Source: Candidatus Aenigmatarchaeota archaeon (GTDB lineage: Archaea; EX4484-52). Taken from it: DNA of 58,917 nt. The translations under genes were made by a program, and so were the position numbers. The stretch lies in assembly GCA_023137195.1 (NCBI GenBank), contig JAGLPV010000012.1, positions 1 to 58,917 of the forward strand, given 5' to 3'. The notes under the pieces were generated by a model. That model was not told where the DNA came from. It saw only the letters and a list, made by a program, of their open reading frames with translations, and ran no database searches. This document shows, one piece after another, positions 1 to 58,917 of this stretch (within the stretch, counting starts at the first letter, position 1; each line of letters opens with the position of its first letter).

Positions 1-162
1 CAGCTTGCTGCGGGGTTGTTCATTGTCGTAAATTTTGTAATATTCTTTAATCTGTATGACCACAAAACTATTTAAATATTAAAAAATTGCATTATTTTGT
101 GGTCATACGATTGTTTTTATTTGTTGTATTCTTAGATATAAAGTTGTAGAATGTGTATAAAC

Positions 163-228
163 CCTACTATTACTGAACATGAGTTTAACTTTAGTCCTAC
201 TATTATTAAACTCAAGTTTAATTTTAGT
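163..228. repeat. Two tandem 33-bp imperfect direct repeats with an internal dyad (TAAACT-CA-AGTTTA)
   Basis: 163-195 cctactattactgaacatgagtttaactttagt vs 196-228 cctactattattaaactcaagtttaattttagt (27/33 identical); non-coding. Confidence 0.8.
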
Positions 229-394
229 AAGCTATTGTCCGCGTAGAAAGTTAAATCCGCAGAACTCACGGATGCGAGAAAATTTCTATGATTTTCCGCA
301 TATTCAATTTCATTGAATACCCTACAGGAAATTTTTTTATGTTCCTTTCCTATGCATTCTTGCGAATTTGTTTAGGTCTGCGGCTATGCTTTGG

Positions 395-597
395 TTATAC
401 TTCTATTTCTGTTTTAGACTTTTCAATCAAATTCTCGTATTTTTTTAGAATTGGGTTGATTTTTTTTGTAGGAAATATTCTGTTTGGGTCTCTGCCATCC
501 CGCTGAATTTTCCTGGGTTCTTTAGGACGGAGTCTGCGTCTTTTTGTGTGAAAGGGATTTTCTACACATTTGATTTTATTGAATGAAGCCATAAAGG
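395..597 (-). pseudogene. Degenerate duplicate of the purB 3' end
   Basis: 395-561 is a near-identical direct repeat of 1333-1500 with a 1-nt deletion in a poly-T run (frameshift). 562-597 encodes FMA...KCVE, matching purB PFMAIEEILMKCVE after an internal deletion. Confidence 0.85.
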
Positions 598-654
598 AAA
601 GGAATAGTTCTATTGATTATTGTGTCTTCCGGTGGATTAGCTCACAGAGGATAA

Positions 655-664
655 TTATATAAAT
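655..664 (+). promoter_or_regulatory. Archaeal TATA box of the toxin-antitoxin operon (leaderless)
   Basis: TTATATAAAT about 20 nt upstream of ATG 685. Confidence 0.55.
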
Positions 665-684
665 ATCTCTTTCTTGTTTAATAT

Positions 685-957
685 ATGGAAAGAAGACAGA
701 TGCAAAAAATGGAAAATGAGATTGTCGATAGAATTACTCCCATAATAGAAAAAAGAATTGAGGCAAGAATAAAGCACCGGATTGTCCAAAGCATTGTAGA
801 TACTCTTGACGAGAATTTTTATCCTCCTGAAGAGATGATTAAAGAGGAATATGTTAAGCAAATCGAGGAAGCTGAAAAAAGAGTCAAGCGAGGAGAAGGT
901 AAATCTTTTAAGGACAAGGATGAACTCTTAAATTATTTGGAGTCTTTGAAAGAATGA
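685..957 (+). CDS. Putative antitoxin (90 aa)
   Basis: Small helical protein with C-terminal GEGKSFKDKDELLNYL, typical of RelB-like partners; lies 7 bp upstream of a RelE-like toxin. Confidence 0.65.
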   Translation: MERRQMQKMENEIVDRITPIIEKRIEARIKHRIVQSIVDTLDENFYPPEEMIKEEYVKQIEEAEKRVKRGEGKSFKDKDELLNYLESLKE

Positions 958-964
958 TTTCATT

Positions 965-1225
965 ATGTTTGCTTACGATTTAGATGATAAACTAATTTTT
1001 AAATTCAAAAAAATTGCGAAAAAAAATCATTTGTTGTATGATATGATTTTTAAGAAGATTAAGCAGATAACAAAAAATCCACAGCTCTGTAAACCATTGA
1101 AAAATAGGTTAAAAAACAAAAGACGGGCACATATTGGACATTTTGTGCTGGTGTACGAAATTGACGAAGAAATCAGCAGAATTGTATTTTTAGATTTTGA
1201 CCATCATGACAATATTTATGATTAA
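965..1225 (+). CDS. RelE/ParE-superfamily (RelE/YafQ-like) toxin
   Basis: 86 aa, basic; KPLKNRLKNKRRAHIGHFVLVYEID...FLDFDHHDNIY pattern of archaeal RelE-family toxins. Confidence 0.85.
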   Translation: MFAYDLDDKLIFKFKKIAKKNHLLYDMIFKKIKQITKNPQLCKPLKNRLKNKRRAHIGHFVLVYEIDEEISRIVFLDFDHHDNIYD

Positions 1226-1332
1226 ACAAACAATAATTAAACTTCGTAACAATTGATTTGATTAATGCACGGATGTGAGAACAGAAGATGCAAGTGTAAG
1301 GATAGAAGAAAAGTTCTCCTTTCTCCCGTAGA

Positions 1333-2778
1333 TTATACTTCTATCTCGGTTTTAGACTTTTCAATTAAATTTTCGTGTTTTTTTAGAATTGGGTTGATTT
1401 TTTTTTGCAGGAAATATTCTGTTTGGGTCTCTGCCATCCCGCTGAATTTTCCAGGGTTCTTTAGGATGGAGTCTGCGTCTTTTTGTGTGAAAGGGATTTT
1501 GTCGTCTTCTGCGATTCTTTTGAAAAAATCGTTTTGTGCTCCATCACTCTTTATTTTGTTTCCTGCATCAAGAGCGTGTTTTTTTAGGAGTTCGTGCATT
1601 TCCTGCCTGCTTTTTCCTTTTTCAACGCATTTCATTAGGATTTCTTCTATTGCCATGAAGGGCAGTTCTGCGTTTAGGTGGGATTTTACCTGTGCAGGGT
1701 AGACAATTATTCCTGAGGCGATATTTTCGTATAATAGTAAAATGGAATCTGTTAGCATAAAGCTTCTCGGGATTTCAATTCTTCTTAGGGCGGAGTCGTC
1801 TAAGGTTCTTTCGAACCACTGGTTTGAATGCATTGAGTGGAATTCTGTCGGTATGTTCATTAGAGTTCTACTTAAGGCACAGATTCTTTCCGAGTGCATT
1901 GGGTTTCTTTTGTATGGCATGGCTGAACTGCCTGTCTGGTTTTTTCCATATGGTTCTTCCATGATTTTTAAGTGGGCTGCGATTCTTAAGTCTGATGCAA
2001 ATTTACAGGCAGAGCTTCCGATTCCTGCTAATGCTTCTGCTATTTTTGCGTCTATTTTTCTTGAATAGGTCTGGGTTGTTACTGCGTATGCATCGTTGAA
2101 TCCCAGTTTTTTTGCGATTAGTAAATCGAGTTGTTTTACTTTGCTTTTGTTTCCTTTGAATAATTCTAAGAAGGATGCCTGCGTTCCGACTGTTCCTTTT
2201 GCGCCTCTTGCTTTCAGGAGGGATTCTGTGAATTCTAAGGATTCCAGGTCTGTTAGTAAATCTGCTAAATATATTGTTGCGCGCTTGCCGATGGTTGTTG
2301 GTTGTGCGGGTTGCATGTGGGTGTAGCCCAGGGTTACTAAAGACTTGTGTTTTTGGGCAAATTTGGATAGATGGAAAATTACATTGATTAATCTTTTTTT
2401 GATGATTTGTATTGCTTTTTTTTGTAGGATTAGGTCTGTGTTGCATCCTACGAACTGGGATGTTGCGCCGAGATGGATTATTTTGGCGGCTTTTGGGCAC
2501 TGCTTTGAATATGCCCAGACATGAGCCATTACATCGTGCTTTATTTCTTTTTCTTTTTTGTTGGCATCTTTGAAATTTATGTTGTCTTTGTTTTTCTTCA
2601 TTTCATCTATTGCTTCTTTGCTGATTAGGTTGTCTAATCCTAATTCTCGTTGGGCTTCTGCTAAGGCAATCCAGCATTTTCTCCAGGTTTGGAATTTGAT
2701 TTGGTCGGAGAAGAGATTTTTCATTTCGTCACTGCAATATCTTGAACCTAAAGGGTCTTTATAGGTGGAGTAATCCAT
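1333..2778 (-). CDS. purB: Adenylosuccinate lyase (481 aa; start re-placed at ATG 2778)
   Basis: YKDPLGSRY N-terminus, KHDVMAHV, IHLGATS, GYTHMQPAQPTT, fumarase/ASL signature GSSAMPYKRNP, QWFERTLDDSA. Confidence 0.95.
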   Translation of the reverse strand: MDYSTYKDPLGSRYCSDEMKNLFSDQIKFQTWRKCWIALAEAQRELGLDNLISKEAIDEMKKNKDNINFKDANKKEKEIKHDVMAHVWAYSKQCPKAAKIIHLGATSQFVGCNTDLILQKKAIQIIKKRLINVIFHLSKFAQKHKSLVTLGYTHMQPAQPTTIGKRATIYLADLLTDLESLEFTESLLKARGAKGTVGTQASFLELFKGNKSKVKQLDLLIAKKLGFNDAYAVTTQTYSRKIDAKIAEALAGIGSSACKFASDLRIAAHLKIMEEPYGKNQTGSSAMPYKRNPMHSERICALSRTLMNIPTEFHSMHSNQWFERTLDDSALRRIEIPRSFMLTDSILLLYENIASGIIVYPAQVKSHLNAELPFMAIEEILMKCVEKGKSRQEMHELLKKHALDAGNKIKSDGAQNDFFKRIAEDDKIPFTQKDADSILKNPGKFSGMAETQTEYFLQKKINPILKKHENLIEKSKTEIEV

Positions 2779-2800
2779 GTTAATATTATGAGTGAGTAAA

Positions 2801-2808
2801 TTATATAA
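2801..2808. promoter_or_regulatory. Palindromic TATA box shared by divergent purB and giant gene 1
   Basis: TTATATAA lies exactly 22 nt from purB ATG (2778, minus) and 22 nt from ATG 2831 (plus). Confidence 0.7.
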
Positions 2809-2830
2809 ATTAATTAGTGTATTATATTGT

Positions 2831-5800
2831 ATGGTCAAATTCTCTGTTAAAGAGTTGTTGGAAGAACTCCGAAAAGCGGGCGATGTTCTGGACAATATTG
2901 AGAAAGGAGATTTGACTGATGAACAGAAGGGGAAATTGCAAAATATATACGGGGAACTTGCCTCTGTTGAAAATTCTGTGAAAAAGGATGGTGGAGAAAT
3001 TGACATAGGGACTATCCAAGAGGTTTGTGATGAGATAAAGATTGTTGATGATTCAAACTATCGGCATAAAAAATACCTGTTGGAAGGGATTCCTGTGAAT
3101 ACTGCTAAGGAACATGAAATAATGAATGGTTATTTTAGGTACTTGAAAGAAGGGAGTAAAATACCCGAGGGAAAAAAAATATTTGATTTGATAGAAAAAT
3201 ATAGGCTTATGTCAACATTTCCTTCTTTTGATGAGAGAGAGGAAGATGCCAGAAGGGATTACATTGAGAAATTACGAGGTTATGTTTTTAGTCCGGGGAA
3301 ATATAGAGATGCGCAGAAAGAAAAAGGGATATTTGCTCTTGTTGGAAAGTATGGTAAGTTGAGAAATGAGTCAACGCACGATGAGATAGGAGAGAGAAAG
3401 AGGCGCAAGTCTCTTGGAGATACGGTAGAAAAAGTACATAAGTTGTTGGGGGGTTCTCGTTCTTCTGAAAAGGTTGTTGATGATTCCCGGATGTGGTATG
3501 AGAATCCCGGGGGTGAAGTAACTTCTGTAAGGAAGAATGGTTTTTTAGGTGGTGTGGCGAAAAAAGTCGGTGCGATAGGGGGATTGTTAACTACAAGGAC
3601 AGGTGGTGCATTCCCGAACTTTGGAAGAAAGAAGAAGAATACAGAATATGAAGAGGCAGTAACTCAATCGGGCAGAACGGAACCTGATGAAAGTAAAAGT
3701 CTGCAAGAGGAAACTCTAAAAAGAGGCAACAAAAAAGCTTTTTCTGGATTGGGACTTGGTTTGTTTGGAGGAAAATCAGACCCATGCTATGAAATCATAA
3801 AACGATTAAAAAACAGAGAACTAGAATGGCTGGGAGAAAAGGACATTCCTTGCCTGATTAAGGCATTGGACTATGAAAAAGAAGGCATATCTAAAGTCGC
3901 CATTTCAACACTCGCAGATATTGGAGAACCAGCAATAGATCCTTTGATTAAGGCACTGGGAGATAAAAAAATAATATTATGTAAGAATGCTACTCTAACA
4001 CTAATTAATATAGAATCATACCTTCCAAAAAATAAAAAAACCAGATTATTTCCTGCGATTAATCCTTTAATCGGGATACTTGAATATGGATATCGAAAGG
4101 CAGTTCCTAACACCAGGAATCTGCTTTGGAAATGTGTGTATTCTCCCTCTGTTTATCGGCTTAGTAAAATATCCGAATATAAAAGTGTATGTTCTCCTGC
4201 TGTTAATCTGCTTTGTAAAATAGCCGAATGTCTTCCGAAAAATAAAAAAGACAGATTGATTCCTGTGATTCATCCTTTAATGAAATGTTTTGAAGCGGAG
4301 GTGTTACATCTGGATGACACGTGTTTAAAGATGCTCGAATTGGTGGGTGAACCGGCGATTGAAATTTATATCAAAACTACATTTAGACACTGGGACTTAC
4401 AGGAGGACACTTTACAGTCAATTGAACGATTTGAAAAAAGAGGCATACCAGTAAGTAAACTTTTAATCAATGCACTTGAGGATGAAAATGAACAGGTGCG
4501 TGAAAGAGTTGTTTTGTTGCTTAAGAATAATGAATTGAAAACATTTGTAAAAGAAGCATACTCGTATTTTAAAAATAACATAAAATCAACAGAGCGTCAA
4601 ATTAAAGAATGGGCAGGGGAGAAGAAGGATAAACTGATAACTATTTTAAGAATAACACAATCTCTGAAAAGATTAAATATAGAAAATTCTGAAGAGATTA
4701 TATCTTACTTATTGAAAACAAAAAACAAAACTCTAATTGAATCTATATGTAAGAATACTGATCAAATATTGTCTGGTGCAGTAATAAACCGCATAAATAC
4801 TCTTTCTTCTCCAAAAGACAAAGTTAATGCATTAAGTTTGTTGAACAAAAGTATTTTACAAGTAGATGCAATAAAAAAAGTGACTGAAAAAAGAGCATCC
4901 GAATATTTTAACGAACTGGGAGAAATGCCGGACAAGGATTCTTTTGTTGCACTCAAAGGAATGAATCCCCCAGATGAAAATATTTCTTTTGGTGTTGAAA
5001 ACTGGTTGAATAATAAAAGAAAGGCATCAGACATTAGTGAAGAGAGCAGAAAAAAAGCTTCTTTATTTTTCAGGAAACATAAGGATATGCCCGATGGAGT
5101 ATTGCCACAGGTGTTGGATCTTGTTGGGAGAGGCGTTCCTGAAGAACAAATACCTGCTCGGTTGAGGTATGTAGAAGAAATTAAATTTCTGGAAAAGCAT
5201 AATTTCACTGCTTCGAAAAAGAATATCTCTTTTCTGTTTAAGAATAAAAAGAAGTTTAGCCGATTAAATGAAGAGAAAATAGTAAGTAAGTTAGAGGAAA
5301 AACAAGAAAGACACAAGAAGGGTATAGAAGAGAATCTTCAATATCTCAAGAAGCAAAATGTTTTTAATGAGCTCAATACAGTGAAAAAGGCATTTTCAGA
5401 AATCTTTAAAGACGAGAAAAAGTATAAATTAGCAAACAATAAATTTGATGATCCGGATGTAGTAAAAGTAGCTGGTTTTTATTTTTCAGGTAAATTAACC
5501 AAGTTACATAGAAAACATCTGAAAAATGTTTTATCTGAATACAACGAAGGTCTGAAAACGAATGAGAAAAAAGCAAAGAGTAGAGTCAATAAATACATTT
5601 TGTCACTTAAAGAAAATGTTAGGGAATCCCGAAAATTGCGTTCTTATGGTTATGATTTAGACGCACTAAAAAAAACAGAATTAACTACAAGTGCATCTGA
5701 TATTTTTCAGAAGAGTATAAAACAGGAGGAAATAAATAAACGAATCAATGAAATAAAAGGGATTCTCCAAAATAAAAATATTGATTTAGTGGTTGGTAAA

Positions 5801-8800
5801 GGAGATTGCATTTCAAACCAAAATAAAATAATTGATGAACTCAAAGAGAAAACAAAAGATGCCGGATTGATAGAACATATCAGGGAAATTTTAAAGCAAA
5901 TAAGGGACATCAATGAAAAGGAAATAAAGCCACATAAAAATAAAAAATCAGGAGATATTCGTGTTTTTGTAAGCGATGATTTTTTCAGGTCAATAAATTT
6001 TGGAACATATTTTAATGTATGCACTTCTCTTGATGATGGAGAGAGTAGAGATACTGCTTTGGTATATGCCATGGAGGAAAACAAGCAGGTACTCTACTTA
6101 ACATATAATAAGACTATTGTTTCAGCAAGGAATTTACTTTTGACAAGAGGATGTATCTTAAGTACAGTTTCTTATAATAGAGGAATGAATTATAATTTTG
6201 AAAATATCTGGGCGGACTTTTTTTTGAAACTATCTAAAAACAGCAGAAAACCGATTTGTTTTAGTTCAAGAGAAGGAGATTCTTTTAAACGTGCTTTAGA
6301 GAACAAAAGTGAAAATATTATTAAATCAGAGAGCACTACGAATATTATTGACAAAGTGATATTTGATGAATTTTATGATGATCACGAGGAAATAAATTTT
6401 AATGGTCATTCCTCACATAAAATAGAAACAGACAAGGATTTTATTCTGAGAGATGGAACTCCTAAAAAACAAAAAAAGCCGTCATTAATTAAAAAATTAT
6501 TTGAAAAAAAATCAGGTACTTTGGTTGGTGGCACGAGTCATAAGTTGGGTAAAGAGGATTATGATAAATACGAGGATTCTGTTGTTAAAACTGATGAAAA
6601 AGATGCTCTTTTAGATGGAGAATTTAAGGATATAAAAGATGTAGTGGATTCAAATCCAGGTGAGAGTAAGAAGATACAGGGAGAAACTACTGGGAAGAAG
6701 AGTTTTATTCCTGATGTATTAAAGAAATTAACAAAATCTAAAAGTGCACTCCCTAGCTTGGGAAGAGAGAAAAAGAATGCAGAACCTGAATGTGTTCCAA
6801 AAGAAAAAAAACAATCCAATCCTCTTTTGAATTTTAGAAAAAAGAGAATACCCCAAGAAGATGAAATTCTTCATTTAATTGAATCAATGGATACCGCGGA
6901 TGTCGGGAGCAGATTTCATGACCCATCAGACAAACTTTTTCATATTGGCAAACCTGCAATTCCTTATTTGATTGAGGCACTCAAGGATAAGAGAGTAATT
7001 GTTGCTAAGCTGTCTGCTAAACTTCTTGTAAAAATGGGAAAACCAGCAATCGCAAAAATAGAAGAATTTCTGGAAGAAGGAAAAATAACAATGGATTTTG
7101 TACTTCCAGTATATGTGAAGTCAGGATATGTTCTTGGGGATATGAGAAAATTATATGAAAAATTTTGTCATGAAAAATCGCAAAAACCTATAAATTTAAA
7201 TTTAAACTATGAATCAAACAAAGAGCAGTTGAACAAAAATATACCTGAACCCAAATATGGAGGACTACTCTACAAACATTCTTTAGAAAAATATCCGGTA
7301 ATGGTGGATTTATTCAGTCATGTAATGATAAAAGACGTAAAAACGATTTTTCTGTATAAAACGTATTTGGATATTAATAAACCAAATAAAAGGGATACAA
7401 CTTCATTCCAATCAGCACTATATTTGCTCTGTATTTTATGCGACAAGAACGTAATTTCTCCAGATAAAACAGATGAATTATTGCAGACATTATTTTGTAA
7501 TAACAAACCGGAAAATTGGATGGAAAATAATGTTCTTCCTGTTGTAGAACAGTCTCTAAAAGACAAAAATATTAATATTAGTAAATTAAAATGGAAAGAC
7601 AAATTGATAGAGTGTATTGTTCTGGAAGGAGGATCACGACATTCTTTGAAAGAGAATCCTAAAATAATTAAGAAAAATATCAATTATATTTTAGATAAAA
7701 TAGAAAAATGCAATAAAGGTAATTTTCTTCTCAACTTGTGTTTTGCTTCAATACTAGGTTATTATGAAAGAGACCTCATCCATAAGACTATTAATTATAT
7801 TCTGAGTAAAATGACTTTATGGAACAAGTCATTTATTATTATTGATTCATATGATCCAGAACCAATGAATGGAGTTAAAATGCATGGATCTATTTTTTCC
7901 ATGCCTTCAGAAATCGGTCATATGGTACATCTTGCTGTAGACCACCCAGTTACATTATTACATAAATTACAAGAGAGTGAAATAGCAGACAGGATTATTT
8001 CTTCGATAAACACAAACGGAAAAATAATCTTAAAAACAGATTTGGCTCTGGAATACATACATGCTATTTATGAGTACGGTCAGATATTAGATAAGAGATT
8101 AGACAATGATAAGTTAAACAAAATTTTAAGAGAATTCGATGGAAATATACATACTCTTTCAAAAGCAAACATATTCTACATCGGATTAATCAGGAAACAG
8201 AAAACAAGACATGAAACAGAATCTTATGCTCTTTCTACAAGAGCTAAAATTGATATGATAGAAAAATACATGTCGAAAAAAGAACCAGATGCCATAGCAG
8301 GAATATTATCTATCGTATCCAATCTTAAAACTTTTAATAATATTGCACCTCTTTCAGAAAAACAACTAAGAAGTAATTCTCAAGCTCATTTGTTTGCAGA
8401 ACGCGTTGCAGTAGAATTTACAATAAACATTGCATTGGCTTTTTATGATAATGGATACAGTGTTGGAGTCTTGTCTTATGTTCAGCACAGGAGTGTTGAA
8501 TATATACTTGAAAATACAAATATGGATGGTTCCCGGGATTGGGAAAGTGTATTTGAAACGATTTATGAAATTAATCCTGCACAAATCAAAAGATGGGTAA
8601 ATGAAGGAATCAAAAAAAGAGAAATTACAAAGGGCAATATTTACATGGAAAAAACGCCGTTAGAAGATATTGAGAAAATGCTTGAGAATAGTGTCGAAAG
8701 ACCAAAGGACATTGTGGAGAACTACAAAAGGTCAAGGCAGTTTGAGGGTGGATTTGAAACTGTAAAAGATGTTCGTGATGCGGATTTAGGAGATCCAATG

Positions 8801-11800
8801 GATGTCAGGCAGTTGATGAAGACGTCTGTTGTTCCTCCGCTTGAAAAACCAGGTAAGGAAAGGTTAATGGCGCAAGAAGAAGCAGTGAAAAAACTGGAAA
8901 AAGTTCGCGAGAAGAATCCAAGAATGTATGGGGATGCTTTTGAGGAGTTGCAGAGGAAGGTGCCGAGATACGAAGGAATGAATGTTGTGGAGGAGGAAGA
9001 GAAAGTAGAGAGCAATGGTTTTTTCAATAGGGCATTTGAGAAATTAAAAAACCCCAAAAGTCTACTCCCTAGCCCGGGAAGGGAAAATCACGAACAAGAA
9101 CCTCCTTCAGATGAAAACTCATTAAAAAAAGAAAAAAGAGTGTTCGAGAAAAGAGAAGTAGAATACGCACCAGAAATAGTTTTGCCAGATAAAGAAGGAA
9201 ATGGTTCAGCATATATGTTTAAATCTCCTGAAATGTTGAATAAATACAATACGGTTCGGAAAGATGTAGAAAAAAAATACGAAGAATTGCTGAAAATAGT
9301 AAAAAATATTAGAACTGACAAAAATAGCAGGGAAAAATTAGCACAACTATTCAGGGAAAATAAATATAGTACAATATTATCAAATGATTTTAAGGACTGT
9401 TATTATTTATTGGATGGTCGGGCAAATAGAAAATCAAATGCAATAGAAATAGCATTAAAAAAAATAGAAAATAAACGCGCAATCAAACTTATTCCTTGTT
9501 GTGTTGTGGTTCCCTATATGACATGGATTGACCTTTGTCGAAAGTTATATGTGAAGGACAGCGTATATGATACAAATGGCATGTGTTTTTATTTACGGAG
9601 AACTAATACTTCTATCTTATTCCTACGAGAAAGTCTGTTTAATATTCTGCCAATAAATACAAAAACTATTATTCATGAATTAATACACTCGCTATATAAT
9701 ATTGTGAGCCAGACAGAAAATATCGTCAAGAATTCCAATGGACGGGCGCTGATAGACGAAACAATTGCTGGTCGAATTGGAGGGGTGTCATTTAATGACA
9801 TAGAGAAGATATTGGTTAAATATTATATTGATTATTATGAGATAAAAGAAAAGGAGAAATTTGAAAAGCAGATTCATGAGAAGTTAATTCCTGTTGCAAA
9901 ATATCTTGATAAAAATTATCCAAGACAATTCTTTGATGTAATGGCGCGTGCCAGAAGTATTGATGAACTGTGGGATGCATTTAGAGATAAAGTTGGGAAG
10001 AGTTCAGGGTTATTTAGCGGATTGCTTAAACCGTTTTCTAAAAAGGCTTCTGGTAGAATAACAGAGGGCGAAGGGCAGAGGAATGTAAAAGGAGAGGTGA
10101 ATTTTAATGGGGATTTATCGGGAGAAGTAGTTTCTGGAGAAAAGAAAAAGAGTATTCTTAAGAATGTAGCTGAGAAGTTTGGAAAGAAAAAGAAGAATAC
10201 AGAACATGAAGATATAATAAGAGCAGTAACTCAATCGGACAAAACAGAACCTGAGGAAAGTAATAGTAAAAGTTCAACTCCAAATAAAAAAGCTTTTTCC
10301 AGATTGGGACTTGGTTTGTTTGGAGGAAAATCTGAAAAAACAGACCCATGTAATGAAATCATAAAACGATTAAAAAACCGAGAACTAGAAGGACTTGGAG
10401 AAAGGGACATCCCCTACCTGATTAAGGCATTGGACTATGAAAAACAAGGCATATCCAGAGTCGCCGTTTCAATACTCGAAGGTATTGGAGAACCTGCAAT
10501 AGACCTATTAATTATAGCACTGAAAGATAAAAAACCAATCTTGCGTGAGAATGCCACTTGGGCACTTAGGCGCATAGGATCAGACCTTCCGAAAAATAAA
10601 AAAAGCAGATTGATTCCTGTGATTAATCCTTTAATCGGGATACTTAAATATAAATATCATACTGCCTGTTATCACGCTGTTAATCTACTTGGCACAATAT
10701 CAGAATGTCTTCCGAAAAATAAAAAAGACAGATTATTTCCTGCGATTCATCCTTTAATGAACTGTTTTGAAGAGGGAGTGTTGAAGCCGGATGACAGGAG
10801 TTTAAGGATGCTTGAATCAATAGGTGAACCGGCGATTGAAGCTTTAATCAAAACTGTATCGAGGCACAAAGGAGGACTATGGGAAGAACTTTTCGATACA
10901 ATTGAAGAATCTGAAAAAAGAGGCATACCCGTAAGTAAACTATATATTAATGCACTTGGAGATGAAAATGAACAGGCACGTGAAAGAGTTGCCTGGTCGC
11001 TTGAAAGGATAGCAGGAGATGACGACAACAGATTATTTTTAAAAGAAGCATACTCGTATTTTAGAAATAACATAAAATCAGCAGAGCGTCAAGTTAGAGA
11101 GTGGGCAGGAGAAGATAAGGATAAACTGATAACTATTTTAAGAATAACACAGTCTCTGAAAAGATTAGATATAGAAAATCCAAGAGAGATGATATCTTAC
11201 TTGTTAAAAACAGAAAACAGAACTTTAATTGAATCTATATTTAATAATACTAATCAGACACTGCCTGATGGGGTTATAAAGCGCATAAATATGCTTTCTT
11301 CTCCAAAAGATAAAATCAAGGCATTGTGTTTATTGGACAAAAACAATTTACGAAGGGATGCAATAAAAGAAGAGACCGAAGAAAAATCATCCATGTATTT
11401 TGATAAGAAAAAAGGGATTGCCTCCGATGACCCTCGTCTTGCAATTGAAGATGACTTTTTTAATAAACAAAAGATAGCTCTTGCTACTGAAAATTCGCTG
11501 AAAGAAAAAGAGAATATCAGTAAAGAAGATAGGAGAAAAGCTTCTGATTTTTTTGAGAGATATCCAGACATTCCTAACGGGGCATTAAAACAGGTGTTGA
11601 ATTTCATTAGGAAAGGTATTCCTGAAGAAGAAATACCAGATAGATTGACACATGTAGATGAGATTGCTTTTCTGGAAGAGCATAATATTTCTCTTTCAAA
11701 AGAGAACATGTCTTTTCTGTGCAGTAAGAAAGGCAAGTTGAGTGATGAAAAAATAGTAGAAACATTGATGGAAAAACAGGAAAATAGAGAAATAAGCGGG

Positions 11801-14800
11801 GAACTCCAGGATACCAGGAAAAAAAATATTTTTAATGAACTTAGCACCGGGAAAAAATTATTTTCGGAAATATTCAAGAGTGACAAAAAGTTTAAATTAG
11901 CAGACGATTTATTTGATGATCCTGATGTTGTAAGGACAGCATCTCTTTACTATTGGCCTAAATTATCTAACCTGCAAAAAAAATATCTGAAAAATATTTT
12001 GTTTGAATACAATAAAGGTCTAAAAAATGGACCAATTGCCGCAAAGAGCAGAGTCAACAAATACGTTCTTTCGCTTAGAGAAAATATTAATGAAATCAAA
12101 AGACTGCGTTCCGGATATGGTTATAATTTTGACGCACTGAAAAAAACAGAATTGATTACAAGCGTATCTGATGTTGCACAGATAGATATAAAACAGCAGG
12201 AAATAAATAGAAAAGTTAAGGATATAAACTCAATATTACAACACAGGGATATTGATTTAGAGTTCAACAAAGATGATTGCATTTCAAACCAAAATAAAAT
12301 AATTGATGAAATTAAAAAAACAAAGGATGCTGAGTTGATAGAGCCTATCAAAGTAATTCTGACTCAAATCAAAAATACCAATGAGAAGGAAATTAAGCCG
12401 CTAAAAAATAAAAGATCAGGGGATATTCATGTTTTTATAAGCAATGACTTTTTCAAATCAATAAACTCCGGAACTTATCTGAATTTATGTACTTCTCTTG
12501 TGGGCAAGGGCTTTTATAGAGATCAGGCTCTTATGTATTCGATAGAAGAAAACAAGCAGATAGCGCATCTAACTTACAATAACACTGTTGTCTCAATGAG
12601 ATATTTATTTTTAACGAGAGAAGGGATTTTAGCTACTCGTTCTTATAATGGAGGGATGAATTACGATTTTGAAAGTATCTGGGCGGACTTCTTTTTGGAA
12701 TTAAGTCAGAATAGTGGGAAAGATATTTATTTTAGTTCAGGAGAAAGCAAGTCTTTTATGAACGCCAGTGCAGCTAAAAATGGAATTTTTCAAAGACCGC
12801 AAATAAAAAATCATTTAATTGACAAGGTTATATTTAGTAAAGTTTATGATGATTATGGTATAGTTGATAGAGATGCTGTAGAGAAATTGCGAATCGTTGG
12901 CTCTTCATCAATTAAAGCATATAAGCACAAGTATGTTATAAAAGCGAAAACTGAAAAACAAGAACAGAAAAAGTCATTCTTTGGGCGCATGTTAGAAGGA
13001 AGAACAGGCAGTATGCGATCTTTTGGTTCCGGAGGAAATTCAGATAAAAAAGCCAAAACCTACGAAGAAGTAATAGATGAATTAAGAAAAGGAAAATTCA
13101 TGGACTTTAGGGAAGAAAAGGCTCCTTTTCTGGTTAAGGCACTTGAACATGAAAATCCAAGTGTCCGCGATACTGCTGTCAATGCAATTATAATAACTAC
13201 ACTTAGAATAAAAACAAAAACAGCAACGATAAATCCTTTAATTATATTATTGGGGAATAAAGATCCTATCTTACGTAAAAGAAGTCTTCATGTGATTGGA
13301 ATGTTGTCAGAAAAACTTCCTGTCAAAAAAATAGATGAAATGATACCTGCAATTAATCCTTTGTTAATATTGCTCAGAAAAGAAAAAAATAAAGATGTGC
13401 TCCTGGCGGTAATTAAAACAACAGGACAAATTGCAGGGCGTCTTTCGCGCGAAAAACTATTTGAAATAGTCCCTGCAATAAATCTTTTAATTCCTCATAT
13501 TGGTAACAAATATTTCTGCGAGGATGTTTTAGAAACATTCGACTCACTCGCAGAAAGACTCCCTGAAGACAAAAATGATAAGATGATTCCTGTGATTAAT
13601 CCAATATTGGATTATATGAATTCAAACAAAGAAGCAGATTCATCTACTTGTGTGAAGTGCGTACAATTGTTGGGCAGTATTGCAAAAAAAATTCCTGAAG
13701 AGAAATATGATAAGATATGCCCTGCAATTAGGTCTTTGATTGGTCTGCTTGAAAATACTCACGAATGGGTTGTTGATGAGTCTACTAGCACACTCGAGTT
13801 CATGGCAAAAAACACAAAGAGTCGGAAAGATAAAAACAAGAGATTATTCTTAAATGAAGTTTATCCTTATTTTGAAAATAATGTAAGAACAGCAGTAAAA
13901 GAAATTAAAGATGCCGTAGGAGAAGATACTGAATTACTGATAACTCTCCTGAAAACAACACAAAACCTGAAGAAGTTAAGAATAAACAAGCCGGAAGAGA
14001 TACTCTCTTTTTTATCAAAAACAAAAAACAAGTCTCTTATCAACTCTATAAAAAATAATTCCAACCAAATACTACCGGATGCAGTAATAAACCGCATAAA
14101 TACTCTTTCTTCTCCAAAGGACAAAGTCAGGGCATTAAGTTTATTGGACAAAACCAGTTTACAAATAGATGCAATAAAAAAATCAACTGAAAAAGGAGCA
14201 TCTAAATATTTTGATGAACTAGGGGGGATGCCGGACAAGGATTCTTTTGTTGCACTTGAAGGAATAAATCCTACAGATGAAAATATTTCTTTTGGTGTTG
14301 AAAACTGGTTGAATAAGGAGAGAAAGGCATCAGGCATTACTGGAGAGAGCAGAAAAAAAGCTTCTTTATTTTTCAGGAAACACAAGGATATGCCTGATGG
14401 AGTATTGCCGCAGGTGCTGGCTCTTATTCAGAGAGGCGTTCATGAAGAAGAAATACATAATCGGTTAAGATATGTAGAAGAAATTAAATTTCTGGAAAAT
14501 CATAACATTACTGTTTCAAAAAATAATATCTCTTTTCTGTTTAGGAATAAAAAATATTTAACCAAATTGAGTGAGGATAAAATAGTAGAAATGTTAGAGG
14601 AAAAACAGGAAAAATACAGGAAAAATACAAAAGAAAATCTTCAAAAGCTTAGGAGAGAAAATATTTTCGATGAACTTAACACAGGGAAAAAAATATTTTC
14701 AGAAATTTTTAAAGATGATAGAAAGTTTAAATTAGCAAATGGTATGTTTGATGACCTGGATGCAGTAAAAACAGCCGCCCTTTATTTTTCAGATAAATTA

Positions 14801-17800
14801 ACAGAGTTACAGAGAAAACATCTGAAAAATATTTTATCTGAATACAATGAAGGTCTGAAAGCGAATGAGAAAAGGGCAAATATCAGAGTCAACAAATATG
14901 TTTTGTCGCTTAGAGAAAATATCGTGGAATCCGGAAGACTGCGTTCTTATGGCTATAATCTGGATGCACTGAAAAAAACAGAATTAACTACAGGTGCATC
15001 CGATATTGCGCAGACGAATATAAGGCAGGAAGAGATAAACAAAAGAATCAATGAAATAAATGGGGTGCTCCAAAATAAAAATATTGATTTGGAGGAGGAT
15101 AAAGAAGATTACATTTCAAATCCGGAAAAAATAATTGATGAACTCGGGAGGAATACAAAAGATGCTGAATTAATAAATCATATTACAGAAATTCTGAATC
15201 AAATAAAAGACATCAATGAAAAGGAAATAAAGCCGCTAAAAAATAAAAAATCAGGAGATATCTGTGTTTTTGTGAGCGATGATTTTTTCAAGTCAATAAA
15301 TTTTGGAACATATTTTGATATATGTACTTCTCTTGATGATGGAGGGTACAGAGAGTCTGCGCTGGTATATGCTGTGGAAGAAAACAAGCAAGTGCTATAT
15401 CTGACATACAATAAAACTATTGTTTCGATGAGAGTGTTGCTTTTGACAAGAGAATCTATTTTAAGCACTATTTCTTATAATAGAGGGATGAATTATAATT
15501 TTGAAAATATCTGGGCGGACTTTTTTTTGAAACTATGTCGAAACAGCAGGAAACCCGTTTGTTTTAGTTCAAGGGAAGGACGGTCTTTTAAACACGCTTT
15601 AGAGAATAAAAGTGAAAATATTATTAAATCAAAGAGCAGTACTCATGTAATTGACAGAGTAATATTTGATAATTTTTATGATGATTACTCTCAAGGGACG
15701 ATAAATATTGATGGTTATTCACTACATAAAACAAAAACATACGATCATGATTTTATTCTGATGAAGGGAACTCCTAAAAAACAAAAAAAGCCATTGTTTG
15801 GAAAATTGTCCAGCATGTGGAAACCAGAGGATTCTGATAAATACGAAGTTCAGGAAAAGGAAAAGGAAAATGTTGCAAAAACTTCTGATGCTCTTTTGGA
15901 AGATGAATATAAAGATATAGAAGGAGCAGTAAATTCAACTTTAGATAGTTCTACTGGTAGAAAATTGAAAACACATAAAGGCGGGTCACGTTTCGGAAGT
16001 ATATTCAGCACTAAAAAACAGTCCATCCGTGAAAAATACAATAAAATTACCGAAGAACTGAAACATAAAATGTACTATTATGGAGGCGATGAAGAAGATA
16101 TTCTTTTATTGACCAAAGCACTTGAAGACACAAATCCACAGGTACGTCCAAACGCCGCTAAGGCATTAGGAGAGGCAGCACAAAGTCTGTCGGAAGACAA
16201 AAAAGAAATACTCTCAACAATCAATCCTTTGATTGAATTATTGGTGTCTAAAGATGCCTTCTTGGGTACAAGTGCAGGTTATGCAATTGAAAAAATAGGC
16301 GTACCTACAATGCCATTCCTGGTTGATGAACTGCGGAAAAAGAACAAAGACATGTGCTTAAAAGTGGCATGGCTGATTGGAAAAATATCAGAAGATATTC
16401 CTGACAAATACACAGATAGATTAATCCCTACAATTGAGCCTTTAATCAAATTGCTGGACAACAAACATTCTGACATGCGAGGGAGAGCGGCATGGACTCT
16501 TGGAAAGATAGCAGAAGTTCTCCCGGAAAATAAAGCAAGTTGTATGAGACCAGCGGTTGAACCGTTGAAAAGACTGCTCGAAAGTAAAACAGAATACGAG
16601 CAGGATAATGCTAAGGAGGCACTTTTGAAAATATCAGGAAGGCTTCGTGGTAAAGTGTCTCACGAAGGGCAGAGTATGAAAGGCGTATCGAATAAATCGG
16701 AATCAGAAGATAATAGTGTTGAGGAAGAGGATAATGCAAAGTTGCTTGGTGCTTTTGTAGATAGTGATTCCTGGAAAAAGAGAACATTTGTTAATGAAGT
16801 GATGAAGACACCGGAAGGAGAGGATTTTGAAAAAAATGATATAAATTCTGGTTTTAGTGCATCTGTACATGGAGTAAAAAAAGGAGATCAAGAGATTGTA
16901 GTGAAAGAGATTGAGTTTGGAAGTAAAAAGCCCAATATATTTCAAAAGATAAAAAAAAAATGGAAAGAGCCTTCAAAAATAGCGAATCTTGTACTAGAAA
17001 GAGTCAATGATGAAGTAAAGGGGAAATACAAGCCCATACGGAGGAATTCTTCAAAAGAGGAATATTTAATACAAATAAAAGTCCATAATATCCTTCCTCA
17101 TAATACGCCCGGTGCCTGGGATTATGATAAAAAAAATAAAAAAATCCTGATGGATGTAATTCCAGGGAGGGTGCTTAGAAAGCTATATTCTGAACTGGAA
17201 AATAAACCGGAACTTGTTGCTGATCTTGGAAAGATTGTTTCGACGTTGAATAATAATAATATTTTTCATGGAGATTTGAATCAGAATAATGTAATGCTGG
17301 ATGATAATAATGTCTGGCAATTGATTGATTTTGGAAGCACAAAAGAAATAATTGAAAATACGAAAGATAAGGCAGAATACCAGAAAAATGACATTCATAA
17401 AGTTACAAGATATTTTTCAAAAAAATTAAAATCAGTTTTTTTTGAATCTTATGTCAAAGAGATGAATTTTAGAAATATAGTAGCTTCTTTTGAAAATGAA
17501 GAAATAGATTCTTCAGATGCCGTAGTGTGGCTTGATTTTTTTAAATATCTGGATAAAAATATGTGGACTTCCCCGGAAGAAGTTAAAATACATTTGCGGA
17601 AAATTATAGGGGTATTTGAAAAAGAAGCAGAGACTGAGAAACAAAAGTCATTCTTAGGCATACCATATAAATCAAGAAAAGCTATGGTCGGATTGCCTGT
17701 CAAAAAGTCTGATGCCAACTATGATGAACTCATGCGTAAATTAAAAGCAGGGGAAACTGATGGCTATGAAGTAAATGATCTGCCTGCATTAAGTAGAATA

Positions 17801-18811
17801 TTAGAGGAAGAAGCATCTCCTCAAACATTTCTTCCTGAACAAAAGGGTTTGAATAAAACTCAGATAGATTTTCTCAACTCTCTAAAACCAGCAGGGAAAG
17901 GTATATTACAGCACAATGCATTGTTTAATAATACTGCTGAGGCACTTAGAAATATATTAGAAAGTCTCTCCGGAGGTATAGAGAAATCTCCTAAATATGT
18001 AAGAGAAAGTATAATGGGTGCAATTGAACCATTGCGCAAAAACATAAAACCAAACTCTGCATGTGTCGCTAACTCTATAAAAACGCTCAGGAGCATAGCA
18101 AAAGTCATTCCTGAAGATTATATGGATAAACTGACTCCTTTAATAAAAGACATATGTGCGGTATTGGAGGATTTTAAACCACATGTACGTTCAGATGCTG
18201 CGGGGCTGCTGTATTACATTTCAAAAAAACTTCCGGAATATAAAAAGAAATGTATGGAAGATGCAATTGAACCTTTGATTAAAGGACAGGGAGATAAAGA
18301 TATGTTTGTTCGCAGGAATTGTAGTAATGCGCTTGAAAGCATAGGCGAACTTGCGGTTCCTTGCCTTAAAAAAGCACACATAGATGCGGAGAAGAATCTG
18401 GTCGATAAATATGGTGTTCGCAGTGACATAGAAGCATTAAAGAAGGAGAAGAAGAAAGGAGTGGTGTCTGAAGAGGATGTTGCATATAAGATTCCCCGCC
18501 AGAATCCCGAAATAAAATCTTATATGAATATTGCTGAGAACTCTGAAAGTTTGATTAAGAAGATAAAGGAATCAAAGAAGATTCCTGCAGAAGAAGTACC
18601 GGAAAATGCAGAAAATGTTACTGAAGGTTTTCCGGAAGGATTGACTAAAAGAAAAAGGATCGGATTGGTAAATACAAAACTGCCTGATTTTTTTGGAGGT
18701 TCAAAAAGCCAAAATCCAGAAGTATATAATCAGATTAGAGGAGGTAAAAATACAGAGGAAAAGTTAGAAGAATTAATTGAAAGTACAAAAAAAGTAATAA
18801 AAAAAATATGA
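2831..18811 (+). CDS. Giant multidomain protein 1 (5326 aa): HEAT-like repeats, three copies of a ~900-aa module ending in a Cys-containing domain, HExxH metallopeptidase motif, protein-kinase-like domain
   Basis: Uninterrupted 16-kb ORF; ATG 2831 preferred for TATA spacing. HEAT-like IGEPAIDPLIKALGD and ALEDENEQVRERV; HELIH at 9674; HGDLNQNN at 17267 and DFG at 17327. Confidence 0.9.
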   Translation: MVKFSVKELLEELRKAGDVLDNIEKGDLTDEQKGKLQNIYGELASVENSVKKDGGEIDIGTIQEVCDEIKIVDDSNYRHKKYLLEGIPVNTAKEHEIMNGYFRYLKEGSKIPEGKKIFDLIEKYRLMSTFPSFDEREEDARRDYIEKLRGYVFSPGKYRDAQKEKGIFALVGKYGKLRNESTHDEIGERKRRKSLGDTVEKVHKLLGGSRSSEKVVDDSRMWYENPGGEVTSVRKNGFLGGVAKKVGAIGGLLTTRTGGAFPNFGRKKKNTEYEEAVTQSGRTEPDESKSLQEETLKRGNKKAFSGLGLGLFGGKSDPCYEIIKRLKNRELEWLGEKDIPCLIKALDYEKEGISKVAISTLADIGEPAIDPLIKALGDKKIILCKNATLTLINIESYLPKNKKTRLFPAINPLIGILEYGYRKAVPNTRNLLWKCVYSPSVYRLSKISEYKSVCSPAVNLLCKIAECLPKNKKDRLIPVIHPLMKCFEAEVLHLDDTCLKMLELVGEPAIEIYIKTTFRHWDLQEDTLQSIERFEKRGIPVSKLLINALEDENEQVRERVVLLLKNNELKTFVKEAYSYFKNNIKSTERQIKEWAGEKKDKLITILRITQSLKRLNIENSEEIISYLLKTKNKTLIESICKNTDQILSGAVINRINTLSSPKDKVNALSLLNKSILQVDAIKKVTEKRASEYFNELGEMPDKDSFVALKGMNPPDENISFGVENWLNNKRKASDISEESRKKASLFFRKHKDMPDGVLPQVLDLVGRGVPEEQIPARLRYVEEIKFLEKHNFTASKKNISFLFKNKKKFSRLNEEKIVSKLEEKQERHKKGIEENLQYLKKQNVFNELNTVKKAFSEIFKDEKKYKLANNKFDDPDVVKVAGFYFSGKLTKLHRKHLKNVLSEYNEGLKTNEKKAKSRVNKYILSLKENVRESRKLRSYGYDLDALKKTELTTSASDIFQKSIKQEEINKRINEIKGILQNKNIDLVVGKGDCISNQNKIIDELKEKTKDAGLIEHIREILKQIRDINEKEIKPHKNKKSGDIRVFVSDDFFRSINFGTYFNVCTSLDDGESRDTALVYAMEENKQVLYLTYNKTIVSARNLLLTRGCILSTVSYNRGMNYNFENIWADFFLKLSKNSRKPICFSSREGDSFKRALENKSENIIKSESTTNIIDKVIFDEFYDDHEEINFNGHSSHKIETDKDFILRDGTPKKQKKPSLIKKLFEKKSGTLVGGTSHKLGKEDYDKYEDSVVKTDEKDALLDGEFKDIKDVVDSNPGESKKIQGETTGKKSFIPDVLKKLTKSKSALPSLGREKKNAEPECVPKEKKQSNPLLNFRKKRIPQEDEILHLIESMDTADVGSRFHDPSDKLFHIGKPAIPYLIEALKDKRVIVAKLSAKLLVKMGKPAIAKIEEFLEEGKITMDFVLPVYVKSGYVLGDMRKLYEKFCHEKSQKPINLNLNYESNKEQLNKNIPEPKYGGLLYKHSLEKYPVMVDLFSHVMIKDVKTIFLYKTYLDINKPNKRDTTSFQSALYLLCILCDKNVISPDKTDELLQTLFCNNKPENWMENNVLPVVEQSLKDKNINISKLKWKDKLIECIVLEGGSRHSLKENPKIIKKNINYILDKIEKCNKGNFLLNLCFASILGYYERDLIHKTINYILSKMTLWNKSFIIIDSYDPEPMNGVKMHGSIFSMPSEIGHMVHLAVDHPVTLLHKLQESEIADRIISSINTNGKIILKTDLALEYIHAIYEYGQILDKRLDNDKLNKILREFDGNIHTLSKANIFYIGLIRKQKTRHETESYALSTRAKIDMIEKYMSKKEPDAIAGILSIVSNLKTFNNIAPLSEKQLRSNSQAHLFAERVAVEFTINIALAFYDNGYSVGVLSYVQHRSVEYILENTNMDGSRDWESVFETIYEINPAQIKRWVNEGIKKREITKGNIYMEKTPLEDIEKMLENSVERPKDIVENYKRSRQFEGGFETVKDVRDADLGDPMDVRQLMKTSVVPPLEKPGKERLMAQEEAVKKLEKVREKNPRMYGDAFEELQRKVPRYEGMNVVEEEEKVESNGFFNRAFEKLKNPKSLLPSPGRENHEQEPPSDENSLKKEKRVFEKREVEYAPEIVLPDKEGNGSAYMFKSPEMLNKYNTVRKDVEKKYEELLKIVKNIRTDKNSREKLAQLFRENKYSTILSNDFKDCYYLLDGRANRKSNAIEIALKKIENKRAIKLIPCCVVVPYMTWIDLCRKLYVKDSVYDTNGMCFYLRRTNTSILFLRESLFNILPINTKTIIHELIHSLYNIVSQTENIVKNSNGRALIDETIAGRIGGVSFNDIEKILVKYYIDYYEIKEKEKFEKQIHEKLIPVAKYLDKNYPRQFFDVMARARSIDELWDAFRDKVGKSSGLFSGLLKPFSKKASGRITEGEGQRNVKGEVNFNGDLSGEVVSGEKKKSILKNVAEKFGKKKKNTEHEDIIRAVTQSDKTEPEESNSKSSTPNKKAFSRLGLGLFGGKSEKTDPCNEIIKRLKNRELEGLGERDIPYLIKALDYEKQGISRVAVSILEGIGEPAIDLLIIALKDKKPILRENATWALRRIGSDLPKNKKSRLIPVINPLIGILKYKYHTACYHAVNLLGTISECLPKNKKDRLFPAIHPLMNCFEEGVLKPDDRSLRMLESIGEPAIEALIKTVSRHKGGLWEELFDTIEESEKRGIPVSKLYINALGDENEQARERVAWSLERIAGDDDNRLFLKEAYSYFRNNIKSAERQVREWAGEDKDKLITILRITQSLKRLDIENPREMISYLLKTENRTLIESIFNNTNQTLPDGVIKRINMLSSPKDKIKALCLLDKNNLRRDAIKEETEEKSSMYFDKKKGIASDDPRLAIEDDFFNKQKIALATENSLKEKENISKEDRRKASDFFERYPDIPNGALKQVLNFIRKGIPEEEIPDRLTHVDEIAFLEEHNISLSKENMSFLCSKKGKLSDEKIVETLMEKQENREISGELQDTRKKNIFNELSTGKKLFSEIFKSDKKFKLADDLFDDPDVVRTASLYYWPKLSNLQKKYLKNILFEYNKGLKNGPIAAKSRVNKYVLSLRENINEIKRLRSGYGYNFDALKKTELITSVSDVAQIDIKQQEINRKVKDINSILQHRDIDLEFNKDDCISNQNKIIDEIKKTKDAELIEPIKVILTQIKNTNEKEIKPLKNKRSGDIHVFISNDFFKSINSGTYLNLCTSLVGKGFYRDQALMYSIEENKQIAHLTYNNTVVSMRYLFLTREGILATRSYNGGMNYDFESIWADFFLELSQNSGKDIYFSSGESKSFMNASAAKNGIFQRPQIKNHLIDKVIFSKVYDDYGIVDRDAVEKLRIVGSSSIKAYKHKYVIKAKTEKQEQKKSFFGRMLEGRTGSMRSFGSGGNSDKKAKTYEEVIDELRKGKFMDFREEKAPFLVKALEHENPSVRDTAVNAIIITTLRIKTKTATINPLIILLGNKDPILRKRSLHVIGMLSEKLPVKKIDEMIPAINPLLILLRKEKNKDVLLAVIKTTGQIAGRLSREKLFEIVPAINLLIPHIGNKYFCEDVLETFDSLAERLPEDKNDKMIPVINPILDYMNSNKEADSSTCVKCVQLLGSIAKKIPEEKYDKICPAIRSLIGLLENTHEWVVDESTSTLEFMAKNTKSRKDKNKRLFLNEVYPYFENNVRTAVKEIKDAVGEDTELLITLLKTTQNLKKLRINKPEEILSFLSKTKNKSLINSIKNNSNQILPDAVINRINTLSSPKDKVRALSLLDKTSLQIDAIKKSTEKGASKYFDELGGMPDKDSFVALEGINPTDENISFGVENWLNKERKASGITGESRKKASLFFRKHKDMPDGVLPQVLALIQRGVHEEEIHNRLRYVEEIKFLENHNITVSKNNISFLFRNKKYLTKLSEDKIVEMLEEKQEKYRKNTKENLQKLRRENIFDELNTGKKIFSEIFKDDRKFKLANGMFDDLDAVKTAALYFSDKLTELQRKHLKNILSEYNEGLKANEKRANIRVNKYVLSLRENIVESGRLRSYGYNLDALKKTELTTGASDIAQTNIRQEEINKRINEINGVLQNKNIDLEEDKEDYISNPEKIIDELGRNTKDAELINHITEILNQIKDINEKEIKPLKNKKSGDICVFVSDDFFKSINFGTYFDICTSLDDGGYRESALVYAVEENKQVLYLTYNKTIVSMRVLLLTRESILSTISYNRGMNYNFENIWADFFLKLCRNSRKPVCFSSREGRSFKHALENKSENIIKSKSSTHVIDRVIFDNFYDDYSQGTINIDGYSLHKTKTYDHDFILMKGTPKKQKKPLFGKLSSMWKPEDSDKYEVQEKEKENVAKTSDALLEDEYKDIEGAVNSTLDSSTGRKLKTHKGGSRFGSIFSTKKQSIREKYNKITEELKHKMYYYGGDEEDILLLTKALEDTNPQVRPNAAKALGEAAQSLSEDKKEILSTINPLIELLVSKDAFLGTSAGYAIEKIGVPTMPFLVDELRKKNKDMCLKVAWLIGKISEDIPDKYTDRLIPTIEPLIKLLDNKHSDMRGRAAWTLGKIAEVLPENKASCMRPAVEPLKRLLESKTEYEQDNAKEALLKISGRLRGKVSHEGQSMKGVSNKSESEDNSVEEEDNAKLLGAFVDSDSWKKRTFVNEVMKTPEGEDFEKNDINSGFSASVHGVKKGDQEIVVKEIEFGSKKPNIFQKIKKKWKEPSKIANLVLERVNDEVKGKYKPIRRNSSKEEYLIQIKVHNILPHNTPGAWDYDKKNKKILMDVIPGRVLRKLYSELENKPELVADLGKIVSTLNNNNIFHGDLNQNNVMLDDNNVWQLIDFGSTKEIIENTKDKAEYQKNDIHKVTRYFSKKLKSVFFESYVKEMNFRNIVASFENEEIDSSDAVVWLDFFKYLDKNMWTSPEEVKIHLRKIIGVFEKEAETEKQKSFLGIPYKSRKAMVGLPVKKSDANYDELMRKLKAGETDGYEVNDLPALSRILEEEASPQTFLPEQKGLNKTQIDFLNSLKPAGKGILQHNALFNNTAEALRNILESLSGGIEKSPKYVRESIMGAIEPLRKNIKPNSACVANSIKTLRSIAKVIPEDYMDKLTPLIKDICAVLEDFKPHVRSDAAGLLYYISKKLPEYKKKCMEDAIEPLIKGQGDKDMFVRRNCSNALESIGELAVPCLKKAHIDAEKNLVDKYGVRSDIEALKKEKKKGVVSEEDVAYKIPRQNPEIKSYMNIAENSESLIKKIKESKKIPAEEVPENAENVTEGFPEGLTKRKRIGLVNTKLPDFFGGSKSQNPEVYNQIRGGKNTEEKLEELIESTKKVIKKI
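3620..6480 (+). repeat. Giant-gene module copy 1 (linker + HEAT + helical + Cys domain)
   Basis: FGRKKKNTE...KKAFSGLGLGLFGGKS...GTPKKQKKP; homologous to 10178-12975 and 13056-15793. Confidence 0.9.
9150..9990 (+). other. Zincin-like metallopeptidase domain in giant protein 1
   Basis: TNGMCF...TIIHELIHSLY followed about 23 aa later by IDETIA (candidate third zinc ligand, gluzincin-like). Confidence 0.6.
10178..12975 (+). repeat. Giant-gene module copy 2
   Basis: FGKKKKNTE...KKAFSRLGLGLFGGKS...SINSGTYLNLCTSL; N-half highly similar to copy 1. Confidence 0.9.
13056..15793 (+). repeat. Giant-gene module copy 3
   Basis: Divergent HEAT block, then AVINRINTLSSPKDKV...SINFGTYFDICTSL...GTPKKQKKP, nearly identical to the C-half of copy 1. 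Confidence 0.9.
16780..17470 (+). other. Protein-kinase-like domain in giant protein 1
   Basis: SGFSASV (Gly loop), IVVKE (Lys), ILMDVIPG (hinge), HGDLNQNNVML (catalytic loop), LIDFGS. Confidence 0.85.
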
Positions 18812-21800
18812 GCAAGATAAATCCTGAAGAAATAGACGATAAGTTGACTAAACTAAAGAATATGCTGGTTGTTGTTGAGAGTGAGGTAGATAAAACGTCA
18901 ATGATTCTGGAAAAAGAGTTATCGAATAAAGACAGAAAAGAGCTAAAGAAGCATCTTGATAAATTAACGAATGGTTATGCTAAGGCAAAATCGATGATAG
19001 AAATATGTGAAGGTGCAAAGGAACTTTTGGATAAAAGGAATAAAGCAGAGGATAGATTGAAGTGGGCAGGAGATATTGAGAGAGGGAATCTTAAAATAGA
19101 AATTAGTAGAATAAATGAGGAACTGGAGGAATTAAAGAAATCTGTTCCCAAGAGGATGGGTTTATTTGGACAACTTAAAACTATTCTTGAAAAGAGACAT
19201 GAAAGACCACCAAAAGGAATGGTTGGATTTTTGGGAAGGAAAAAAACAGATAAAACCAGACTTTCTGAGGAATTAAGAAACGAGTTTGGTTTAGAGCTCT
19301 ACAAAATTAAGCTTTCAAATAGACAGATAGAAGAATTGAGCGAAAAGTTAAGCAAATATGGCTCTCTAAATGAAATAAATTTATACGAAGCAGGAATATG
19401 TCCTGAATGTGGAGGTAAGAAGGTTACCCAAAGGTATGGTGAGTTTGTTTGCAATATGTGCAATCCAGAAATAGAAGAGCTAAAGCAACGCCCTGCTTTT
19501 ATTGGTGAAGTGGAGGAAAGACCGGAATTTGGTGTCCTGGGAAAAAAGAAAGATTACCTCTCAAAAGATGAGATATACAAATTATGTGAAGAGGCAGGAA
19601 AAAATTCTCCGGTTGCCGCCAAGTTAGAGTTTATTGCCACTCTTATTAAAGGAGGCAAATCTTTGGATGCTATGGTTAGGGAAACTAAAAAGAATGCTCG
19701 TTTTGGAGGACCTATATCTCAAAATATGTCTCCTTGGAAAAAAGGAGCAATAAGTAGATTTTATGTAGAAGAATTCAAAAAATTATACAAACTAACGAAT
19801 GAAGAAGAAAGATCTAAAGATGAGTTAAATACTGCGCTCAGAAAGATAAAAGAGAAATGTGAATTTTGGCAGGAAGAAAACATCGAAGAAAAATACCTGC
19901 GTAGAAATCCAAAGAAAGTAAATGGATACAACCGTCTGAAAGAATATGCAAAGAAGAAGAACCTTTCTCTTTTTCCTGAACAAATAATTAGTATATTAGA
20001 ACAACCAGGTAATAGTTCTAGTCGAGGAGGTAAAGGGATAAAAAGCATAATTTTTATTGCAAAGTTAAGAGACAAAGTAAAAGATAGATTTGGGGTAGAC
20101 ATAAATAGCGAAGTAGGATATGATATTGCGTTAAAAAAAAATCATATCTTATGGAAAAATATATCTGATGAATGGCTGGCTAAAAATACACTGCACCATA
20201 AATCGATTATAAGAAATGTTAAACAATTTTCTAAAGCATCTCCACTAATATTTGGAAGGGAAATGTCTGAATCTAAAATAAAGGCAGTAATACAGAAATT
20301 ACAAGAAAATAATGTTAAGTTAAGTTGTAATAATGTTGTGGAATTGGTAGAGAATGCAGAAAGAATATGTGATTTAGTTAAAGAAGGCAATACGGTTCAA
20401 GGGGCGACATCTTCTGTAATAAAAAGACTTTCTGAAAATCAGGTTAAAACTAGTGGAAAAAAGTTATCTGAAGAACACAATAATAAAATAAGAGCATTAA
20501 GAAAATATGTATTTGGAGTCTTAAATAAATCCAGTTTATTGAGAGCAAAAATTGATGAAAGATTGCATTCGGAGATAAAAGCTTATGCAGAAGAGGGGAA
20601 ACAGACATTGACGGATGGAGAGGTCATACGTATCTCCAAACAGCATCCAAATGATTATGAAACTATTCTTGATTTACTTCCAAAAATAGAAGCGTATGCA
20701 AAAAAAAAAGATCTTGTATCTCATAGTTACACATTCAAAATAGTCAATTGTGCTCCAGGAACATGCAAAGACATAGTATTTTCTGCTTCTGAGTTAAAGA
20801 AGAGATTAAGAGACAAATATGGAATAAAAACAAGTGATGATAATTGCATGGGATATGCTCTGGGAAATAGAAACTGGAATGATGAACCTGAGAAAGATTT
20901 AATTAAAAATATAAGGGGTTGTACGTTGGAAAATGTGGATGAGATAAAACTCTCAGAAAATTCTGAATTAATATTTGGGAAATATATAGACCCTCATAAA
21001 ATAGAAGAAGTTATCAACAATTTGATGAATGGCGGCAGAATTTTCTCATTAAATAGTATTGGACGCGTGATTATACGTTCTGACTTTGGACATACAATAA
21101 AAGAGAGAGAGATTGATATAACCAACATGGATGATTTAGAAAAAGAAAATGATAAATCAAATATTCGAGTGACGGGTAAAAGAGTAGGAAAAAATGATAC
21201 AGATGTTATTGAATTTATTTCTGAGAATCCTGACAAAAAACAAGTTTATTTGGATGTAAAAAAATATGCCGAGCAAAAAGAGGTAGACTTGGATGTTAAT
21301 GATATTATATATATAACCAAATATCATTATAATAAATATAAAAGGATAATTGATGCGTTTTTAGATATACAAATGTATGCTGAAGAAAATGAGTTTGATT
21401 TATCTAAAAATGAAATTATGCAGTTGATTCGTGAGTATCTTAGTAGTTATAGGACGGTAATAGATTATGCTTCAAACTTAAGGTACATACAAGTGAAAAA
21501 ATATGGACTTCAGTACGATGATTCTGAATATATTAATGTGGCCATGCGAAGAAGACAAAAATCCAATATAGATGAAATAATTGAAAAATCTCAGTATGGG
21601 AAAGCAAATGTGATAAATCCTGAAAAATTCTCAAAATTTTCTGAACAAGTATTAGGAAAATATTTAGAATCAAGAGAGATAGAGAGAGTTATTAATGAAT
21701 TATTTGAGCTAAGTAAAAAGCCGACTTTGAGGAATATTCGGGCGTTGTTACATCGAAAGAAACTGAGGCGAGAGTTTAGGATAGATAAGGATATTGATTA

Positions 21801-24800
21801 TTGTATAAAGGTGCAGTTGGATGAAACTGAAAAAACAAAAGGAGTGGCAACTGAGCCAATTAGAAAATTATGTTATTCTAATGAGCCCATAAGAAATAAG
21901 AATTTTTTAATAGGTATAAAACGGATATATGGCGGAAATATTCCTGAATCAGTAATCGAGTCCATTAAAGAATTATTTCGTTCTGGGAAAAGCAATAATG
22001 TGCCTGTGACGTACAAAGATGTCAGGAAAATACTAAAGAGGTATGCTGGTGATGTTGCCGGGTCAGAGGAAGGTGGAGTTTCCGGTGGCGAAGAGGAAGT
22101 TCCTTCAAAGAAAGCTGGTTTGCCAGGAAAAAAAGGCTTTGTGGGAGGAGGAATTACAGATGTATTTGAAGAAGGGGAAGATTCAAATAATAATGATGAA
22201 GATATACAAAAAATACAAAATGCAGTTAATAAAAAAGGCACATCGAGAAAAGGAGAATTAAACACAGGTGTTCTCACAAGACAGCATTTATTTAAAAGTT
22301 TTAAGAGGTTCATGAATCCAAATGGCATTGATTACAAACCAGATGAAAAGAGCACAAAATCATCCGGGTTTTTGAAAAGAATAGAAAATAAAATAAAATC
22401 CTTTTCAAAGAAACCAGACGGAATTGAGAAAAATATAAAAGCAGGTTTTGAGTTAATTAATGGAGAATATGTTCCAGAGAAAAATCTGTTGACTACCACC
22501 AGAAAAGCATCTGCCTTTTTCCGGTTGGGTGGAATTGCGTCCAGCAATAAAGAAGGTGAAAAAAAACTTTCTGATTATCTGAAGAGAGAATTAAATCTAA
22601 ATCTGGACGACCTCAATCTTCAATACTGGCATAAAAAAGCATTATCTACTGACCTGAAACTATATGGAAAACTCAAGCCGATTTCATTGTTTGAAGTCGG
22701 AATATGTCCTTATTGCTATAATGGAGTTATAAATGAAGAATTAGGAGAATATAGATGTAACAAATGCAATAGGACTGATAAAATAGAAGAATCAATAATA
22801 CGCCATATTCCTGAAGCAAAGGGTAAAGCATGGGAAATTGTGCTCTCTAATAAAACGATATATGCTCTATGCAAACGTGCAGAAAAATCAAAAGATGCAA
22901 CGATTGCCGCTAAATTAGGGATGATAACGAACCATATTAAGAATGGACAGAGTATTGGTAATGCTATTGGGTTAGCAACCACTATTCTAAACAACCATAA
23001 TTGTAATAAGTATGAAAACAGTAATACAGAAAGAAGAGAACGTGAGATAAGGATGTTTTGTAATAGAGCGTTCGAAGAAATATATCGGGCAGGAAGAGTA
23101 CATGATTTTGGTTCAAAAGGAGAAAATATATTTACTCGGAAACACGAAGGGTCTTTCTTTCCATACACAGGAAAGCGAAAAAAAGAATATGAAGACATGA
23201 CAGGAGCAGTTGACTCAAATAACTCTTATTTGAAAGAACAGGAAAATGCAAGAACAAGTAATATAGCAATTGGAGAGGAAGGGGGCAAAGTGCTTGAAGA
23301 TACATCGAAAAATAGTAAAGACTTACTTAGCAAGATAAGTGAAGAACGGGCAAGAGAACTCTGGGTCAATGCAGACTCAAGAATAATGAGACTCATTCCA
23401 AAAGAAGAAAGTCGATATTGGGGATCTATGAATCTAAAAGAGAGAGAGGACATTTATGATGCAATAAAAAGGGGCGAGAAACCATACTATGCAGATACAT
23501 ATCCTCAAAAAATTATAGGGAATAAAAAAGTTAAGATTCCTCGTAATATCGGTGGTTTATTGGATGGTTTTTTGAAAAAGGGTTCAAAAATAACAGAATT
23601 GTCCCATCTAATAAAGAAAGGAGAAATACCATTATATACTGAGAAAGAATTGGGAGAATATGATATTAAACAAGGGAAGCCATCGTTTGGAGGCAAAGGA
23701 TGTGTACAACGTATTTATGCCAAAGATGAAGAAGGAAATATTCATAAGATTGCAGTAAAGACACCGTGGAAGAGTAAACAAATCAATAAGAGCGAATACG
23801 ATAATATCCGCATTTTCAGAAAATTTCTCCCGTCCAATGTTCCAATAGTTTACGATGACTTGACAATGGAACTAATCGAGGGAAGAACATTAGAGAACGT
23901 TCCAGAAAAAGAGCTGAAAAATCAGAGGTTCTTTGCTGAACTGGGCAGAATCATTGCAGTTATGCACAATCATAATTTTATTCACAGGGATTTAGTTCGT
24001 GAAAATATAATATTAGATGAAAAAGGAGTGTGGAAATTAATTGATTTTGGAGAGAGCATCCATTTAGAAGAGGAAATAGAAAATATAGATTCCAAATTAT
24101 TAATTTATCAAAAAAATGAATTTGACGATAATGGATCGAAACTTGTTTTCTGTAATTGTTATAGCGAGAGCATTAACAGCAATTTCTACCAAAACTATTT
24201 GGTTCATAGGAACCTGATAGAAATTGCTCCGTATGTAATATTGCAGAAAAAAGACAACAAAACCGTAGATGCTTTTTTCGAGTTTGTATTATTTATAGTA
24301 GAAAAGATAACAAACCAATCCGAACAAGTAGATGATTATCTTTCAAATTTCATAGACAAAACAAGAAATGTTATATCCAGATATTCCGAGAAGGAAATAC
24401 TGGAAAGAACAAGAAAAGATAGGCTGAAAATAAAACTTGCAAAATTTATAAAAAAAATAGAACAAAACCCGAATATTCATTTACATAAAACAGAAAAAAT
24501 AAAAGAAGAAACACCCAATACAACAGAACTTACATCCCTTGAAAATAAGTATAATGACTTAGTAAAAAGTAAGGTATACAACGAGCATGAAGAAAAATTC
24601 AAGCACAATGGGCTTGAAAAAATAAGAGAGAAAATTAACAACCTGAGAACTCCAGAGCATAGAGAAATAGAGGTAGAAGAAGCACAAAAACAGGGGCGTT
24701 CATTGAATAATTTCCTCCAGATGGGTTCAAAAGGAAAAACAGAGAGACAAGAAGAAGATAAATCAAGAATATACCTTAAAGAAACATCAGTGTCCAAAGT

Positions 24801-24879
24801 AGTAGAGAATGACAGACATGTCGTAACTGCCGCAAAAGAGGCAATTAAAAAAGCAGAAAATACAATAAACCAAATATGA
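18808..24879 (+). CDS. Giant multidomain protein 2 (2023 aa): coiled-coil N-terminus, two Zn-ribbon modules, helical tandem repeats, C-terminal protein-kinase-like domain
   Basis: ATGA overlap with gene 1; CPECGG...CNMC (19399) and CPYC...CNKC (22705); FGGKGCV...IAVK...HRDLVRENIIL...LIDFGES (23680-24060). Confidence 0.9.
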   Translation: MSKINPEEIDDKLTKLKNMLVVVESEVDKTSMILEKELSNKDRKELKKHLDKLTNGYAKAKSMIEICEGAKELLDKRNKAEDRLKWAGDIERGNLKIEISRINEELEELKKSVPKRMGLFGQLKTILEKRHERPPKGMVGFLGRKKTDKTRLSEELRNEFGLELYKIKLSNRQIEELSEKLSKYGSLNEINLYEAGICPECGGKKVTQRYGEFVCNMCNPEIEELKQRPAFIGEVEERPEFGVLGKKKDYLSKDEIYKLCEEAGKNSPVAAKLEFIATLIKGGKSLDAMVRETKKNARFGGPISQNMSPWKKGAISRFYVEEFKKLYKLTNEEERSKDELNTALRKIKEKCEFWQEENIEEKYLRRNPKKVNGYNRLKEYAKKKNLSLFPEQIISILEQPGNSSSRGGKGIKSIIFIAKLRDKVKDRFGVDINSEVGYDIALKKNHILWKNISDEWLAKNTLHHKSIIRNVKQFSKASPLIFGREMSESKIKAVIQKLQENNVKLSCNNVVELVENAERICDLVKEGNTVQGATSSVIKRLSENQVKTSGKKLSEEHNNKIRALRKYVFGVLNKSSLLRAKIDERLHSEIKAYAEEGKQTLTDGEVIRISKQHPNDYETILDLLPKIEAYAKKKDLVSHSYTFKIVNCAPGTCKDIVFSASELKKRLRDKYGIKTSDDNCMGYALGNRNWNDEPEKDLIKNIRGCTLENVDEIKLSENSELIFGKYIDPHKIEEVINNLMNGGRIFSLNSIGRVIIRSDFGHTIKEREIDITNMDDLEKENDKSNIRVTGKRVGKNDTDVIEFISENPDKKQVYLDVKKYAEQKEVDLDVNDIIYITKYHYNKYKRIIDAFLDIQMYAEENEFDLSKNEIMQLIREYLSSYRTVIDYASNLRYIQVKKYGLQYDDSEYINVAMRRRQKSNIDEIIEKSQYGKANVINPEKFSKFSEQVLGKYLESREIERVINELFELSKKPTLRNIRALLHRKKLRREFRIDKDIDYCIKVQLDETEKTKGVATEPIRKLCYSNEPIRNKNFLIGIKRIYGGNIPESVIESIKELFRSGKSNNVPVTYKDVRKILKRYAGDVAGSEEGGVSGGEEEVPSKKAGLPGKKGFVGGGITDVFEEGEDSNNNDEDIQKIQNAVNKKGTSRKGELNTGVLTRQHLFKSFKRFMNPNGIDYKPDEKSTKSSGFLKRIENKIKSFSKKPDGIEKNIKAGFELINGEYVPEKNLLTTTRKASAFFRLGGIASSNKEGEKKLSDYLKRELNLNLDDLNLQYWHKKALSTDLKLYGKLKPISLFEVGICPYCYNGVINEELGEYRCNKCNRTDKIEESIIRHIPEAKGKAWEIVLSNKTIYALCKRAEKSKDATIAAKLGMITNHIKNGQSIGNAIGLATTILNNHNCNKYENSNTERREREIRMFCNRAFEEIYRAGRVHDFGSKGENIFTRKHEGSFFPYTGKRKKEYEDMTGAVDSNNSYLKEQENARTSNIAIGEEGGKVLEDTSKNSKDLLSKISEERARELWVNADSRIMRLIPKEESRYWGSMNLKEREDIYDAIKRGEKPYYADTYPQKIIGNKKVKIPRNIGGLLDGFLKKGSKITELSHLIKKGEIPLYTEKELGEYDIKQGKPSFGGKGCVQRIYAKDEEGNIHKIAVKTPWKSKQINKSEYDNIRIFRKFLPSNVPIVYDDLTMELIEGRTLENVPEKELKNQRFFAELGRIIAVMHNHNFIHRDLVRENIILDEKGVWKLIDFGESIHLEEEIENIDSKLLIYQKNEFDDNGSKLVFCNCYSESINSNFYQNYLVHRNLIEIAPYVILQKKDNKTVDAFFEFVLFIVEKITNQSEQVDDYLSNFIDKTRNVISRYSEKEILERTRKDRLKIKLAKFIKKIEQNPNIHLHKTEKIKEETPNTTELTSLENKYNDLVKSKVYNEHEEKFKHNGLEKIREKINNLRTPEHREIEVEEAQKQGRSLNNFLQMGSKGKTERQEEDKSRIYLKETSVSKVVENDRHVVTAAKEAIKKAENTINQI
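19930..22040 (+). repeat. 3-4 diverged ~160-aa helical repeats in giant protein 2
   Basis: Recurring (L/I/V)KxYA...L(R)D/KKxG(V/I/L)...S-x-(L/V)(I/L)(F)G(R/K)...I(E/K)xVIxxL units starting near 19930, 20570, 21245 and partially 21760. Confidence 0.65.
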
Positions 24880-27800
24880 AAAGCACAACCGTAGATGAAA
24901 TAAATTGGCTATTAATTAAATTAGAAAAAGAATTCTCTAAGGTCAATGAAAATATAAGGAAAACAGAAGATGTACAAGTAGAAGTGCAAAATAAAAAGGA
25001 AATGAAAAAGCTTGACGATTCGCTTAAGGAATTAAAAGAGACAAAGCTAAAATTAGAAAAGACAATGCATAAATGCTGGAAGGCAGGAGAATTACTGGAG
25101 GAGAGAGATAAACTTAAAGATGAACTGGAGAAATTTCCGAAGGAAAGCCCGGGATTTAGTGAAAAGAAGGAAGAACTTAAACAAAAACAGCATGAAATTG
25201 ATGAATTTAAGGGCAAGGAGGGGTGGCATTTTTCCAGGTTGCCCAGCATATTTGGAGAGCTAGGTCATAAGCTGTCCGGGAAGCCCGGAAAAAAATACAG
25301 CGAACCTGTAAAAATAGTTCCTGAAAACATCACTCAACTTATCAAACAACTTGAAGGTAGAGATACTACTAAGGCTGGCGAAGCGGCACTCTTAATTGAG
25401 AAAATGGCAAAGAGGCTTCCTGGTGAGATCAAATACAAAATACTTCCTGCCCTCAAGCCATTGGGGGAATTTGTCAGGAAAGGAAAAGATGAAAAGGCAC
25501 TTTTGAATGTGGCTTATGCACTGGAGCGTATATCCAGCATGCCTTCTAATGAAAAATATACAGATGAATTTATTCCTATAATAGAGCCATTATCCTGTTC
25601 GCTTAAACCAAAAGGAAACCCGAAAATTTGCAAACGGATTATTTCTGCGCTTGTGCACATATCTTGTAAGCTCCGGGGAGATAAGCAGGAAAGAATGATT
25701 GACGTGCTTCCAGTACTAGTGAGATTAATAAGACATGGAACAGAAGAAGAACGTAGTAGTGCCCGTGAATTGTTTGAAATAATAATCCTCTATGTCCCTC
25801 TTGAAAAGGCAGACGTGCTTGTTGGTTCAGTTAAGGAATTAAATAATCTGTTGAGAGTTGAAAATCAAGATGTGCGTTCTGTTGCTGCTACTTTAGCAAT
25901 TCATACAATAAAAAGAATTCCTTTAGACAATAGGGATATTCTGTCTGTGATAAAGAATTTTGATGTGTCAAGAGAAGATAAAAATAAGGCTGTTCGTAAT
26001 TATGCTCGTCTTCTGTATAATATGGATTCCAATGCATTATATTGGCAGGGTATCGAAACCAGGAAATCGGAAAGTCCTAAAAATATGGATGAAGCTATCC
26101 GGATGCTTGAAAAAGACAGTGAAACATGTAATTATGCATGTAGTTGGATATGGAGGGAAGAACAAAAAAAATCTGCTGAAACAGAACACTTACTTATTCC
26201 AGTGGTACATCCATTGGTGGGTGTGCTTCATACAAAAAAAGAACCATATATCATTAATGTTGTTGCCAGAATACTGCATAAGATAATAACAAAACTCCCC
26301 GACGATAGAAAAGAAATATTTATCAAGGAATATGTTTTCCTGGGAGATTTGCTTGAAAGCCATAAGATGCCAAAAAATAGGAGGGCTGCCGCGGGTTTAA
26401 TCAAAGATATTATAGAATATATTCCCGACAGATATTTTGAGAAGCTTTCCTTAAAAGGTGGCTTGTTTGGGATGACAAGTGATGGGGATATAGAGGTTCG
26501 TCTGTATGCCAAAGAAGCGTGGAGGATAAGAGACAATAGACTACCCGGACTAAAATTGGAAAAACATACAGAAAAGAGCGGTGCAAATGATAAAGAGGAA
26601 TATAGTTTGGGTTCTGTTGAAGATAAATTGGAGAAGCAGGTCATAAAGAAAATTAGTGTAAGAGTCAGGGATAAATTAAAAGATAAAGATACTAAAGGGT
26701 ATACAAAAGAGGATGTTGAACAACTAATTAAAATAGCCTGTCTGGATAAAGAGGACACCTCTATTCGCATACGTGCCCTTAGTGTTATTGGATTAACAGC
26801 AGATTCAAGTACTGCTATTGAAACAGCATTAAATCTATTTAATGACAAAAATGAAGATGTGCGCAATAATGCCATTGCTTCAATAAAATCAATGGTACTA
26901 AATATTGATGTCTTTGGAGATGATGAAACGCGGGCAACGGTGCATGCGATTGCTCCATTGTGCGTGGTTATTAAAGGTGAAAATAAAAAGGCGCGTTACA
27001 ATGCAATTCGCTCTTTTTCATCCATAGTGGAAAAACTGCCGGAAGATAAAAAAGCAGAGTTGATTCCTTCAATTGATTTATTTTTGGGGAGATTGAACCG
27101 AAAAAAAGAGCCAGATAATAATATGCGTGCAAATTGCGCGGGTGTGCTTGTACAATTAGCATCGAGATTGCCCGAGTATGAAAAAGCCACTGCCGAAACG
27201 GACAGGCTTATTGAAATAATAAAAGAAAAGAGGGAATTTATAGATGTGTATCGAGATGTTTTACATGTACTTTCAGTGCTTTCTTTTCAGCTTCCGTCAA
27301 ATAATATGCATAAATACATTCCTATAACAGAGGAACTGTTTGGCATTATATACAGGAATAATGTGTATATAAAAGAGAGCGATAATGAAAAAAAGAGAAT
27401 TGCTTCAACTAATCATGCCGTTGTTATATTATGTCATATGATAGAAAAACTGCCGGAAGACAAAAAAGAGAAATTTTTTAGTCTTATTGATGGTCGTCTG
27501 TCAATGCTTCTTGAAAAAGGAAATGTGTCAGGACTGCGCAAAATTGCTGCTGAATTAATTGAATTGATGGCAAAACATCTTTCCGGCAAATACAGGGAAA
27601 AATATCCTTTGTCGGTTGAAGAATTGATTAAATTAACAAAAGATGAGGATGTAGAGGTTGCTAACCGTGCTCAGATTGTACGAAGCTTTCTGGCTGGTGG
27701 TGGAAACAAGGGTTTGCTCGATGATGTGCGTGGAGAAGAAGGTAAAAAGACAGGAAGGAAAAAACCGGGGAAAAAAGGATTTGTGGGAAGACCTCGTTTA

Positions 27801-30479
27801 CCTCAACCAGGAGACATACCTTCTTTGTTTAAAGACTTTGCCGGATTCATCGGGGATAGAACGACCCCTGATGAACTGGATGATGTAGAGCAAATTCCAG
27901 AGCATAATTCAATTAAAGATTCTTTTGGTAAAGTGATTGGTAAAATAAAAGGAAGACATAAAGACCCGAAAAATGTGGAATACTGGGATGAAATGGAGGG
28001 GGGATTAGAAAAAAATCCCGGATTATTGAACAATTTGTACAATCGCCTTCCTGATGGGTTGAAGAAGAAAAGTAAGGGATTTGCCAGATTCCTACCTGGA
28101 GGAAAGGAGGGAAACGAAGAGGATGCTTCGCCGGAAGACAGGAGTGAAGAACCACTGGTTCATAATGTTCCTGTGGAGGATAGTGAAGGTAATACTACAT
28201 ACAAGAAAGTTCTTTCAAGGAGGGCCATAGATAATCTCCGCGAGCGTGCAAAAGGAGACCTACTGATTGCTGCCAAATTGGATATTATAAAAGGAGGAAT
28301 TATTAATCGTGGTTTAGACATTGAAGGGGCGATTAAAATAGTGACAGGAAATAGATTAAACGAAAAACATATAAACATTTCTCCTCCTGTGGTACGAAGA
28401 AGAATAAACGCCTTTCGTAATATAGCTTTAAGAGAACTTTTAGAATCTGGTGTCGATGGGTCAAGGGGTAGGACTAGAGAAAATCAAAAACAAGGACAGG
28501 GGGAGTTAAACAATGTTCCGGATGTTTTGAATGAACAATATAGTAAAGGACTTGCCTTACCACATATTCTATGGAAAAAGAAGAAGAATAAACCCATACG
28601 TACGTACGGAAGCATAACCGAACCAATAGAGAAAAAGCAAATAGAATATAATGAAACAGACTTGGATTCTGTAGAAGACAGGATGGAAAAGCAAGACACA
28701 GAAGTATATGAAGAAATGCAGGATAGACGCAAAAGAGATAAGGAATTTTTGCCCGATGTAAAAGAATTAGGAATATCAAGAAAAGGATTAATTTCAAAAG
28801 AAAAAAAGCAAATAGAAACTATGCCTGACGAATCAAGACAGATCACAGATAAGTTCTTTGGTAGTGAGAAAGAAAGAAAAAAGGATGTGTCTGATGCGGT
28901 TTTTGATTCAGATTATTTAGATGACATAGAAACGGAGTATGTAAAGGAAACTAATAAAAAAGAGGATAAAAGACTAGTCCAGTTGAGAGAAGAGAAAGTA
29001 AAGTTGGATGGTGGTGGACCGTTGACTCGTTGGTACAACAACCATGTTCCTCGTATTTTGAAGAAAAAAAGAATTAGGATGGTGGGATTTATAGAGAAGA
29101 AAGAAAGAAACAATGAGTCTATCCCAGAGGGGTTGGATAGATTAGAACAAAATAAGGCATCCGAATTATCGATTGACGAATACAAAAAAAGATACAAAAA
29201 GGGTTTTCTGGATATAGAACACCAATATTTGAATCATCCTACCGGGAAAAAAACATGCATTGCCCTGAGCAATTTAAGGGATGTTTTAATAGAGGAACTG
29301 TATAAATACACCATATACTTGGCAAGGAAAGAAAATCCTAGTTTCCCTTCAAAACTGCCTATGGCAATTATTGCATTTGGGGGAGATGGCAGAAGAGACA
29401 TATGTCCTTTTTCTGATGTAGATATTGTCTTTTTGTATTTTTCTAAAGAAAAGAACAAATACTACAAGGAATGCAGAGCAGTAGAGAATGTTATGGTTAA
29501 ATATTTAGGCACTATCGGATACGGGCTAGGAAAATGTGATTCTCAGTTAGATTATGTTTCAGGTACGAATAATTTTAAAGAAATAAAAGAACGCATATAT
29601 GATTCTTCCGTAAAAACTGCGCTTGTCGAAACAAGATATCTTTGTGGAGATAAAACTTTAGGGGATGATTTTGAGGAATTTAAAAATAATAATATATATC
29701 TAAATTATAGTGATGCATATTATCATTTGCTTAATTTACTCCATTATATAAAAGACGATTCTTTTGAGAAGAATAATATAATTCATCTAAAAGGAGGGGT
29801 TGGATTAAGAGCAATACATCACTTGTGCTGGTGCTTGGCAGGATTATACAATATCAGGCAAATAGGAGTAAATAAAATCCTGAAGCATGCCGCAGAAAAA
29901 AATATTATCACAAATAGCGAATGCAATTTTTTGATTAATTTTTATGAATACCTTTTGATAATAAGAAATGATCTCCATTATTCTCACATGCGTGAACATA
30001 ACAAGATTAATAACTCCGATGCGGAAAAGAAGAGTCAATACTATTCTAAACAATATTTCCGGCATATTGATTATCTAAAATCTCATTTCGGGCAGGTCAA
30101 GAAGGTTTTAACCACAATATATAAAAGACTGCACGAAAATATAAAGAGCGAAAAAGATACGAAAAGACCGCTTGTAAAAAATACTGGTGTGAAACTGATT
30201 GAAGAGCCAATAGAACTTGACCAAGGCAAACTTGCCCTGCATGAAAAACATGGAATGGCATTGTATAAAAATCAGGAAAAAATAGACAGCAATGAAAAGC
30301 ACATAGATGAATTGGATCTTTTTGAAAGACAGGCAAAAGAGACTTACAGAGGGGAAAATACGAGTCCTGAAGCATTGTTTTCCGGAACAAAAAAGAGAAG
30401 GGAAGAACTTGAAAAGGAGCTTTTGAAAGACTGCATAGAGCTTATTGAGGAAATAGAGAGACAGACGGTGAAAAATTAG
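24876..30479 (+). CDS. Giant multidomain protein 3 (1867 aa): coiled-coil N-terminus, long HEAT/ARM-like solenoid, C-terminal GlnD-like nucleotidyltransferase
   Basis: ATGA overlap with gene 2; HEAT-like ENQDVRSVAA, DKNEDVRNNA, DEDVEVANRA; AIIAFGGDGRRDICPFSDVDIVFL, ETRYLCGD, LKGGVGLRAIH, YEYLLIIRNDLH. Confidence 0.9.
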   Translation: MKSTTVDEINWLLIKLEKEFSKVNENIRKTEDVQVEVQNKKEMKKLDDSLKELKETKLKLEKTMHKCWKAGELLEERDKLKDELEKFPKESPGFSEKKEELKQKQHEIDEFKGKEGWHFSRLPSIFGELGHKLSGKPGKKYSEPVKIVPENITQLIKQLEGRDTTKAGEAALLIEKMAKRLPGEIKYKILPALKPLGEFVRKGKDEKALLNVAYALERISSMPSNEKYTDEFIPIIEPLSCSLKPKGNPKICKRIISALVHISCKLRGDKQERMIDVLPVLVRLIRHGTEEERSSARELFEIIILYVPLEKADVLVGSVKELNNLLRVENQDVRSVAATLAIHTIKRIPLDNRDILSVIKNFDVSREDKNKAVRNYARLLYNMDSNALYWQGIETRKSESPKNMDEAIRMLEKDSETCNYACSWIWREEQKKSAETEHLLIPVVHPLVGVLHTKKEPYIINVVARILHKIITKLPDDRKEIFIKEYVFLGDLLESHKMPKNRRAAAGLIKDIIEYIPDRYFEKLSLKGGLFGMTSDGDIEVRLYAKEAWRIRDNRLPGLKLEKHTEKSGANDKEEYSLGSVEDKLEKQVIKKISVRVRDKLKDKDTKGYTKEDVEQLIKIACLDKEDTSIRIRALSVIGLTADSSTAIETALNLFNDKNEDVRNNAIASIKSMVLNIDVFGDDETRATVHAIAPLCVVIKGENKKARYNAIRSFSSIVEKLPEDKKAELIPSIDLFLGRLNRKKEPDNNMRANCAGVLVQLASRLPEYEKATAETDRLIEIIKEKREFIDVYRDVLHVLSVLSFQLPSNNMHKYIPITEELFGIIYRNNVYIKESDNEKKRIASTNHAVVILCHMIEKLPEDKKEKFFSLIDGRLSMLLEKGNVSGLRKIAAELIELMAKHLSGKYREKYPLSVEELIKLTKDEDVEVANRAQIVRSFLAGGGNKGLLDDVRGEEGKKTGRKKPGKKGFVGRPRLPQPGDIPSLFKDFAGFIGDRTTPDELDDVEQIPEHNSIKDSFGKVIGKIKGRHKDPKNVEYWDEMEGGLEKNPGLLNNLYNRLPDGLKKKSKGFARFLPGGKEGNEEDASPEDRSEEPLVHNVPVEDSEGNTTYKKVLSRRAIDNLRERAKGDLLIAAKLDIIKGGIINRGLDIEGAIKIVTGNRLNEKHINISPPVVRRRINAFRNIALRELLESGVDGSRGRTRENQKQGQGELNNVPDVLNEQYSKGLALPHILWKKKKNKPIRTYGSITEPIEKKQIEYNETDLDSVEDRMEKQDTEVYEEMQDRRKRDKEFLPDVKELGISRKGLISKEKKQIETMPDESRQITDKFFGSEKERKKDVSDAVFDSDYLDDIETEYVKETNKKEDKRLVQLREEKVKLDGGGPLTRWYNNHVPRILKKKRIRMVGFIEKKERNNESIPEGLDRLEQNKASELSIDEYKKRYKKGFLDIEHQYLNHPTGKKTCIALSNLRDVLIEELYKYTIYLARKENPSFPSKLPMAIIAFGGDGRRDICPFSDVDIVFLYFSKEKNKYYKECRAVENVMVKYLGTIGYGLGKCDSQLDYVSGTNNFKEIKERIYDSSVKTALVETRYLCGDKTLGDDFEEFKNNNIYLNYSDAYYHLLNLLHYIKDDSFEKNNIIHLKGGVGLRAIHHLCWCLAGLYNIRQIGVNKILKHAAEKNIITNSECNFLINFYEYLLIIRNDLHYSHMREHNKINNSDAEKKSQYYSKQYFRHIDYLKSHFGQVKKVLTTIYKRLHENIKSEKDTKRPLVKNTGVKLIEEPIELDQGKLALHEKHGMALYKNQEKIDSNEKHIDELDLFERQAKETYRGENTSPEALFSGTKKRREELEKELLKDCIELIEEIERQTVKN

Positions 30480-30487
30480 TATGAAAT

Positions 30488-32488
30488 ATGATAAAGGCAA
30501 AAAATGCGTTGAATAATAATATGAGGGAAGGAGAAAAAATAAGAGAACTGTCGAACTTGAGAGATATATTATTGGACTTGAGAGATAAAGGACATGTTGA
30601 TAAAGCAGGAAGAGTAGTATTGGAAAATATTGAAGCCAGACTGAAAAGACCAAACGTAGAAATAAGCGCAGATGAAATACACGGATTTTACGAGCAGGTT
30701 CTCCGGCTTAAAAAGGAGAAAGGAAGTGTAACGAAGAATGAGTTGGTAGAGGAAGCAAAGGGATATGCAGGTGGAATGGAGATTAGATCGAAGGGAGACA
30801 ATAACTTTGGAATTGAGATGAAGGCAAGGCAATTAAAAGACTGGACGAAGTTTGATTGGAAGGACCCAGGAAATTTATTTGAGAATATTATCAAACGTTT
30901 TAAAAATAGTAAAAAAATTGAAATTGATAAAGAAGAACTTGGGTATTTAGATGGTAATACAGCTAATATTAATTCAATAAATGAAGAATTAGGTGAAGTA
31001 GTGCCAGAGTATACGAATTTAAAATCAAAATGGATAAAGTTTTTTGGTGAAGACAACGAAGCGAGATTGAATCAATTAAAGAAAGAAAGGCAATATGGTT
31101 TTTCAAAGGAAGATTTAGATTATTATTATGGTGTTTTACAGAACAAGGAAACTGGTCCATTGAACCCAGAACAGCAAAGAAAAAGGAGAGAATACAACAA
31201 CAGGATGAAGGACAATTTAGGTGATAAAGATTACGAGGAATACCGTACATTGGTGCGTGATAAAAATGCTCTTTTACCAAAAAATAAGGTTCATGATTAT
31301 CACTACCTAGGTGGAAGAATCGGTGAGTTGTTACGACGGAGAGAAGAACAATTAACTGGGCAAAGAGCCATAACATCAAAGATAATCAAAAAACAATCCA
31401 TTCTTGAAGAATATAAGAAGCAATACATAAAGGGTTTTTTGAATGTAGAATATGATTTTTTAAAACATAATACCGGATTCGAGACGTGCTTTGCTATGAG
31501 TCAGTTGAGGGATATTCTTATTACTGAATTGTATACTCTTGCAGTCTTAAACATGCAGAAGACAGATAAATCCTTTCCAGCTAATCCGCCTATGGCAATC
31601 CTTGTTTTTGGCGGATGCGGGAGAAGAGAGGTATCTCCATTTTCAGATGTCGATATTTTCTTTCTTTTCTTCAAAAAAGGAGAAGTTCCGGAGGAATGCG
31701 AACTTGTAAGGGATATGGTCTGCAATTATATGCGGCTTATTGGTCATGGTATGGAGGCTGTCGATGATTTAGCAATAAGGGGGCTACAGGGTGTTGAGGA
31801 TCAGAGCGACTTAATTAAAAGAATGAAATTATTGGGGAAGGATGTTTCTGAAAAAAGCAAATACAATGGATGCAGATATATTTGTGGAGATAAAAATATA
31901 TGGAATAGCTACAATAAATTACAGGATGAATATCTCAGCATGACTTTGGAGGATGGAAAAAAAACATTAGAAAATTTGGATTCCTATTTGCGACAAAATG
32001 CATTTACCGATATTAAACACGAGGAAGAATGGAAATATAATATAAAAAAGAGTTCCGAGGGGCTAAGAACAATACAGGTACTTTGTTGGGCACTAAAAGG
32101 GATTTGTGACATTAGAAAAAGATCTGTGGCGGAGATATTAGATGAAGCAATGGATAAGAATGCAATTTCTCATGAAGAGAGAGGCATATTAATAGAATGC
32201 TATGATTTTAATCTAAAATTGAGGAATGAGATACATTATCTTTATATGAAAGAGCATGAAATGCTTTTGAGCGAGGATTTGAAAAAAAGAAGTGAGGGTT
32301 TTGGAAAGCAGTACAAGTTGTTGTTGGGACAATTGTCTTCTCATTTTGACAGGGAGAGAAAAGTTGTTGGTGTGATTGCTGAGAGGATTAGAGGAGGGGC
32401 AGGAGTGGGCGAGACTGATGAAGAATTGAAGAAAAAAATAAGAGAAAAAACAGAAAAATGCATAGGTTATATAAAAAGTATGGTCTAA
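30488..32488 (+). CDS. Cluster protein 4 (666 aa): helical N-terminal half plus a second GlnD-like nucleotidyltransferase
   Basis: AILVFGGCGRREVSPFSDVDIFFL, CRYICGD, YNIKKSSEGLRTIQVLCW, YDFNLKLRNEIHY; paralogous to 29170-30140. Confidence 0.88.
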   Translation: MIKAKNALNNNMREGEKIRELSNLRDILLDLRDKGHVDKAGRVVLENIEARLKRPNVEISADEIHGFYEQVLRLKKEKGSVTKNELVEEAKGYAGGMEIRSKGDNNFGIEMKARQLKDWTKFDWKDPGNLFENIIKRFKNSKKIEIDKEELGYLDGNTANINSINEELGEVVPEYTNLKSKWIKFFGEDNEARLNQLKKERQYGFSKEDLDYYYGVLQNKETGPLNPEQQRKRREYNNRMKDNLGDKDYEEYRTLVRDKNALLPKNKVHDYHYLGGRIGELLRRREEQLTGQRAITSKIIKKQSILEEYKKQYIKGFLNVEYDFLKHNTGFETCFAMSQLRDILITELYTLAVLNMQKTDKSFPANPPMAILVFGGCGRREVSPFSDVDIFFLFFKKGEVPEECELVRDMVCNYMRLIGHGMEAVDDLAIRGLQGVEDQSDLIKRMKLLGKDVSEKSKYNGCRYICGDKNIWNSYNKLQDEYLSMTLEDGKKTLENLDSYLRQNAFTDIKHEEEWKYNIKKSSEGLRTIQVLCWALKGICDIRKRSVAEILDEAMDKNAISHEERGILIECYDFNLKLRNEIHYLYMKEHEMLLSEDLKKRSEGFGKQYKLLLGQLSSHFDRERKVVGVIAERIRGGAGVGETDEELKKKIREKTEKCIGYIKSMV

Positions 32489-32749
32489 TTCGTCAATGCA
32501 TGAACCTAAGGGAGTTATAGAAGGATGAGTTGTTTAAAAAACAAAAAAAGCATATAAATTTATATAGCATATATTTATATATTATTGATTTGGAGAATAT
32601 AATGGAAAATGCTTGGATTAATGGTGATCGTCTTTCTGCGTTCATTTTATTTATCCTGGAAAAATTAAAGGAGGGTTCTGGTGGATTAAATGAAATTATA
32701 TGCCTTATGCAATTAGGTGAATCAATAAATTAATTTTACAGATATTAAT

Positions 32750-35700
32750 ATGAGTCAAGAAAAAAAGGACACACCAAAAGAACGTCAAAGAAAAGAGGAT
32801 ATACTAAAAGGATTCGAAAAATTAGCCAGCGAATTGGGGGGATTAAATAAAGAAGTAAAGCATGGCAAAACAATTCCAGATTCAGGAATTAAAGTTTTAG
32901 ATGGGATTAAAAAAGAATTAGAAGAGTCACTACACTCAGATTATGTTGTGGATGTGGCACAGGTCCATAATTTTTGCACTGTAGTTGAAAAAATAAAAAG
33001 CTCTCAGAAAATATACGAGGATGTTTTAAAGGAGGAAGGGATAACTCCGGCGAGGAAAAGATCATTCTGGGATAATCTTGAAAGAGGTGCTTTAAGAGGC
33101 GAAAAAATAGCCAAAAAGCCATGGAAGAACAAGACGAATTTAGACCTGCTGGAAGAGTCTATAGAAAAAAAAGAAGATTATCTGGCAAAAATCATAAGAC
33201 CTCAACAGAAGATTCCTACGGAGAGACAGAAGCATACTTTCTTTGATGCCCTGGAAACAGGACTAAGGAGAAAATTTCAAAAAATTAAGAAATCAGATAT
33301 TCCTCCAGGGGATAAATCAGAAGTTTCTCATTGGGATAAATTAGAAAGGAATCATGAAAGACATGGGGGAGAAAAGCCAACTGAAAAGTCGGTTGCCATG
33401 AAAGGAGGCAAATACTCGCCTGAAGAATTAAAGCGGTGGGAAGATATTACCTCATCGGATGATAAAAAGAGTTGGGGTGCCTTGATGGAGGATTTGCACA
33501 AGCAGGGTCATATAGCTGTTTTTGGAGGCGATGCAAACATGCCTGAAAAAGACGTGGAGGAGAATGCAAAGCATAAGGCTGTGAAAATATTAGATAAAGA
33601 AAAAAATATTGATGATAGCGGAATTACAGGAGATGCATTCAATACACTCAACAGTATTGTTCACAGAAAAGAGGTGTCCGGGGATACAATCAGTCAGGCA
33701 GGTTACAGGAAATTAAAATACAAATACAAAAACATAGAGAACGATTGCATCCAGTTTGATTTTGCTTATGCAGATAACGGTGGATTTGCAGGAAAGGTCA
33801 TTGCATATAAGCCTTATTTCAAGTATTTTGGCTACTCAATTCATAATTTTGTAGGGGATAGAGGGAAGAGATTTTTGGAAGAATGTACAGCCATTAGAAA
33901 AAAACACCAAGAATTTTCTGGTGATTTAGAAACAGAATTGCCAATGATTAAAGAATGGATTGATTCAGGGAAGAAAATCCATTCTAAAACAATACCTGTG
34001 CCACTTAAAATAAGTCCAATATCAGGCGGTTTCAGGAGACTTATGTTCATGTATTCTGTAGATATAAATGGAGAAAAGCATTGGCCTAATGTTAAATTCC
34101 CTGGAGATATTCCTATCAAAAGGGCATTACACATAGAAGATTTTCAAACTACTATTGACCTGATGCAAAAGTACAATGAAAAGATGTTTCCTCCTTTAAT
34201 TTATCTAGAATTACCTAAGGGAAAATACACATTATATGATGAGCAAAAAAAATATGATAAATATATCAATTTTAATCCAGGCATGTTATTCTTTTTTAGT
34301 CCGGAAGGTAGGAGATTAATAGATCTTTCTGTGAGTAGAGATCAAAAAGATAGGTTCATTAATAGAGAGTATATTGAGAAAGTGGCATCTCGAACAGGGC
34401 TTTCTTTTGAAACATTGACTGAAAGAATTGTGAAGGAACCATTTAGATTTTTAGCACATTGTCATATAAATAGATATTTTCTTGGCTCGTGGAGAGGAAC
34501 GGATTCACATTACGGTAATTTTTTTTTATCTGAAAAAGGAGAAATTTTCGAGGTATCTGATATAGGTCCTACTAGATATGCCGGAAATATAAGGATTAGA
34601 ATACAGGATGATATTAAAGATCTTCTTGAAGATGCGGATTCATTAGAAGATGTTCTGGAATATTTAAACATTCCGGGTGAAGAGATAGAAAAATATTCTC
34701 ATATGGCATTAAATGCATATTTAAGAACATTAGAAGAAGAAAATGCAAAAGATTTACGATCTTTGTTTGATGATGAAGAATCACTTCTCATTAATGAGAA
34801 GGATAGAAACTTACTGAAGAAGGAAAAAAAGGAGAATGAAAGAGAATTTAAAAAAGGCATTTGTTCTTTTTTAGAGAAAAATTTGGGCTCACTGAATCTT
34901 AATGGTGGTGTAAAGAAAAAGTGGTATAATCACTACGTGGGTGAAATAAAAAAAACAGATGAGCCATGGGATTTAGATAAAATAGAAGCTGAAATTCAGG
35001 AGAGGTTTCAAAATAATAAATTTTCTGAAGAAGAATTCAAACAACGCATAGTTAGAGATGAAAGAGAAGCAGGCAGAAGTGGCGAAGGAAAAGAAGGTGG
35101 TCCTAAGTTCAAAGAGCCAAAAGAACTTGTCAAAAAGATGCCTTGGGAGATAGAAGAGAAAAAGCATTTCATTAAAGTGTTTGTTCCGAAGTTTTCAATA
35201 AAATTTAAGGAAAAGAAAAAAGAAGTCGGGTTGGGCCAAAAAGCAGAATTTGTTTTTGTGGTAGAGGAATTAAGCAATAAAAAGCAGAAGGTTGAATTAA
35301 AGTCAAAATCAGCAGATGTGCGTGTTGAGACAAAACTAAAAAGGCTGGGAGAAGAACAAGAATACGGAGCCGTATATTGTGAACTTAGAGAAAAAGAAAA
35401 AGCAGAATTTGTCTTGGCAGCGTATTGCGAGGAAGAGATAATTGCAGAACTTCTTATTGGAGGAAAAAACGAGGATGGTTTTACAGCGTACGACACAGCA
35501 TGGCTTAAAATCGGAAGAGAAAAGATATCTTATGAAGGGAAGAAGCTATTGCCTGAAAAAGAAAAACCAGAGATAACACGCGAGGAATTAGAGAAAATCG
35601 AAGAGGGCATGGAAAAGGAAGGAGAATTGCCTCCTGGGATAACAACTGAAGAATTAGAGAAAATCGGGGTTTTGAAGAAAAAGAAGTTGCCTGAAGAGAG

Positions 35701-44026: not shown

Positions 44027-45385
44027 TTAGTTTCTCATACTGGTAACTGGTGCCGGAAGTCTGCCTCCTCTTCTCATGAAATTTTTTGCAGAATATTTAT
44101 TGACTTTCATTACGGGCACGTTTCCTAAAAGACCGCCGTAATTGACAGAATCTCCTGCTTTCTTTCCAGGTACAGGAATTACTCTTACTGCGGTTGTTTT
44201 ATTATTGATTATTCCGATTGCCAGCTCATCTCCGATGATTGCATTTATTGTCTCTTCCGGCGTATCCCCCGGAATTGCAAACATGTCCAGACCAACAGAG
44301 CAGACAGAAGTTAAAGATTCTAGTTTATCCAGGCTAAGCGCGCCTTTTTGTACTGCTTCAATCATACCTGTATCTTCACTTACGGGGATAAAAGTGCCGC
44401 TCAAGCCGCCGACGTTTCCGCTTGCCATTGCGCCGCCTTTTTTAACGGCATCCATTAACAATGCAATGGCTAAGGTTGATCCATGCGTTCCGATTCTCTC
44501 GATGCCGAATTGTTCTATGATTCGCGCTACTGAATCGCCTTCTGCTGTAGTCGAGGCTAAAGAAATATCTACTATGCCGAAAGGGATTTTCATATTTTTT
44601 GCCAGTTCCCTGCCTATAAGTTCACCTGCGCGGGTTATTTTAAATGTGGTTCTTTTGATTGTTTCAGAAAGATCTGTTAAATCGCCATCTTTGTTTTTTT
44701 CAACAACGCTTCTTACGACCCCGGGACCACTGATACCTATGTTGAGTGTCAAATCTGCCTCTCCAATTCCATGAAATGCTCCTGCCATGAAAGGGTTGTC
44801 TTCAGGGGCATTAACAAGCACAACAAATTTTGCGCAGCCTATTGCATTTTCGCTTTTCTTTGCAGTTTCTTTTAGCATCTTTCCAAGCAGGTTGACTGCG
44901 TCCAAATTCATTCCTGCGACATTGGTTCCGACATTTAAGAAAGAGCAGACTCTCTGGGTTTTTGAGAGGACTTCAGGCAGAGATTCCACCAGAAGTTTGT
45001 CTGAGGCAGTCATGCCTTTCTGGACCAATGCCCCGAATCCGCCTATAAAATCTATTCCTGCGTCTTCTGCGGCTTTGTCTAATGTAATTGCCATTTGCAG
45101 GTATTTTTCCCTGGTGCAATGGCTCTCCATGATTAAGCTTACGGGTGTAACAGAAATTCTTTTGTTGACTATTGGAACCCCGTACTTTGATTCTAATTTT
45201 TTGGTTTCGTCAATTAATTTTCGGGCATTTTGATATACTAATTCATAAACATTTTTCCTGAATTTATCAAAGTCAGAATCAATGCAAGGTTTTAGATTAA
45301 TGCCCAGCGTGGTTGTTCTGATATCTAAATTCTGATACAGAGTCATGCTGGTAGTTTCATATACTTCATCAATTGTTATTGCCAT
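44027..45385 (-). CDS. DUF711/UPF0210 (PFL-like) family protein
   Basis: LDIRTTTLGINL, PIVNKRISVTP, NAPEDNPFMAGAFHG, GISGPGVV, VCSVGLDM. Confidence 0.92.
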   Translation of the reverse strand: MAITIDEVYETTSMTLYQNLDIRTTTLGINLKPCIDSDFDKFRKNVYELVYQNARKLIDETKKLESKYGVPIVNKRISVTPVSLIMESHCTREKYLQMAITLDKAAEDAGIDFIGGFGALVQKGMTASDKLLVESLPEVLSKTQRVCSFLNVGTNVAGMNLDAVNLLGKMLKETAKKSENAIGCAKFVVLVNAPEDNPFMAGAFHGIGEADLTLNIGISGPGVVRSVVEKNKDGDLTDLSETIKRTTFKITRAGELIGRELAKNMKIPFGIVDISLASTTAEGDSVARIIEQFGIERIGTHGSTLAIALLMDAVKKGGAMASGNVGGLSGTFIPVSEDTGMIEAVQKGALSLDKLESLTSVCSVGLDMFAIPGDTPEETINAIIGDELAIGIINNKTTAVRVIPVPGKKAGDSVNYGGLLGNVPVMKVNKYSAKNFMRRGGRLPAPVTSMRN

Positions 45386-45386
45386 C

Positions 45387-45665
45387 TTAAACCCTGTGCA
45401 TCATTTTGAATATGTTCTCATGTTGGATTTGGATTTTTAGATTCATTTCTTTGCCTATTTTTTCTAATTTGGAACGAACATCTTCCAGCGGTGTTTTTGA
45501 ATCATTCATGTCCACCAGCATTGTCATTACAAAATATCCTTCCATGATTTTTTGATTTATGTCTTCGATATTGATGTCATTTTCATATAACAGATTGGAA
45601 ACTCTGGCAACGATTCCTTTTTTGTCAATGCCTATTACTGTAATAAATAACAATTCTTTTTTCAT
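45387..45665 (-). CDS. ACT-domain protein (UPF0237; start re-placed at ATG 45665)
   Basis: ITVIGIDKKGIVARVS...INIEDINQ...IQHENIFKMMHRV; usual upstream partner of DUF711. Confidence 0.9.
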   Translation of the reverse strand: MKKELLFITVIGIDKKGIVARVSNLLYENDINIEDINQKIMEGYFVMTMLVDMNDSKTPLEDVRSKLEKIGKEMNLKIQIQHENIFKMMHRV

Positions 45666-45769
45666 ATAATTAAGATATGTGTTAATTATATAATGCTTTA
45701 GTTTGTTGAAATGACTACCAAGATATTTTATGTAAAAACCACATAAGCGTGGCGAAAACTTCAATTTAC

Positions 45770-45851
45770 TACCGGGATTTGATGGTTTTTGAGTAATACC
45801 GGGATTCCCGGTAAAAAAGAAAGGTTTATAAATATTAGTTGATTCCCGGTA
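45770..45851. promoter_or_regulatory. TACCGGGA palindrome plus two half-sites around the TATA box of the HATPase gene
   Basis: Half-site 45770-45779; perfect palindrome TACCGGGA-T-TCCCGGTA 45797-45813; TATA TTTATAAATA 45825-45834; half-site GATTCCCGGTA 45841-45851. Confidence 0.7.
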
Positions 45852-45854
45852 TAT

Positions 45855-46820
45855 ATGAAAATATATTTACCAAATAGTGCCTTTTTAGGAAATATAGATC
45901 CATTTTTACGAAGTTTTGAAAGTTCTAATTCTAAAAAACTGGAGATTACAGCAAATAAAAAATGGATTTCGATACATCCTGTGGTTTTATCTATGGTTGC
46001 AGCTTTGGGTCTAACTGTTAGTCCATCGAATATATATTGTGAAAAACTTGAGGCAGTATCCAGGCACTATCTTAAAAGAATGGGATTGTTTAATCTTTTG
46101 AACATAAAATCAGAAATTGAAATAAAAGAGCATGAATCTACCGGGCGTTTTATTCCTTTGACAAAAATAACCAATTCAGAGGAATTGACGAGATTTATTA
46201 CTGATATGATTCCACTGCTCCATCTGGAACCCAAACAAGCAGAACCAATAAAATATATTGTTAGTGAGTTAGTTAGAAATGTTCTTGAACATGCTCAATC
46301 AGAAAACGGAGCAATAGTATCTGCTCAATATTATGAGAAAAGCAATTCTATACGTATTGGGATTGTTGATACAGGAGTGGGTATTAAAGAAACAATAACT
46401 ATGTCTCATAAGGTACCATCTCATCTTGAAGCACTTAGATTAGCATTGACTCCCGGAATTACAGGAATGACAAGAAGAGAAGGAGGGACGGATTATAATG
46501 CGGGCGCGGGTTTGTTTTTCATAAAATCAATAGCAAAGGTGAATAGGGATTTCTTTATGATTTATAGTGGAGATGCGATGTATAAGTTGCTAAAAAGTAA
46601 ACATGAATCAAAACATATACGTTTATGTGGTAATCCTTTCGAAGACAGGCATTCTAAAGGGGATGATTTTTCTTTTTGGAAAGGAACGGTTGTAGGAATT
46701 GACTTATCTTTAGATGCAACAAGAGAATTTTCAATTCTTTTAGATCTCATTAGAGATACTTATGTCAAGACAGTGAAAGAAAGAAGGAAAGAGCGATTTA
46801 GGAGGCCAAGATTCATATGA
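45855..46820 (+). CDS. HATPase_c (GHKL, anti-sigma-kinase-like) ATP-binding protein with STAS-like N-terminus
   Basis: N-box SELVRNVLEHA, G1 IVDTGVGI, G2 GAGLFF, GTVV; no TM or obvious H-box. Confidence 0.8.
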   Translation: MKIYLPNSAFLGNIDPFLRSFESSNSKKLEITANKKWISIHPVVLSMVAALGLTVSPSNIYCEKLEAVSRHYLKRMGLFNLLNIKSEIEIKEHESTGRFIPLTKITNSEELTRFITDMIPLLHLEPKQAEPIKYIVSELVRNVLEHAQSENGAIVSAQYYEKSNSIRIGIVDTGVGIKETITMSHKVPSHLEALRLALTPGITGMTRREGGTDYNAGAGLFFIKSIAKVNRDFFMIYSGDAMYKLLKSKHESKHIRLCGNPFEDRHSKGDDFSFWKGTVVGIDLSLDATREFSILLDLIRDTYVKTVKERRKERFRRPRFI

Positions 46821-47101
46821 TTAAACTAAAATTACTTCCAATTGTTGGCAGTTTTGCTGAGAATAAAGATTTTGCCAGAGATATTAGACTTAAAAAAATT
46901 ATTCCGGCTCTTGAGAATAATCAAGAAGTTACATTGGATTTTGAAGGCATTGATTCAGCAACACAATCATTTATTCATGCTTTAATTAGCGATTTGATTA
47001 GAAAATATGGAATGGAAGTATTGGACGAAATATATTTTAAAAATTGTAATGAAACTATTAAGAAAATAATAAACATTGTTGCGGATTACATGCAGGATTG
47101 A
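46817..47101 (+). CDS. STAS-like (DUF4325-type) protein
   Basis: VTLDFEGIDSATQSFIHALI...IYFKNCNETIKKII; ATGA overlap with the upstream gene. Confidence 0.8.
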   Translation: MIKLKLLPIVGSFAENKDFARDIRLKKIIPALENNQEVTLDFEGIDSATQSFIHALISDLIRKYGMEVLDEIYFKNCNETIKKIINIVADYMQD

Positions 47102-47111
47102 ATAGATGTTG

Positions 47112-47912
47112 TTATATGGCAAAAAATTCTTCCATTGCTTCCTGAATAGTCCTTATTTCTTTTATTTCAATATCTGCATGTTCCTCATAATCTACCCAGT
47201 ATTGCTTGTATTCTGTTTGACAGTAATCAAATTTGCCGTATTTGCTACAGTATTCCTGCTCTGTAAAATTAAGTTCTCTTGAAAGACCATAGGGTGCTAA
47301 AAATAAGTTTGCTCCTGTTTTTTTGGCAATAATTGCTTTTTCCATTATGCCGGATGCAAGACCAATTGTCCCATCGTGGTTGAGCGTACCGGTTATTATG
47401 ACATAAGGATTTATTGTCTTGTTTTGAAGGGCGGAAATTGTCATAATGCAAAATGCAGCTCCTGCGCTGGGTCCTTCAAGCATGGAAGCGTTGATATCTG
47501 ACAAGGTGTAAAAAAAGTCAATGTTGTTTGTTGATATATTTGTGATATCAGAGGCAACATTTATTGCATTCCGGATAGACTGTTCTGTGTCCGGAGAAAT
47601 CAGTACGTTGTTGAAATTAAAAAATATATTTCCTTCACCGGGTTTTACAGACAATGTGGCAGTTGTCATTATTCCTGTCCTGTCTCTCATAACTGCCGGC
47701 ATATTCATCTGCACTGTATTTTCATAGAAAGGAGATATTTTGTTTTTATAAGTGATTTTTTCAATAGGGATTACATTGAGATTAATTGCCTTTATTCCTG
47801 TATACTCTCCCGGAAAAACTTCGTTTTGAGTTGTCTGTATTTGTAATCCTATTAAAATTCCTATAAATAATGTACCGCATAATGCAAATATTATTGCAGC
47901 TAATCTTTTCAT
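47112..47912 (-). CDS. Membrane-anchored Lon-like (S16) serine protease, no ATPase domain
   Basis: N-terminal TM; EGPSAG catalytic Ser, ITGTLNHDGTIG, GIMEKAIIA catalytic Lys. Confidence 0.88.
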   Translation of the reverse strand: MKRLAAIIFALCGTLFIGILIGLQIQTTQNEVFPGEYTGIKAINLNVIPIEKITYKNKISPFYENTVQMNMPAVMRDRTGIMTTATLSVKPGEGNIFFNFNNVLISPDTEQSIRNAINVASDITNISTNNIDFFYTLSDINASMLEGPSAGAAFCIMTISALQNKTINPYVIITGTLNHDGTIGLASGIMEKAIIAKKTGANLFLAPYGLSRELNFTEQEYCSKYGKFDYCQTEYKQYWVDYEEHADIEIKEIRTIQEAMEEFFAI

Positions 47913-48018
47913 AGCATATCAATTACAATAAAGCTTAAAAAACTAAAAATTTTAATTTACGAAAAAAATAATAATGGTAAAAAAGAAAGTAAATAAAAAA
48001 AGAAATAAGGAATAATCC

Positions 48019-49290
48019 TTATTTTGTTTCAGGTACTAAATCGATGCACATTCCTGCGGCAATTGTCATACCCATATCTCTCATTGCAAATTTTGCAAGT
48101 TGAGGGAAATCAGATTGTTTTTCAAGTACCATAGGTTTGGTTGGAACGCATTTTATTATTGCTGCATCTCCTGCTTTTATGTAATCAGGGTTTTCTTTAA
48201 GTGGGTCTCCTGTTGCAGGATTTATTGTTCTGACAATTTCTGTTATTTTGCATGCTGTGTGGGTTGTGTGCGCATGGAATACTGGCGTGTATCCTTTTGT
48301 TATAACATTGGGGTGCTGCAATACGATTATTCTTGCTGTAAATTCTTTTACAACAGTTGGCAAATTGTCTGCATGACCGCCTACTTCACCACGACCAATA
48401 TCTGTTTTTCCAATACCTCTTATGTTTACACCAACATTATCTCCTGCTTTTGCAGAAGGCAATATTTCATGGTGCATTTCTATGGATTTAACATCGCCTG
48501 TTTTTCCGGATGGCATAAATACTATTTTATCATTTGCCTTCATTGTACCTGATTCTATTCTTCCTACGGGTACTGTTCCAACACCTGTAATTGTATATAC
48601 GTCCTGTACAGGGAATCTTAATGGTTTGTCTGTTGGCATGGATGGTGCTTCCAGAGTGTCCAATATTTCCAGTAATGATTTTCCCTTGTACCATGGCATC
48701 TTGTCCGATATAGTTGCAACATTATCTCCTGTCCATGCGGATAGAGGAACAAATGGAATATCTGCCGGGTTAATTCCTACAGTTTTTAGAAGTTTTCCAA
48801 CATCTGCTTTGATAGCATTGAATTTTTCTTCGCTGAATTCAACTTCATCCATCTTGTTCATTGCAATAATCAACTGTTTTACACCAAGAGTCTTTATCAA
48901 AAAGACATGCTCTCTTGTCTGTGGCATAACACCGTCTTTTGTTCCGATAACAAGAATAGCTGCGTCTGCCTGGGATGCTCCGGTAATCATGTTTTTAACA
49001 AAATCACGGTGACCCGGACAGTCAATAATTGTAAAGTAGTATTTAGTTGTATCAAATCTCCTGTGCATTACATCTATTGTAACTCCTCTTTCACGCTCTT
49101 CTTTTATAGTGTCCAATAAAAACGCAAACTTAAATGTGTCTTTTTTTAATTCTTTTGCTCTTTCCTCTATCTTTTTCATTTCCTGCTCAGGAATATTTTT
49201 TGTATCCCATAGAAGTCTACCGATAAGAGTAGATTTTCCCTGATCTACATGACCAATTGTTATTAGATTCATATGTACTTTTTCTGCCAT
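48019..49290 (-). CDS. tuf: Archaeal translation elongation factor EF-1alpha (start ATG 49290 after GGTGA RBS)
   Basis: [68 protein letters not shown]. Confidence 0.97.
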
Positions 49291-49432
49291 AAATTTCACC
49301 TTTATTTTACTTAGTATGTAATCCAGAATGGTAAAATCTTTAAAAAGTTATCCTGTGTTTTGGCTCATTTATTGATGTATTGTGCACAACAATAGGTATT
49401 ATCTATATAAAATTACAATTAAGAGTATTTAT

Positions 49433-50149
49433 ATGATAAAAGCGGTTATTTTTGATCTGGACAATACATTGATAGATTTCATAAAATTTAAAAGCGCATG
49501 TATAGATGAGGCATGCGATGCAATGATTGACGCAGGTCTAAACAGGACAAAAGAAAAATTGCTTGAAGAAATATACAGTATATATAATGAAAAAACTTAT
49601 GAATATCACCAGGTATTTGATGACATAATAAAAAAATACAATAAGAAGGAGCCAGAGCATGATAAAATTCTTGCAAATGCAATTATTGCATATCGCAGGG
49701 TAAAGAATGCTTACCTGGAAACATATCCCCGAACCCGTTCTACTTTGGTTTATTTGATGAAAAAGGGCATGAAACTTGCAATTATATCTGATGCTCCCCG
49801 GATGCGAGCGCATATGCGCCTTTGCTCAGCCAAACTCCAGGAGTTTTTTGATGTTATTGTGACTTATGATGATACAAAAAAAATAAAACCTGATTCTGCA
49901 CCTTTTTTGTGTGCATTAAAACAACTTAAATTAAAACCAGGCGAGTGTGTTTATATTGGTGATGATCAGATAAAGGATATCGAGGGCGCAAAGAAAATAG
50001 GGTTTATAACGGTTCTTGCCCACTATAAAAACCAGAAACAATTTTCTGAATATGGTGAAAATAGTTATTATTCAAAGAAAAAAATAAAGAAAAATTTGTA
50101 TGATTATAAGATAGAAGATATTAGTGAGTTAAGAAATATTGTTGGGTAG
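49433..50149 (+). CDS. HAD-superfamily hydrolase (start re-placed at ATG 49433)
   Basis: FDLDNTL motif I, IISD, KP, YIGDDQIKDIEGA. Confidence 0.9.
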   Translation: MIKAVIFDLDNTLIDFIKFKSACIDEACDAMIDAGLNRTKEKLLEEIYSIYNEKTYEYHQVFDDIIKKYNKKEPEHDKILANAIIAYRRVKNAYLETYPRTRSTLVYLMKKGMKLAIISDAPRMRAHMRLCSAKLQEFFDVIVTYDDTKKIKPDSAPFLCALKQLKLKPGECVYIGDDQIKDIEGAKKIGFITVLAHYKNQKQFSEYGENSYYSKKKIKKNLYDYKIEDISELRNIVG

Positions 50150-50182
50150 AGAAATAATTTGATAATATGATGAGGATATGTT

Positions 50183-50530
50183 ATGGCTAATTACAGGTTG
50201 CCTGTTGTGGTTGAAAAAGACAAAGATGGTTATTTTGCTTTTTGCTATTCATTACAGGGATGTAATGTACAGGGAGAAACTTATGAAGAAGTTTTGGAAA
50301 ATATAAGAGATGCAATGAAACTGCATATTGAAGATATTTGGAAAGAAGGAGAAACCATTGGTTTGCCTTGCACGACAAATTTGATACAGGTTGAAGAAGA
50401 AGTAATAGAAAAAGATTTGCAATTAAAGAAACTTCTGTTTTTCAGCATAACTGATGAAATTAGGATGAATTTAGAAAAAAAAGGAATTGAGGAAAAAGAG
50501 ATATTGGATGATTTTGTAAAATTCTTGTAA
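50183..50530 (+). CDS. HicB-family antitoxin-like protein
   Basis: LPVVVEKDKDGYFAFCYSLQGCNVQGETYEEVLENIRDAMKLHIE. Confidence 0.85.
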   Translation: MANYRLPVVVEKDKDGYFAFCYSLQGCNVQGETYEEVLENIRDAMKLHIEDIWKEGETIGLPCTTNLIQVEEEVIEKDLQLKKLLFFSITDEIRMNLEKKGIEEKEILDDFVKFL

Positions 50531-50572
50531 AAATCCAAACCTATTAAAATATTTCGGTTTTATGAACTACAT

Positions 50573-52234
50573 ATGGGCAATGAAATTACAAGAGCACATG
50601 AACTTGCAGAAGACCACAAGGAAATTTCTGTTGCAGAATTTTTTGAAAAAAATAAGCACCTTTTAGGCTATGAAAACCTCCAGAAATCGCTTTTAACTTG
50701 TGTTAGGGAAGCAGTTGATAATTCTCTTGATGCATGCGAGGAAATGCATGTCCTTCCTGATATTTATGTTGAACTCAAGAAAATAAAGGAAAACAGGTTT
50801 AAATTTACTATAGAAGATAATGGTCCGGGAATTGTAAAAGAACACATCGCAAATATTTTCGGGAAACTTCTTTACGGCTCAAAATTCCACAAGCTTCAGC
50901 AGTCCCGTGGACAGCAGGGGATTGGTATTTCTGCGAGCGTCTTATATTCTCAGCTTACTACAGGAAAAGACACGAAAATCTATTCTAAGATAGGGGACGG
51001 GAAAGTCCATGTTTATGAACTGCACATTGACACAAAAACAAATGCCCCTGTAATTTCAAAGGAACATACAATTTACGGCAATGGAAGAGGAACAAGAATA
51101 GAGATGGAAGTCAAGGGAAAATATATGAAAGGAAAGAGGTCTATCTTTGATTATCTCCAGCAGACAGCTGTCATGAATCCTGCAACTAAACTAGTGTATC
51201 TGGATCCGGAGGGAAAGAAGCATCTCTTTGACAGGGCGGTTACAAAGCTTGCAAAGAGACCTAAAGAAATAAAGCCGCACATAAGCGGAATTGAACTTGG
51301 AACACTAAAAAAAATGCTTAAGATAACAAATGCAAGAAATATTGTATCTTTTATTACAACAGAATTTTCAAGGCTTGGGAAGCAGACAGCAGACCAGATT
51401 ATAATTGGTGCAGAAGTTGATCCAAAATTAAGCCCAAAAAACCTGACATTTAATGAGATGGAAGCATTGATTGAATCCATCGAAAGAACAAAAGTAAGCA
51501 ATCCTCCGACAGACTGTCTTTCTCCTGTGGGAGAAACTGCAATTGAGAAGGGAATAAAAAAAGAACTGCATCCTGAATTTGTGGCAACAATTACAAGGAA
51601 ACCCGCAGTTTACAGGGGCAATCCGTTTCAGATAGAAGTTGGGATTGGTTACGGTGGCGACCTTGACAAGGAAGGACAGGCAACAATCATGCGTTTTGCA
51701 AACAGGGTTCCTCTTTTATACGAGCAGGCGGCATGCGCCCTTACAAAGTCTCTTATGCAGACGGAATGGAAGAGATATGGATTGAGTCAAGTTGGTACGA
51801 GCATCCCAACAGGTCCTGTTATCTTTACAATTCACATGATCTCTGTATGGGTGCCTTATACTTCAGAGGGAAAAGAAGCAGTTGCATCTTACCCAGACAT
51901 TATTAAGGAAGTAAAGCTTGGTTTACAGGATGCAGGAAGGAAAATGCAGGTGTATTTGAGCAGGAAAAAAAGAGCATCTGATATTGAAGAGAAAAAAGAG
52001 ACATTCAGGAAATATATCCCTGAAATTGCAAGTGCATTGAGTCGGATAACTGGGAATGATGCTAAGGGAATAAAAGATAAGCTTAACAAGGACCTTGAGG
52101 GACGAGTTGAATCACTTGAAGTCAAGACAGAGCAGTATGATGATTTAGAGCTTAACAAAGGAAAAACAGAAAAAGAAGAAATTGAAGAAGTGACCGAAGA
52201 GCTCAAGGAAGAAATGACGGAGAAAGAAGAATAA
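50573..52234 (+). CDS. top6B: DNA topoisomerase VI subunit B
   Basis: [28 protein letters not shown]...[29 protein letters not shown]. Confidence 0.97.
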
Positions 52235-52235
52235 T

Positions 52236-53330
52236 ATGGATACTTCATATACTAAGAATATTAAAGAAGAGGCTTTGAAAGTAATAAAGCAGATTGACAA
52301 CAGCGAAAATCCAAATCTTCAGATATTGAGAAGAAGCCTGAACAATGTATTTTTTGATGAAGATAAAAGAATCATCAAGCTGGGAGATAAAAAAGAGACG
52401 AGAAACTACTTTAATATCAACCAGGCAAAAAAATTCATGCAGACCATTAAGATTTTAGCGCAGATTAATGAGAACCTTCAAAAAAAGACGCCAAACATCA
52501 GTACCAGGCAATTGTTTTATATGACAAGAGGTATTATAGAAAACTCTGATGAAGAATGCTTTGAAGACCAGAGCGAATCTGACCCGATAATTGAGGATGT
52601 TGAAGTTGTACTTGATACACTAAGAGAAGAATTAGGTTTAATTGCAACCCCTGACGGGTATTTTGTCGGGGATATAAAAGTAAAGGATTTAGTGACAGGA
52701 GACTTGCTGGACTACACGAAAATGGGTTCCGGTGGAGGAGCAATTCCTGCAATAGTTGAAAAGGATGTTTATGAAATTGTCGAGTGTAAGGCAAAGTTTG
52801 TTGTAGTGCTTGAGAAATTTGCAGTATGGAATATTTTGAACCAGACGAAATTCTGGAAGAAGCACAACTGCATAATTCTTACAGGTAAAGGGCAGGCAGG
52901 GCGTTCTGCAAGGAGACTGCTTACACGTCTTAGTAAGGAGATGAAATTGCCGGTTTATGTGCTGACCGACCTTGACCCATGGGGATATTATATTTATTCA
53001 GTTTACAAGCAGGGTTCAATATCGCTTGCATACTTTAGTGAAAAATCATCTGTGCCGACAGCAAAATATATCGGGATGACGACAAGGGATATTATCAAAT
53101 ATAAGATTCCGAAGAGTTCGTGGATGAAGTTGAAAGATATTGATTACAAAAGGATTAAGGAAATAAAAAAGTATGACTGGTTTCAGGCAAAGGAATGGCA
53201 GGAGGAATTGACTCGTCTGGAAGATTTTAAGTACAAGGTGGAATCGGATGCTTTTGTTACAAAGTCGGTTGATTTTGTTGTTAATGAGTATCTGCCGGAT
53301 AAGATTAAGAGGCAGGATTTTTTGCCTTGA
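52236..53330 (+). CDS. top6A: DNA topoisomerase VI subunit A
   Basis: RQLFY catalytic Tyr, QSESDPIIED, TOPRIM LEK...TGKGQ...TDLDPWG. Confidence 0.95.
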   Translation: MDTSYTKNIKEEALKVIKQIDNSENPNLQILRRSLNNVFFDEDKRIIKLGDKKETRNYFNINQAKKFMQTIKILAQINENLQKKTPNISTRQLFYMTRGIIENSDEECFEDQSESDPIIEDVEVVLDTLREELGLIATPDGYFVGDIKVKDLVTGDLLDYTKMGSGGGAIPAIVEKDVYEIVECKAKFVVVLEKFAVWNILNQTKFWKKHNCIILTGKGQAGRSARRLLTRLSKEMKLPVYVLTDLDPWGYYIYSVYKQGSISLAYFSEKSSVPTAKYIGMTTRDIIKYKIPKSSWMKLKDIDYKRIKEIKKYDWFQAKEWQEELTRLEDFKYKVESDAFVTKSVDFVVNEYLPDKIKRQDFLP

Positions 53331-53387
53331 GTGTTATAGGAAAAGTAAAATTCAGAAAACTTAAAAAGAATTATTTTTACTTGGATT

Positions 53388-54047
53388 ATGATGATTTTTC
53401 AAACAAGATATAATAAATTGAAAAAAGCAATAATAAAGCAATTAAAAGGGTTTAAATTATGGCAAAGGTTCAAGCAAAATCATAATGAAATTATTGCGGT
53501 ATTTACAATAATTTTAGTAGTTATTACCTGCTACTATGCGATACAAACACATGAGACTGTTTTATTAATGGAACAGAACATACATTATACAAATAAAAGC
53601 GTTTTATTAATGGAACAAAATGTAGAATTAATGAAAGAAGATATACGAGCAAGAAACAGACCTTATTTGGAAATTTATAATCCAACAATTAAAAACAATA
53701 GCGATAATACAACTTGTTTTATTGAGGTAAATGTAAAAAATTATGGTCCAATTCCTGCCGAATTGGTTGAAAAAAAATTTAATTTTACTATTGGTGAGCA
53801 TAACGGTAGTTCTTATTCAAATAATCCAATAACTATATATACAGACAAAAGTTTTAAATTTGAAAATAAAAGTTTTTTTACTGTTGAGATGTGTGAAATT
53901 GCCAAAACCATGGAAGCAGAATTAAAACTAAAATATAAAATTCACAATACGAATACAACATTTGAAGCATATAGTAAAGTCAAATGTACACAAGATGATA
54001 CAGAAGAAAGAAGAGATTGTTTTACTTTAAAGTCATATACAACATAA
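53388..54047 (+). CDS. Hypothetical single-TM protein with C-terminal beta-rich domain
   Basis: TM IIAVFTIILVVITCYYAI, short coiled coil, RPYL, then VNVKNYGPIPA. Confidence 0.7.
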   Translation: MMIFQTRYNKLKKAIIKQLKGFKLWQRFKQNHNEIIAVFTIILVVITCYYAIQTHETVLLMEQNIHYTNKSVLLMEQNVELMKEDIRARNRPYLEIYNPTIKNNSDNTTCFIEVNVKNYGPIPAELVEKKFNFTIGEHNGSSYSNNPITIYTDKSFKFENKSFFTVEMCEIAKTMEAELKLKYKIHNTNTTFEAYSKVKCTQDDTEERRDCFTLKSYTT

Positions 54048-54067
54048 ATTAAAATAAGTTAATTATT

Positions 54068-54333
54068 ATGATAAACTCAACCAACGCATTTTTGAAGACA
54101 AGAAAATAAGAAGAATATGGCATAATGAGGAGTGGTATTTTTCCGTGGTTGATGTTGTGGCAGTTTTGACAGATAGTCCTACTCCACGTCAGTATTGGGG
54201 GAAAGTAAAAGATAGAGAATTCAAGCAACTTGAAGTGTCCCCAATTTGGGTACAGTTGAAACTTGAAGCTCCGGATGGAAAATTAAGGGAAACAGACTGT
54301 GCCAATACAGAAGGCATTTTCCGCATAACCTAA
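54068..54333 (+). pseudogene. Frameshifted, truncated Bro-N paralog
   Basis: ATG 54068; 7-nt deletion (agtagta) relative to the 54392 gene before FEDKKIRRIWHNEEWYFSVVD; stops after IFRIT. Confidence 0.8.
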
Positions 54334-54391
54334 CCTTTCAAAAAAAAGTAACGGAAGCAAAAAGTTTTAAAGAAGAAATTCAATAATAAAT

Positions 54392-55219
54392 ATGGATTCT
54401 AACAATGCATTAGTAGTATTTGAAGACAAAAAAATAAGACGAATATGGCACAACGACGAGTGGTATTTTTCAGTAGTAGATATGATTGCTATTTTAACAG
54501 ACAGTCCAAATCCAAATAATTACTGGAAAGTTCTGAAACATAGAGAAAACCAGTTAGTTACAATTTGTAACCAACTGAAACTGCAATCATCAGATGGCAA
54601 ATATTACAACACAGACTGCGCAACCACAGAAAACGCATTTAGATTAATCCAGTCAATTCCTTCCCCTAAAGCAGAACCCTTCAAACGATGGCTCGCAAAA
54701 GTCGGCTACGATAGAGTAAAAGAAATTCAAGACCCAGAACTTGCCCAAAAACGTATGAAAGAAATCTATAAACAAAAAGGCTATTCTGACAGCTGGGTAG
54801 AAAAGAGAGTCAGGGGCATTGCAATAAGAGATGAACTTACAGACGAGTGGGACAATAGAGGAATTGAAAGAGGAAAAGAATACTCTATTCTGACCGCTGA
54901 AATCTCCAAGGCAACATTCGGTATGACCCCTAAAGAATATAAAAATTACAAGGGATTAAAGAAAGAAAACCTAAGAGACCATATGACTGATTTAGAACTC
55001 ATTTTTACAATGCTTGGCGAAGCATCCACAACAAAAATTGCCAGAAGCAAAGAAGCAATAGGATTTATTGAAAACAAAAATGCTGCAAAAGAAGGTGGAA
55101 ATGTAGCAGGAATCGCCAGAAAAGAACTGGAAAACCGGATTGAAGACAAAGTCAGCACCCATGAAAATTATCTAGAAAAACCAGAGAGCATCAAAAGACT
55201 CGAGAAAAAGGAAGAATAA
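54392..55219 (+). CDS. Bro-N domain protein (phage antirepressor-like)
   Basis: FEDKKIRRIWHNDEWYFSVVD, RLIQSIPSPKAEPFKRWLA, ENLRDHMTDLELIF. Confidence 0.9.
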   Translation: MDSNNALVVFEDKKIRRIWHNDEWYFSVVDMIAILTDSPNPNNYWKVLKHRENQLVTICNQLKLQSSDGKYYNTDCATTENAFRLIQSIPSPKAEPFKRWLAKVGYDRVKEIQDPELAQKRMKEIYKQKGYSDSWVEKRVRGIAIRDELTDEWDNRGIERGKEYSILTAEISKATFGMTPKEYKNYKGLKKENLRDHMTDLELIFTMLGEASTTKIARSKEAIGFIENKNAAKEGGNVAGIARKELENRIEDKVSTHENYLEKPESIKRLEKKEE

Positions 55220-55375
55220 CTCCTTTTTGTATAATCCACAAGATTCTTATGATTACACAAGATAACTTAGTTAGTGAATTCCTCTTTAAATCTCGTGGAA
55301 ATCTGTGGATTAAATCACTTTCCCGTGGGGTATTCAATGAAATTGAATATGCAAAAAAGCCCTGCTTTTTTCGCA

Positions 55376-58006
55376 TCAGTGCTTTCCGTGGATATGATTC
55401 AACGACATCTTCAACACATCAAAAACAACCACGATAGACAAAGATGCAAAAAATGCAAGAAGGATATTGGACAATCCAATAGGCGCAGTCTCAAAGATAA
55501 CATTCATCGGAGCCCAGTACATTATAATCAAACTCATCGCAACAGAAATTACAGAAGCAGTAACCAAATATTTATTGACAAACAATGAACGACCCAATAC
55601 ACTTTTTCTAAAAGACCTGAAATTAAATGCATTTGCTATTGCAAAAAATATCATAGTCATCAATGTAGTTGTCTGCGCCACAGTTTCTGACTGCCCTAGA
55701 ACATTGAGCACATAGTAAAAAACAGATAATGAAACAATGCACATTAAGCTTCCCGCGGTCACAATTATGGTCAATAACTGCTTGTTCAATATCCGTGACT
55801 TTCTTCTTGGTTTCATTTTCATTATGTCACCTGAAGAAAGATTAAAGCTCAGGGCAATTGCAGTAATCTCATCTGAAAAAAGATTCATGAACAATATATG
55901 CATTGCAACCAATGGAAGGGGCATACCTAATACTATTGCAAAAAAAACAAGGAACAACTGGGCAAAATTGATGGAAACCTGGTAAGCCACGCATTTTTGC
56001 AGGTTATTAAAAATAATCCTCCCTTCCTTAATAGCATATACAATAGTTGCAAAATTATCATCCTTTAATATTAAATCCGATGCCTGGCGGGAGACATCTG
56101 TCCCGTTTTTGCCCATTGCAACCCCGATATGCGCTTGCTTTAAGGCAGGGGCATCATTTACACCGTCGCCGGTCATTGTGACAATCTCCCCGTTCTGCCT
56201 GAATGCATTTACTATTCTTAATTTATGCTCCGGGCGGACTCTTGCAAATATTGTGACATCATTTACTCTTTTTGAGAGTTCATAATCTGTAAGCTGTTCT
56301 ATTTCATCGCCTGAAATGACCGTTCCCTCAATTCCTATTTGCTTTGCTATCTGCCTTGCGGTCTCTTTGTTATCTCCTGTAATTATCTTGACTTTTATTC
56401 CTGCCTCTTTGCATAATCTTAATGCATCAGGAACTTCTTCTCTGGGAGGATCATAAATGGCAAGTAACCCAAGTAAGACCATGTTGTTTTCACTGATTGC
56501 CTTTTGATGAGCATCTATTTTTTTATAGCAGACAGCCATGAGTCGGTATCCCTGGTGCGTGAGTTCTTCATTGATGTCAGTAATTTCTTGTTTTTGAACT
56601 TCATCAAACTTTACAGCCCTGCCTGAATTTTGGATGAATTTGCATTTGTCAATCATTATTTCTGAAGCTCCTATTGAATAGACATATCCTTCTTTTCCTT
56701 CCCGGCTCAGCACAGTCCTTCTTTTTCTTTCTGAATTAAATGGAAGTTCTTCTTCAAGAGTGAAGTTTAAGTCTTCCCTGAAAATTCCTGTTTTGGCAGA
56801 CATTATCAACAATGATGCCTCTGTTGGTGTTCCGCTACTTACTTTGTATTCGTCCATCTGGTCTGTGCGCTCAACTCTTGAATCATTGCATATGACAGAT
56901 GCTCTTAGCAGAAAGTTCAGATCCTTGTTTTTGCTGACATCTATTTTGTGGTCATTCTGGTTGGTGTATAAAAAATTCCCTTTAGCAACATATCCTGCTC
57001 CTTCAACATCAATCATTTTGCCGTCCATGTATATTTTCTTTACCGTCATCTCTCCTTTTGTCAGGGTTCCTGTCTTGTCAGAACATATTATTGTGGTCTC
57101 GCCAAGAGTCTCGATTATTGACATTCGGTTTACTATTGCATTTTTATCTGCCATCTTCCATGTGCCTCTTGCAAGTATGGTGATTAATACAACAGGAAGT
57201 CCTTCCGGGAATGCAGACACACACAGGGCAATGACGACAATAAGAATCTCCACCAAAAGTCCATAAGAGAACGGTGCTCTCACAAGCATTATAAAACCTG
57301 TCAATAGTGAAACTGCTATTGCAAAGAAGGTCATGTATTTTACTATGTCGTTTACTTTTTTCTGGAGAGGTAGTTCTTTTTCTGCTGTTGAAATCATGTC
57401 CGCGATTTTTCCGAATTCTGTATTCATGCCGGTATGCAAAACTCGGGCAATGCATCTTCCATTGATAATGTAAGTTCCCATGAAAAGTAAATTATCCTTA
57501 TTTTGGATTTTCTCATCTATTGATGCTGATTTATTTGCTCCTCTTGACTCGCCGGTCAATATAGATTCATTTACAATCAATTCTTTTGCTTCCAGCACAA
57601 GACAATCCGCCGGGATTTTCTCACCTGTCCGCAGGACAATAATGTCTCCTACAGCAATATCTCTTGAATTAATTTCTATCTCTTTGCCATCTCTTATGAC
57701 GAGAGAAAGAGGCATAATCATTTTTTTCAATGCGTTTATTGATTTTTCCGCCCTGTATTCCTGGATAAATCCTGCTACGATAACAACAAATATGACGCCG
57801 AGAATAGCATATCCTGTAATGGATTTGCCGACAAAAAAAGACATCAGGGCGGCGGCGAAGAGCAAATATATAAGGGTGTTTTTTTTTATCTGCCTGAGAA
57901 GAATTTTAAATGCAGAAAATTTGTTGGATTCCCTTAGCTCATTGGGGCCGTATTCTTTTAGCTTTTCTTCAGCCTGTCTAGAGGTAAGACCGGAAAATTT
58001 TTTCAT
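55376..58006 (-). CDS. Cation-transporting P-type ATPase (type II, Ca2+-like)
   Basis: TGES, PEGLP, DKTGTLT, TGDN, TGDGVNDAPALK; multiple TM segments. Confidence 0.95.
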   Translation of the reverse strand: MKKFSGLTSRQAEEKLKEYGPNELRESNKFSAFKILLRQIKKNTLIYLLFAAALMSFFVGKSITGYAILGVIFVVIVAGFIQEYRAEKSINALKKMIMPLSLVIRDGKEIEINSRDIAVGDIIVLRTGEKIPADCLVLEAKELIVNESILTGESRGANKSASIDEKIQNKDNLLFMGTYIINGRCIARVLHTGMNTEFGKIADMISTAEKELPLQKKVNDIVKYMTFFAIAVSLLTGFIMLVRAPFSYGLLVEILIVVIALCVSAFPEGLPVVLITILARGTWKMADKNAIVNRMSIIETLGETTIICSDKTGTLTKGEMTVKKIYMDGKMIDVEGAGYVAKGNFLYTNQNDHKIDVSKNKDLNFLLRASVICNDSRVERTDQMDEYKVSSGTPTEASLLIMSAKTGIFREDLNFTLEEELPFNSERKRRTVLSREGKEGYVYSIGASEIMIDKCKFIQNSGRAVKFDEVQKQEITDINEELTHQGYRLMAVCYKKIDAHQKAISENNMVLLGLLAIYDPPREEVPDALRLCKEAGIKVKIITGDNKETARQIAKQIGIEGTVISGDEIEQLTDYELSKRVNDVTIFARVRPEHKLRIVNAFRQNGEIVTMTGDGVNDAPALKQAHIGVAMGKNGTDVSRQASDLILKDDNFATIVYAIKEGRIIFNNLQKCVAYQVSINFAQLFLVFFAIVLGMPLPLVAMHILFMNLFSDEITAIALSFNLSSGDIMKMKPRRKSRILNKQLLTIIVTAGSLMCIVSLSVFYYVLNVLGQSETVAQTTTLMTMIFFAIANAFNFRSFRKSVLGRSLFVNKYLVTASVISVAMSLIIMYWAPMNVIFETAPIGLSNILLAFFASLSIVVVFDVLKMSLNHIHGKH

Positions 58007-58182
58007 ATATGTATCATAGATATAAGTTTATATAATTTGTTTGGAAATACATAATTCTGTGATACTTTATTTAGATGAGGTACAACCCACATAATAATTT
58101 TTTTGTCATTTCTCAAACAAGACAAAGTTCAACATAATAATTGAGAATAATTCTGCCTGCATCTTGTTTTATCAAATTAATG

Positions 58183-58803
58183 TTATTCAACAGGTTGTCT
58201 AAGAATTGTTTTTAATTTTTCAGAAGCAGTTTTTCGCATATCACTTAAATAAATCTCATGATGCTTTTGAACAAGGCCATCAAAAGAATAACCTTTCTCA
58301 GCTATAAAATCATGAAGTTTTTTTACTGTTTTAGGCTCATTATTATATGAACCTATGTGTAATATTTGAGCAGAAAGACCTTCATTCAATGTTTCAAACT
58401 TTAATTTATCAATTGAAGGCAAATCCTTTTTCTTTTTGACTTCTTCAATTGAAGATTCAAACATAGTTTCAGTAATAAAATCCGGCTGGACAATAAAAAC
58501 TTTCCACAACCATATGTCTTTATTCTCTATTGAGAAATCTTTCATGTCTTCAGTCCACCATAAGCCTTCAAGAGGCATTACTGTATAATCTTTATTCAAT
58601 TCTTTTTTTGAGGTGAACTTGATTTTAAAGGCAACAGGAAAAAGAGCTTCGACAGCGTTCTTAAATTCTAAAGAAGTATTGGGATTTCCTTTTCCTTCAA
58701 TTGAAATGACTTTCTGTTTAGGTACATTTAATATTACGGGAGTTTTATCAGAAACTTTATACAACTCTTTAAAATCCTTTTTTAAGTCAAGTTTATCAAC
58801 CAT
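58183..58803 (-). CDS. GyrI-like small-molecule-binding domain protein
   Basis: PLEGLWW, QILHIGSY, HHEIYLSD, KLKTILRQPV. Confidence 0.88.
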   Translation of the reverse strand: MVDKLDLKKDFKELYKVSDKTPVILNVPKQKVISIEGKGNPNTSLEFKNAVEALFPVAFKIKFTSKKELNKDYTVMPLEGLWWTEDMKDFSIENKDIWLWKVFIVQPDFITETMFESSIEEVKKKKDLPSIDKLKFETLNEGLSAQILHIGSYNNEPKTVKKLHDFIAEKGYSFDGLVQKHHEIYLSDMRKTASEKLKTILRQPVE

Positions 58804-58917
58804 AAACAGATATAGAGATTAATGAAATAAAAACGTTTCTGTTTCTAAAATGCTTGGGCGAAATTTTATTTAACTGTTATGTTTTGTTATTTTGTTCCAC
58901 AGTTATTACCACATTTC

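Follow-up and report, generated by a model that had tools for sequence, protein, structure and literature searches.

Two GlnD-like nucleotidyltransferase modules without HD and ACT domains are encoded beside giant HEAT-repeat and kinase-domain proteins in an archaeal genome

Results

Gene organization of the locus

The window, by which we mean the whole 58,917-nt stretch of DNA that was analysed, contains a ~34-kb set of five genes, g1 to g5 (Table 1). It also encodes the archaeal markers Topo VI A and B and archaeal EF-1alpha, which bear out the archaeal host proposed in an earlier note on this DNA; no tRNA genes were found in the window. The genome is small and 85% complete. Contigs from four runs of a single cold-seep study cover the DNA. 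In their long pieces 0 letters differ, and the g3/g4 junction is bridged by two of these contigs; two of the four runs could be the source sample itself. The stretch is thus no one-off assembly product.

Table 1. Positions of genes, modules and motifs in the window
Feature	Position (nt)	Strand	Description
g1	2792..18811	+	5339-aa HEAT-repeat protein, kinase-like domain near C-terminus
g1 kinase motif HGD..N	17264-17302		
g1 kinase motif DFG	17321-17341		
g2	18808..24879	+	2023-aa protein with Ser/Thr protein-kinase domain
g2 kinase motif HRD..N	23980-24018		
g2 kinase motif DFG	24037-24057		
g3	24876..30479	+	1867-aa ORF: HEAT-repeat N-terminal part, long middle assigned to no family, GlnD-like transferase module, 114-aa tail
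g3 HEAT_2			Residues 620-673, E 1.4e-6
g3 transferase module	29169..30134	+	Residues 1432-1753: helical hairpin, Pol-beta-type core, GlnD_UR_UTase helical domain
g3 predicted catalytic motif	29379..29423	+	GGDGRRDICPFSDVD, residues 1502-1516; fits G-X11-D-X-D
g3 C-terminal tail	30135..30476	+	Conserved in same-genus homolog P0010 and fragment P0012 (alignment)
g4	30488..32488	+	666-aa ORF: 300 N-terminal residues assigned to no family, then GlnD-like transferase module
g4 transferase module	31400..32395	+	Residues 305-636; NF003467 match and AF2 model
g4 predicted catalytic motif	31610..31654	+	GGCGRREVSPFSDVD, residues 375-389; fits G-X11-D-X-D
g5	32750..37081	+	1443-aa protein without a known family; lies 261 nt downstream of g4

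Domain matches in g1 were to HEAT_2 (E 1.8e-24), RIO1 (8.7e-8) and Pkinase (1.9e-5), and those in g2 to Pkinase (3.3e-11) and CDKL3 (2.7e-6). The catalytic-loop (HRD-type) and DFG motifs are intact in both. Adjacent genes overlap by 4 nt at g1/g2 and at g2/g3, and g4 starts 8 nt past the g3 stop with GGTGA upstream of its start. Judged by this layout, g3 and g4 belong to a predicted translationally coupled set with giant HEAT-repeat and Ser/Thr-kinase-domain proteins. Linkage to the kinases as an operon was observed in this genome only. A metagenome-assembled genome (MAG) of the same genus, 75% complete, has a single homolog beside unrelated genes, on another contig than the kinase and the g5-like gene. 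That contig ends just upstream of the homolog, and the gene fragment found there is unrelated to g1–g5 (best E 0.10).

PADLOC returned no defence family for the transferase modules or g5; g2 matched generic Ser/Thr-kinase models only, and the N-terminal part of g3 gave one weak match to OloA (E 1.3e-4). For g5, a kinase-like core picked out by eye (GTD.HYGNFFLS...VSDIG) was not confirmed. In hhalign, its comparison with the alignment of the g1/g2 kinases reached E 0.47. The Atlas pointed no more than weakly to Kdo kinases (score 0.92), and the AF2 model was too poor for a fold search (pLDDT 42.8). On contig C35, a paralog fuses a g5-type core domain to HEAT and g2-like parts, and a paralogous kinase domain on C35 has lost the catalytic motifs.

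Two paralogous transferase modules

The g3 and g4 modules are paralogs, with 37% identity over 334 columns in BLASTP (E 2e-70), and both lie near the C-termini of their proteins, being followed by 114 residues in g3 and only 30 in g4. In g3 the module sits on ~1400 residues of HEAT-type scaffold, the HEAT regions of which resemble those of g1, and a Cys-containing amphipathic helix closes the C-terminal tail. Both modules carry the helical-subdomain motifs K..G.GLR[AT]....CW and Y..L..RN.[LI]HY as well as a predicted catalytic motif of the form G-X11-D-X-D, as defined in PMC12409994. The paralogy, both sets of motifs and the positions of the catalytic peptides match the description in the earlier note, and the two modules agree with the span of 29170–32390 that it gave.

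With g4 as the sequence query, nothing relevant was found in the PDB (best E 0.4), and PDB sequence searches with the N-terminal part of g3 and with g5 came back empty. An Atlas search with residues 1–300 of g4 gave no usable match (TM < 0.5 in every structure row), and BLASTP detected no similarity between the N-terminal 299 residues of g4 and g5 (best E 1.1). A complex prediction for the g3 module plus tail with the g4 module spoke neither for nor against an interaction (score 0.00).

The modules are closest to GlnD in sequence

Against the NCBIfam GlnD model NF003467, the g3 module matched with E 6.5e-24 (model positions 42–371 of 940) and the g4 module with E 4.7e-17 (positions 38–312 of 940). 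Only the N-terminal third of GlnD models was matched, which in GlnD comprises a helical hairpin, a Pol-beta-type core and a PF08335 helical domain, the same arrangement as in the modules. At the level of sequence, this likeness is well beyond chance. The NF003467 bit scores (83.7 for g3 and 61 for g4) are below the curated equivalog cut-off of 959, and those for TIGR01693 (59.2 and 57.7) are below its cut-off of 519.4. Downstream of the core, Pfam GlnD_UR_UTase (PF08335; cut-off 21) was matched at 42.9 bits in g4, and in g3 at 20.3 bits when the whole protein was scanned and at 24.3 bits when the genome was.

Other families were matched less well. GlnE models were far weaker than GlnD models (E 1.9e-3 to 1.2e-6), and Pfam GlnE (PF03710) scored 18.6 and 16.4 bits, under the cut-off of 24. 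The homology to GlnD put forward earlier is upheld for both the transferase core and the GlnD_UR_UTase helical domain. Scores for DUF294 were much weaker than those for GlnD models, with PF03445 at 19 to 21.5 bits (around the cut-off of 21) and PF10335 at 16 bits in g3 (cut-off 22.5) and without a match in g4. DUF294 proteins resemble g3 and g4 in having a GlnD-like transferase and helical domain without HD or ACT. They usually carry CBS and cNMP-binding domains, neither of which was found in g3 or g4 by Pfam scan.

In GlnD, the HD domain removes uridylyl groups and the ACT domains sense glutamine. As the earlier note had stated, both are absent from g3 and g4: no HD or ACT family matched either protein even at E ≤ 1. 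The three HD-domain matches of the genome sit on other contigs (C43, C22 and C26). In alignment A1, for comparison, HD is present in 40 of 71 sequences.

We then compared the three complete family members, which share 37–47% mutual identity, at 33 positions with a conservation of 85% or more across 66 GlnD-like rows. All three keep 18 of these positions, including every residue of GG.GR..P.SD.D (9/9), the R and G of RY..G, GLR, W, R and H. Five strongly conserved positions are altered in all three: LWD is changed at its Asp (97% conserved), HS.R at its Arg (98%), EPN at its Pro (98%), and GGLRD at its first Gly and its Asp, each of which is 100% conserved in the GlnD-like rows. Because of these five changes, the activity of the modules could be altered or lost.

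Distribution and phylogeny

Members of the family are very rare. We count five in a set of 1.84 billion representative proteins: g3, g4, the same-genus homolog (P0010, which aligns to g3 residues 1414–1864 with E 1.8e-96) and two fragments; the remaining matches listed were mostly of GlnD length. A scan of metagenome contigs returned the same-genus contig again and nothing further, and a scan of genome contigs added Verrucomicrobia-type GlnD genes only. In the phylum set, 2 of the 42 genomes and 1 of the 13 genera had the PF08335 domain; of the 14 control genomes, only three had it, all bacteria. In the searches made, members came from a single uncultivated genus. Literature searches, judged by titles and abstracts, listed no paper with an account of the family or of an archaeal HEAT-fused GlnD-like transferase.

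In a tree made by a quick method (44 rows, GlnE as outgroup), the family forms one clade (SH-aLRT 100) with a long stem (2.22). A split supported at 99 divides it from the GlnE outgroup and leaves it with GlnD; nesting inside GlnD has support of 93 and 86 only, from a quick method and with a very long branch. Since g3 groups with P0010 (support 87) and g4 falls outside, the duplication appears older than the split from the same-genus MAG.

Predicted fold

An AF2 model of the g4 module (342 residues; pLDDT 87, pTM 0.86) was searched with VIA-align over 48,161 chains and with Foldseek. The best VIA-align matches were the GlnE N-domain (1v4a; Z 27.9, 318 residues aligned), the GlnE C-domain (3k7d; Z 25.2, 304 residues) and Legionella DrrA (6yx5; Z 22.6, 299 residues), followed by part of DrrA at Z 12.7 and HEPN domains near 10. 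Foldseek separated the same GlnE/DrrA trio (E 2.4e-9 to 3.9e-8) from the rest (1.5e-2 or weaker). Strong matches were to protein-AMPylating enzymes only, and the two-domain fold, a Pol-beta-type core plus a helical domain, superposes on GlnE and DrrA across the whole module. No GlnD chain was among the fold matches. The earlier note had said that a best structural match outside GlnD and GlnE would speak against its reading; the best match is GlnE, followed by its relative DrrA. A third metal-binding carboxylate could not be placed, and it is in this very region, residues 124–134, that the model is poor (pLDDT < 50).

These data bear on whether the modules still modify proteins at all. They might instead be dead scaffolding domains, or transferases acting on small molecules or nucleic acids. 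Consistent with this are the five GlnD-invariant or near-invariant positions lost, the Asp of GGLRD among them, the long stem branch in the tree, and distant fold relatives that include aminoglycoside nucleotidyltransferases and HalB of Hailong (Foldseek); dead enzymes also occur in this gene set, since the C35 kinase paralog lacks its catalytic motifs. However, the G-X11-D-X-D block and 18 of the 33 conserved positions survive at 37–47% identity, and small-molecule transferases gave much weaker fold matches (Z 7–8 vs 22–28). We give this explanation only a slim chance.

A second question is whether the two paralogs have opposite activities. According to PMC12409994, GlnE contains two homologous transferase domains with opposite activities and a regulatory region between them, one of the two being the eraser. 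By this precedent, one of our modules could add a nucleotide and the other remove it by phosphorolysis, making the modification reversible without HD, and the description of the modules as write-only in the earlier note is not borne out. The order from g3 to g4 would give two homologous modules in series, separated by ~415 residues (the 114-aa tail and the ~300 N-terminal residues of g4), and the two copies are older than the divergence from the same-genus MAG. The best fold match of g4 is the de-adenylylating N-domain of GlnE, a gap (Z 27.9 vs 25.2) that is not discriminating. On the other hand, both modules are nearer to GlnD than to GlnE in sequence, and we know of no erasing activity in the GlnD transferase domain. 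Only one module is present in the same-genus MAG, which is 75% complete and whose contig is cut upstream, and no sequence feature examined separates a writer from an eraser. Overall, we regard a writer/eraser pair as unlikely.

P-II is not found in the lineage

We searched for P-II (PF00543) in 42 genomes of the phylum set, 10 of which are at least 90% complete. It was found in none of them, this genome (85% complete) included, whereas the same search found P-II in 13 of 14 well-known genomes. P-II is the sole known substrate of GlnD-type transferases (PMC4285133), and the failure to find it in any of the 42 genomes therefore makes a canonical GlnD function of g3 and g4 very unlikely. If P-II is the target, as the earlier note suggested, it cannot be that of the cell itself, and action on the proteins of a partner organism is speculative. 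That g3 and g4 are true GlnD enzymes uridylylating a P-II of their own cell is scarcely credible: GlnD is indeed the best-matching sequence family, but besides the P-II result, neither an HD nor an ACT domain is present and the bit scores of 83.7 and 61 are far from the cut-off of 959. Because P-II was not found in the lineage, the modules probably tag some other protein, as far as gene content can tell. A glutamine synthetase gene is present in the genome, and nothing ties it to g3 or g4.

Discussion

We see about an even chance that g3 and g4 contain an acquired, stripped and duplicated bacterial GlnD transferase module that nucleotidylylates a protein other than P-II. Most likely, an ancestor of this DPANN genus would have taken up only the uridylyltransferase portion of a glnD gene from bacteria, leaving out the HD and ACT domains. 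The acquired module would then have been duplicated and one copy joined to a HEAT-repeat scaffold, with both copies housed in the coupled set of giant cytoplasmic HEAT-repeat/Ser/Thr-kinase proteins. By analogy, the two Asp of the SDVD motif would hold Mg-NTP, and a protein hydroxyl would attack the alpha-phosphate to give an NMP-protein. This hydroxyl is probably that of a tyrosine, as in P-II for GlnD and in glutamine synthetase for GlnE. DrrA likewise modifies Rab1 at a tyrosine. The target would more probably belong to the co-encoded HEAT/kinase assembly, as one of its components or clients.

Regulation would come from the scaffold and the kinases and not from glutamine. The earlier view of the modules as unregulated is not borne out: given the fusion of one module to a HEAT scaffold and the translational coupling to giant Ser/Thr-kinase-domain proteins, it is no less likely that partners control them than that nothing does.

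Compared with GlnD, their closest relative in sequence, the modules share the GG.GR..P.SD.D, RY..G, GLR, W and LRN..H motifs. They differ in lying at the C-terminus instead of the N-terminus, and in the HEAT fusion of g3. GlnE provides the best fold matches over the whole module, but its sequence match is weak and its two modules are in one chain, unlike those of g3 and g4, which are in two proteins. Since all members of the family form a single clade that falls with GlnD, their duplication would be independent of that in GlnE.

DrrA is secreted as an effector and also has GEF and lipid-binding domains. DrrA/SidM (6yx5, 3nku) resembles the modules in fold (Foldseek E 2.4e-9) and in the G-X11-D-X-D motif, but with only 14% identity in the structural alignment. 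PMC12409994 describes DrrA as a multidomain effector whose GlnE-like adenylyltransferase domain is a stand-alone writer, the eraser being a separate protein and not part of the same chain. Following this precedent, a DPANN symbiont could use the modules and the co-encoded kinases as effectors to modify host proteins. DrrA is among the top three fold matches, the genome is small, and restriction to one genus is common in fast-evolving interaction genes. However, whereas DrrA is secreted, no secretion signal was predicted in g3 or g4; in g1–g4, neither a signal peptide nor a TM segment was found, nor any domain known from secretion or adhesion, and g5 likewise has no predicted TM helix or signal peptide. 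The HEAT scaffolds and the high charge of the proteins (33–37% K+E+R+D) look cytoplasmic. We consider this effector role distinctly improbable. In its fullest form, the g1–g5 set would be a giant HEAT-scaffolded machine combining Ser/Thr kinases with GlnD-derived tyrosine nucleotidylyltransferases for use on host proteins. This is a long shot; if true, it would be an archaeal counterpart of DrrA-type effector AMPylation in Legionella, derived from a bacterial gene.

Returning to modification of a non-PII protein by an acquired GlnD module, what stands out is that a GlnD module with an intact catalytic motif persists, HEAT-fused and kinase-coupled, where P-II was not found. If the modules are active, a new substrate is therefore required. 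Activity would also widen the known range of nucleotidylylation in archaea and provide a clear case of a transferred bacterial signalling module put to new use. To our knowledge, few enzyme folds act as writers of protein AMPylation or UMPylation. At ~330 residues and soluble-looking, the modules should be easy to assay in vitro. Another family member, available as a fragment, is joined in one protein with an ATPase domain of GHKL type (HATPase_c 7.4e-11).

Two GlnD-derived modules in adjacent archaeal genes

The earlier note had described two paralogous GlnD-like nucleotidyltransferase modules near the C-termini of g3 and g4, two of five large neighbouring genes (g1–g5; see table). The feature is real and was correctly recognised: the quoted peptides lie at g3 residues 1502–1516 and g4 residues 375–389, and the modules share 37% identity over 334 columns (E 2e-70), with no detectable similarity between g3 and g4 outside them. 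In searches with NCBIfam GlnD equivalog models, the modules reach best E-values of 6.5e-24 (g3) and 4.7e-17 (g4), but cover only model positions 42–371 and 38–312 of 940, respectively, with scores far under the full-length cut-offs. The Pfam GlnD_UR_UTase match was significant, GlnE models matched much more weakly than GlnD models, and Pfam GlnE and DUF294 scores were at or below cut-offs. As had been claimed, neither HD nor ACT domains were detected in g3 or g4 at E ≤ 1; only 114 (g3) and 30 (g4) residues follow the modules, so these tails are too short for either domain. The assembly of the window, G000, has three HD-domain genes, all on other contigs. The two modules represent an orphan transferase family, derived from GlnD, whose architecture is new and whose substrate is most probably new as well.

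The DNA is of archaeal origin, with both subunits of topoisomerase VI (A and B) and an archaeal EF-1alpha encoded in the window. G000 comprises 1.42 Mb at 35% G+C and 85% completeness. The DNA recurs in runs that carry the label 'cold seep metagenome'; contigs of four runs from one study, two of which may represent the source sample, reproduce the stretch, the long pieces showing no differences, and two contigs bridge the g3/g4 junction. Overlaps of 4 nt occur at g1/g2 and g2/g3, g4 starts 8 nt past the g3 stop and is preceded by GGTGA, and an AT-rich gap of 261 nt separates g4 from g5. With its listed GTG start, g1 overlaps an adenylosuccinate-lyase gene at that gene's 5′ end; the true g1 start is probably further downstream. 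Amid housekeeping genes lies one whose product contains Bro-N (E 1.2e-12), a domain characteristic of viruses and mobile elements. G000 is unusually rich in giant open frames (10,914, 5,679, 5,339, 3,026, 2,829 and 2,767 aa), with 39 frames of at least 900 aa.

Coordinates of genes, modules and other features (window positions unless a contig is named)
Feature	Position (nt)	Strand	Length (aa)
Large genes g1–g5	2792–37081	+	
g1		+	5339
g2		+	2023
g3		+	1867
g4		+	666
g5		+	1443
g3 transferase module	29169–30134	+	
g4 transferase module	31400–32395	+	
g3 tail	30135–30476	+	
g4 tail	32396–32485	+	
g5 motif (residues 583–606)	34496–34567	+	
Adenylosuccinate-lyase gene	1333–3006	−	
Overlap of this gene with g1	2792–3006		
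Bro-N domain protein gene	54392–55219		
Paralogous giant-gene cluster (locus L020)	C35:5976–17788	−	
Giant open frame	C54:19759–52500		
Giant open frame	C1:111119–128155		
Glutamine synthetase gene (locus L008, 1186–2514)	C1:146671–147999		442

Predicted fold and conserved positions

A 71-row alignment was built from the two modules and 69 top matches (from P0010–P0080, leaving out P0065 and P0077). The AlphaFold2 model of the g4 module derived from it was confident (pLDDT 87, pTM 0.86), residues 124–134 being the sole weak stretch. When the model was compared with 48,161 PDB representatives, three chains stood apart: the GlnE N-terminal domain (1v4a; Z 27.9, 318 of 342 residues aligned), the GlnE C-terminal adenylylation domain (3k7d; Z 25.2, 304 residues) and the Legionella DrrA AMPylation domain (6yx5; Z 22.6, 299 residues). 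The next matches, one to a segment of DrrA (Z 12.7) and others to HEPN domains (about 10), span the helical half only. Foldseek returned the same three chains at E 2.4e-9 to 3.9e-8 and all others at 1.5e-2 or weaker; no GlnD chain was among the fold matches. All three strong matches are protein-modifying. The earlier note had named a best structural match other than GlnD or GlnE as refuting its reading, and the structural comparison does not refute it. That the modules are host-directed effectors acting in the manner of DrrA is a reading which the DrrA match favours but which we consider rather improbable; hydropathy revealed neither transmembrane segments nor signal peptides in g1–g5.

Among the 66 alignment rows that are GlnD-like, 33 positions are conserved in at least 85%. 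Of these positions, 18 are kept in all three complete family members: g3, g4 and P0010, a homolog from the same genus that is annotated as 'hypothetical protein'. These include the entire GG.GR..P.SD.D block, the Arg and Gly of RY..G, GLR, the invariant Trp, and the Arg and His of LRN..H. All three have substitutions in LWD (at the Asp), HS.R (at the Arg), EPN (at Glu and Pro) and GGLRD (at the first Gly and the Asp), the last in line with the change of GLRD to GLRA or GLRT seen earlier. No third metal ligand could be assigned in the modules. The module motif conforms to G-X11-D-X-D as PMC12409994 defines it for GlnE and DrrA. Altered positions speak for, and kept ones against, the reading that protein-modifying activity has been lost, which is quite improbable in our view.

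Rarity and origin of the family

When 1.84 billion representative proteins were scanned in full with HMMER, 318 matches reached E ≤ 1e-3 but just three reached E ≤ 1e-30, namely g4 itself, g3 and P0010. Two more family members are fragments, P0011 (160 aa) and P0012 (926 aa, N-terminus cut), and the remaining matches listed are mostly 830–1000 residues long. PF08335 was found in all 71 scanned sequences, HD in 40 and an ACT-type domain in 39. Within the phylum set (42 genomes, 13 genera), PF08335 is present in two genomes from a single genus; among 14 well-known control genomes it occurs in three bacteria only, the four archaea all lacking it.

A quick maximum-likelihood tree was calculated from 44 rows: three family members, 39 GlnD-length matches (from P0013–P0080, 830–960 aa, first 345 residues used; fragments and other lengths excluded) and, as outgroup, both domains of one Verrucomicrobiales GlnE. 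The family forms a single clade (SH-aLRT 100) with a very long stem; the split from GlnE has support of 99 and leaves this clade with GlnD. Its position within GlnD is not secure, because nesting there has support of only 93 and 86. P0010 pairs with g3 (support 87), leaving g4 outside. In the simplest history, the genus would have received a GlnD transferase module from bacteria once, and the module would then have been duplicated. Read through, g3 and g4 repeat the GlnE order of module, linker (about 415 residues) and module, but here split over two genes; on this likeness, the two might form a writer/eraser pair as in GlnE, which we regard as unlikely.

HEAT repeats, kinases and related gene clusters

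The product of g1 combines many HEAT repeats with a kinase-like domain (HEAT_2 1.8e-24, RIO1 8.7e-8, Pkinase 1.9e-5), and g2 encodes a Ser/Thr-kinase domain (Pkinase 3.3e-11, CDKL3 2.7e-6). The two kinase domains are paralogs and retain the catalytic-loop and DFG motifs. The HEAT repeats of g3 resemble those of g1, and their fusion to the module is direct evidence tying it to a scaffold; the operon link of the modules to kinases is seen in just one genome. In the MAG encoding P0010, the homolog, a kinase and a g5-like gene lie on separate contigs (C22, C9 and C10), the homolog's contig ending just upstream of it. In P0012, a metagenome fragment, the module is joined to a GHKL-type (histidine-kinase-type) ATPase domain; about 640 residues lie beyond the module, including this domain and a motif present twice.

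A paralogous cluster on G000 contig C35 contains a 3026-aa open frame in which a domain resembling g5 (46% identity, g5 residues 221–766) is joined to HEAT repeats and a g2-like part; a 919-aa kinase gene follows. No transferase module was found in this cluster. In one of its kinase-like copies, the DFG motif has been lost along with the catalytic Asp.

Charged residues make up 33–37% of g1–g5, whose N-termini are all helical and Leu/Ile-patterned. A short amphipathic helix ends each of g1–g4; in g3, g4, P0010 and P0012 it holds a conserved Cys (C[IK]..[IM]..[IM]). Judging from these patterns, the terminal helices could serve in head-to-tail docking, which is only an idea. g5 contains a kinase-catalytic-loop-like motif with a DFG-like triad (GTD.HYGNFFLS..GE...VSD.G), kept in its two relatives, with FAGK upstream; neither a model nor hhalign nor Pfam confirmed a kinase-like core in g5. 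The C-terminal part of the same-genus g5 homolog contains Ig-like domains (Big_1, Big_3_5).

P-II and glutamine synthetase

P-II (PF00543) was not found in G000 (85% complete) or in any other of the 42 phylum-set genomes, 10 of which have a completeness of 90% or more; run on the 14 control genomes, this search was positive in 13. According to a review (PMC4285133), P-II is the only known substrate of GlnD, whose N-terminal domain carries out the transfer and whose HD domain carries out the removal. A role as true GlnD is nearly excluded for these modules. The reading we favour, at about even confidence, is that they are predicted active protein nucleotidylyltransferases whose target would be a non-PII protein and whose control would come from scaffold and kinases, not glutamine. 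The 'write-only and unregulated' enzyme of the earlier note becomes one possibility among several, because the writer/eraser, effector and lost-activity readings stand beside it.

G000 encodes a glutamine synthetase on a contig other than that of the window. In E. coli, GlnE modifies a tyrosine of glutamine synthetase. The archaeal protein contains EENLYKLT near its C-terminal part.
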